Origin: Neoechinorhynchus agilis
Lineage: Eukaryota; Animalia; Acanthocephala
Assembly: GCA_051530055.1 (NCBI GenBank)
Contig: CM121343.1
Location: 3,070,389-3,134,388 of the forward strand
DNA: 64,000 bases
Reading direction: 5' to 3'
Shown in pieces: positions 1 through 64,000 of the stretch. A program made the position numbers and the translations under genes. The notes beneath the pieces are model-generated. The model searched no databases. It saw only the letters and a program-made list of their open reading frames with translations, and was not told the origin of the DNA. How positions within the stretch are numbered: the first letter of the stretch is position 1; the number at the start of each line of letters is the position of its first letter.

Positions 1-466
1 TCGTAAACAACCATTTATCCTCATCACTTTCTGCAGTTTGCCGGAAGCTCGGTTCTTTATCAGGCTTTAAAACTTTCGTTGATGGTATTTCACGAGCTCC
101 TGTATTGCTGTTATCTAGTCTCCGTTTTCTATTGGTCTTATTTGCTCTAGTTTTCATCCTAGATTTTTGCATTTTTGCGATTTTTGTCATGCATTTAATT
201 CGCTTGGAACTGTTTCCAACCGGCAATGGATCTTTACCTTCTTTACACTTACGAAAATTGTAAGCTCTGATTACTGATTCGTCGAAAATGTGATAATCCG
301 GTTCCCAAGTATTAGAAGACCAATCATAATCCTTCCATTTTACGTAAAATTGCAATTCTCCATCGACGACGCGATGATCAACAATTTTCTCAACTTCATA
401 CACTCGATCTATTGGATCGACTGAGACAGCCAATGATTTCCGCTGAGTAAAACTACGTCTATCCAT
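1..466 (-). CDS. Chromodomain protein (HP1/SUV39/CDY-like), 3' part runs off the window
   Basis: Manual translation from ATG at 466: MDRRSFTQRKSLAVSVDPIDRVYEVEKIVDHRVVDGELQFYVKWKDYDWSSNTWEPDYHIFDESVIRAY..., open to base 1. YEVEKI/YVKWKDY/NTWEP is the chromodomain signature with the aromatic cage intact. Absent from the ORF track because no stop lies in the window. Confidence 0.85.
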   Translation of the reverse strand, partial: MDRRSFTQRKSLAVSVDPIDRVYEVEKIVDHRVVDGELQFYVKWKDYDWSSNTWEPDYHIFDESVIRAYNFRKCKEGKDPLPVGNSSKRIKCMTKIAKMQKSRMKTRANKTNRKRRLDNSNTGAREIPSTKVLKPDKEPSFRQTAESDEDKWLFT

Positions 467-2775
467 ATTTTAACTTTTCGATGGTTTTTAAATTTATATA
501 CGCTGCGTGTTTGAAATGAACACAAAAAAATCGTTGTGGAGTTATGTAGGTCACGATGATATTTGTGTTGTTGCAATCGAAGAAGTATTTTAACAGGATT
601 GCCAAATTTAAATCAGAATTAAATGTGCTCTTTGTGTTCCTTGATGTCGGCATTCACCATTTTCGAGCACTTAACAAACCGAAGATAGCAAGATTTTGAA
701 TTTCGCCTTAAATGAAAAATATAAATTGAATAAATGATTAATAAAATTATTTAGAGAATGGCGTGTTTTGTTCCATATTCTTTATATAAATGTAATGTCT
801 ATTAGAACGTCAGTCGAATTTTGAAATAAGACGTCTATAGATAACATCTAACCTTTTCCCTGAAGAGTTAATTAGCGAATACAAAATAAATAGACGAGCA
901 TAGGACGAATGAAATGGCGACATGAATTATTGCTTTCCTTGAATGTCGGTCGATGGAGTAAATACGTAATAACTGGTCCTCAGAGATGATTACATCGTTC
1001 TGTAAATGGATTTCATTGAAACACAAAATAGTATGATTGGAACGTGGAACACGCTTTTTTAAACCAATCTAAGAAGTATTTTAACAGGATTGTCAAATTT
1101 AAATCGTAATTAAATGTGATCTTTGTGTCATTTTCGAGTAAATGACTAAAGGACTTCGATACTGCGGCTCCAATGAACTGAACACCGAAAATCTAGGAGT
1201 ATAAAATGCATAAAACGACGCTTCTCGTCTCTTTAAGTATATACATCTATAAAAACATTAATTTAGACAAAGATTTCCCAATGGGGTGATATCGTCAATT
1301 CTAGAATAGTCCATTAGGCTGATGGTCATGTTCATAAGTACCGATGTACATAAATTAATACTTTGACGAGTCGGAAAAAATACTTATTCGTGAAGTATCT
1401 ATTAAAAATTTGATCCCACGTTTTGTAGTCAGTTTTTATTGAATGAGTCTTATGCAAAATATAATCAAGAAGATTCAAGAAATGAATTTAAAGAAAGATT
1501 AAAAGTGTATTTAGTCAAGTGACGACTGTAGAGGAAATATGAATCACCGGTTCAGTTGTTGAAAAGCGATTTAAGCAGGCGGCACCCGTAAAGAATTAAA
1601 TCGTCAGTAAGTGGCGTACTCAAGAATCATTTGAATCGGCTCAAAAAATTAATGGTATTTAAAGTAAAATGTTGGATGGTGATGAGATTATCGAGAGCAT
1701 TTGTGCTGTTGCGCTTACTTCTTATTGCAGGTCATTTACTACGAGATTGTCAATATGTAAAGGAATGCGTGTGAAGCATGTAAAAAATGTTGGCGGATAT
1801 TTCTTGAGCAATTAAAGATGAAGAACTATTCACGATGTCAGAGATATATTTGGGTTTTAATTAATGAACAACATATAATTTGTTATCACGATTACAACAC
1901 ATAATGAATTGCAATTAATTTGAATCTTGGAGCATAAAAAGAGTCTTATGTACTAAACGTTTGACTAATCAAGCTATTTAGTACTTCTGAAACCTTATTC
2001 CAATTGAACGGCAGCTGAGTGATTCAGAGCGTTGGTGTGAATGATTTCTGCTCCGAGATTCTGAAGGTTATATTATTAATTAATGTCTTGATTATAGAAT
2101 TTATTAACATAATGAAATAATTAAAATATCCGATATTATTATCGCTTACCAGTATATAAAGTCATTTGCAATCTTCGTCGCCAATTTTTAATGTTTAGTA
2201 AATAAATCGACAGGTTCTAAATTGTTTTCAACTTTACAAATACTAACAAAAACGCCGTTCGGCAACTTAGGCATAAGGGTGTTCAGCACATATACTAATC
2301 ATTTCGGCAATCTTTAAAATCTGTTAATTTCTTTAAATCAAAGTAAGTTAGCAGTGACATAGTTTCACCATCTTGATGATATTCAACGGAATTCTCGTGC
2401 TGCGAGATTTTTAAATGCCGATTGAAGCTGAGGAAATAAATTAAGTACCGTATATTACTTAGCCGTAATGGTTCTGCTATCCGATATTAAAACCTTCTGA
2501 CAATATAAGATCATTTCTCATTCAGATTGAAGTCAAGGGTCGAAAAAAGCTGTGCTTAAGCACTAAAGTATTGAGTTGTATACCGAAAACGCTCTTTAGA
2601 CATAATCGTAGCTACTTATAGACTATAATGCAATTCCCTAGTCCTGAAATCCATATAAGAAGCTCGGTGACCCTTTGAAATTGTATATGATTTCTTCATA
2701 TATCGACGTATAATTTAATTCTGTTATGTATACTATTTTTTAAGTTTTACTGGCAAGCCGGTATTGTTATTATCA

Positions 2776-2974
2776 TTAAATTTTAGTCTATCCCTTTCTT
2801 TTCCGGCTTATTTTTAGGCATAAAGCCAAACGGAGGTATCTGAGGATCCGGAGGAATGTACAAACTCTTAACCTTGCATTAGAGACTATGTGGTTATATC
2901 ACTTCTCTGATGTAATTGGTTTGGCTTTATGCCTAAAAATAAGCCGGACAAGAAAGGGATAGACTAAAATTTAA
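2776..2974. mobile_element. MITE/foldback element with 56-bp TIRs (GCAAGCCGG family)
   Basis: ttaaattttagtctatccc...aaagccaaac (2776-2831) is inverted at 2919-2974 with 1 mismatch. A 20-bp direct repeat ttaattctgttatgtatact lies at 2715 and 2971. The upstream ttttactggcaagccgg motif is shared with 55983. Confidence 0.8.
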
Positions 2975-3003
2975 TTCTGTTATGTATACTGACAAGCCGG
3001 TTA

Positions 3004-3121
3004 AGATCATCCCTTACTTTGCTTTTCCTTTTAGGCGCACAGCCAACCGATATCTTGAATAAGGCAAGTGATTATCGGTTGGTCGTTTGTCTAAAAGGAA
3101 AAAGTCAAGTAAGGATGATCT
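3004..3121. mobile_element. Second, more diverged foldback unit of the same family
   Basis: agatcatcccttacttt...gccaaccgata pairs imperfectly with tatcggttgg...aagtaaggatgatct. Preceded by tatactgacaagccgg. Confidence 0.6.
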
Positions 3122-3477
3122 AAACGCTTAATTAATATAATGGACGTGAACTCTGATGCCCTTGTTAGAAATCACTCATCTTAGGTTGAATTGTTTAGAA
3201 TGTATAAAATAACCATCACAACGTGAAGTTCTTTGCTACCCGTGAAGAACCTACTCTTTTACCTTACCAAAGTCTACTTCAATTTCAATTCGTAGAATCG
3301 CAGAATGGGCATTGTAAGAGTGCAGGAATTATCAAGAGAACGATTAAGATATTAATTTTAAAGACTGAATGATATATTATGGAACAGAAGTATAAATAGG
3401 CAACGCGTATCGATCCAATTTGTAAAAAATTACCAATACCATGAATGAAATTCTGACTATTCTTTGAAAATGCACGT

Positions 3478-5703
3478 TCAAAGTACAATATAAACAATGA
3501 TTATAGTAATCAACGAGTTGATGCATGTTAATAAAGTGAGTGTTAAGTGTGAACTGCCTGAGGTCCTTACACTCTCGCATCGTCCTATTCGAAGAATAAA
3601 ACAACCAATGTAAGAGGAAATATTGGCATCTTGAAAACATACCCAATGCCACAAGTAATTGTGGAATATAATAGTCCCAAAAGAAGCAATCATTGACTTT
3701 GAGAGAGCAGCCTCTCGATATGTTTGCCGATGCAATTTCAATATGCATCCTTGTAGGATATTCATATTTAGGCCATTCAATTGTAATTCCCTCGAAAATG
3801 TTTGATCTTGCTTGTGATTTATCAGGCACGTCAATGTTCGGGTTACTAAGCGGAACGTGACTAAGAGATATAATACGTTTCGTTTTTACCCGCTTTTGGC
3901 GAAATTTGTCCAGTATCTCATGAGAGACCGACTGAGGCGTATTTCTTCGTCAGTGTAGTGCCTGATATTCGAGGAAAATGGATCACCAAAAATAAACAAA
4001 ATCTCGTCCGCGTGTAAAACTCCCATCCATTTCGGCCAAGCCTCGACGGATCTGCCTCTGTAGGAAAGACAATGGCTGAAGAAGTAGAAGAATACTGGAG
4101 ATCCTTGATTTGATAGGTAATCGGAGAACTTGATGGTTGGGCATGAGAAATGAAAATCTCCAGCTGCTCGGCCGATTTGAAGAGCATTGATTGTATCATT
4201 ACTAGCTGCATCCATACGAACATATTTGCTGTAGATGCTGTCGTAAACGATTGACGGGGAAGTCCAGGGTTCGATTGGAAAATTCGTAAAAACTGACTCT
4301 TCGAGAAGTGTCCGGATCAATTGATGACTAGGAAATACTGGAGTGCTTGCAGACAGATTGATATTTCTGCTGGTGGAAATATAAGCATTAAAATACGTAC
4401 CCTCGTCTCGATTTGTGCCAGCTAGAAGCGGTATCCGTTTAAATCTTCCTTGTTTTAACAAAATTTCCGGTGTGTTTGGGATCATGTATTTGTCAACCAC
4501 TGGAACAAACCCATATCCAACGGAACCAGACCACACTGTGAGTTCGATGCTAGACCAAAGAGCATCCCAACTTCTGTTACGAGGAACCACTGGAGCCATC
4601 ATCAAATAAGAGTAAAGTGTTTTGAAATCCCTGGACTCGAATGCGACCCTAGCTTTTTGAGTTTCCAATTCCACTTCCTCTTTTACACGATGAAAATTTC
4701 TAAGGATTTCTTTTACCATCTCGAAGAAACTCACAGATACAAGCATTTTCTTTGCTCTCCGAAGTGCAACCTTTGCTGACACAACACCCCAGTCTGCAGT
4801 CGGTGAACCACTTTGCATGATAGCTCGATGAAAATAGGGCTGAGAGAGGGGTGAAATTATATGGATACCGACGCTGACGGCTCCTGAGCTCTCACCGAAA
4901 ATTGTGATACGCGATTGATCGCCTCCGAAGTACTGGATATTTTCTGCAACCCACTTCAATGCCAAGTGCTGATCCATGAGACCCATGTTGCCTGGACAAT
5001 AATCACTTCCGAGGTACATAAATCCAAATAAACCAAGCCTGTATTGGGCCGATACAATTATAACGTCGTTCAAGCCCGATAAAATCTTGCCGTCGTAAAG
5101 TGGTAACGTAGCAGAACCGGTCATGAAACCACCTCCGAATATCCAAACCATCACAGGGAGTGGTCGAAGGCTGAATTTGCTAGATGTAAGTTCAGGCACC
5201 CAGATATTTAGATAAAGACAATCTTCACTCATTTCATCCTCGGGCAGCCACATTCGTTCATCCACGATGTGGTAGAATTCGATCTGTTGGTGATAACAAC
5301 TAAGTTTCTTGTATTTAGTTTCTAAAATGCCATCCCACGCCACTTTAGGAGATGGAAACTTGAAACGTTTGTCGCCTACAGGAGGTTCAGCAAATGGAAT
5401 TCCTAGCCAAGCGTTAACAAATTTCGCCGGCTCATTTTTTGAGATATTAACAAGTTGTCTGATGCCTTGATAGCTGCGGTGCTTAAGTAGTTTTTCTGGG
5501 GGGGGGCAATTTAAAATAATGATGCTAATATAGCAATTTTACAATGACCAAGCCTGTCCTCATAAGCATCGCTGCTCTTTAACGAAACCGTAGTTTGTTT
5601 TAACGGTCAAATTTACGGTACCACGAGTGTACGGAGTTGGCGAGGTTGAGATGAGGACGATAATCAATGAAATTATAGTGGGCAGGATATTAGTTTGGGC
5701 CAT
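3478..5703 (-). CDS. ace: Acetylcholinesterase-like cholinesterase with signal peptide and probable GPI-anchor tail (multi-exon)
   Basis: Motifs WLGIPFAEPP, SEDCLYLNIW, FGGGF oxyanion hole, FGESSG (Ser), GTNRDEG (Glu), WMGVLHADEI (His), YWTNFAKSG and WPKY...CFFW. Signal peptide MAQTNILPTIISLIIVLIST starts at 5703. Introns near 3845-3888 and 3586-3644. Last exon GRCESVRTSGSSHLTLTLLTCINSLITIIIVYIVL is a hydrophobic C-terminus. Confidence 0.88.
5472..5576. mobile_element. 105-bp insert with imperfect 16-bp TIRs inside the cholinesterase 5' coding region
   Basis: agctgcggtgcttaag (5472-5487) is inverted at cataagcatcgctgct (5561-5576), 13/16 match. It separates TVKTNYGFVK from GIRQLV. Confidence 0.45.
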
Positions 5704-8700
5704 CTAATAGCATATCACTTTAAGACTGCTTCCGACAAATGCCAAACTCGGGATGTTTGCAGCTCTGGGCAACGATGCTTTTGTTTTCATCGTAAAGTCG
5801 GCGATAGATATTTCAGAAGACTGGAAACTGCAACTGAAGAAGGTGGATAGAGGGACGGTATGGTGAAAAAGTTCTTACTGGATAGGAAGTGGTTAGTGAC
5901 TGAGGTTGTAAGACAGCGGAACAATTTTGCCCATAGCTACGAATTCTAAATTAGTTTAAGCACTGCAGTGAGCTTCGATGTCAATCCTACTGCAACCAAC
6001 AAGGCCCTAATTTATTTCGTGCGCTGTCTGATTTTTAAACGGTTGTTTTATTCCCTCTCTTTCACACTAAGCTTATTCTAGCATTCCGTGTGGATGCTAA
6101 CTGTGGTTGCGGATCCGCGGCTGTGCCGTCGACTATGGCGCATGTTAGGAGGGACGAGTGCATGCATCGTGGAAAGCTATGAAACTATTCAATAAAGTCG
6201 TTGTCTAAGATCAATTTATACACAAGCGGAACTGTCTTCCTGGAAACGAGACCGACAGCCTTCGAATGTGTGTGTGTGTCTGCAGTATCGACGATATGTC
6301 GCGAAAATGAGGTCAAGGCACAAAAAATTCAACTCATCTAATTTCACGAGAGGCACTCTAACTCTTCAAACACTTTTCTGACATAAGCAATATGCACTTT
6401 GGAAGATCGAATCTTAACTGATGAAAATGCCGAAATGAAAATTGGACAACTTTCCATTCGTCTCTGATGGTGAAGAGCATATCTGCCTCGAATACTTTGC
6501 ATTTTCTCGACCTCGATGAAGCAACTTTACTCTCGTCGAGGGTTTATTGTATTCTATAACCCTAGCACGGAAACACTTTAGATGTGAGACTACGCTTAAA
6601 TGGGACAATTTGAACCATTAAAAAACTCCTATTGCAGACGAGAAAAACTCTACAGATTCTGCACGTTTCATGGCTAATCAAACACGATTTGTGCTGCTTT
6701 CTTACAACAATGGCACTCTGGGGATCGGGCAGCACATTTTAAAAGGTTTCACGGAAAGACGATCTTTCAAACCACTTCGATCAATTTACAAATTAATTTC
6801 TTTAAATTCAAAATGTGAATTTGTTCCAATCTCAAGTGTTCAGAATGTGAATCCTAGTGCAATCGCTCTTTTTTTTGTATTAAATACGATCAAACCAAAC
6901 AATGCTTTTAAACTGTTCATCTATTTGTCTAAAAAATTAATCGATTTCGAGAGGCTGACCGATTCCCCGTTAGTGAAATTAAATTTTTCAACGATTTTTT
7001 TGTATAGCGTTCGAAAACAGTGAAATGCAATATTTGCATATCTTCATGTCTTTTGAATCTTCAAAATGGAGTCCAATTAAAGTTATCGTATCCTTTAGAT
7101 TATACACCGTTGGAATTAAATCAGTGCATCATTTTTAAGAGTATCTTGACTGAAAACTTATACGTTCTTTTATTAAGTAATTGTTTCAACTGGCTTAAAT
7201 AATTCCATGTCTTGATTGGATATTAGTGACTAAATGGAAATTGTGATTGGCTGACGAATAGCGGATCTTAAATTTAAGAATGTTCATTCGTTTCATATTA
7301 TTTTATTAAACATGATTTGTGCAAATCATAACTAAATTTTTTAGGTGACTGATGATGCGAGGCTTTCTCGTGGCATATTTCGATTCAATAAAATAGTTTT
7401 TATCCGAGATTATGATCACAACAACTTTAATTCTATCATCTCATAGGATTTCCTCTCGATGATTAGTTATAATAATGTTTTAGGAAAGACATTTCAGTAT
7501 AAATGGATTTATAATTTTTAGATGTCGTTACTAAGTAGCATGATCACTGTGATATAAATCGATGCCATTGAACATTTTGTTGTTTTAGCGACAAGTAAAT
7601 TGTAAATTTCAGTTATATTGAGACATCCTTGTCAATAATTAAAAGAACAATTTACATCTAAAACGGATACTGTCCTTTGAAAAATAAACAACCGTTACTG
7701 TTTAAGAAAACGAATGACCCACCTATAAATACAAATCAAGACCGAGATAAAGAAATTGAACAATTTAGAGTAGCTTGATGATCTAAAAATCGAGAAAACA
7801 AATCTGTGTCGCGGATGAGTAGCGACAGCTTAAGAGGGAAACGAAACCGCACTAAAATTCAAAATGTTTGTGATACTTTTGCTTAGCTAGTAAACGAAAT
7901 AAATAATTATCGATCAGAACCTACTCTAAATATGCCACGTTCTCTTATTGACAATTTGAATGCAATCAATCATTTTATAAATTCGTTAAGTATTTATGGG
8001 CTCTAATAAGCAGATACAAGCATAATTTGCACTTTAATTGACTGAAGGAAGTGTAAGAAACATTTAATGCGATCGTGAAAGAGATGAAACCGAAGACAGA
8101 CAAAAGAATAAATTGTTCCTCAAAGTGCCTTTGATTACACTTTCACTGTTTTCAATATACAAACACAAAAAAACTGTTAAAGCATGAATTTGAGATCTAC
8201 TGTTAGAATTCAAAACGATTTTTCAAACCAAAAATGTATCGCGATCTACAAAATCGACAAAAACAATTAAAATATGAGACAAGTGAAAATAGCTTCGATA
8301 CTCAAAAAGCATAAAATTCTAAGCTTTGAATTGTTGATGATAAACCCCAAGGTTTCGTTTAAATATGAAATTGTAAGATGTTGTAGAATGTAGGACGTTA
8401 AATTTCTCTTGGTCAAAAACTGATGTGTTTATTTAATAAAGTTACGTAGAAATTGAAGAATGGTTGAAAATCAAAGCAGTTCTTTAAAATTAATAATATT
8501 TACGTTGTTTTTAGAAAGCACATTCAATTTAACTTATAAAATTAGCAATAAGACAGCTTGTAAAGAGTAAAATGAAGCGTTAGAAAAGCATGCATCATCC
8601 GAAAACTCAACCTTGCTCGCATTCGATTTCTTTAAATTACAAATTGGATTCAAAAATTTACTACTTTTTATCATTTCCGGGAGTGATCGCGCACACACAC

Positions 8701-8823
8701 ACAGAGAATTGGACAATATCAGCCATCACCGTAATAATTGGTTCGAAAATATGTGCGCGCGACTGTATAATCTTGATGGTGCCGGTGGAATCTTTGTGAT
8801 GAGAATCATTGTTTTTAATGCGA

Positions 8824-10110
8824 CTACAAATGTGCAACACGATCCATCCTGTAGGATGAGGTACTGGATAGAGCTCTTGTACCACACGGTAACCTTAAGC
8901 GCTTTTCCACAACCTCATCCTCGGACAAATCAGGTGTAGGAATATCGAACTCATCATCGCATTCCTCTCCTTGTGATCTCGTGCCATTTTGATCGGGTTT
9001 ACTATGAATGGATTTGCGTTTTGCAGTAGTCTCACTCGGTTTCATAAGGTCAATGAAATTCACAACTGAAACTGGATTCCGCAATGGGCGGCGAATCGAC
9101 TGCTGTTGCCGTTTAATTCTCAACGACTGCGAAGTTTGTGGTCGACGGTGATGAAATGCCGCAAGTGGATAATAAGTTCGTTGATTATTGTTTTTACAGC
9201 GCATTGCAGTTGAACCCATCTCTTGTCGTTTTTTACGAATTGTTTGCCAATCAGTCATCGGCAGAGATTCATCGCTTAATCTACTCTTCAATGGAACTTT
9301 CACCTCTAATAAATTGAACGGCATAGTCGATGATGCCGTTAAAACTCCAGAGGAAAACTCGGAGCAGGTTTCGATCGCAGAGTCAACAAAACTGGCATGT
9401 TGTTGTGAAGTGGATTTACAAGGTCGCTGTTGTGGGTAACTCCCTAAGCTACACGATGAAAGTGGACTCGGAAATGAATTGCTTTGAGTTTTATCAAAGA
9501 AACCATGAGCATCCTTTGTCATCATCGCAGGAGTGGAAGGTGCAGATTGAGTTTTCAATCTTTGCGGCGCCTTTGGAACATTGCGTTCAGGGTTCCACAT
9601 TGATGCATTTTTCCGATGAGTGCTCACTGGAGGTAAACCTTTTGCGTACATCACAAGGCAGTCAGTGTAAGTCAAATCGTCGAAGTCAGTGATTCTGTCA
9701 GTATATTGATAAGAAAAGGACCCACCACTTCATTCCGACAAGAATCAAAGCACTGGCACGGGAGTTACGGACTTGCGATTCGATTTGCGTCTTGCCTCCC
9801 TTAGTTGATTAATGCATTCTTGAAACTGACAAGTAATCATGATGGGGTTATTGGCAGTCGTATAGCCTTTCCCATCGTCCGGGCAAGCGTCCAGTAAGTC
9901 CAAATATTTGAGCGTAACTGCGATCTCTTCCATCGCCGCACTCTCGTCTGGACTTTTGGATCCAGACCGGCTCGTATGTTGCCGGATACTTGTTGATGGT
10001 GGTGATTGGTTACGCCTGTTCCCTTGCCTATTCTCAGCGGAACTCCGCTGTGCCGTACTTGTGACAGATCGTCTCCTACTCACTTCAAGAGTTTTCCTGT
10101 TACGCCGCAT
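8824..10110 (-). CDS. Unknown Ser/Arg/Pro-rich protein, at least 2 exons, 5' end uncertain
   Basis: Two long, GC-richer co-directional ORFs (121 aa and 283 aa) separated by an intron-sized gap. A possible upstream exon lies near 10160-10290. No domain recognised. Confidence 0.55.
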
Positions 10111-11128
10111 TAATGCCTAATCTACAAATTGTTTCGGTAAATTCAAACAAACCGGCGCATATGTTCAAAGGGGTGTTCAATGCTGATTTCGTTGGATAAA
10201 AGTTTCTGTCCCTCCGTGTGCTTCATAAGCACCATATCGTGGAATGACGGCTGCTCGCGAGTAATATATAGTCGTTCTCGCATTATTTGAGCTCATGTAG
10301 TCGCAAGAAACCGGATATGTGAGTGAATGCGAGTGCTAGTCGCCGATTGTGTGTGTGTGTGTGGGGTGGGGTAGGGAATTGCGAGCGCAGTTTCTCGAAG
10401 ACGGCGGGAGGGGAAGAGCGTACTACCAGCGTCGACGACATTCACACGTTCTGCAAATTAAAAACGAACTCAACTATATACCGGAGAAGTCGTAACTCAT
10501 TGTGATTCCCCACATAAGATTATCCCGCCACAAGGGAGTAATGACAATGAGGCAAACCGATTCTCCGCCATCATTACACGACTAACACATAACCTAACAT
10601 AACCTATATTTATATGGGCGTATATAGAGGACTCCTCGGTAAAGAAACATTCCACATCCAAAGCGATCGACGGCGAAATTTAATGAATCAGCTGTCTCAG
10701 CGACTTTAATGGTAGTTCCTTCGAGCTCAAATGCTCTCGAATGTTCATTTGTCGAGGAAAACTAAGACCAATTGACATGAGGGTCAGAAAGGACGAAGAC
10801 TTGAACAAACTCAACACAGGCCATGGTTAAGTGTACATTTGAACTCGTTTAGGTGGAGGAAAACCATGCGAATGCGACAATAATTGTGAGGTTAAGTAGA
10901 TCTCAAATGTAGGTCCGGATCTCAAGTTGCGTTTAGAACGCACCGGGGACTGTCGCACAATAACACTGAGGGTCCCGCTCAGCAGCGTTTACTTTTGCAA
11001 TCCGTTATGTAACTGAGCGTTCTTTTAAAAACAATGCCGACTATTGAGTAATTCCCGAATCATATCTTAGCCATGATGGAAAAAAAAACATAAATATTTT
11101 TGGTACAAAACCAATGATCAATTAAAAA

Positions 11129-12172
11129 TCACACTGAAGTGAAAATAAAACCCATAGTAAACAAATCCTGAGCAAGAGAAAAGCTAATAGAATACAATCT
11201 TGTCTGTTTATCTAACAGTCGATTGTATAGAAGTGCTTTGTCGGTATTTGCTGAATAGCATCCAAATTGTCTGTGGTATTTAAAAAATACTCCAAGTCGC
11301 AGCTCAGCTTGTGCAAATTGGCACGCTAAGGCTGTTTTCATTGCTGCATGCCGAGTTCTAGTTATACGTTTCGAATAGAGTGCCAAACGTGGCAATTTGA
11401 TATGAAATTCATTAGTGTTTTGACAAAAAAAGAAGGTATTTACCCGGTTCAAAGTGGAACGTATTTTTACACGATTATAGTCCATAAGTGGATGTTCAAC
11501 TCGAGATCTTATTCGTTATCTCTCTTTCACAAATTGAGTTACTTGTGAAAAGCATCAGTAGACGATTATGCAAGCTAGTTCGAAGAAATGTGGAACATTG
11601 TCCGCCTCGGCGACACAGAGTGGGTATCGTATTTCGAGCAAGCGTATTGAAAGCCGTCTGCGAGCATTTACAGCTCTCGTTTGTCACTTTGTGTGCGAAT
11701 CGCAACCGCCACTTTTGAGTGACTCCACTTAGATTCGATTTCCTTTGAATAGTCCTAACAGTATTTGGGTTTCCATGCGTGTATTCTTACAAGCAATGAA
11801 AACTCGTTGAAGCGAGATAATGGAGACGAATGTTTGTATAAACTAAAAGTAACAATTGTTCTTCATTGTCGCACTTTCATTGGTGAGAGCAAATGAAAAG
11901 CAATTGGATAGCTTGATAGTATTTTTAGAAACCTGTGGAGAATGAATTTATTAACCGTCTTGTTTTTTACATAATCGTGCATCAATCGAGCAAGACTTAC
12001 ATAAAACGATAACTTAGAAACTCCCAACAATCGCTGCTAAATGCATTCGCTTAAGTATCCTTTTACCGATTACTATTTTTCCACAAATTGCTTCAATTTG
12101 CGACCTTTGAAACAAGTTTTGGTATTGATCGATAGATCGAACTCTTATTAGAATGGCTTCAACGTCTTTCAT
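11129..12172 (-). CDS. Unknown multi-exon protein (~270 aa)
   Basis: A phase-consistent chain of short GT-AG introns gives MKDVEAILIRV...GKI|QRLLGVSKLSFY|VSKNT...TNE|IYTNIRLHYLASTSFHCL|TIQRK...LFT|IEHPLMDYNRV...FTSV. No family recognised. Confidence 0.5.
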
Positions 12173-12487
12173 ATTGAGAATGTACGAATGCTCGAATATT
12201 CATGTTTACTCCATCGGTGACGATATTCGGAATGTTGGTTGATCCTAAATTTAGCTTCATTAAAAAATTGCAATTTTACTCCTTGTTGCCTTTCGATGAT
12301 AATTTCAATACCACATTCCTTTGGTTCCTTAATAAAAACTTCTCATTCGACCTTCATTATAATATACAGAGATGTTTTTCTCAGTCCCGAAATAGCCGCA
12401 ATCGGGAATTTCGCCTTTACAAGGTTTGTGAGGAAATCTCAAAATCGAACAAGTCCCCTGTACGAATTTCAACCATTCCGTCATTTT

Positions 12488-13247
12488 AAAGATGTTCATC
12501 ATTTACTTTTTTATAGCGAATTCTAATAATTGATTTATTTGATAATTTTCGGCCTTCGCGTAGGCCTCCTTCAGTCTATCTAAAATGGAAGCACTCAATT
12601 TCCTTTATCCGGTGGTATCCGCAGATTGAGCGTTCAACATTTTAACTTTTTTATAGCGAATTCTAATAATTGATTGATTTGATAATCTTCGGCCTTCTTC
12701 AGTCTATCTAAAATGAAAGCACTCAATTTCGTTTATCCGGTGGTATCCGCCGATTGAGCGTTCAACATTTTAACTTTTTTATAGCGAATTCTAATAATTG
12801 ATTGATTTGATAATCTTCGGCCTTCTTCAGTCTAACTAAAATGAAAGCACTCAATTTCGTTTATCCGGTGGTATCCGCCGATTGAGCGTTCATCATTTTA
12901 ACTTTTTTTATAGCGAATTATCAAATAATTGATTAATTTTTGATAATTTTCGGCCTTCGCGTAGGCCTTCTTCAGTCTATCTAAAATGGAAGCACTCAAT
13001 TTCGTTTATCCGGTGTTATCCGCAGATTGAGCGTTCATCATTTTAACTTTTTTATAGCGAATTCTAATAATTGATTGATTTGATAATCTTCGGCCTTCTT
13101 CAGTCTATCTAAAATGGAAGCACTCAATTTCGTTTATCCGGTGGTATCTGCCCATTGAGCGTTCATCATTTTAACTTTTTATAGCGAATTCTAATAATTG
13201 ATTGATTTGATAATTTTAGGCCTTCGCGTAGGCCTTCTTCAGTCTAT
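12488..13247. repeat. Tandem array of the 128/140-bp satellite (~5.7 units)
   Basis: Unit ...ttcagtctatctaaaatggaagcactcaatttcgtttatccggtggtatccgcagattgagcgttcatcattttaacttttttatagcgaattctaataattgattgatttgataatcttcggcc... is repeated and belongs to the same family as 25609-29697. Confidence 0.97.
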
Positions 13248-13757
13248 TTTTTGCAAGTATTCTATTTCGATGTTGGCAACATCGTCACTGATTCGGTTTT
13301 AGTTCAGACTGCTACAATCACCTTTGTTCTTTGCAATGCGGAGCGTTCAAAAGCTCTGAAACGTGCAATATGTACTCGTTTTTCTAATTTAGCAGTTCAT
13401 GTGTTGTTGGAATCCGAGGAGTATAAATCAATCATCTTCGTCCTTAACTAGCACAATAAAATATTTCCTTTTACTAATAAATATCTTTGAAATGACAGAT
13501 TGATTGCATTTTAGCCGTACAAAAAACTGCTTTTATAAGTATATTTATTCGAGGCGATGTAAAATTCTAACATTAATTTTGATAATCAACATTTGTAGTT
13601 TTCTGTTAACTCAAAAACGACCTATATATTCACAGTTGAACGATTTACATTAGGTTTTAATAAATTACAATTATGGCTATGTGATGATGTCTAATTTAGA
13701 CTATATAGGAGATCAAACATTGTTTTATTAGCTTATGTTGGTATCCTAAATGTCCGT

Positions 13758-15089
13758 TCAGATGTATGATGGAGAAAATATTCTACAACATAGACAAGTC
13801 AGGCGGAAGTTATCCAGTTTCCTTTTTGTTGATGATGGCAAAATGTTTGGGATGCCTTCACCTTTGGTAACTGCAAAAGATTAATCTGCATTCAAGATGG
13901 GCATTAAGAACTACTTTAAATTTTTACCTGGCCTCAAATTTGAGTCCTCCAAGCAAGCTTGATTGAGTTTGGTATTAAAAGTAGTTTTGATATCCATAAG
14001 GCATCTTATGTCACTGTTGTTTCAAAGATGTTTCAGTGTATTAGTTTGAAGTTGATTAAAAATTAACTTACCGATCTACTAGAGTTCCATCGAATCTAGT
14101 TACAGTTTCCGCCGTTTGGACCTTGGCATTAGTGGTACATGCATGTCTTATAACAAGTGTACCGAGTACAGTGCTCTGATTCTCATCATCTTAAAGCAAA
14201 TAAAGCTCAAAAATAATGAACCTTTAAGTATCAAAGTGAACTTACTGTTATTCACATGAGGAAAGGTCTTGTGTAAATATCGCATTTTTCTCAGTTCCGA
14301 AATTATTAATTCGAGACAAGTTAAAAAACAGTGTGATGTTGACATACTACGATTGCCCTTGTTTGCAATGTCTCTACAGATTAATAAAAGATCATTGAGT
14401 GTATACGGATCTTTTCATAGACCTTACCCGCTTATACAAAAAGACAATTCACTCTCGACTTTGGATGCACAGTCCCTTATACTTGTCCTTAATCTCATTA
14501 TTTCCTCCCGTATGACAGAACTATCTGAATGAGATGATCCAACAAACGTTATAAAATCCCGTAAGAGTGAGAATTGTGAGTTAAGAGCTTTGACGTTCTA
14601 AAAATCCAAATAAATGCTCAAGAAAAAACAAATAAACAATTACCACTATCTTTTTCGGATTTTTTGAAAAGTCATCGCCCGTGACCAGACGGCCAGTGCG
14701 TCCAGCTCCATCGCACTTGGTTCTCATCGCAGTGAAGCTGTCTTTTTAATCTGAAATATCACTCACTTCAAACAAGACTTTATTTTCTAGATTGACAGAA
14801 TGAACTTTGATCAGTAAATTAAATATTTTTCCGCTAATACGATGAGCATTTTGCAATTTTCGACAAAATCGAACGCTGAAATAATTGCAAAATACTCATT
14901 GCGTCCTTGGGTTGGCGGACTGTGGAGGCATGCAGCACAGTAAAGTACGTCTATGTTTTTAGAGAAGCCGAGTTTCAATTCCCTACTCTGCACATTTTTG
15001 AAAGACTCAAATTTTTGCTGAAATCGATCGAAGAATAACTTGATACGCATGCACCCCCGTCGGTGACGTGGAGAGAGAACTGCAGCCAT
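13758..15089 (-). CDS. Unknown multi-exon protein
   Basis: Kozak-like gcaccATGg at 15089. Several gtaag/gtgagt...ttttag/cag introns bound open exons such as RDIANKGNRSMSTSHCFLTCLE, DDENQSTVLGTLVIRHAC and DIRCLMDIKTTF. No homology recognised. Confidence 0.5.
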
Positions 15090-16489
15090 GGTGCCACATT
15101 TTCACACCGTATACTAACAGTTAAGTATCCTTTGACTTAAAAAGAAAGTCTGTCGCTGTTGTTATCAAAATCGAAATGAAACAGGATTCCAATGATGGTC
15201 CAGACAACTAAAAAAGTCACACTCACGTGTCTTTGCCAATAAAATTCGGTCTATACAAACGCTACTAGATATCTCAAAAATACATAAATCGACAAAAAAT
15301 GGACCCTTTTGCTGTTAAATTCTAAATATTAGACAACTTAGTAACATCGGAAGCCATTGACAATTTCAATTGAAACATTAGCGATTAGTAATAAAGATAA
15401 AAAACTTCTGTAACTAGCAGGCAGCCTCAGAAACATCATTAATAACGCAAAACTATGCTCCACAACATTTCGGGAAGCTATAAATCATGCTTTAATTTTT
15501 AGTCTTAAAGGCAGCATTAATAATTTTATGCAATTAAAACGTTCTTTTCGGTTTCTTTACATGTAAACCGCAATGATTGATTTCTTTAACATATTTAAAT
15601 ATAGTTCAAGTAGCTTAGTCCAGGAAATTCTTATGAATACAGTTATTCGCGATGTGTTCAAAGTCGAAAGTGCGGAATAATAATGGTAAAATGAAGAGAT
15701 AAAAGTAACTAAATAAAAGTGGAAAGGGTAATTATTAATGATTAGGAACAAATGGACAAAAAACAAGGAAGGGGCAGAAATTGTGTATTGAAGAACTTAT
15801 AAAGAAGTGAATTTTGATTTTCAAGAGATGAAAACACTTTGAGGTTCACGTCCGACTCAACGCATATCGTTGGTCAGTTTAGTCAAAGAAAACGAGGTAT
15901 CTTAAAACTGTGCTTAAAACGCGGATCACAGCAAATCCTCAAGCACTAAGGCTGGTGGAATAAAATACAGAATAAGAAAAAATTAAAGAGCTAAATGGTA
16001 TTTCGTCACTCATAGGGGACATATTTTATTCTTTTCTTTGTCAGAGATAAAATCAACAATCAAAGATTACATTAATCAATCTCTGTCACCTTTCACAGAG
16101 TTATTTTTAGCATCATGATTCAATTTGTTTAGACAAGATAAATGCAGTAAAGTAATATACGGCATCTATACGATTCATGGACACTCAAAGTTGGCAATCA
16201 CTTTACATCACCATTCTATGGTCTAAAATCAAAGTTATAATTTTTTATGGACAAATATAACCGAACGATTTCGATTCGCGTTGATTATGGTTGGATTTTT
16301 TATGATCGCCAATTTACCAGTTATTTAACTGTGGACTTTCGTCCGAGTAAATGTCAAAAGATTAGGACTTTTAAAAGATCAAAAACTTTGTGCGAAAATG
16401 GTAAAATGCACTCCGTTAACTTTGGCTAACGTTCATACTTCATTGATTATATTTGTTTGAGGAAACGAAGTCAGATACCTCTTTCGCAA

Positions 16490-19400
16490 TTACGACTCAA
16501 AAACTTCGAGCTCAATTACACTTTGAAGAGCAATATTATCCGTGAATTCCTTTAACCAATTGATCATTTTATCTTTCTCTTTACATTGCCGAATCAATGT
16601 GCTAACGGCTTGACTTAAAACAGCTTTAACGATGACGGAGGATGAAGAACTATTTTCAGTTAGTAATAGTGGAAAGCTTGACCGAATTTCAGGATCTGCG
16701 CATGAGATCGACAACAACACGGCTAAATGATTGTCGCTCAGCTTTAATTGAGTTGGTTGGATAAACTCGAGACAACCAAAAAGCCATTGACCGCCATCAC
16801 GACAGGTGTGTGATAATTCGACGAGTAGAAAAGCGGATCGAACTGAGTTTATTCCTTGCTTTAGAAGCTCATTGATATATTTTCCAATTCGTTCCGGAAT
16901 CGTCAGTTTCTGACTTATGAGACGAAACTCAAGCATTATTTGCGCCATTTCACAGTGATGCGCTTGCTTAAATTCATTCAATAGCATTGCTATCGATTCA
17001 ATGCATCCATCCCGAGAATCATCACATAGGAGATGAGGCTTTAGAAGATATTTGTTTTCAAAGACGATTGGTGATAGCATGCTGTGACTTAGATCAGAAC
17101 TCCTGAATCACAAAAGGTTGGTTCAATTTCAGTTTACTTTGTGCATATCTCGAGTCATTTCTTAATTTGTATAAATAGAAAAAACTTCCTCAAATTGTGA
17201 CTTAAAGGTGTGGATGAAATACACAAAATTTAAGCATTAGATCTATAAAATTGGCAAACATTGGCCTATTTCGATAAAAGTTTCCATTTGTGTAGCTTAA
17301 AGAAAAGCCAAAGTAGTTAAAGATATATTACATGGTCAACCAGTTATGCCATTCTATATCCCTACCATAAGGTTCAAGGACATCTGATGTGGATCAACTT
17401 CATCTACGACAAGATCTGCAACATCGACCCGATAATGTACTTTACAAATTTCTTGGAGAAAAAGAATCCTTTTTTCATCAACATCCATTAAAAGTTCAAT
17501 CAGAGTTTGCAAGCAAGAACGTAAATCGTAGTCCGATTCAACTGTGGAAGTTTTTGAAAGTGAACTTAGAAATACGTCTCCAGGTCTTGGCCAAAGAGAA
17601 GCATAACTGATAGCGGTAACCATTGATCGAATAATTAGAACTTTATTGTCCGATCGTACAAAATGCATTTCATCACTGTAAAGTCTTAGTAATTCACACC
17701 AAAGAAGTTCAAATTGATGTCGATCAATCCATCCAAACCGTTGTATGCGTTCAATGGTTGGAAGAGCGGCATTGGGAGTTAAAACTGGTAGATGGCGAAT
17801 AAGCTCACATAGAGGTTGCGAAATCGATTCGAACGAGTGCACATTATCGATCTTCAGCTTAATGATTTTTCGCAAAATGTCAACACAATCATTAGGCAAT
17901 TCAAATTTACGCAATGAAAGACGTTCTATGAGGCAATGTCTCATCCCCGCAAAGTAAAGAATATGGGAAATACGAGTGAAAGGTCTTAACTGGGAAAAAG
18001 AGATTATAAAAATTGTAAATGTCAATATCTCCTCGATTTCAGTTAGCGATTTTACGGTTCGCTGCATTTTTGTAGAAAACTTATTCGAATGTGAAAATAG
18101 ATCTTAAAAGTGTGTAACTATAGAATTTTTAGATTGTTTTGAATTACGAGGGCTGAGAGGTCACCAATTATCGGTCGCATATCTTCTATCAATTTACCAA
18201 TTAACACGAGCAGCGATTTCGAGTGAGCATTAAACCTATTGTCAAAAATTGCGAACTTATCGTCACCATCAAATTCATTTTTCACATTGTCCACCATCAT
18301 GAGAGTATTATTCATCGGTGGTGTACATCTTCGTGATCTGGATGACAATGAAGTTTGAATAAAACAAAAAGGCTGGATCCACAATTCCGAAGGATGCTCA
18401 TTGATCAAATAAGTAGCCAATTTTGACAACCAGGAAGCTGAAAGATTGGCCATTTCACCTGATGATGTTACATTCTCCATTATTTTGCTTTCTTTTTTAT
18501 CGATTTGAGCAATGTCGTGGAACGTTGCATCAGATACCGATAGCACTGGGATAAGCTTTGAGAATAAATTCAAATCATCTTTGAAGTAATGCTTATAAAG
18601 AAGTACTGCAGAAGTTAATAATATATCTGTTAGGTCGCTGTGGTTCGTAGTTTGACGATTATCAACAATGAGCTGCAACATCATTCTTAATTTGTCTTGG
18701 TGAGTATCGCGATCACGAACATTGAACATCAAAACGCATAGAACAATAAGACCATGGTTGATTCCAATTTCATTGATCTATTTCAGTTTTAATTTTTGTT
18801 TAAAAATTCACTTACTTTATCGCGCAACTGGTCTAGCGTTGATATTAATGCTTGTTGAATATCCACGAGATCCGAAATGGCTCTTAGAGCACCTGCAGCG
18901 CTGACAAAGAGCTTCAACGACGGCTTATATAGCTAAATTTTCTTAAAATAACGTTGGAATTTGTAAAGTGAATACATACACAAGAAGTCAAACAACGGTT
19001 AATGGCAACAATTGATCGCTTTAATGTTTCCGGTGTAAATAAATAACTTACATTGTCCAATAAGAGATTCATGGTATAAAGAGCCTTCAATTAAATGGTA
19101 TAAAAGTAGTAAGCAAAAGAAACTCACATGAGCAGTGGATATTTGATCACACAAACAATCAATATGAGTAGCTCTCGATAAGAATAGAGAGCCAGGATTT
19201 ATAGTTCGATTAAAAGGAGTACTCTATCGGTAAGCTGCGGTAATTTTTCTACCAAAAATCCCATACTAATGATTACTTTTTATCACATAACAACAAAAAT
19301 GTCAAAGAACCTCGTGAATATCATAACAGAGATTTCGACTAAACCCAAAATGAGAACGCAATATCGAATCCAAATTTCAAATCAACGCTGACAATTTTGA

Positions 19401-22400
19401 TTTTTTTAATTTACAACTAGTGAGTGACTGTGATTTGCGGCAAGGGTGCAGTTGAAATATAAAAAATTGATTGATTAATATTGCCGCCTAAAAGTAGGGC
19501 AGTAGAACAGTCGTGGTCGACCAATAGCATATTAGTGAAAACTCCGATTTAAGAAGGCCGAAAATTAATTCGTCGAGAGTAACTCATTTACTAGGACCGG
19601 AAAGCATACGTTTGCTTCCTGGCATGGCCATTTGATAACAGCTTTTGCAACGAAGGACAAGACATCCTCATCTTCGTTTCGTTCATCAATACCATGTTGT
19701 TTGATTAATTGACAATATTTACGAAGAACCCTTTCTGCTTGCATCCAAGGAAGATAAAAGCTATTGAACCTTTTTGATTCCAAATTAGCTTGCACAAAGA
19801 TGAATTTCAGGGCATCGATAACCATTCGCTCTCTTGGATCCACGCTGGACAACCGCTCTAACAAGGTTGTTTGAAAGCCCTTTAAATTAAAATAGAATAA
19901 TATAAATCGAATGAAGCGTCTGTGATTTTCCCAGCACCAAATCCGGACATCCCGTAGATCCTACAAGTGGTATTTATTGCATTCTGTCTAATTATAGGTG
20001 GCATTTCAAGTCTAGGGGAAATCTCTTTATTAACAAACGATCTTGCTTGCAGGGAAAGAGTAATAGAACTCCTGTCAAACGGTAACGTACGGTGTGTTCA
20101 GAAGCTTTAAGTGTACATTTAAGGTGACTACGCCCGAAACAATAACTGAATTCTGATGATTCTTAATTTTTCACTTACGCTTTTCCGCTCGAGTTTCTCA
20201 GAATTTATTCCGAAAGCGATCATGTCGGTTACGAGATGCATCACAGCTTGACCAAACCGCCTATTAGAAGACCGAGTCGCAAAATTTGCCAAAATCCTGT
20301 TCATGATTGATTCAAAATGTGAAAGTTTACTTCGGATATAATTTCGAGATGTTCCTGTTGGTTGATATTTAAGAACAAGTGGGAACGGATCCAATATTTT
20401 TGTTCTAATGCAATGAATAAAAATTAAGTGAACATTTTTGATAAACGAAACAAACTTTAAATGTTCCGTGATATCAGTAATTGTGTTGTTGAACGTTTGT
20501 GAAGATCGCAAAATATTGGAGGCTTCAATTGAATCTGAGCCGTGTGTAAACAACTGGCACAAACACTAAATGATCAAAACACAGCAATAATAGAAATATT
20601 AAAACTTTTAGATTTATACGTTGCGAACGAAGTTTGTGACTGATATAGGGCAAAATGGAAATAGGAGAAATAAAAATGTGAGTATATCGTTTAACTGCTC
20701 TTCATAGTGCGGCCATGGTATCAACCGCATGCTCGACGCGAGACAAGCGATTACACTTGAAATGAATTTTTCAAAGTGATTCTGTTCACTGTAGGCTTCA
20801 AGTGACTCCAATGATGTTTGACACATTGCATATATTGAACGAATAGATCCGCATAGGCGCTCATATGATTCGAGTTTAGTATTTTTGTCCACTGATATTT
20901 TTGAAGCGATAGATTCAACCCAAAACAATGAATCTGTCCAATCTTCAACTGGATCGGATAAACTATGCTTCGCAGTTACTAGCGTTTTCAATATTCTAAA
21001 CACGAGACTGGCAATCATGAAAGTTGTTAACAGTTCACACACACCTCAGGCAATGTTCGAAAATATAGAACGCATTTTTTTCCATATTATCATTGGGCTG
21101 TAGTTGCGAAGATACTTTACCGATGAGATCCAAGAGACGAATTTGAACATCAACATTGAAGAAAACATCAGCCATGTGAATGAATGAAGGGTAAATTGTC
21201 ATAATCTCAATTAAAATCGACTTTGTCCAAGCGGATTTGTATTCATGAGGAGGATATAAATCAGTGAGAGTATTAAGAATAGATATTGACGAAATTGCCT
21301 TTCTTAAATAAGTAAAAATGTGTATAGTCAAACATTTAAAGACTCACGTGATGAACTTTGTCGACTTCAAATGAATCAAACTCAAAAGTCCACTGAATAG
21401 TACGATTAATCATCTGCTTTAGGCATCTACATTTACTCCAATCACAAAAATTATGGTATTTGGCGCATGAAAGTTCGGACAAACAAGTGTTGCAAGCATC
21501 TTCGAATTTAAATCCTCGATAGGCTTGTTTACTAATCGATCTAACAGTTTGTAACAGTAAAAAGGAAAGAAATCAATCAATTTGGCATATACTTGCTAAT
21601 AGATAAAACTGCCATATCATGAATCCTTTGGTCGTCACAGCATGCCATGTTTAGCAGTCTAAGGATAATATTGTTTTGAAGAAAGATGAAATATCCATTC
21701 GAATTTCTTAAAAGCAACGCCAACATTCGAAAATCCAAATCGGACCAAAAATCAATCAATGCGCACTAATAGTCTTCAATAAGTGATGCAAAACAATTGT
21801 TATTGTGTTACTTTAACTGTCCAGTGATTTGGGTGCATGGATAAAGATGTTTTTACGATCTCAATAAAGGCTTCAAAGCTGCCTTTCGTAAGGAGAAAAC
21901 CTGTAAGACTTTTAAGAGTTTGAATTGAGTAACGAGCAATAGCCGGATTAGTATTGTGTAAACATTCTTCCACAAAATTAAGTTCCTCACGCAAATGATT
22001 TGTATCGTTCATGATGATTGTTCGTGACAGGTCAATTCTACCCAATATATCATCTCCAGTTTGATATTCAGCGAAATCGCGTGACTTTGTGCCTTCAATG
22101 ATTTGTCTTTTAATAACCTTCTAGCAAGGACTCGGCCAACCTTTTGCAAACATGCCAATGAGTGGTAAAGCAAGGCGACGATAAACATCGTTTCTAACAA
22201 TATTAGAAAGGATACCCGCAGTACTTGTATTATCAAATTGAACGCCAAAATTGTATAATCTCCCTATTAACTCCAAAATGGTGCAAATCGATGATTTTGA
22301 CTGATCTAGAATATTCTCCAGGACCTTCCAACAGGTAGCGCTAACCTATGATAATATCAGAAAATTTATAGTAGTAAAAGAACTTTTATAATGATGCCCA

Positions 22401-25049
22401 ACGATTTTAGTTCCCTCCTTTTCTAGCAGTTGCTACCATGAATGAAGAATTTGTTTTTATGAAATTGCTTTTAGGATTTAGAAGTTTATTTTTTGCAATG
22501 TTATCGCCAAAAATTATTTTATTCTACGCCGAAATCAGGATTGAACTTCCCAGTCCATGTATCCACTAAGGTAAATTATTCAAGCAGGTTCTTTGATGTC
22601 TTAGAGAGATGTCTAATGAAAAATATATACGTAATTCAACTGTAAAATCCCAGTTTGAGTCAAAGGGTTCAAATCCGGTGCCGCTGATGACGCAGAACTA
22701 AAGGGGCAAATACCTCGTTGAAGATATGAGGACTCCTTTGGAGGTATCTGACGATCCGGCGTGTAGAGTACAAAAAGTGTGATTTTATGTGCTTCCCTGA
22801 ACCAAATCCGTGGGCTGTGTGCCAAAGCAATAAAATTATCAGCCGTGAAAAGAAGGCCACAGTTAAAACACAGAATAAAAGTTACCGAGTGGCCAGATTT
22901 CAAAAAATGTAAATTATGGCCACATTTCATATTTTTGAAGATTAAATTGTTCATATAGGTTGTTTTCTGGCGTAGAAATTAAAATGATTTTATTTTTAAA
23001 ATCCAATATTTCGACACAATCCTGTGCTTTTATCATGGTTGTGTCAAAATATTTAATTTTAAAAATAAAATCATTTTAATTTCTACGCCAAAAAAAGAAC
23101 CTACATTTTACATTCAGTGAAAAACTATAGGCGACCGGGAAGAGTAATGTTATAAAAACTAGTGCTTATAATTGTTCTAGGACTAAATAATTTTATTATA
23201 TTGACTTTGATTCATAACAATAATCGATCTGAGCATTTTTATCGATAACCGTTATAAATGACAATTTTAAGGTTTCATCTGCACTTTTGCAAAACTAAAA
23301 AATGGATTTAATTCTAATGCAACAATTTTAGGAAATCCCAAAGCAAACGAGCGTTGATGAAAAGGAGGCGTATAAACGTTTAGCATGACATTCTAAAAGT
23401 CCATATATTTTTCTAAATTGGTGATAGTGCAATGAAACACTTGTGATTATGTATTTTACTTCAACCATATTTTATGCATTGTAATGTGATTTAAGAAGAA
23501 AGGATTGAAAATTTGTAGTTGTTCAGAATTCCTTAATTTTAATTTGCATGAAATGCTCAACGATGCAGGATACGATTTGTGTTGTACAAATTCTTAGAAA
23601 TTTGATAGGAGAATTATTCCAGTCAAAAAATTGGAACAACTATTTTGTCTGTTTTAAGCTTACTTTTGCCACCTAAACTGGGTAATTGTCAAAAACAAAA
23701 TGCTCTAAGATAAAAAAAATTAAAGAATTGTAAAGTTATTAGAAGCATCAGCATGTGGATTCAAGTTTTGATTTAAAAAACCCCAAATCAAGTTGACTCC
23801 TTACAGTAAATTGTTGTGAGGATAACCGAGGTTCGAGTATTCGTATGAAAACGAGCAATATGAGGATCTATCCGGAAATAGAACAACCAAAAGATAACTG
23901 AGATACCTCGTTAAGATGTTTTATGTTAAATCGTTCATTGTGATAAAGATCAATATTTTCCCTTTGAACAATATCGAAAATGTATATGATTATCTTCCAG
24001 TGAGCGAATTTTAACTGCTCTTTCATTTTCAGCAACCCTACGAATTAGCGTATTTCAAAAATAAGAAAAAGCTTAGACAAACCCCATGTATAGGCGATGC
24101 AATCAATCATTGATCGTGAATTTGTTATACATACAATAACGATCTCTGCACAATTTCTGCTTCTCGTTTCATCGTCAAACCGCACTGCCTTATCGACGAG
24201 GCAATCAATCATTGACTAAATTTTTGTAACCTATAAACTTTGCAATGAAATAATTTAGCCACTTACTTCACTTGTCGATTTCTCGATATAATTAGAAAGA
24301 GGCGATAATATCTTGTGCAAATTATCATCAGCTAAGCATTGTAGAATATTTTCGGATTCAGTGGCGGAACAGATAGTCAGCACACAATCGCACATAGCAG
24401 CAGCAGACATACTGGCACTAGAATCGATATTGTTATTATTGGAAAGTTAAGAACATTCTTAATCCTTACGCCCATTCGTATGGATTATCGATAAGACAAG
24501 CAAGTCTGGAAAACGCAACACAAAGAGTGCGATCATTCACCATTGGATACTTTATCAAGCATCCAAATAGCTCTTGTCTCATTGATTGTGTTGAGAAATC
24601 TTTAAAAGTCTAATTCCTGACTGTTAAATTTTTTTGCAAACAAAATGCACCACTTACAATAAGAATTTTATTGATACTTTCACGGGCCTTTATCCGGATA
24701 ACTACTAAGCTGTGACCGCATAAATCAAGAATGCATGAGAATGCTCGAGTAAACAATCGAGATCCAGGTCCAAATAATCCACATGAGTCGCAATGAGATA
24801 TATGTTTTCTAATTAACTTGAATTTGAACTCAGAACACAAAAAAAAGAATTAAACGAACCTTCCTCTAGTCAAAATATTTGTAACTTCCGATATCAATGT
24901 TTGCAATGATGTAAAACTGCTCAAATCACGAAAAAAGAGTTGTAAAACAAAAAGTACTTTTTAGATTCACAGGAATCATTCCGAAAAGAGATTTCTTGCT
25001 CTATTTTATCTAATACAGTCATCAATTGGGTTGCAGTGGCGGAATACAT
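16490..25049 (-). CDS. HTT: Huntingtin orthologue, many short introns, no polyQ
   Basis: N-terminus MYSATATQLMTVLDKIEQEI (cf. MATLEKLMKAF). Conserved HEAT blocks: LFTRAFSCILDLCGHSLVVIRIKARESINKIL, MRQELFGCLIKYPMVNDRTLCVAFSRLACL, HPNHWTVKV, CCDDQRIHDMAV, IERIQRFGWIDRHQFELLWCELL (human [23 protein letters not shown]). The last exon resembles the huntingtin C-terminus. Confidence 0.88.
22956..23103. mobile_element. MITE with ~60-bp TIRs in a huntingtin intron
   Basis: taggttgttttctggcgtagaaattaaaatgattttatttttaaaat...cgacacaatc is inverted as ...aaaataaaatcattttaatttctacgccaaaaaaagaaccta. Confidence 0.8.
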
Positions 25050-25608
25050 CTATAAAAAGAATTTCATTGTTCGCATTTTAAATAGTGTCCAGGATTTAAA
25101 AATTAATGCCCAACAATCAGTACCCACTGTCAGAAATTCGGACCCTGTGTGCTATTTTGGAAATTTTAACAATTAGTCGAATATCTGTAACTTAAAGTTA
25201 AAAATCACTTCGTCCGAAAAATATGCGATCCCGATCTTAAAATAAATATCGCCGTAGAGATTATTCGTTAATATTAGCCTCAGAGCTACTTTTCCAGCTT
25301 TAAAAACATGAAAATTATCCCTTAACATTCTCAAGTGTAGAAAAACATCTAAAAGATCTTAAATTACAATCCCGGTGGCCGAAAACCACCATCGTCAGTA
25401 TCATTGTTACTTGAACGTTCACTTACGCTGCTTAAAGTAAATACGAATTCTACCGTGTAGTTGCGTACATGGTCTCAAGCCGGAAGCAATCCTTTAAACT
25501 TCAACTGGATCGCGAGGAAATCTCACCTCATCAGTCACCTAAAGGTTTCCGTTATTTTGTATTCTATAAATTGGGTACGCGGCCATTCCCCGAGGTTCAG
25601 GGATCTTG

Positions 25609-28600
25609 TAAAGATGTTCACCATTTTAACTTTTTTATAGCGAATTATCAAATGATTGATTCATTTTTGATAGTTCTCGGCCTTCGCGTAGGCCTTTTTC
25701 AGACTATCTAAAATGGAAGCACTCGATTTCGTTTATCCGGTGGTATCCGCAGATTGAGCGTTCATCATTTTAACTTTTTATAGCGAATTCTAATAATTGA
25801 TTGATTTGATAATCTTCGGCCTTCTTCAGTCTATCTAAAATGGAAGCACTCGATTTCGTTTATCCGGTGGTATCTGCCCATTGAGCGTTCATCATTTTAA
25901 CTTTTTTATAGCGAATTCTAATAATTGATTGATTTGATAATCTTCGGCCTTCTTCAGTCTATCTAAAATGGAAGCACTCGATTTCGTTTATCCGGTGGTA
26001 TCCGCACATTGAGCGTTCATCATTTTAACTTTTTTATAGCGAATTCTAATAATTGATTGATTTGATAATTTTAGGCCTTCGCGTAGGCCTTCTTCAGTCT
26101 ATCTAAAATGGAAGCACTCAATTTCGTTTATCCGGTGGTATCCGCCGATTGAGCGTTCATCATTTTAACTTTTTTATAGCGAATTCTAATAATTGATTGA
26201 TTTGATAATCTTCGGCCTTCTTCAGTCTATCTAAAATGGAAGCACTCGATTTCGTTTATCCGGTGGTATCCGCAGATTGAGCGTTCATCATTTTAACTTT
26301 TTTATAGCGAATTCTAATAATTGATTGATTTGATAATCTTCGGCCTTCTTCAGTCTATCTAAAATGGAAGCACTCGATTTCGTTTATCCGGTGGTATCCG
26401 CAGATTGAGCGTTCATCATTTTAACTTTTTTATAGCGAATTCTAATAATTGATTTATTTGATAATTTTAGCCTTCGGGCCTTCGTGGCCTTTTCAGTCTA
26501 TCTAAAATGGAAGCACTCGATTTCGTTTATCCGGTGGTATCCGCCCATTGAGCGTTCATCATTTTAACTTTTTATAGCGAATTCTAATAATTGATTGATT
26601 TGATAATCTTCGGCCTTCTTCAGTCTATCTAAAATGGAAGCACTCGATTTCGTTTATCCGGTGGTATCCGCACATTGAGCGTTCATCATTTTAACTTTTT
26701 TATAGCGAATTCTAATAATTGATTTATTTGATAATTTTAGGGCCTTCGCGTAGGCCTTTTTCAGTCTATCTAAAATGGAAGCACTCAATTTCGTTTATCC
26801 GGTGGTATCTGCCCATTGAGCGTTCATCATTTTAACTTTTATAGCGAATTCTAATAATTGATTGATTTGATAATCTTCGGCCTTCTTCAGTCTATCTAAA
26901 ATGGAAGCACTCGATTTCGTTTATCCGGTGGTATCCGCACATTGAGCGTTCATCATTTTAACTTTTATAGCGAATTCTAATAATTGATTGATTTGATAAT
27001 CTTCGGCCTTTTTCAGTCTATCTAAAATGGAAGCACTCGATTTCGTTTATCCGGTGGTATCCGCAGATTGAGCGTTCATCATTTTAACTTTTTATAGCGA
27101 ATTCTAATAATTGATTGATTTGATAATCTTCGGCCTTCTTCAGTCTATCTAAAATGGAAGCACTCGATTTCGTTTATCCGGTGGTATCCGCACATTGAGC
27201 GTTCATCATTTTAACTTTTTTTATAGCGAATTCTAATAATTGATTGATTTGATAATTTTAGGCCTTCGAGTAGGCCTTGTTCAGTCTATCTAAAATGGAA
27301 GCACTCAATTTCGTTTATCCGGTGGTATCCGCAGATTGAGCGTTCATCATTTTAACTTTTTTATAGCGAATTCTAATAATTGATTTGATAATCTTCGGCT
27401 TTCTTCAGTCTATCTAAAATGGAAGCACTCGATTTCGTTTATCCGGTGGTATCCGCAGATTGAGCGTTCATCATTTTAACCTTTTTTATAGCGAATTCTA
27501 ATAATTGATTGATTTGATAATTTTAGGCCTTCGGTAGGCCTTCTTCAGTCTATCTAAAATGGAAGCACTCAATTTCGTTTATCCGGTGGTATCCGCAGAT
27601 TGAGCGTTCATCATTTTAACTTTTTTATAGCGAATTCTAATAATTGATTTGATAATCTTCGGCCTTCTTCAGTCTATCTAAAATGGAAGCACTCGATTTC
27701 GTTTATCCGGTGGTATCCGCAGGTTGAGCGTTCATCATTTTAACCTTTTTTATAGCGAATTCTAATAATTGATTGATTTGATAATCTTCGGCCTTCTTCA
27801 GTCTATCTAAAATGGAAGCACTGATTTCGTTTATCCGGTGGTATCCGCAGGTTGAGCGTTCATCATTTTAACTTTTTTATAGCGAATTCTAATAATTGAT
27901 TGATTTGATAATCTTCGGCCTTCTTCAGTCTATCTAAAATGGAAGCACTCGATTTCGTTTATCCGGTGGTATCCGCAGGTTGAGCGTTCATCATTTTAAC
28001 TTTTTTATAGCGAATTCTAATAATTGATTTATTTGATAATTTTCGGCCTTCGCGTAGGCCTTTTTCAGTCTATCTAAAATGGAAGCACTCGATTTCGTTT
28101 ATCCGGTGGTATCTGCCCATTGAGCGTTCATCATTTTAACTTTTTATAGCGAATTCTAATAATTGATTTGATAATTTTAGGCCCTCGCGTAGGCCTTCTT
28201 CAGTCTATCTAAAATGGAAGCACTCAATTTCGTTTATCCGGTGGTATCCGCCGATTGAGCGTTCATCATTTTAACTTTTTTATAGCGAATTCTAATAATT
28301 GATTGATTTGATAATCTTCGGCCTTCTTCAGTCTATCTAAAATGGAAGCACTCGATTTCGTTTATCCGGTGGTATCCGCACATTGAGCGTTCATCATTTT
28401 AACTTTTTTATAGCGAATTCTAATAATTGATTGATTTGATAATCTTCGGCCTTCTTCAGTCTATCTAAAATGGAAGCACTCGATTTCGTTTATCCGGTGG
28501 TATCCGCAGATTGAGCGTTCATCATTTTAACTTTTTTATAGCGAATTCTAATAATTGATTGATTTGATAATCTTCGGCCTTCTTCAGTCTATCTAAAATG

Positions 28601-29697
28601 GAAGCACTCGATTTCGTTTATCCGGTGGTATCCGCACATTGAGCGTTCATCATTTTAACTTTTTTATAGCGAATTCTAATAATTGATTGATTTGATAATT
28701 TTAGGCCTTCGGTAGGCCTTCTTCAGTCTATCTAAAATGGAAGCACTCAATTTCGTTTATCCGGTGGTATCCGCAGATTGAGCGTTCATCATTTTAACTT
28801 TTTTATAGCGAATTCTAATAATTGATTTGATAATCTTCGGCCTTCTTCAGTCTATCTAAAATGGAAGCACTCGATTTCGTTTATCCGGTGGTATCCGCCC
28901 ATTGAGCGTTCATCATTTTAACTTTTTTATAGCGAATTCTAATAATTGATTGATTTGATAATCTTTTCTTCAGTCTATCTAAAATGGAAGCACTCGATTT
29001 CGTTTATCCGGTGGTATCCGCACATTGAGCGTTCATCATTTTAACTTTTTTATAGCGAATTCTAATAATTGATTGATTTGATAATTTTAGGCCTTCGGTA
29101 GGCCTTCTTCAGTCTATCTAAAATGGAAGCACTCAATTTCGTTTATCCGGTGGTATCCGCAGATTGAGCGTTCATCATTTTAACTTTTTTATAGCGAATT
29201 CTAATAATTGATATGATAATCTTCGGCCTTCTTCAGTCTATCTAAAATGGAAGCACTCGATTTCGTTTATCCGGTGGTATCCGCAGATTGAGCGTTCATC
29301 ATTTTAACTTTTTTTATAGCGAATTCTAATAATTGATTGATTTGATAATTTTAGGCCTTCGCGTAGGCCTTCTTCAGTCTATCTAAAATGGAAGCACTCA
29401 ATTTCGTTTATCCGGTGGTATCCGCAGGTTGAGCGTTCATCATTTTAACTTTTTTATAGCGAATTCTAATAATTGATTTGATAATCTTCGGCCTTCTTCA
29501 GTCTATCTAAAATGGAAGCACTCAATTTCGTTTATCCGGTGGTATCCGCAGATTGAGCGTTCATCATTTTAACTTTTTTATAGCGAATTCTCATAATTGA
29601 TTGATTTGATAATTTTAGGCCTTCGCATGGGCCTTCTTCAGTTTATCTAAAATGGAAGCACTCAATTTCGTTTATCCGGTAGTATCCGCAGATTGAG
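25609..29697. repeat. Tandem satellite array, ~31 units of 128 bp (short) or ~140 bp (long)
   Basis: Period measured at 26161, 26289 and 26417 is 128 bp. The long variant carries tttaggccttcgcgtaggcc in place of cttcggcc. Confidence 0.98.
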
Positions 29698-29698
29698 T

Positions 29699-29755
29699 GA
29701 AGGCCGAAAATTATGAAATAAATAAATCATTTATTATAATTCGCTATAAAAAGTT
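29699..29755 (-). repeat. Inverted partial satellite unit closing the array
   Basis: gaaggccgaaaattatgaaataaataaatcatttattataattcgctataaaaagtt approximates the reverse complement of aactttttatagcgaatt...ataattttcggccttc. Confidence 0.85.
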
Positions 29756-30683
29756 CAGGGATTGTATATCCGCCCGCGTACCTCTTAGATGACTGACAAA
29801 GCCTCGCGAAGTATCTCAAAATATTCTCCTCCAACCCTATCATCCGGAAGGATTTTCTATTGATGATTAAAATTTACTGCTCATTTCTCTTTCGGGTGGC
29901 ACACAAAAGCCTTATTATTGTTTACATCTGAATCCTGTGATACAAATCTTCTTAAGCTTTTATAAACAACTTTTTGTAACGATTTGATCTTTGCCAATCA
30001 GTACCCAAAGCAGGTTGGAAACTTCTTTTACTGGGCATTGGAAACTTAAAAGCGAAAAAGGGAACTTTATCTTTTTTAAGATTCAAGGATGCGCCGGGAT
30101 CATTTTACATATATATATAAAGGGAAAATATTCTTAAAGGGTTATGTTTTATAATATGCGAGAACTTGTGATAGAATTCGGCAGCACTACAATCGTTAGG
30201 GAATAATAAAACATTTTACTATTGAACAAAGAAGATGAACCATTTACCCTGTTTCCTCGTAAACACACTATCGAACCAAATGATAGGTTCCTTGGATGTG
30301 GTTGCTTTATTTTGGAGTGGATTATAGGTCCAGTCGGGCGTGAAAGTTGGTGGATATTGGAGTAGGAGAGTTTGAGCACAGCAACACGCTGATGTTTCAG
30401 TATAAAAGATGCGCGAGTATTGGAATCAGTCTAAAAGGTTCCGATTAAAAAATGATCCTCATAATTTGACAACCGCTTTTATTCGCGTTCAAATCGTTAA
30501 AGAAATAAATTTTCAACCGTCATTCAAAACAAAGACCCGTGTGTGTTTGTTTTTGTTAATCGTCAATTTACGAACCACTTACAATCCGTCTCGCTTTTCT
30601 CTGCACACATGAATACGGTCGTAAGCGTATTTGAAGGGAATTATTTAATCCTTGTACTTTATTGCACTACCGCCAGAAACGGA

Positions 30684-33600
30684 TCATGCCCGCCTTCCAT
30701 ACCTCATCATGTTTCTACCGAATCTACAATCGGCCAGTTCATCGATGATGGCGCAAATGCTTGAAGCACGTTCCCTTAGTCTATTCAAATCGACTTCAAG
30801 GTGATGGTAATGCCGTTCCATTTCTGGCTGTGCGATCAACATTCTGAACAAATCGAATTCATCCTTCAGATCCTTACTTCTTATTGGTTCCTTCTGTCTC
30901 CAACAAAGATTTTCTACATACTCAAAATCGAATCTTCGTGTCCGCATCACCGTACACAAACAAGGTAACAAATCGACCCTAGCAGTCTGAAACACCCGGA
31001 GCGCATCTTCTTCTGTCTTAGTCCTGCTCAATGCTCCTTCTAGCTGGTTCTTTAACATCGTCAATATCGATAAAAAGAGATTTTCGACAACATCACTCTC
31101 CAATCCAGCGCTGGTGCTATTTGATTCACTCACAAGTCTCGAATTTACCTGCCTGACGGTGCACAGGAAGTGTAGGGCGTCTGAATATCGATGATTTCTA
31201 ATACTTTCTCCAGCATGGACCAATCCAGCGACGACACTGAGAAAACGCTTGTACTTTAGAAGTGCGCTCTGATATTTACGGTACATGATTGGTGTTTGCA
31301 TTATTCGTCTAAAGGCTACTTCGGCCTTAAGTTGCAAAAACGAAAATCCGGGTTTAGCTCTTTGGAATGATATAGATGTCTTTAGGACATCTAAGATCGC
31401 GATTCGTTTCATTTCGCTCGGCATGTCGTTCATGTCAAAGTACAGTAACATATTCCATATACGATCGTCACAACCGTATGGATGATTAGTAAAAGCATCC
31501 ACATGCTCATTGATTTCACAAAGCGCAGATTCTAAAAATTCATCGAGACAAGTGTCCATATCGTCCACAGTAATGACCGAACAATCTACAAGCGGTTTTA
31601 TAATCGCCATCAGGTTAGACATCATATACGGGAGACCGGTGATATTCTGCAAAATTTCCAATTCTCTAATCATTGGATCGTTTTTAAGCAATTCACATTC
31701 GGCAAGCATTTCAAGTACTCCTTCAGTGAACGGATTTTTGGCGTTGTCATCATCGCTCAAACTAATACATTCTATCGCTTTCGATAGTTTTGTGGCAATT
31801 TCGTCATCGTCTATTGCATTCTCACGAACGTAAATCAGCAAATAGGCACAGGGAATCAATTCGGAAAGTCCGTTGTCCACTCCTATCCCGTAATTTCCAA
31901 GTATCAAAGGTTTATCCTAATTTAGCTAAACACCACGAAAAAATATATAACTTTTATCTACCAAAAAACTGCATGATTATCTGGAAATTGCGGTTTCGCT
32001 GTTCTTACGAACTTCACTGTACTCGACGGGGGTAACTAAATTTAAGATTTGCTTGGAAAACATTTGAAAATCACACATACTTTCAGCATCGTTACATTTG
32101 TACCAAACGTTTGATTTCTGATCGAGCACATAAGTCCAATAATGGCCGCGAGTGGATACGCCACGATGAACGCAAATTGCTTGAAGTTTGTATGGATGCT
32201 AAGTTGGGCTTTAATTGGATCAGATTCTTTTACGCAATAAAAACCTTTCGTAATTGAGATGTATCGTATAACAACTGCTTCTTGGCGATTGCTTGGCGTA
32301 CTTCAAGAGCAACTTCTAAATTATTGGTAATTTTAGTCACAATAAACAACTTTAATAACAACAACAACAACAAACCGTCGTGTCGAGTTTGAAACCATTT
32401 AATCATTTCACGTATGTAATTGCGCGCTAAGTGTATCCGTTCCACGAATTCATTATCTCTGAAAGATCAGAATTAGAACGAATCACAGGCGGGGTGGGGG
32501 AAATCGTGATGATAAAAACCTTGTTTCAGCCGCTTCTACAATTTTGCGAGCTTCATCAATAGTACTGTTAACGTGTACCAGAGCTCTGACGGAGCTCAAC
32601 TTTGATTGTCCAACTTGAAGTTGATTAAAAGTGTCAAATTTTTTTGTCAGTGCATTAAGTTGCTTTACGAATTGTAGTTCTTTTACTCGTCTCCATTTAC
32701 AACGATCCCTGTTATCCACTAGGTATCGGTCAATGAACAATGTCTCCGGGAACACGAGTTGATCACAGATCTTTACAATCTGCTTGGTCTCGCTGGAAAA
32801 TCGATAACGACTCAAGCAAATGAACACTATATCCGGGATGTCACAGATCCATCGCTCAAAATGAGCATTATCGCAGCTATCGAGCTCATTAGGAAACTCA
32901 AACCATAGACGAAACAAAGCATCGTACAGTTCATTGCTGTTGCAAATGGGTACATTAACTTCGCGGAAGACCTCAACCCCATTAAGAACACCTTTAATGT
33001 GAGTACAAAGTCATGTTGAGAATATTCTATAGGCAAACTTACCATCTCGTATGGATTGGAATTTACCGTATATACATTTCATAAATACTTCTTTAAGATT
33101 CGCCAAGCGTTTTACTACATTAGCGTCTTTCAAATGCTTGATTAAACAATCAATAGCATCTTCGATTCGATCCACTAAGTGATTGATAGCTTCACTGGCA
33201 TCTTCCTGTGAGAAATCAGATCTCTCGAAAGTGCTCATACTTCTAAACTCATCCAGCGCTTCAATGGGACGTGCCAAATCCTGACTTGGATCTTGCATTG
33301 TCATAAAAAGCTTTCGTAATTTGATTAAGAATTTCACACTAGCTCGTTCCCTATCATTTAAGTGAAGATCGGCAATTTGTTTTAGTGGAAGTGAGAGCTC
33401 CAAAAAGAACTTCCGTACGTGAGGTATAGAAAAGAGCGATTGTATAATTGAATTGAACCAACACGTATTGCCAAGATTTTTCATGCCCATCGGCTGTTTT
33501 CTACGAAACATTGCCGGATTCAGCTCAAATGCAAGCCGGATTTCCTCGATTTGATGAATTATTGATCTGATCATATAAAAAACCTTAGAGATGATCATGA

Positions 33601-34049
33601 ACGTCCACTTACTAATACGTACGTTTTTATGTAAGAAATAAAATAGACAGGTTCATCGAACCCACACTTTATCAACAAATCGGATGTAACCGCTGCGCCA
33701 TCATCGTCTTGCATTGACCGGCGAACAGTTTGCATTTGTCCATTTATCATCTTCGATTGAATGTTCTTCCGTATCTGCATAACCACTTGGTTTTGGGCGC
33801 AAAGCCGAAAAAAAATCGGTACAGACGTTTTCAGGCTCAATTGTGGATTCCTCGTTAGTTGTCTTTAACGATTGCGATGGAGGCATTGCATCCGAAGTGG
33901 CTAAAACGGGCAAAAGGAAAAATTTCTTAAATTCTTCCGATTATTGCATACGTCATCATACCCAAAGAACTGGTTTGAGAAAGTTCAGAGCGTATTTCAT
34001 TCGAGCTGGATTCACTGGAACTACTACATTTGGATTGTGTACGTTCCAT
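30684..34049 (-). CDS. USP25: Ubiquitin-specific protease of the USP25/USP28 family (multi-exon)
   Basis: Cys box QPMGMKNLGNTCWFNSIIQSLF; SQEDASE; ICLSRYRF...FPETLFIDRYL; His box YKLQAICVHRGVSTRGHYWTYVLD...WYKCND; C-terminal USP25/28-type helical region. Probable start MERTQSKCSSSS at 34049. Confidence 0.88.
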
Positions 34050-34374
34050 TCGCGGTTAAAAGGTATCTGAAGTAAAAGAAAAAACGGATCTGTATTCGTC
34101 CTCGTGAAGAAATGTCCATCAATATTCAACAACCACAAAAAAACGGGATTAAAATTAAATGCGGAAACAAAAACCAGCGGACAATTCCTTAACGCATGCC
34201 CACGCGAATAAGTGTGACGATTATTGCGCGTGTCGGTTTTATCACACTTTTGAATTTAAATCCGGAAGAAATAGAAAACATTTTAAATGATAACTACGCG
34301 CGCGCTTATTATTTGCGTGGATGTACACAATATGGAGTAGTTGGTGGTGGTGGGCGGCGGCGGTGGCGGCGGTT

Positions 34375-36753
34375 TTAAAGTCGCGATTCCGTCGAAGTCG
34401 TATCCGTAATGCGTTGAGTTTGGTCATGAGTTTGTGGATGAACTGTCGGCAGTCGAGGAGGTATGAATCCCAATCGAGCCAGATAAAGCATCCTCTTTTT
34501 TGTTATCAATTGTTTGTATTCAGCAACAACTATTTGAACTTTTTTCATCGTCGCATACAAGCACTGTGACTTACGTTGATTCGATCGAAAGTTCTCGGTG
34601 GTTCCAATATCGCAAGTACGTTTTAAGAATCGATAAAGCTCGCGGACTGTTTCAAGCTGCACATTTTAATGCAATTAGGCTAAAAATCATTCAATGCTCA
34701 CTCTGTGTCTTGCAAGTGAGCTGATGAACAGCAAGCTCACTTCTTCTTTAACCGAATTATCCGTACTTTTATAATAATCATCTACCTTTTTCCCACAAAT
34801 TTAAATGCACGCTTCTTATTTGGAAATTTAATCATCGCATTTTCTAAACTAAAATACTAATAGTGAAGAAAATTTGACTCGTTCTTTTTTTAAGTGATAA
34901 AAATATTCTGCAAACTTAAGGTGGCCCCTGGCGACAATTAGTGATTAATACAAAAGTTCTTCTTAATTGTAAGATCATTGATTGACAAAGACAAAGTAAC
35001 CGCTCGTTCGTTGGGTATCGGTTCAGGTAGTTTTAATCGATATTCAACTGTTTTTACTTCAGGTAATAAGGCACATCGTCTAAAACTATTTCGTTATCGA
35101 CGGCCACTGTTGACGGTGATCTCATTAACTCACGGATGTAATGCTGCTTCATTGGACAAATTATCGAATGAAGCGTCTCTATTATTGATAGTGTTCATTT
35201 TTTCGATTCGTACATTATCGGACATAAAAAGTTCAAAGATTTTGTCAGTCATGGTAAACGCTGGGAAATTTAAAGAGGGGATCATATCCCAGTCTTTTAC
35301 GGATTGATAAAACGGATGTGTCCGATCGAATTTTCCCAGCTTTGTCCATTCTTCAAACTGACGATACAAATAAGGGTCAACCTTTCATATATAGATTAAA
35401 ATTTTCAAGAGATTAAATTTCAAAAAATCTAACCAGTATAATTTGTTGGTTGCCGCTGCTGGTGGTAGAGGAGGTACGTTCATTGGGTGGAGGTGATTTC
35501 TTTCTAAAATTCTTTTTAAACACTGAAAATATTGATTTGCCACCGTCTGTGAAACTTTTTGTACCAATTGAATCTCTTGATGTGATTAGAGATTCCGTTG
35601 AATGATTGAACGATCTAGTTGACGACGACCGTAGCTCTACTTGGTTGATCGTTGATGTATTGTTGTCACTGTGCTTGAATTCCTCTAGCTGGATGGAAGA
35701 TGTTTTAAAACAAATCACGTTGTTTCTTTATGGTGGAAAATTTGAAGTAATTTATTGAATCCGATATTTCGGAGAGTTTCACACAATGATGAATGCTTGT
35801 GTAAAACTTGCTAATAATCTCATTTTGCCTGGCCACCAAATACCTACTCCGTGCAAGACGATTGGACGTGCGTAATTACGGTGCCCAATTACATCAAAGT
35901 ATAATCCAAACTAGTTGCAGTACTGATTTTTTTGTCTAATCATATTCCTCGAATGAGATTTCACAAAATGCCAGTAAAATAATTTTTTTAATAAAATCCA
36001 AATCTAAGAAGAGATTATTTAAAAAATATGCTATACGTTCACAAATAATTAGTCAGTCTAATACAAGCTTTAAAAACGGAATTCTTAGGCTATTTCTGGT
36101 CTAGATGTCGATATGTGAGAGGAGGTTTGTTTATGTCTTTTTTTCGATTAAAAACGTTCTGCGAACCTCACCGTGGGTTCATCATGACTTTGTTAACGAA
36201 CAAAATTAATTTAAACAATAATTCCTCGCCAGAAATTCTGCTGTGCTTTCTTCACTTCTCATTGGTACACAAAATCAGCCAATAGAGTGATATCCTTTTT
36301 TGTCTCGAAATATCGAATTCGATGAATTACTTCAATAAACAAATCACATTAAAATCATACCTGCTTTTCTAGCCTTCTACATTTATCGATTGCTACAGCC
36401 GCTTCTGATTTCGCTACGTCGACCATTTTATAAGCCTCCTGAATGGACATGGTGTGCGAATAAAGTATGAGCAAATGAACCGTGAATAAATTGGAGGTTA
36501 GTTCTTCAATTTCCGAGCCAACATTGCTTTGAAATGACTTCATCTCCAAAAGTTGTTTATCGCGATCCTCTAACTCCTGTACTAAGAAGCGATTGTGTAC
36601 CTTCCGATGAATGTGGCCTACTTTTCTGAGCTTTTGGACAATCTCTTCCAATTCTGCTTCACCGTCAGAGTTTGAAACATGCTCTGAGCCTTCCGTTTGA
36701 TTATCAATACTTTGATCCATGGAAGATAATGGTGGCATCGTCCGCTGTTTCAT
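34375..36753 (-). CDS. RAB3IP: Rab8 GEF Rab3IP/Rabin8 (Sec2 family), multi-exon
   Basis: Sec2 coiled coil SEIEELTSNLF...EAYKMV; YRQFEEW...FDRTHPFYQSVKDWDMIPSLNF; RCALLPEVKTVEYRLKL; last exon VRELYRFL...KRMLYLARLGFI (cf. EMSLAKLGYF). Confidence 0.85.
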
Positions 36754-36941
36754 ATCTAACAAAATAAAATGCACTGTTTCTCCCTCGGGCGCACTGTACT
36801 CGCTCGCGCGGCACTTGAAATGCAAGTACACGCGCGCACGCACTTTAGGATAACGTCACGTTTGGCGACGCATCACTTATCAGCGGTAAAGTGCGCTACG
36901 GTTCATTTGGGACTTGTGTTCATCGCTCATCCCCGATTCGA

Positions 36942-36949
36942 TGACGTCA
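36942..36949. promoter_or_regulatory. CRE-like palindrome TGACGTCA in the CpG-rich region upstream of Rab3IP
   Basis: Exact TGACGTCA about 190 nt upstream of the ATG. It could occur by chance. Confidence 0.3.
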
Positions 36950-37379
36950 TTGGTCGCTCTTGGGTCAATGAGACCGACCCATTCCTGCGGCTTCGTCTAA
37001 TGGTTAACGATTAAAAAATGTCCGTGTGAGCGACACAAATACACTGAAAGGAACAATGCACAACTTTATACAAACGACGCTTCAAATCGTGGCAAACATA
37101 CTTACACAATGGGAAAAAGGTTCAACAAACGGCGGAGGCGTAGGCGAATTCTATGAGTTGCGTGCGTGCATGCATACGTGCGCGTTTGAATGCACCTTTT
37201 TTTTAGGCGTGCATGGCCGCTTTCGCTGGTCTTACAAAATCACGGCAACAAATTTCTAAATCGAGGTAATCTCATAAGACTCAGTTCAGCGTGTCAGATC
37301 CGTAATCTTGTTTTTATCTCAACAAGTGACTTCAATCTCCTATTCAGAACTCAAGAAAATAAGACCTCCTTAAGGAATA

Positions 37380-39600
37380 AATACATTATTGACTTTTGTT
37401 TTTTATTAGAAAAACCAAGATGAACGTTTTCAATTGAGCGCTCGAGAAAATGCGACTTTTGTAAAGAATACAAACATTATTGACTTTTTGTGGATTCTTG
37501 TTTTTTATTAGAAAAACCAAGCCAAGATGAACGTTATCCACTGCGAAACCAAGAAAAAAAAGCAACCTTCCTAAAGAATAAACACATTATTGACTGTTTA
37601 TGGACTTTTGTTTTTTATTAGAAAAACCAAGTCAAGATGAACGTTTTCAATTGAGAGCTCGAGAAAATGCGACTTTTGTAAAGAATACAAACATTATTGA
37701 CTTTTTGTGGATTCTTGTTTTTTTTATTAGAAAAACCAAGTCAAGATGAATGTTTTCAATTGAGCGCTCGAGAAAATGCGACTTTTGTAAAGAATAAACA
37801 CATTATTGACTGTTTATGGACTTTTGTTTTTTTATTAGAAAAACCAAGTCAAGATGAATGTTTTCAATTGAGAGCTCGAGAAAATGCGACTTTTGTAAAG
37901 AATACAAATATTGAACACTATTTATCGACTCTTGTTTTTTACTAGAAGAACAATCTCAAGATGAACGTTTTCCACTGCGAAACCAAGAAAAAAAGCGACC
38001 TTCCTAAAGAATAAACACATTATTGACTTTTTATGGATTCTTGTTTTTTTACTAGAAAAACTAAGTCAAGATGAATGTTTTCAATTGAGAAACCAAGAAA
38101 AAAACGACCTTCTTAAAGATTAAAAACATCATTGACTTTTGTTTTTTCTTAGGAAAACTAAGTCAAGATGAACGTTTTCAATTGAGAGCTCGAGAAAATG
38201 CGACTTTTGTAAAGAATACAAATATTGAAGACTATTTATCGATTCTTGTTTTTTCATTAGAAAAACCAAGTCAAGATGAACGTTTTCAATTGAGAACTAG
38301 AGAAAATGCGACCTTTGTAAAGAATACAAACATTGTAGACTATTTATCGATTCTTGTTTTTTACTAGAAGAACAATGTCGAGATGAACGTTTTCAATTGA
38401 GCGCTCGAGAAAATGCGACTTTTGTAAAGAATGCAAACATTGTAGACTATTTATCGATTCTTGTTTTTTACTAGAAGAACAATCTCAAGATGAACGTTTT
38501 CAACTGCGAAACCAAGAACAAAAGCGACCTTCTTAAAGAATAAATACATTATTGACTTTTTGTGGATTCTTGTTTTTTTCATTAGAAAAACCAAGTCAAG
38601 ATGAATGTTTTCAATTGAGCGCTCGAGAAAATGCGACTTTTGTAAAGAATAAACACATTATTGACTGTTTATGGACTTTTGTTTTTTTATTAGAAAAACC
38701 AAGTCAAGATGAATGTTTTCAATTGAGCGCTCGAGAAAATGCGACTTTTGTAAAGAATACAAACATTATTGACTTTTTGTGGATTCTTGTTTTTTTTATT
38801 AGAAAAACCAAGTCAAGATGAATGTTTTCAATTGAGCGCTCGAGAAAATGCGACTTTTGTAAAGAATAAACACATTATTGACTGTTTATGGACTTTTGTT
38901 TTTTTACTAGAAAAACTAAGTCAAGATGAATGTTTTCAATTGAGCGCTCGAGAAAATGCGACTTTTGTAAAGAATAAATATTGACTGTTTATGGACTTTT
39001 GTTTTTTTACTAGAAAAACAAAGTCAAGATGAACGTTTTCAATTGAGAGCTCGAGAAAATGCGACTTTTGTAAAGAATACAAATATTGAACACTATTTAT
39101 CGACTCTTGTTTTTTACTAGAAAAACAATGTCAAGATGAACGTTTTCAATTGAGAAATCGAGAAAAAGCGACCTTTGTAAAGAATAAACACATTATTGAC
39201 TTTTTATGGATTCTTGTTTTTTATTAGAAAAACTAAGTCAAGATGAATGTTTTCCACTGAGAAACCAAGAAAAAGCGACTTCTTAAAGAATAAACACATT
39301 ATTGACTTTTTATGGATTTTTGTTTTTTCTTAGGAAAACTAAGTCAAGATGAATGTTTTCTACTGAGAAACCAAGAAAAAAGCTACCTTCTTAGAGATTA
39401 CAAACATTATTGACTTTTGTTTTTTCTTAGAAAAACTAAGTCAAGATGAATGTTTTCGTCCGAGAACCAACAAAAAAGCGACCTTCTTAAAGAATAAATA
39501 CATTATTGACTGTCTATGGATTTTTTTTCTTAGAAAAACTAAGTCAAGATGAATGTTTTCTACCGAGAAACCAAGAAAATGCGATCTCCCTAAAGAATAA
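37380..39600. repeat. Diverged tandem array of ~105-109-bp monomers
   Basis: The anchor gtcaagatga recurs at 37631, 37740 and 37848. Unit ...agaaaaaccaagtcaagatgaatgttttcaattgagcgctcgagaaaatgcgacttttgtaaagaatacaaacattattgac... Confidence 0.95.
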
Positions 39601-39605
39601 AAACA

Positions 39606-39754
39606 TTCGAATGGAGAAAGTAATTAAATTTAATTAAATTAAATATTTCGATCCTCTATCTCGGTGCAAGTTTTTTCAACAATACTGAAGAAGATCCGAG
39701 ATAGAGGATCGAAATATTTAATTTAATTAAATTTAATTACTTTCTCCACTCGAA
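39606..39754. mobile_element. MITE with 59-bp near-perfect TIRs inserted in the satellite
   Basis: ttcgaatggagaaagtaattaaatttaattaaattaaatatttcgatcctctatctcgg and its inverse differ by 1 mismatch, with a 31-bp spacer. Confidence 0.9.
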
Positions 39755-39759
39755 CAAAA

Positions 39760-42700
39760 CAATGATGAACTATCTTTTCAAAATAAAAACATTATTGACT
39801 TTTTTGTTTTTTCTTAGAAAAACAAAGTCAAGATGAATGTTTTCAACTGAGAAACCCAGAAAATGCGACCTTTAAGAATATAAACATTGAAGACTATTTA
39901 TCGCTTTTGTTTCTTAGAAAAACTAAGTCAAGATGAATGTTTTCGTCCTAGAACCAAGAAAATTAACGACCTCCTTAAAAAATAAAAACATTGAAGAATT
40001 TTGTGGATTCTTGTTTTTATAAAAAGCTAAGTCAGGATGAATCTTTTCTCTGAGAACAACGACAAAAGAGACCTTTGTAAAGGTTAGAAACATTGTTGAC
40101 ATTTTATGCTCTTGTTTTTTAGAACTATGTCGGGATAAATGTTTTCCACTGAGAACCGAAAAAAAGAGACCTTTTTAAAGAATACAAACATTGTAGACAT
40201 TTTATTTATTTGCGTTTGTTTTAGACTAAGACAGATTGAATGTTTTTCAACTGAGATCTCAAGAAAAAACGACCTTAAAGAATACAAACTTTGGAGACTT
40301 TTTATGGACTCTTTTTTTATTAGAACAAACAAGTCAGGATAAATGTTTTCCACTGAGAACCAAAGAAAAAGAGACCTTTTTAAAGTACACAAACATTGTA
40401 GACATTTTATTTATTTGCGTTTGTTTTATACTAATACAGATTGAATGTTTTTAATTGAGATCTCAAGAAAAAGAGACCTTCATAAAGAATACAAACAACG
40501 AAGACTTTTTATGGATTCTTGTTTTTTTATTAGAAAAACTAAGTCAGGTTAAATGTTTTCCTCTGAGAACCAAAGAAAAAGAGACTTTTGTAAAGAATAC
40601 AAACATTGTAGACATTTTATTTATTTGCGTTTGTTTTATACTAAGACAGATTGAATGTTTTTAACTGAGATCTCAAGAAAAAGAGACCTTCATAAAGAAT
40701 ACAAACAACGAAGACTTTTTATGGATTCTTGTTTTTTTTGTTAGAACAAAAGTCAGGATAAATGTTTTCCGCTGAGAACCAAAGAAAAAGAGACCTTTGT
40801 AAAGAATACAAACATTGTAGACATTTTATTTATTTGCGTTTGTTTTATACTAAGACAGATTGAATGTTTTTAACTGAGATCTCAAGAAAAAAGAGACCTT
40901 CATAAAGAATACAAACAACGAAGACTTTTTATGGATTCTTGTTTTTTTATTAGAAAAACTAAGTCAGGATAAATGTTTTCCTCTGAGAACCAAAGAAAAA
41001 GAGACTTTTGTAAAGAATACAAACATTGTAGACATTTTATTTATTTGCGTTTGTTTTATACTAAGACAGATTGAATGTTTTTAACTGAGATCTCAAGAAA
41101 AAAGATACCATAAAGAATACAAACAACGAAGACTTTTTATGGATTCTTGTTTTTTTATTAGAAAAACTAAGTCAGGATAAATGTTTTCCTCTGAGAACCA
41201 AAGAAAAAGAGACCTTTGTAAAGAATACAAACATTGTAGACATTTTATTTATTTGCGTTTGTTTTATACTAAGACAGATTGAATGTTTTTAACTGAGATC
41301 TCAAGAAAAAAGATACCATAAAGAATACAAACAACGAAGACTTTTTATGGATTCTTGTTTTTTTTTTGAAAAACTAAGTCAGGATAAATGTTTTCCTGAG
41401 AACCAAAGAAAAGAGACCTTTGTAAAGAATACAAACATTGTAGACATTTTATTTATTTGCGTTTGTTTTATACTAAGACAGATTGAATGTTTTTAACTGA
41501 GATCTCAAGAAAAAGGACCTTAAAGAATACAAACAACGAAGACTTTTTATGGATTCTTGTTTTTTTATTAGAAAAACTAAGTCAGGATAAATGTTTTCCT
41601 CTGAGAACCAAAGAAAAAGAGACCTTTGTAAAGAATACAAACATTGTAGACATTTTATTTATTTGCGTTTGTTTTATACTAAGACAGATTGAATGTTTTT
41701 AACTGAGATCTCAAGAAAAAAGAGACCTTATAAAGAATACAAACAACGAAGACTTTTTATGGATTCTTGTTTTTTTATTGGAAAAACTAAGTCAGATAAA
41801 TGTTTTCCTCTGAGAACCAAAGAAAAAGAGACCTTTGTAAAGAATACAAACATTGTAGACATTTTATTTATTTGCGTTTGTTTTATACTAAGACAGATTG
41901 AATGTTTTTAACTGAGATCTCAAGAAAAAAGAGACCATAAAGAATACAAACAACGAAGACTTTTTATGGATTCTTGTTTTTTTATTGGAAAAACTAAGTC
42001 AGGATAAATGTTTTCCTCTGAGAACCAAAGAAAAAGAGACCTTTGTAAAGAATACAAACATTGTAGACATTTTATTTATTTGCGTTTGTTTTATACTAAG
42101 ACAGATTGAATGTTTTTAACTGAGATCTCAAGAAAAAGAGACCATAAAGAATACAAACAACGAAGACTTTTATGGATTCTTGTTTTTATTAGAAAAACTA
42201 AGTCAGGATAAATGTTTTCCTCTGAGAACCAAAGAAAAAGAGACCTTTGTAAAGAATACAAACATTGTAGACATTTTATTTATTTGCGTTTGTTTTATAC
42301 TAAGACAGATTGAATGTTTAACTGAGATCTCAAGAAAAAAGAGACCTTCATAAAGAATACAAACAACGAAGACTTTTTATGGATTCTTGTTTTTTTATTG
42401 GAAAAACTAAGTCAGGATAAATGTTTTCCTCTGAGAACCAAAGAAAAAGAGACCTTTGTAAAGAATACAAACATTGTAGACATTTTATTTATTTGCGTTT
42501 GTTTTATACTAAGACAGATTGAATGTTTTTCAACTGAGATCTCAAGAAAAAGCGACCTTAAAGAATACAAACTTTGGAGACTTTTTATGGATTTTTGTTG
42601 TTTTATTAGAACAAACAAGTCAGGATAAATGTTTTCGTCTGAGAACCAAAGGGAAAGAGACCTTTGTAAAGAATATAAACATTGTAGACATTTTGTAGAT

Positions 42701-42800
42701 TCTTGTTTTTAGAAGAGCTGAGTAGGATAAATGTTTTCCACTGAAAACTGTAGAAAAAGTGACCTTTAAAAAGAATACAAACATTATTGACATTTATAAA
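39760..42800. repeat. Same satellite family, mostly a homogeneous ~210-bp dimer higher-order repeat (~12 copies)
   Basis: aacattgtag recurs at 40602, 40811 and 41022 (209-211 bp). Monomers gtcaggataaatgttttcctctgagaacc and gacagattgaatgtttttaactgagatctc alternate. Confidence 0.95.
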
Positions 42801-42896
42801 TCGTTTTGTATAATATCTTTCCATCAAATTATTTGGACTAATTATCTTTTATTTGGAATTATTCAATTTGTGATGTGCCCTAATTAATTTTGTTTG

Positions 42897-42904
42897 TGAC
42901 GTCA
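42897..42904. promoter_or_regulatory. CRE-like palindrome TGACGTCA upstream of hnRNP K
   Basis: Exact TGACGTCA about 160 nt upstream of the ATG at 43059. Confidence 0.3.
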
Positions 42905-43058
42905 CGATGCCTGCGGAAAATTCAAACTGGCGCAATAATCGGATAGAAAACACTATTGGAGGTGTGCGCAAACTCGATGATGTCGGTGCCGCCGTTGGAT
43001 TGGTTCGTTAAAAAAGATTAACGTTTATTGGCATTTTATAAGTTTGGTTCTTTGCTGA

Positions 43059-44557
43059 ATGGATATTGCGTCGTCGGGAGGTAAGTGAGTTTGGGATTAT
43101 AAGTTCTAATCATTTTTAGTGCCGTGTGCAATTGGTGTTGGGACGGCAATTGTTCCGACTGCGAGTAACTCGCAGCAATTTCTTAATCTTGAGATTCGTG
43201 GGTTAATAGCTAGTAAGGTACGATTATTTAATTTATTTAAAAGTGGTTAAACTCTGTGGAAAAAGGATGCTGGTGCTATTTTTGGCCGAGGAGGTGTCAA
43301 TATCAAGAAACTTCGAAGTGATGTAAGGCGCCTTTTCTCCTTGATTGATCCTTAGTCCGTTTTAGTTCAAAACCGTTGTTCAAATTCCGGACTGTGATAG
43401 CCCTGAAAGGCAATCAACGACCATGAGACTAAAGCTTATCTCAATCGTCTTCGTTTAGGTTGTTAATTGTTAACGGCGAGCCTGAAAGCTGCTACCAAAC
43501 AATCAGTGCGGTATTTCCTTTAATCGGTGAAGTTAGTTTTTGAACGTTTTTTTTGAATGCGATTGCATTGTTTCTTTAGGTATCAAGCGGAATTAGCGAG
43601 TTTCGTTTGTTAGTTCACCAAAGTCAAGCGGGAGCGATCATTGGTCGCAAGGGTGATCGAGTTAAGGATTTACGTACGAAACACAACTTGGATATAAAGA
43701 TATTTTCAGAATGCTGTCCGTCATCAACGGAACGTATCGTCCGCTTGAAGGGTCAAGCCGATAGCGTTATCTCATGTATTCGTGAAATACATGGAATATT
43801 TGAAGCTCAGCAAGCCGCGCCCCGTGGTCAAATCGCACATTATGACCCAATGAACCATAACGAATTCATGTGCCCGGAATATGGTGGATTTTCTGTGACC
43901 GGTTTGCCCGGGGAGAATATGCCTAGAAATAATCTTACATCAAGTACAGTTTATTACAACACTCCGGATAATCAACAGCAAGAGATCATGATGATGGATG
44001 CTAGGAGACGTGCTGCCGCTGTTGCTGCCGCTGTGAATGCCGCCGTAGCCAACTCGGGACGCACAGGTACATATTCGAGCACTTACGGTGAAACCAAACG
44101 AGATTTCGGAGATGATTGCTCGCAACTATGCGATAATACTGATCTCGATCTCCTCAACATGGGTTCAACCAATACAAATTCACGTCTTTACGCTCTTGCC
44201 AGTTCCAACAATTGCACCAACTCGGCAATACAACAAAGTACAATGTCAACCGGAGGAGCACTCGGGTACAATTTACGGGGCCCCTTACCAAACTCGACAC
44301 AGGTCACCATTCCGAACTACCTCTTACCAGCCATTCTCGGACCGAATGGATCCATACTACGTGATATTAAATGCAAATCTGGTACTGATATTTGCATTAT
44401 AACTGCCGAAGAAATGAATGCAAGAATGGCACCGGGAGCACCGATCGTCGCGATCGCCGACAGTGTTATTAACATTATTGGAAATGACCCAGCAATTCAA
44501 AAGGCTCAATATCTTCTGCAGCAAGCAGTAAAAGGTTCGGGCCTCTGGAGATCGTGA
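43059..44557 (+). CDS. HNRNPK: Heterogeneous nuclear ribonucleoprotein K (three KH domains, 6 exons)
   Basis: Spliced KH1 LEIRGLIASKDAGAIFGRGGVNIKKLRSDF...PDCDSPERLL; KH2 FRLLVHQSQAGAIIGRKGDRVKDLR...CPSSTER; KH3 STQVTIP...IQKAQYLLQQAV. Introns are 39-49 nt, one of them GC-AG. Confidence 0.92.
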
Positions 44558-45944
44558 GGTCGATTTGATTTGTCCGATGCGAATAAACCGCTAATGTTAT
44601 TTTAAAAAATTTCGATAGGATCCGCACTCGTCAAACAATCTATCGATATTTTAGGCAATCAATGAGGCGATAGTTGTTTCAATAGCCATGGTCGACAATT
44701 GAATTTGATACCTCATGTTTTTTCATTCACTTTTCTATGTTCATATAACATTAAACTCACATTTAACAAGTCAAAGCTTCACAATCAGGTTGAAAATAGA
44801 TGGATTTCACCGCCTATTTTTGTGTGAGGATCCTAAGAAATCATCTCAATAAGTAGTTGAACAAATTCGGGATCGTCGTGATGCCACGCAACCGCACTCA
44901 AATGTAGCTCCTAATTCATTGCATTTCATGAGTCCATTAACTAACATGATGCCGATACCTCACATCTCGCGTCTATCACCTCGCAATCACTTCAAACTTC
45001 TATTTATTCTCATAATGTGAAATGGGGAGCAGCTCCCTATGTTGCGACCTACAATCCGTCCTCCAGAAGTGTATTTCTTTGGAAAAAATCGTCATCGTTT
45101 TTCCTACATGAAAGATTAGTATTTTTGTGTGATCCGAGGATTATGGGATTTTTATATAAAACTCCTCTCGTTTTCCATGTTGTCTAATCCTTTCGGATAT
45201 CATTAACTGCAGGAAAGACCCAACCTAGCTAACTTTCCTACGCTCACGAGGATCCGCCATCCACTCCAAAATCAACGGCCATAGTGTTCTCAGGAGCGTT
45301 CATCTCTCAAACGCATCTGCCATTTAGGAGTCCCTTCGCCCGTTCTTTTTAAAGTTTACTACAATTTTATTTGACCCTCCCTCACCTACGGCTATTTCGT
45401 CTTTTTCAACCTATCCAAATCACCAATCCGTCGTCTTGAACAGTTTCAAAGAAAAGCCTCCAATCAAAACGCCTCTCAACCCTTGAACCACAATTTTTGT
45501 CACATTTTATTCTCCTTTTCACATGAGTACAACATTCGTGATCCAAATTCCTTACATCTTCCCTTTATCTCCGCTCCTTGAACCTGAGGAAAGACCCAAC
45601 CTCACAAACCCTTCTAAAAACAATAATCGAGAACTCCCACTCGAGCGGACATCTCCCGACCGGATACTCCCACCCAAACACATTTCCCTCTCGACCGCAC
45701 CCTCAATCCACTCCAAAATCAACAACCGGGTTCATTGAACAAATAGGACACAAAGATACATGAGTGCTTTTCTTTGTCAATTAACAAATAAAACGTGTTA
45801 ATAATCGGACAAAGGTGGTCTGTGAGAATTTTCGTTTAAAGGACGCCTTTGTCCGCACAACGTCATCACTGACATTGATTTTATCATAACACGGAAGAAA
45901 CGAAACTGACTTCGTGATGAAGGATAATTAAGTGGGAGAGGGAG

Positions 45945-46662
45945 ATGTCAGCGGTGAACCAGGTCGCGTCACAAGAAACAGTGGAGGATTGTGTCGAATC
46001 GGAATTGAGTAAAAAGTTCATCGATTATCCACATCAATGCAAAGCTCTCAAGTTAGTAGCTAGATATAACCACGTACTTGAACACGCCATGGGAGTGCTC
46101 GATCAGCGGACTGGTGAGTTTACGGATCAATTGGGAAAGTTAGATTTGTCGTGTTCGTGTCGTGTAGTTCTTTAAACGCGAAAACACAAAAGTGCAGGGT
46201 CAAAATGATGTTTTACGTGACGATGTTGTTAAGGCCGAATCGGCATTTGCTCAACTTCATGAGCGGTATCAAAAACTGCGGGTTACCGTCGATGAAATGG
46301 AAAAGAACGAAGAGATATTGAAAAGAACCATGGAAGAGTCCGAAGCGGATTTGATATCATGTCAGGAAAGGTGCTCAAGAACTATTACGAACGCAGAAGT
46401 GCGTGTCAATGAAGCTGAATCGAGATGCGCTAGGATTCAGCACGAGAATGAAGTTCAAAAAAGATCTTATGAAGCAGCCTTGAGACGAGCTGATCTGGAT
46501 ATTGACGAACTAAAGAACGCATTGGAACGCAAAACAGCCCAATTCAACGAACTTAGTAATCTGTGTGATGATATTTTGGCCGTTAGAAACGGAACCGGAA
46601 ATGCCACCACGGTTAGAGGATCCAGATCAACTGAAAGAACGAGACGATATGAGGCCCTATAA
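45945..46662 (+). CDS. TACC: Minimal TACC-domain coiled-coil protein (2 exons, ~225 aa)
   Basis: ESAFAQLHERYQKLR...KNEEILKR...ALERKTAQFNELSNLCDDIL matches the TACC domain end (KNEEVLK...LEQKNKEIEELTKICDELI). Intron of ~34 nt ending gtgcag. Confidence 0.85.
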
Positions 46663-47976
46663 AGCTATGAACGTTAAACAGTTTATGGTGCTTTAAGGCA
46701 AATAATGCTTCAGATATTCCATAAATACATCCTACATTAAATTCCCATATAGATGGAATCAATTTTATCCCGTTTTTGTCTTTAGGCAAATTTATTGCTT
46801 TTAACTTAGCCAAAATTGTCTTTGGCGTGTTTTGAAATTTCAGTCGCTCTTAAACCATTTAGTTGTGCTCTAAATGAACGTCGTGCAATTAGAGAAGTCT
46901 TCCACTATACTCGATAAACTCTTTTTTTATAGCAAATCGGTGAGGATGCGGCTGAATTCCACGATCTACACCACCGCCCTGGATCAGCGTTTTCTCTCCG
47001 TTGGAGGACCAGGCTTTTGTTTTAAAGGAGAAATACTTCTGCTCTTAGATCGTCTCAGCCCATTCGAGATTTATTTGACCAGGTCCTGCGAGGCGTAACC
47101 ATATAAACCGAATGTATCGGTGCCAAAAAGACCCAGATCCGTGTATTTTGTCTTTTTTCGATCCTCAGCGGCGAGTGCTGCTCCTTCTAAGGTTTAACAG
47201 CGGCGCCGCGGGAATATTGTGATACCGTCCGGTCTACGGTCATCGAGTCAACAAAGATTGCTCCGCTCTGGGATGATGTTAACACTTTACGCGCTCGAAG
47301 CTGAAAAAATTAATGAAAATCCTGAGTCCATTAAACTAATCAATATAAACACACGTCTTATTAATGTAAGAAATGCAGGATCCACACACTTGTCAGCATC
47401 TATCTTTGCTAAACGGTGTATGGATGACGGATGTTGAAGGCAAGGGAGGTGGGACTGGTTTTTGAAAGGGTGTTGATGTGGAATCGGAGGCTTTGTAAAG
47501 GAGATGACAGATTAGGAGTCTTTCCTTGTTCTCCGGTTGCTAAAGAAAGATTGGGCTTGGGGGAAGAAAGATTTTTGGTAGAGGGTGGTACGAGCGAGGC
47601 GGGATAAAAAAGGTTGGGGAATATATTGATAGCGTAAACCTGCTAGCCACAATGGAACTTGTAGCAAGAAATGATGTTGTTTAGAAAAAAAGTTAGTCAT
47701 TATCCGTTGACGTATAAAAGTAATCGCGTAGGTCCGTTTTTAAGAGAACTCAAGCACTGCCTTTCACGTTTGAACAATAGGCGTGTTCTATTTGAATTAT
47801 TGTCGGCAAGTTGATTGTATTTATCGTTTTGAAAAAATTCTGATAAATTCAATATATCGCATCTTGATAACAAGCAGTGGAACGTCAGGTTCTTTAGTCC
47901 AATCTTAGAGGTCGAATCATTCGTATTAAAAACTAAATACAATGGAATTGCGACATCTTAACGCGCGGATTACATA

Positions 47977-48251
47977 AATTTCCACATCGTACGCGTGGTT
48001 CAGCCAGTTGCTTTTTATAGAGTGGCGTAAAATTAGGTTTTAACCATAAGCGGCTAAATTATGAGCACGCAGCCACCGGTTTTGGTCAGGGAAGCGCTGG
48101 ACCGCTAATTCAGACTTTGAGTGCAGACCAGCGCTTCCCTAACCAAAATCGGTGGCTGCGTGCTCATAATTTAGCTGCTTATGGTTAAAACCTAATTTTA
48201 CGCTACTCGATAAAACGCAACCGGCTGAACCACGCATACGATTTGGAAATT
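47977..48251. mobile_element. 275-bp foldback element with ~125-bp arms
   Basis: aatttccacatcgtacgcgtggttcagcc...gggaagcgctgg is inverted as ccagcgcttccc...ggctgaaccacgcatacgatttggaaatt, with a ~22-nt loop. Confidence 0.9.
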
Positions 48252-48470
48252 ACAAAGACATAAATTCACCAGCACCTTTCTGATAGCTCTATTTGAACTT
48301 CCCTACACGTGGGCACACAATGAAGACTGGGTCATAATGATTCAGCGATGGATCCAAGCTTAAGTCTCTCTGGACTGAATCCAAATATTTGACTACGCCT
48401 TAAGCTCAAATAAACATGCTCCTTTCTCGAATAAATATGTTGTTGAAATTCGAAAAGCTTTTATACTAGG

Positions 48471-48818
48471 CTACGTTGCGAAGTTTGTGCATTCCGCAGT
48501 TGTGTCGAGGTGGTCAAATGGATTAATGCTCCTGGTCCAAGTTTGTTGGGTCAACGGATTCGAATCCACGATCCCGGGACGGAATGCCTCGATGAAGGGA
48601 GGAAACGGAAAATCCGGAAGGATAGCTGTACAGTCGTCGGCATTGAGCGCAGACCCGCGCTTCCCTGACCAGACGCGTTTAAAAAATGTTTTCGAATTTA
48701 AAACATTTCTTAGGTAATAAACGGTTTTATGGGGAATCCACCATTTATTATCAATATTTTGGCGCTGAGCGGTGAGAATGAAGGCTACCCCGAAATCGCT
48801 CTTCGCCACCGGCCACAT
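48471..48818 (-). CDS. Possible exon of an unidentified gene (may continue to ~46900)
   Basis: GC-richer 115-codon ORF with nearby splice-like signals and smaller co-directional ORFs at 47512-47942. No coherent model was obtained. Confidence 0.3.
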   Translation of the reverse strand: MWPVAKSDFGVAFILTAQRQNIDNKWWIPHKTVYYLRNVLNSKTFFKRVWSGKRGSALNADDCTAILPDFPFPPFIEAFRPGIVDSNPLTQQTWTRSINPFDHLDTTAECTNFAT

Positions 48819-48960
48819 CCAATTTCATCAAGTGGACAGTATCTCAAAATTAATTATGATTGCACTCACATAAATTTTTGCATTTCTTGAACTCTTTCCC
48901 TCTGTAACCCAAGCGAATTCATTAATTCAAATTAGATGTTTGAAGATTGAACGGTTTATG

Positions 48961-49130
48961 ATTTTTATGATGGAAAAATTGAAGGAATTTATTAAGGCCG
49001 ATATTTCAGAGGCACAATCTTGTACCTTTCACTTGTAATTTCCACAGCAAGAAACCTTGATAAACGCACGAGATTATGGCTCCGAAATATCGACCTTAAT
49101 AAATTCCTTCAGTTTTTCCGTCATAAAAAT
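48961..49130. mobile_element. MITE family A, full copy (63-bp TIRs)
   Basis: atttttatgatggaaaaattgaaggaatttattaaggccgatatttcagaggcacaatcttgt is inverted at 49068-49130 with ~7 mismatches. Confidence 0.88.
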
Positions 49131-49934
49131 GATTTAAATTAGACCAAGCTAATTTTTTGCGGTAGGAAGATCCTGGATTTGTTTGAGAATAAAATGCGTG
49201 AATTGTTCTTAGTTGGCGGTCACGCGGGTGAAACCCCGGTCAGATCAAAATGGACAGCCTGAGGGAAACCATCGCTGCCACCTTGTCCTTACCAAGTCCG
49301 TTGCCCCTCGGGGCAATAATAATGCGTTTTATTGTTAAAATTATGGGGATTATGGGTTAAATGTACTCGCGAGTGGGGAAAATTATAATAATAACACGTT
49401 TATTTGTTAATTGAAAAAGAAAAGGACCCATGTATATTTGGATCCTCATAAAAACTCGGATTCAGATTTGTTCAATGAATGCGGTTATTGATTTTGGTTT
49501 AGATTATGGGTTCGGTTGGTGTAAAAGGTTATTTCGGACGGGGATTGACCGGTTTTTCCTCCAATTAATTTCGGGCTATGATATCCGAGAAGATTGGGTA
49601 GTATGGAAACAGGATCGGAGGGAGGTGCGAAGTTTTAGGAAGGATGAAATGAATTGGGATTACGCGAGATTGGGTTGGTTCATTTCGGGTGATGATATCC
49701 GAGAAGATTGGGCATCGAAAGGAATCGTAAGTAAAATTGTGGTAATAGGGTAGATGGGCGTTTTGATTGTTTGCTAGATACCGGCACTACGACCTGTTGA
49801 ACAGCCATGAACACTATAGACTTTAGAAACGTCAACGAGTTCACTGTTCTGGAAGAATGTTTACTACTGCGTGTTACGTATATTTTGCGTTTGTTTTGCA
49901 TGTTTCGTCATTTGTTGTGGATATTGTAAACAAG

Positions 49935-50465
49935 ATGCTACGTAGATTTCGATCTGCGGTCCTGGTGGTTTCTGGGTTGGCTTTGTTTCTATTCTGGTTA
50001 TCAGTGCACATATCCAAGTCACCAAGTAAAAAACTCTTTATGGATCCTAATGAGAGACGAGGCTGGGTCCCAATCAATAAGAGAAATCCATTGGCTCCGA
50101 CTACACTGTCATCAAAAGAAGAACGATGTGCTCAATCGGAATATGAGATTATTCAGGTTATCGGACATTACGAGACGTTTTGTGACAAAATTCTTTTTTT
50201 AGAGCAAAATCAGGATGGAAAAAGTGTCCCGGAACTTACAAAGCTGCCTACTTTCAGTTGATCAAGCTCATAAAGACATAAATGTGCTAGAAGAGAGATT
50301 ACTCGAACAGGATAAAATGCTTACTGAACTTAAACGATCATACCAAAGTCAAAAACAAACTCCTGATCCTCTCGTATGTATTTTTTTGGTGTGTATACAT
50401 GCCCGTTACATTGCTTCTACATTAAGGTGACGACCAAATCCACCGGAGAACCAATGGTGTCCTAA
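49935..50465 (+). CDS. Small type II membrane protein with lumenal coiled coil (weakly GOLM1/CASC4-like), 3 exons
   Basis: MLRRFRSAVLVVSGLALFLFWLSVHIS (TM)...EYEIIQ|SKIRMEKVSRNLQSCLLSVDQAHKDINVLEERLLEQDK...PDPL|VTTKSTGEPMVS*, joined by two phase-0 GT-AG introns. Confidence 0.65.
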
Positions 50466-50881
50466 AATGCACGTCCTTTATAAGAATTGTCCAACGGGGT
50501 CTAATTTTTTTGAATGGAGTTTAAATACGGTGTGCGAAATAAACACGGCATTGTTCAAAAAGCAATCTTCGAAATTAAAAGTGCTGCATCGGGGATTCGA
50601 CCCTTTTACGCCGAAAAAATCATCATTCTAAAATTTTGCTTTTCTAGACGTGTTCCGAGTGGCCGCCGTTGTACTGCAAAAAGCATAAGGTTCATAAATT
50701 GAAGAAACTGATAAATCCCAACTAACTACTGAGAATATGGAATTAATTGAAGATCAAACGTTTTGACAAGGTTTTTAAACAAAGACAAATATGCAAGTGA
50801 GTTCAAAGATCGGGTGCCGGAATGGCAAGTGGGATTTGATATTTTTTATAATTATATCGAAAGTTGAATTTCATCTTGGAC

Positions 50882-51131
50882 TTTTCACACAAAAAATACG
50901 CTCTTAATCACTGTAATCTCGGCTTTCTATTTATAACAATAAAACCTTGATCGATTAAGTTTAAATAGGTTCATAGAAGAGAGTTTGTTAATAATGTACG
51001 AATCAATTCGGAGGAATTTTGCGATTTCGCAAACTCTCTTCTATGAACCTATTTAAACTTAATCGATCAAGGCTTTATTTTTACAAATAGAAAGTCGAGA
51101 TCACAGTGATTTAGAGCGTTTTGTGTGAAAA
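50882..51131. mobile_element. 250-bp foldback element
   Basis: A perfect 43-bp inner arm ccttgatcgattaagtttaaataggttcatagaagagagtttg (50945-50987) is inverted at 51030-51072. Imperfect outer arms extend to ttttcacacaaaa / ttttgtgtgaaaa. Confidence 0.9.
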
Positions 51132-51492
51132 TTCATTAACATTCGTTTATAATCCGAAGCGATGCTAATTTGATAATTTACGATCTTAAAGGTTGGATGT
51201 CGAAAGATCAATGAGACGTATTTATACCTTGTACATGATTTTTTGGCCGTTGACCATTTTCAATGATCACTTTGAACAACAACAGTTTTATGGAAGATTA
51301 TCGTGACCTGAACCAAAATGGGTTATCCCAGTCTATTAGATTTGTCAACAATATATGGACTCCAATTCCTGCTTTGAATATCAATTGAGTTTAGGCCACG
51401 ACAAACCACGACTGATGGGAATTTTTTCTGTAAATCATTCCAAATTTAACATTATTGAAATTTCATATATCATTGTCCTCGGGGTGAATTTG

Positions 51493-51556
51493 ATTGTACG
51501 TTGGCGAATCCTGTCCCAGGTGCCAACACCGAGGACAGGATTCGCCAACGTACAAT
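51493..51556. other. 64-nt hairpin with a perfect 24-bp stem
   Basis: attgtacgttggcgaatcctgtcc - caggtgccaacaccga - ggacaggattcgccaacgtacaat. Confidence 0.85.
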
Positions 51557-51587
51557 TATTGAAATTGTTTGAAGATTGATTTCTTCA

Positions 51588-51750
51588 TGTTTTTGGAGGA
51601 TAAATTGAAGTAATTTATTGAATTCGATATTTCGGAGGCACAATCGTGTAGAAAACTTATAAACAACTTTGATAAAGAAGTCACAAGATTGTGGCTCCGA
51701 ACCCAATCGAATTCAATAAATTCCTTCAATTTTCCGCCAGATAAAAACAT
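51588..51750. mobile_element. MITE family A copy
   Basis: ggaggataaattgaagtaatttattgaattcgatatttcggaggcacaatc...gattgtggctccgaacccaatcgaattcaataaattccttcaattttcc. Confidence 0.8.
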
Positions 51751-51968
51751 TATTGAAATTGTATGGACATTTCACACAGCTCTGTTCTGGGTTGGTTATA
51801 ATTGTTTACTATCGAATGTGAAGCCAAAATACGCAGTAAATAGCTCCAGAGCCGTTTATTTTAAAGAATTTCGATGTTCTACGATATAGTCATTCGTCTA
51901 AGGCCGTCATCATCTACGCTAAGTGAATGTTTCTGTAACAGTTAGGCAAAATGATGGCACACAGCGCA

Positions 51969-52006
51969 TGTTGTTGTTGTTGTTATTGTTGTTGTTGTTA
52001 TTGTTC
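51969..52006. repeat. (TGT)n microsatellite
   Basis: tgttgttgttgttgttattgttgttgttgttattgtt. Confidence 0.9.
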
Positions 52007-52901
52007 GAAAACAAAATGCAATTTGGTGGATTTAGCTGATTTTGAGGATTGCTTGAGTTGCTACATTCTTCGATTTTCAAATTGTTTTGCTAGTGTTAAT
52101 ATGTATAGGAAGCCATTTTAATAAAGATCAAGAAAATCCCTCGGGATGAATGAATTAGACGAATCATTTTATTGAGAGATAATTCGAAAGCCTCTCTTCG
52201 TCATTGTTCTAAGTGTTACTTTCGAAATATCTCTCAATAAATGGATTGATAACAACATCTCCAATTATTATGACGCACAAATACTGGATTGCGCTATATA
52301 AAAACATGAACAATTCATTGTTCAGGCGTTGTTTCTTATTGTGCGATGCGGTTCAATGAACGAGTGTGCATTTTGAGTGTCGCATAAGAATGCGATAGTT
52401 CTAAAAAAAGAGTGTCAAGCTCCTGATTTTTAGCCTACAAAATCGATAGGAAATGCCTTCGAGGTACTGATATCTCTATCTATAAGTGGCTACTCCTACG
52501 CTTCCCAGTCAACCATGTAGCTCGCGCTCGAGCAGTTACTCTAGGAAGCGAAAGAGCCGCCCCTGCTAGAATTGTGTCTTTGTGATGCGGAGGCGTATGT
52601 CTGAGTGCCGGTTGCAAATGGCGCTTTCGGAATCAGCGTGTCATGCCAAGTCATGAAAATGCCTCTTGGAAAGACGATAAATCTTTTCTCTTGGTTTTCG
52701 CGAGTTTAAATGTACAACTACTTTAACATTGATTGTGAGCAGGTCGCTTTTGCGGGGGTTTCTCTCTTTACAAATCAAAGCTGAGTTTATCACTTAATGA
52801 TCATGAACTCCCGGCTCTAGAGATATTTATGATCATCAGCGACGCAACGATAAATAGAAAAAAAACAGCAGGAGAAAGTTACACGGCAACCCATAATAGA
52901 A

Positions 52902-55757
52902 ATGGTATCGCTCTCGCCTGTAAAGAGCGAAATTCGGTAGGTGCCAATTAAACATCCACGAGTCTTGAATCATCTTCGTTCTTCAAAGTCAAGTTCAGTC
53001 GTTCAATCAAGAATTTGACACAATATCGCCGCTGGATAAGCACCGACGCCAAAGACAACAGCGGTCCAAGACCACCGTTTGCTGCAATAAGTCCAAATGT
53101 GCCAAATGCTTCAAAACATTCGTTGCTTTCCTCTTCTCGAGAATCGGATTGTCTATTTTAATGATCGGTTATATTGTAATGGGCGGTTGGCTGTTTCAAA
53201 CGCTTGAGTTACAGAACGAGGTAAATGTAAAACGTGAAATGAAAACCATCCTCGACGGGAAAATCCAATTGCTCTGGCGTGAGATACTCCGAAAGCAGGA
53301 ATCTAAAACATCTGATATCAATTTCACTCGTTCAGCCACTCGAATTCTGACGTAAGTAAAGATTGTAGTTCAATTTTCTTTACAAAATCACTCAATTTCG
53401 TGCTTCTTAACATTTTCGCTGTGAGACTGATGCCGTCTTAGGCAAATTTCGTTATGACGCTACAGTATCTCCCTTCCGGAGAACTTTCTCTATTTTTAAA
53501 CTATTTGTTAGCTGCCTATGTTGCCACTTTGTTGCATCTCCTAAATAAGCGAAATCTGAAGGTGGTCAATTTAAATTTGTCTTCTCGAATACTTTTGGCA
53601 GAATTACAAAAGGAGCGCGTTTTAAACTTATTTTGGATAAATTTTAGCAATCAATGTCCCGAGAGCGATCACCGTATCTATCGCTCCAGCCTATGGTGGG
53701 AATCGAACTTTAATATTTCTCATTTGTGCATACATATTTCGACCATCTTTTCGGCTAGTGCATGTTAAATAAAGTCACGAGGTTTATGTTGGTCGTCTAT
53801 AAAACTCACAGAATTTCAAATAACATAACCGATACATTTTAGATAGTCTGAAGAAGGCCTACGCTAAGACCGAAAATTCACAATAAAATCGAATTTCTTA
53901 GTTCTTATTTTCTTCACCATATTTTATCAACAATGTTAAATATATATTCGATATAATTTAAAATAGTTTTAACTTGGTAGATTGAAAATACTTGAACCCA
54001 CAATTTTAGAAATTTGCAAATTCTCTTCTATGTTATTAAACACCGCAAGGTGTAAGATTATCACAAGATGAAAATAAATACTAACAAAGACAGATTAGGT
54101 AACGGCTTATAGATTTGAAAAACTGAACGAATTTTATTAAATCCGATATTTCGCAGGTTGTTTTTTCGTATGAAAATACAAGTGAAAAAAAGCAATCTTA
54201 ATAAAGGCTTACAAGACTGTGGCTTTGAAATATTGGATTCAGCCAAAATTCCTTCAATTTTTCCGCCATACACAAATATGAATTATTCAATCTTTAAACA
54301 TTTTATAAAATGTGTAAAATGATTTTAAATTCGCGATTTTTTCAAACTAAGACTATTTTTGATCATAAAGGTGATGGTACAACTTTGAGATTAAAAAAGC
54401 GCTTTTATTTCCTTTGCGGAATAATTTAAAATTGAGTCCATGTTTTAGTGATTACGAAGAAAGGTTAATTCGAAACATAAAGAGTGGTTACAACGGCCTG
54501 GATGATTCTGATGATGTTGAATGGAGTTTCTTTGGCGCTGTCTTATACGCAACCACTCTTATATCAACTATTGGTTTGTGATCAAATCAACAAAAGTTAA
54601 TTGATTTATTCTTTTTATTCCGCACTCTCCAGGTTATGGTCATGTGACATGCAAAACCGTGGCTGGAAAATCGCTAACGGTTATCTATTGCATCGTTGGA
54701 ATTCCATTGATGATGCTATTTAGCGCAAATATTGGATCTTCGATGGCGGCCTCATTTCGGTTTTTACTTAAACGCAGTGTTGTTCCGCTCAGGCGTAAAA
54801 CCAACTATAGAGATGAGGAAAATATCGATGGAATTGCAACCGCCGATTCGGAAGGTCAACAAAACCTCCCAAATGCAGTGCAATCTTCAAGTATTAGCAC
54901 TGAAGCTAAACTTCAGATGGAACACGATGCTCTACGACGTATTGATGAAATGATACTTCGGCAGACTGACAAAGTGGATGACCGTATAGTAGGAAAACGG
55001 GAATTCTTTTGCGAGTCCATTTATTACATAGAATTCGTGTTACTTAGTAGAGGGATCAAAGGAGTCGCTAACCCCTGCGATTGTGACTACATTTGAAGCC
55101 CGTCTTGACAATCTTATTGACCAATGGGGCATCGTTGGGGGTATCAATCGTCAGGGATCGTTTTCAGTGGAACACACTGATTCATTCCAACGTTTGGGCG
55201 AAGCGAATATGACGACTAATCCCGAATCCCGAAAAGTTCGTTTCGCTAGCGAAGGACGCCCACAAAAGCATTATCTAAGTTCGAACCATACGCTCAATGA
55301 TGGCGCTGCTGCTATTGGCGGCGGTGGTGGTCGACATCGAGGTGATGCCATGCGTCCAGGGCGATTCCTACCAATCCCATCGGCTCTGTCCACGGCCTCC
55401 AGTTCAAAGCTTAACGGTTCCTCGAGTTCTCCTGATATCATGTTACTTCCAATGGCCATTACGTTATTCTTCTCTTATGTTCTCTTAGGAGCAGCCTTAT
55501 TCGCCGCATGGGAGGAAGACTGGTCCTTTCTTAACAGTTTTTATTTTTGTTTCGTTACACTCACAACGATCGGATTCGGTGATTTTGTACCTGGAAAGAC
55601 CATCAATGCCAGAACTTCCCCGACGAAATTTATTATAGCAACTTGTTACATTATATTTGGCCTTGTGCTCATTGGTATGTGTTTCGATCTAGTTAAAGAA
55701 CGATTCAGGCAGTATATCAAGTCTTTTGCCTCTAAAATCGCTATCTCCAGAAGGTAG
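52902..55757 (+). CDS. Two-pore-domain (K2P/TWK-like) potassium channel, multi-exon, 5' end approximate
   Basis: M1 FKTFVAFLFSRIGLSILMIGYIVMGGWLFQTLE; P1 WSFFGAVLYATTLISTI|GYGHV; M2 TVIYCIVGIPLMMLF; P2 WSFLNSFYFCFVTLTTIGFGDFVP; M4 YIIFGLVLIGMCFDLV. Confidence 0.93.
54112..54272. mobile_element. Degenerate MITE family A copy in the large K2P intron
   Basis: gaaaaactgaacgaattttattaaatccgatatttcg...caagactgtggctttgaaatattggattcagccaaaattccttcaatttttcc. Confidence 0.65.
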
Positions 55758-55973
55758 CGCTGTTCGATATTACAAATCAAAGCGACATGAACAGGCGACT
55801 ATGTTTGTGACAAAACGTGTATGTTCAATACGAAATAACCGATCACTGTTTGAATATGTTTTAAAGATCGTTTATTCACTTCACTGGCATTCCGCGTCAT
55901 TGGTGATTAGAGAAAATTTTGCGTTAAAGTGAAGACAATCCAAGTGAGGATATATATCTCGATAAACTGAATT

Positions 55974-56790
55974 TTCTTAAATGTTTTTACTGGCAAGCCG
56001 GTTCTATTGATTCTGATTTAAGACATCCCTTCCTCGGCTTTTTTTAGTTTTCCTTCTTCTCATGAAGCCACACCGATCTCTTACATCAGAGAAGTGATTG
56101 AATCACTTAGACTTTTATGCATACGATGAAGAGTTTGTACATCTCGACCAAGGGATGTCCTAAATCTGAATCAATAGAACCGGCTTGCGTAGTATAAACA
56201 TTTAAGAATTCAACCCACACGACTGATTTATTGATGGCAAACCGGTTCTATTGATTCAGATTTAGGACATTCCTTCCTCGGCTTTTTAGTTTTTCCTTCT
56301 TGGCATGAAGCCAAAATACCTCGTTGAAGGGAGGAGGAAACTCACTGATGAGTCCCGGCACTTCGGTAGGACATCAGTGAAGTGATTGAATCACTTAGAC
56401 TCTGATGCATACGATGAAGAGTTTTTACATCTCGACCAAGGGATGTCCTAAATCTGAATCAATAGAACCGGCTTGCGTAGTATAAACATTTAAGAATTCT
56501 ACACTCACGACTGATTTATTGATGGCAAGCCGGTTCTATTGATTCAGATTTAGGACATCCCCTCCTCGGCTTCTTAGTTTTTCCTTCTTGGCATGAAGCC
56601 AAAATACCTCGTTGAAGGGAAGAGGAAACTCACCGATGAATCCCGCCTCTTCTGGAGTTATATGAGAATCCGGAGGGATCCGGGTACAAACTCTTCATCG
56701 TATGTCTCTGATGTAAGAGATCGGTGTAGCTTCATGCCAAGAAGAAAAACCAAAAAAGCCCAGGAAGGGAAATTCTGCTCAAAAAAGCGC
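55974..56790. mobile_element. Tandem trimer of ~235-285-bp GCAAGCCGG-family foldback elements
   Basis: Unit 1 (55974-56208) has ~58-bp TIRs ttcttaaatgtttttactggcaagccggttctattgattc / gaatcaatagaaccggcttgcgtagtataaacatttaagaa. Units 2 and 3 start at ~56233 and ~56520 after a shared spacer ending cacgactgatttattgat. Confidence 0.85.
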
Positions 56791-57869
56791 ATTTTGCGAA
56801 GGATATATTAACATGGTATCTAAAATGAAAAAATAATAGTTTTTGGCACCGTTAAGGATAATCAGATTTCCAATTGATAGGGTTGGTTCTAAAATTAGTA
56901 GAATCTTATCATTAAAATAATAATATTTGGCTGATTAGATAATGTCAAGTGGTTTTTGCATAGTTTTTAAACTCTTTTCGTTGAAGATTGCATTCGAGTG
57001 GTTGGATATGTTATTATTTTTGCCGATCTTCGACACTCGAAATAGATCGCTAAATTCAGACAAAATCGGTTGAAATATATTCGGCTAGCGATCTCTGTCG
57101 GGTGTCGAGAACTGGCCAAAATAACAAAATCAACTCTTTTCGTTGATATTTAGGCTCCTGAACCAAAAAAACGGTGCCAATATTTTGTCGCATGAGTGTA
57201 ATAAAATGTAACAGTTAAATCAGCAGTCACTTTATCGATCATTTGCATCGGAATCTCAAATATTCGATATCACCATATTAAATTTAGCAATCACACTTTC
57301 AATACATTTTAAATCTCATTGTTCTTATTTTCTAATCCTAATTTTTTATACGGTGGTTTTATTTCTCGGTCAAAAATCGTTTTAAAATCCAATGTGTGGA
57401 ATCATTTGATGGCAAAAATACCGATTTTGATCTTCGTAATGAGTAGAAAGGCAATTCTTTGTCTTCAAAATATCTTTTTGGTCAATAATGTTAAAAGATC
57501 ATGATATTTATTTTAAATCCATATATGATTTTTTGAGTTCTTGATCCTAAGCCTGAAAGTTGTCGCTAAATGTTTTTGATTTCATTTAAATTAAACATAA
57601 CTCGCGAATTCAGGTTTTTCGACGGCATTCTCATAGATCCTTTGATATTGCTTAGAATACAAATTGTTCAACTATCTCGAATGTTTTTGACCGAATCAGC
57701 TCTGCTAAGTGACGACGGTGATCCAATATTACCAAATCAGAAGCTAAAAACACGATTGGATAAAACCTAGAAAAAGGTCGATAATCCTCTTCGATCTACT
57801 CACGATGCTCGTATCTAAACACAATGAAAAAAAACAAATCCCGAATACCCAAGGGTTTTATTAATCGCA

Positions 57870-59249
57870 TCAATAGTCCTCAGAGTGGCGTAAATCAGAT
57901 GATCTCCGTCGTTGTTTTTTCTTGGTCATTGACCTTAAAGCTTCTTCTCTTAGACCTTCCACACTAGGTTCATCATTATTGTCGCTTCTAGACGTTGATC
58001 TTCTCCGTTTCTTACCTTTCCGTTTCTTTTTCATTTCCTTCCTAGAGTGTCGTTTTGCCTTCTTTTCCTTCCTCTTCCGCCTTCTTCGCCGTTCTTTTCG
58101 TTCTTTCCTTCGCTCCGAGCTTTCCGACGAAGATGAACTCTTTTGTGATCCTTCCAATTTAACATCGTCCCTTAAGGATGTTTCTTTGTGGGTCGATTTA
58201 TCAGAATGTACAGCCACCCGATCACGTTCTTTAGAAAGTCGATGCTCTTCTGAAGAGAGGCGGCGACTACGATCTTTTTGTCTTCTACTGACACTTCCTT
58301 TCCTGTTTGGGGCAATATATTGCCGGCTATGATCAATGTAGCTCGGTCGATAATCGCGATCAGAGTCACGAGGCGACTGGAATCTTTTAGGTGAAGCTCG
58401 GTCTCTACTAAGAATCCTTCTTTGACTCGGACGGTGTCGACCGCTATTCCTGGGCGGGGGACTGGCGGATCTATCCGAGTGGGCGTAGGCACTTCCCCTC
58501 CTTTGACGTCGTCTGTGATTTGGTATAGGATGCCCAGTATTTGTGGATTGACTATAAGAAGCACCGTATTCCGTTTGGCAAAGCGAATCCGCTGCTACTT
58601 CTCTTTTATCCGTTTTGGCACTTTCCTTCTCCATCAACTAAAACGAGCAACCAATACTGATTTTGGAAGAAAAAACCGCCTAACCATTTCATTCATCTTC
58701 ATCTCAATAAGCTCCGGCGGAATGCCATCCGGCGCTTGCTGAGCACTGTCCAATAATTGCCACAACTCAGCCATAAACGTACGTGCGCTCGATCCACCCA
58801 AAAATCCAGTCAAATTGATTTGCATCAATTTTGGATCAGGAAACTTAAAAATATCTGATACCAATTTACCAACAATATTACTCACTCGTTCCTCCAGTTG
58901 ATTAAGAGTGAAATCCACAACCACGTCGTCGTCCAGGTCTAAGATATCGAGAATACGTTTCGCTATCCAAGTCTTGATAAGATCCAAGTTCACTTTGTTC
59001 ATATCTACTTTCACGTTCAATCCGTCAGCAAATCTCATACTTTTCATCATCTTTTTCTGGACATTTGCGAATCGACTATCTTGTTCAGCCGTTGTTCCCT
59101 AGAAATTACCCGCGAGGTAAATGAAAAATTAAGATCTCAAATGTAACTCATTACTTCGAATTGTCACCGAACCCGGTCTAACTTTATCGAGAAAAAAAGA
59201 TTAAATGTTGAACCAGTAATCATACCTTGAAAAATCCCGCATCAGCCAT
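57870..59249 (-). CDS. SRRM1: SRRM1/SRm160 PWI-domain RS splicing factor (3 exons, ~405 aa)
   Basis: MADAGFFK|GTTAEQDSRF...KVDMNKVNLDLIKTWI...DDDVVVDF...PDPKLMQINLTGFL...FMAELWQLLDSAQ...GIP, followed by an RS- and K/R-rich tail. Confidence 0.95.
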
Positions 59250-60880
59250 TGAATTCGAGAACAACGCGTTACCCGAGTTGGGAAATATCTTAAACGTTCA
59301 AAAGTCAGCACAATAATGACGGGCCCGATTTGTAAAGAAAAAACGTAGTTGAACAAATAGCCCAACAAATACGAGAAACATTCTTCCTTACTACTTAAAG
59401 GAAAATCAACTGGACGTCAGAGTCAAATTTGAAACTTTGACTTTCAAAATGCCAAAACTACAGTGCAAACGCAAAGTTATTTCTTTCGCAAGCTAACATA
59501 CGACACCGAATCGAATTATGCACACGATAAACCATTGAGTGTTCTTCCGGAGAATTACGTCACAACGTTCTTTGGATTCATTTACGAGGATAAGGAAAAC
59601 ACTTTTCAGCAGTTAGCGTCTTGGGGTATCGTTTTTGATTCTGCATTAATCTTTTTTTTCAGTCAAATAATTTATTTAAAGGTTGAATTATTCATATTTT
59701 TTATATGCCGTTTGAAAATTAAAATTGATTCCGTTATTTTGGAGCCACAATCTTGTGCCTTGCGATCAAGCGAAATCTAACCATTTTCATTGATATGTTT
59801 TTTGTTTGCATTTTCTCTAAATAAACATAGGAAAGAGCATTTGTACCAAGAGAATATTACATAAATCTTTTTTTAACGCCAGATTTAAAAACAAATTTTA
59901 ACTCGATCACGATTTAGAGCGTCACTGGTAGAGGTCGTTGAGGAAAGTCTTACTCCAATGGCCGCTTAATTCAACCAATCAAAAAATTAAAGAATTTGCT
60001 CGTTTAATCGCATTAATGACAAATATTAATCGATTCCGTTTTCGTGCGTTGGCATCGTTTTTTAAAGTTTTGTGGGGGAAAATTGAAGCAATTTTCGTAT
60101 TACGATTATTTGTTAATTTTGTTAAAGTACAAAACGTGCAATCACCACCGTCCGCAAAATTGGAGCTTCTCTCCTTCCTCGACTGTTGCTCGTTGCACTG
60201 CAAGCGATATCGATTAGATTAATTTGCAATAATTGACTGAAGAAGTCCAGTTTAATTGGACGAAATATTTCAATTAAAGTCAGTGTTTGATATAATTTTT
60301 CCCCATCGCCACATACTCATGGAATTTATCTTCAATTGACAAAGAATAGGACCCACGTCCCCGTTTTGATCCTTGTGAAAACACTCGAGTTTTGATAGGA
60401 TAAACGAATGTGGCTGTTGATTTTGAAGTGGATTACGCGTCCGGAAAGGTAAGAATATCCGACCTGGGTAGTTCGAGCGGGAATATCCGGACGAGTGGGA
60501 GTTATTGTTTGCAAGAGAGTTTGTGTTCAGCAGACTTCTTTTATCTCTTCACACCATTAATAACAGTTTGAATGTAACAAAAGGTTTTTGTTGGAAGAAA
60601 ATCACATTTTGATGTCTTGTAAGGAAACTCACTGACGAGTCCCGCCTCCCCGGGAGGTATCCGAGGATTGCTTGTAAGTTTTTAAAAATATGAGCTCGCG
60701 GCTTTCGCGAACGAACGGAAAATCGAATTGATTCTTTTAAACAAAAAAGTAAGTAAAAATTGAGTGAATATAATGAAAGAAACGATTGGACAGTTTCATA
60801 TTATGCGTTATAGTGGTGCGATCTGATAATATTGTTTATTTATGGTACTTTTTCTGGTTCTAGTGCGGGACCGGCTTGGC

Positions 60881-62333
60881 CTATTGTAGCCGGCGACGAT
60901 TATTGGCGATTGACTTATACATTTCGCAGGTTTGTGCCATCAAAGGGGTCATCTTTTCTACATCAGAGACGGCACCTGAGAAGAAGTATGAGGATAAAAA
61001 GCATACTTTTCGAAGTTGCTTGTTTTTTAGTCGGTAGCACGCCTTCAATATCAGAACGTCTTTTGCGTTTGCAGATTCCGGCATTGCTTCGTTTTTGATC
61101 AATTGAATCGGTCATGTTAGACATGGCTAGTTTTCGCTTGGCAGCCAATTCTTCGTTCGATTTTTGTAGGTCTACAGTTGTTTTTCCAACAATCCCTTGA
61201 ACGAACGTTCGGTAGCCCTAAGGAACAAAAACGATCTCTATGAGAAGATTCATTTTTAAATCATGTACCATATAAGTTTCCTTCCATGTACTTCCATATT
61301 TGATCTCTTCGCCATCATAATCAAGTTTGCATCGTCTTCGCCATAGAATCTCAAGTTCTTTCGATAATCCGGGATTGTTTTCCTCAAAAGTCAAGATTTC
61401 ACCCAAATCACAAAAATCCATCATATACTCAATTATTCTCATAACCGGAAAATTCCCTTCGTAGATGTAACTCTTAACATCACTTGTAAACTTCTCATAG
61501 TGAAATCGCTCCACAGCGACTACAGGATCATGTTCGACTTCTGGTTCTTCATCCGGATCATTAGCGTATCTTCTAGTGGAACACTTAATAACAAATTTCA
61601 TTTCTTCGTCTTTAAGTTTCTGTAACCGGTCCTCCTTTTCTTTTTTCTCCACGGCTTTCAAAAACAAATGATCTGCAAATGTTTTATCTTTCTTACTCCT
61701 GACCAAATCAACCATGCGGAATGGCTGAATGCTATCCATTGATACCCTAGACAACTTTTCTTCAATTGCTGCCAAAACCTCCTTTGGGTGAGGTCCACTT
61801 GTTGGCTTTGTATCTTCTTCAATTTTAATTTCATCAGTGTCATAGTCAGCATAAGGATCTTCCATTCCGGATGATATTCCAACTATGCTGTCAACCGATA
61901 AGCAGGGCTTGTTTTTAAGGCCAATTCGTTGCAAATACTCATTGGCACTAATTTTTGGTTTATCTCCGCTAATAGAACTTGATGAATTGTCTAGATCACT
62001 GTGAAAACCCTTCAAAGAATCCTTAATTTCACCATCCATCTTGGGCGTGCCACATCCCATCCCCGGATGTTTTTCTTTAACAAATATATATTTAGCAAAC
62101 TTATCCTTAATCCATTCTGAGCCGTATTTCTTTAACGCCCTGTTCCATATAAGCCGTGATTTCCTCATCACACCGAGGTAGTATCTCATTTTCTCCGGAT
62201 TATCCTCTTCGGAATATCTACCAAGCTTCTTAACAACGGATTTCGCATCAGCATCCGAGTACAAGTCCTCACATTCATCAAGTATCAAATAATCGCGAGG
62301 ATATACCTTATCGTCCCGTTCACTTCCAAGCAT
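60881..62333 (-). CDS. ELOA: Elongin A (3 exons)
   Basis: N-terminal TFIIS-like helices (SVVKKLGRY...PEKMRYYL), F-box-like region IMEYMMDFCDLGEILTFEENNPGL...LWRRRCKLDY...TWKETYM, and C-terminal KMTPLMAQT (cf. IAPMMAKT). Confidence 0.8.
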
Positions 62334-62809
62334 CTGAAATCAATTCTGGCATCGTCGGAGCTTGTGCGAGCGCCCGGTTGCAGCAGCAGCAGGTAGTAGT
62401 AGCAAACAATGCGAATGGAAACGAGCAATAGTATCAATCGGAAAGAACTCGGAATAACATCAACCGTGAAATTTAAACGATTACGTCAACTGCGTTGTGA
62501 CGCTTACGGACCCTAAGATGCTCCAATGGACGTCCAGAGGGGACTTTCTCGAATGGTTTCCTGTAACCTTATATCGACCATATTCATGTTTTAGCTCGCA
62601 AAGTAGCGATTTTTTTGATTTGGCCGTATCTTATTATTATTTCTATTCATCGGTAATTCGTTAAAGTTAAGGCAAAATCAGCCATTAATTCTATCGAGAA
62701 AAATAAATCTTTATTTTGAACGAGGGAAACCTGGAAATCGAGAACATCACCCGGATTAGGCGATACGACAGGCTTATAAGAAACCCAATCGATCTAAAAC
62801 CTCATTTGA

Positions 62810-62978
62810 ATTATGGTTAGAAGTCTACATTCTCGGTAAATGATCTTTTTTCGATTAAAAACGTTTTGCGAATCATGTAAGGGGTATTAGAACTAATGAT
62901 GAACCCCTTACGAGGTTCACAGAACGTTTTTAATCGAAAAAAGATCATTTACCGCGAATGTAGACTTTTAACCATAAT
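62810..62978. mobile_element. MITE with ~65-bp TIRs; partial copy at ~36138-36185
   Basis: attatggttagaagtctacattctcggtaaatgatcttttttcgattaaaaacgtt is inverted as aacgtttttaatcgaaaaaagatcatttaccgcgaatgtagacttttaaccataat. Confidence 0.88.
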
Positions 62979-64000
62979 AATTTCAATCACATGTCCCCGG
63001 TACCTCCTCGCATATATCGACATTTGAAGTTAATGAATTTTGCTTGAATCATTTGATTAGAACAATTGGAAATGCTACAAGAGAACTCTGACTATCACGG
63101 ATATCTTTGTCTTTAAACAAAAGTACGTTTTACAACGTAGAAATAATACCTGAGCGGTTTTAAATCATGAACACCACACACACATAGTCAATTGGGTTCG
63201 ATAAAACCGAAGAGAATTCCATCTATTAATCGATTGAAATAGCCAACACTATGGAAGGGAGCAAAGCAAACGCTTCTCTCGAATTACATTTACAGAGGAA
63301 GGCAGCTTATGGAGTTGACGATCCCAGGTTACCGAATCAAACGAAAACAATCTTTTAGATTCAATTGATCAAAAATGACTGACGACCCAAGAATGTAAGC
63401 AGCAAATAGTCTTCAAAATTCTGAATCTTCTTATAATTTGAAAGATCCCGATGCCCCACTAACTTTTGAAATCAAGTTTTGAATATGCGCGCCTCTAGAT
63501 TTAAGGTTAGGGCGACACATTAGCGAGCCTTGGTGGAAAACGTGGTGTCGTTGTTTTTGGATTTGATGTCGAACCGGGCAACTTCTCATTTTTTATAAGT
63601 TCGTCTCACCGCGTTCAGTAGTTTCGTTCACCTTATTCGATGGCGTTAGAATGATCCATGTATCTAGCTAAAACTCTTCAAATTTGCCTAGAAAACGTAG
63701 AATGGAACCATACTCGAAACCAAGCTACCCAGATGATCACCTAAAAAGTCATTTATTCGTTTTAACATTCTCATGTTTAACGCCAACTGAGAAGCTACAA
63801 TAGGCCTTATTTTTATTGGACCCTTTATAGCTGACCAATGGCATTCCAACGTAAAAATATGGTTGAAATCAACTTAACAAAAGATTGAATGCATTTACCA
63901 TGACAATACCCTAAAACAATGTATGAACAAGAGTACTAAAGATTCCCAATGTGACCGTCCCAAGATTGGACAAACTAATGATTCCAATCGGAGAACACCG

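Follow-up and report, generated by a model that had tools for sequence, protein, structure and literature searches.

Transitions from transposon to satellite are already known in flies, frogs, bivalves and beetles, and in few of them do both decayed arms survive around a long array. The Tetris/TIR-220 satellite of Drosophila virilis (Dias et al. 2014, PMC4079207) is non-coding and has long inverted arms, the outermost part of which is common to a separate short dispersed element, the MITE DAIBAM. Its tandem repeat has a short stretch in common with the arm, and kb-size arrays arose within the element, probably disabling it. In Tetris both arms carry tandem repeats; there is a middle domain, the TSDs measure 8-10 bp and several complete copies exist. 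In Xenopus, Xstir and miDNA4 (Hikosaka & Kawahara 2004; Scalvenzi & Pollet 2014; via PMC12628747) are MITEs with an internal satellite monomer or array. As far as the account in PMC12628747 covers them, one sequence family occurs there as a solo piece, as a tandem array and as a composite of inverted ends and array, going from one monomer to long arrays, and the terminal repeats are expected to decay as the array lengthens; by the same account the families are defined across the genome, and their TIRs and TSDs are clear (the TSD of the Tc1/mariner MITE miDNA4 being TA). The bivalve pearl/DTC84 modular elements and Helentron-borne arrays (PMC5139131, PMC7492417) carry short to medium satellite-like arrays in gene-rich euchromatin, with a fixed monomer start beside conserved flanking modules and a palindrome near the junction. 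Their left and right modules differ, and their ends are of the Helitron type without inverted repeats. For Acanthocephala no transition of this kind has been described, and the N. agilis genome paper reported neither satellites nor TEs.

Here we analysed a window of 64,000 nucleotides on chromosome CM121343.1 of the acanthocephalan Neoechinorhynchus agilis, the reach of genome examined being 70 kb. The assembly, of pooled worms, is a MaSuRCA/Flye hybrid that combines ONT and Illumina reads with sparse HiFi. In this DNA a dispersed repeat of ~130-160 bp, which we call X, flanks a 128-bp satellite array on either side with old copies that are inverted relative to each other (Table 1). The locus resembles Tetris in its long non-coding inverted arms, in an outermost arm that also occurs as a separate short element (solo X in place of DAIBAM), in a tandem repeat overlapping the arm and in a kb-size array that may likewise have arisen within the element. 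It differs in that all 31 units face one way and 0.45 unit is inverted, with no middle domain, no TSD and one two-armed copy; the two have no sequence relationship and belong to different phyla. The forms in which the unit is found here, described below, recall those of Xstir and miDNA4, but in N. agilis the termini and TSD are not definable and the arms are ~56% identical. With the bivalve elements the locus shares an array beside genes, a fixed monomer start and a palindrome, whereas its flanks are inverted copies of one repeat.

Table 1. Positions of the array, its arms and related copies within the window.
Feature	Position	Strand	Description
Left arm, outer	25433..25562	-	X copy; nhmmer X profile 25562-25433
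Left linker	25563..25615	+	GGTACGCGG at 25574; direct 10-mer GTTCAGGGAT at 25595; junction TAAAGATGTTCA at 25609
Forward satellite array	25616..29699	+	31 units, each 124-143 bp, of a short (S) or a long (L) form
Left arm, inner	25628..25685	+	Part of the first unit that recurs inverted at the right end
Right arm, inner	29699..29755	-	Inverted 57-bp partial unit, meeting the last forward unit head to head
Right linker	29756..29777	+	Remainder of the second GTTCAGGGAT (29753-29762) and start of CCGCGTACC (29774)
Right arm, outer	29778..29882	+	X copy minus ~28 nt at the array-proximal end; nhmmer 29757-29882
Solo X copy	7321..7474	+	Without satellite; profile searches, BLAST
Solo X copy	52107..52234	-	Own 29-nt hairpin, 52162-52190 / 52219-52247
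Second array, truncated copy	12430..13270	+	X-like left flank (GAGGAAATCTCA at 12430), identical junction, 5 units
Solo degenerate partial unit	53835..53904	-	In an intron of a K2P-channel gene; nhmmer E=7e-5

The array is 4.08 kb long. TRF reported it at 25691-29697 (period 128, 30.5 copies, 90% matches), and a conserved 22-mer tags 31 units, 31/31 of them on the + strand and head to tail. This bears out the original prediction of an array of ~31 units that ends in an inverted partial unit (29699-29755, E=6e-8). Mean identity between units is 96.8%, and 98.8% among the S units themselves. The two forms follow one another as SSLSSLSLSSSLSLSSSLLSSSLSSLSLSL, so that the order of S+L dimers is partial, and the L form includes the near-palindrome GGCCTTCGCGTAGGCC. 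Both ends of the forward array fall at the same point of the unit profile (start at 7, end at ~7); it thus spans a whole number of units, which fits amplification in place from one copy. With its kb-size, head-to-tail arrangement, its high homogeneity and a monomer present at more than one locus in the window, the repeat is a satellite. No ORF of >80 aa overlaps the element and none of >44 aa starts within the array. Neither the unit nor X matched an Rfam family or a tRNA, and a structured RNA or tRNA-derived SINE was dropped as their source. Conserved 21-22-mers of the unit gave zero matches in metagenome scans, as did a protein search by word index, for which stop-free translations of the array were joined end to end, aimed at other arrays hidden in spurious gene models.

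The arms extend over ~25433-25685 (~253 bp) on the left and ~29699-29882 (~184 bp) on the right, in three collinear mirrored parts. Each is made up of an X copy, a short linker and 57-65 bp that are also found in the monomer; since these inner bases are part of the monomer, monomer and arm overlap. The inner parts matched clearly by BLAST (25632-25685 against 29752-29699, 82% over 56 bp, E=4e-9). A repeat search gave the inverted partial unit arms of 33-40 nt with 88-94% complementarity, and the unit profile followed it from 29755 to 29691 (profile positions 19-83). Counting gaps, the inverted piece is 81% identical to the adjacent forward unit and 81-86% to all unit variants. An "edge-type" kinship between it and the left-edge unit was rejected, the piece being equidistant from all variants. 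Further out, the left arm and the X copy at 7340 have the 16-mer TTTAGGTGACTGATGA in common, and the right arm matched 52219-52115 (66% over 106 bp, E=9e-6). Relative to the left arm, the right one is missing ~28 nt of X and ~40 nt of linker, and the X parts of the two are ~56% identical, counting gaps. A global alignment of the whole arms was left unused because it misaligned the blocks. Set beside these old arms, the array is young or homogenised.

The mirroring of the flanks exceeds chance. A collinear inverted chain of at least two exact 8-mers arose in 10/20,000 shuffles. Leave-one-out X profiles recovered the left flank at 25554-25517 on the - strand (E=1.3e-3) and the right flank at 29778-29872 on the + strand (E=1.1e-3), in both cases as the top non-training match in 140 kb of search space. 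With strict scoring, a pairwise alignment restricted to the outer flanks gave a weak signal (34/1000 shuffles, p=0.034), and homology between left and right flank was not significant past ~200 bp. Two of the three mirrored blocks that had been proposed were found as described, GGTACGCGG at 25574 with its reverse complement at 29774 and TCGCGAGG at 25510 with its own at 29802. The third, TCAGTCACCTAAAGG at 25531, does have a counterpart at 29781, though as a reverse complement it is imperfect. The TCGCGA block is itself palindromic and has a match in direct orientation too, and is therefore uninformative on orientation. The direct repeat GTTCAGGGAT is present at 29753, as had been noted, while its left copy lies at 25595 and not at 25594; a direct 10-mer is expected by chance in ~0.5% of shuffles.

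As X is found elsewhere without the satellite, the arm ends are dispersed, TE-like sequence, and the X profiles lie on opposite strands at the two ends. The claim that the satellite sits within inverted flanks is upheld, but the borders first drawn for the element, 25510 and 29809, are too narrow, as homology to other X copies reaches ~25433 and ~29882. It had been suggested to ask whether other arrays share the flanks and the inversion, and one array allows this comparison. The second array proper (12494-13270) lies ~13 kb from the 31-unit array on the same strand. It starts at the same position of the unit as the long array and with the identical 12-mer junction TAAAGATGTTCA; in the whole window this 12-mer has just two occurrences, each marking the left edge of an array of the 128-bp family. 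The left flanks of both arrays are alike beyond chance (0/500 shuffles with loose scoring, 17/1000 with strict), and homology was not significant past ~200 bp. The outcome is mixed: the left junction is related, while the right flank of the second array is unrelated, with neither inverted piece nor right arm. The solo fragment at 53.8 kb matched the unit by BLAST (78% over 74 bp, E=2.6e-10). It was considered as a progenitor-like one-unit copy and rejected, being a forward piece only, without arms. Unit numbers thus range from 31 with both arms, through 5 with the left junction and no right arm, to a solo 0.6 unit that is armless; in the 70 kb examined there was no second two-armed copy and no short intact copy.

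The original prediction placed the locus among Foldback/Mutator elements, with TIRs built of tandem subrepeats and the 10-bp direct repeat as TSD. This specific reading fails. Neither TRF nor a repeat search found subrepeats in the X arms, and the units, as said, all face one way. The direct repeat falls within the arms, with X on one side of it and the unit-derived part on the other, and so cannot be a TSD of the element as it had been drawn. A systematic scan of the outer borders for combinations of terminus and TSD returned 0 candidates, with low power for arms this old, and no transposase was found within the 70 kb examined. Long terminal inverted repeats of the foldback kind are present, though highly diverged. 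The locus is also a short non-coding element between inverted repeats, as in MITEs, and a one-unit version would measure ~510 bp; a TSD of a type assigned to a transposase superfamily was absent from the border scan. A Helitron or Helentron would have asymmetric ends and no TIRs, and here the flanks are inverted copies of one repeat.

We consider it about an even chance that the locus is an old MITE- or foldback-like composite in which in-place amplification acted on one inner unit, in the manner of Tetris, Xstir and miDNA4, and such a composite would probably no longer be mobile. In this model a progenitor with arms around approximately one 128-bp unit would have arrived by transposition. Unequal exchange or replication slippage would then have turned the lone unit into 31 copies, head to tail, and homogenisation may be ongoing, partly as S+L dimers. 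The contrast between old arms (~56%) and a homogeneous array (96.8-98.8%) counts in favour of the model. The three collinear parts mirrored at both ends (X, the 9-mer in the linkers and the unit piece) count for it too, as do the second array with its same start position and junction and the solo unit fragment. The lack of ORFs, RNA family or tRNA matches is a further point for it. The earlier proposal that a TIR subrepeat ran away into a satellite is retained in part, as the monomer overlaps the arm and the array spans whole units, but the arms hold no subrepeats. Against the model stand the missing TSD, the single two-armed copy, and the absence of a short copy or a transposase in the 70 kb. 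Arm divergence leaves strict pairwise tests marginal, and the inverted piece shows no special closeness to the left-edge unit among the unit variants.

The same single two-armed copy and missing TSD also suit an explanation without transposition, which we hold to be rather unlikely. A euchromatic array would have grown beside a resident X, and its left border would have been copied inverted to the right by fold-back or template-switch repair; as part of this reading, the second array would be a local segmental duplication of the left border and a few units. That array, 13 kb off, on the same strand and without a right arm, fits, and at such a distance the junction could be shared through local duplication, with no transposition needed. 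An unrelated 288-bp tandem repeat (55974-56776) likewise ends in its left-edge unit, repeated in inverted form, which hints at a general local process that caps arrays in this way. However, divergence is far greater between the arms than within the array, and on this reading the inversion would have to be older than the homogenisation of the array. The bases of X and linker missing from the right arm mean that the copying was not simple, or that decay was heavy, and the intronic solo fragment, 24 kb off, needs a dispersal mechanism anyway.

In a nested origin, a satellite block or carrier element would have inserted into the loop of an existing X(-)/X(+) palindrome, with GTTCAGGGAT as target duplication or microhomology. 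The exact 10-mer does flank unit-derived sequence on both sides, inside the X arms, its low frequency in shuffles speaks for this, and microhomology-flanked integration of tandem repeats into MITEs has been described, for example for miDNA4 (PMC12628747). Nevertheless, the second array matches both sides of the putative insertion point, with CCATTCC outside and TAAAGATGTTCA inside, and has no 10-mer, which indicates that the X-to-unit junction predates the split of the arrays. The unit-derived inverted repeat is terminal at the right end only, as on the left ~25 extra bases stand between the 10-mer and the mirrored unit piece, and no satellite-free X(-)/X(+) palindrome was seen, both solo X copies being single; we find this origin improbable. 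That the terminal inversion is a hybrid-assembly artefact, for instance from a chimeric fold-back read, is very improbable even for an assembly of this type from pooled worms and for satellite arrays, which are prone to assembly error, since a fold-back artefact would be near-identical to its neighbour (it is 81%) and the inverted orientation runs on into unique linker and an X that differs from the left arm.

With the 288-bp repeat, which is unrelated to the 128-bp family, two unrelated arrays in the window are capped by their inverted opposite edge. This could mean that N. agilis recurrently builds arrays from hairpin-type elements, an idea we think doubtful. If it did hold genome-wide, capped arrays would show, in a phylum so far unexplored, several stages in the birth of satellites from foldback-like DNA. 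Likewise, if short and long copies share arms genome-wide, they would form a graded series in gene-rich euchromatin, with a one-unit element at one end and a 4-kb array at the other. A 108-bp satellite (GAGGTAATCTCA at 37263, its upstream edge) was tried as a relative and rejected, its kinship being not significant (74-141/1000 shuffles) and inverted flanks absent.

The gene model to the left of the 31-unit array starts at ~25022 and contains an Htt_N-HEAT_1 domain. Depending on the boundary chosen, 411-594 bp separate this start from the element, in agreement with the prediction that the satellite lies close upstream of huntingtin. The whole gene block was considered as huntingtin and this was rejected, since the domain occurs only in the 5' gene model and the ORFs at 16.5-21 kb had zero Pfam and zero PDB matches. 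Annotation of the region calls for care, given the flanking arrays of the same monomer. The 12-kb gene block to which huntingtin belongs has arrays of the 128-bp family on its left and on its right, in direct orientation, and these could serve as a substrate for deletion, duplication or misassembly.

Tandem-repeat analysis with TRF placed the 128-bp satellite at 25691-29697 (30.5 copies), and a conserved 22-mer tagged 31 units, every one on the plus strand. An inverted-repeat search detected a partial unit at 29699-29755, head to head with the array end, which was matched by the unit profile (positions 19-83, E=6e-8). These results bear out the original prediction of about 31 units closed by an inverted partial unit. 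The forward array begins at profile position 7 (25616) and stops near position 7 (29699), its length being a whole number of units give or take a few bases. Its units come in a short (124-128 bp) and a long (135-143 bp) form, arranged in part as dimers.

The short flank blocks of the original prediction were all found at their sites, save that GTTCAGGGAT starts at 25595 and not at 25594, and a collinear inverted chain from flank to flank with at least two exact 8-mers arose in 10 of 20,000 shuffles. The block TCGCGAGG is uninformative on orientation, because TCGCGA is palindromic and this stretch can be aligned in direct orientation as well. Both flanks belong to a dispersed repeat of ~130-160 bp, X, which also occurs as solo copies (see table). 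An X profile built without the left flank gave 25517-25554 (minus strand) as its best non-training match (E=1.3e-3), and one built without the right flank recovered 29778-29872 (plus strand, E=1.1e-3). X homology reaches ~25433 and 29882, and the predicted borders, 25510 and 29809, were therefore too narrow. Each arm is thus made up of X, a linker in which GGTACGCGG is mirrored, and 57-65 bp that also form part of the monomer, and these three parts are collinear.

The units have a mean identity of 96.8% (98.8% for the short units, of which many are identical). The inverted piece matches each unit variant at 81-86%, and the X parts of the two arms match each other at ~56%, gaps counted. Old arms thus enclose an array that is young or under continual homogenisation. 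X itself contains a palindrome around TCGCGA/TTCGAA, which in the 52-kb copy forms a full 29-nt hairpin. The 7.3-kb copy may have terminal inverted repeats of its own (putative 12-mers ATCATAACTAAA, 7325-7336, and ATTAGTTATAAT, 7462-7473, 10/12 complementary), and X may itself be a small MITE.

Repeat copies and satellite sub-arrays in the window
Feature	Position	Strand	Remark
X solo copy	7321-7474	+	satellite absent
X solo copy	52107-52234	-	satellite absent
Solo degenerate piece of 128-bp unit	53835-53904		intron
108/217-bp satellite sub-array	37386-39607		
102/208-bp satellite sub-array	39803-42795		

A second array of the same monomer (array 2, 12494-13270; 5 units, 95.4% to the main array) starts at profile position 7 exactly as the main array does, with the same 12-mer junction TAAAGATGTTCA, which occurs only twice in the whole window. 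The left flanks of both arrays share GAGGAAATCTCA and further blocks. The right end of array 2 falls mid-unit, and both the inverted piece and X are absent there. No short copy with both arms was present in the 70 kb examined, and metagenome scans and a translated-satellite-peptide search gave no match to further copies of the satellite.

We favour the reading, with about an even chance of being right, that an old composite of MITE/foldback-like build had its inner unit amplified in place. One segment, with the left linker on one side and the inverted piece on the other, would have been amplified where it lay; a whole-number span is expected of such an event, and not of a piece captured from a pre-existing array. 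The one-unit progenitor would measure ~510 bp, a usual MITE size. A less probable alternative is that the left border of the array was duplicated locally in inverted orientation, without any transposition; the unrelated 288-bp tandem repeat at 55974-56776 has the same inverted-cap build (inverted match of 65 bp at 89%, E=2e-17) and adds some weight to this. That the satellite inserted into an X palindrome already present, leaving the 10-mer GTTCAGGGAT as its signature, is unlikely, and this reading is weakened because array 2 lacks the 10-mer although it shares the sequence on either side of that point. An assembly artefact at the terminal inversion is highly improbable, since the inverted piece and the adjacent unit differ by 19%, and the piece runs on into distinct linker and X sequence.

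Regarding the class of the composite, the inverted arms around the satellite hold from the proposed foldback origin, but membership of Foldback/Mutator was rejected, because two defining Foldback features, a target-site duplication at the flanks and repeats in each of the arms, were looked for and neither was found. The arms contain no subrepeats, and the 10-bp direct repeat proposed as target-site duplication is internal, since in each arm it has X on one side and the unit-derived part on the other. At the outer borders, a scan for terminal complementarity paired with a flanking direct repeat had no hits; its power is low given the divergence. No transposase or other transposable element (TE) protein was found in the window or the 6 kb to its left. 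Just beyond the left end (L002 15238-15807, ~100-670 bp left of the start) lie a 189-aa chromo-domain gene and an ORF of 733 aa; the ORF had no match in a Pfam search, and neither looks transposase-like. The element works like Tetris/TIR-220 of D. virilis (PMC4079207), where the outer arm sequence is likewise shared with a separate short dispersed element, and like the Xenopus Xstir and miDNA4 families as summarised in PMC12628747. It is best placed among the TE-associated satellite arrays that lie near genes, a known class of which no member has been described before in Acanthocephala.

The window belongs to chromosome CM121343.1 of GCA_051530055.1 (around 3.07-3.13 Mb) from Neoechinorhynchus agilis (Acanthocephala, Eoacanthocephala), and its carboxylesterase-family protein matches an NCBI protein assigned to this species at 100% identity. 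The N. agilis genome paper, which reports a hybrid assembly of ONT, HiFi and Illumina reads from pooled worms, scaffolded with Hi-C, makes no mention of satellites or transposons. The main array has the 3' end of a USP-like gene (30684) on one side and, on the other, the 5' end (~25022) of a gene model with Htt_N-HEAT_1, so the predicted distance of ~560 bp upstream of huntingtin is roughly right. Together with array 2, in direct orientation to it, the main array flanks the gene block 13758-25022 (minus strand). Only the 5' gene model carries Htt_N-HEAT_1, and the whole block is not confirmed as huntingtin, because ORFs in its middle and 3' part matched nothing in Pfam or PDB. For the C-terminal region of the adjoining USP/UCH-type gene (30684-31907, minus strand), a search of 5.8 billion proteins detected no homologue outside this genome, which is compatible with very rapid evolution of proteins in this lineage. 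The closest relative of the esterase-family gene, from Pomphorhynchus laevis, is only 50% identical.

The 288-bp repeat, unrelated to the 128-bp family, comprises two full units and one partial (94%), with a 44-nt internal inverted repeat in each unit, and it closes on the right with its left-edge unit in inverted form (56021-56092 and 56120-56140 vs 56684-56776). Another satellite family (37386-42795, ~5.4 kb) consists of two diverged sub-arrays with dimeric higher-order periods of 217 and 208 bp; inverted flanks are absent, and the similarity of its upstream edge to X was not significant. The sub-arrays are separated by a near-perfect hairpin with arms of ~60 nt (39606-39755), flanked on both sides by AAAACA (39600-05 and 39756-61), so the hairpin may represent an inserted MITE together with a short target duplication.
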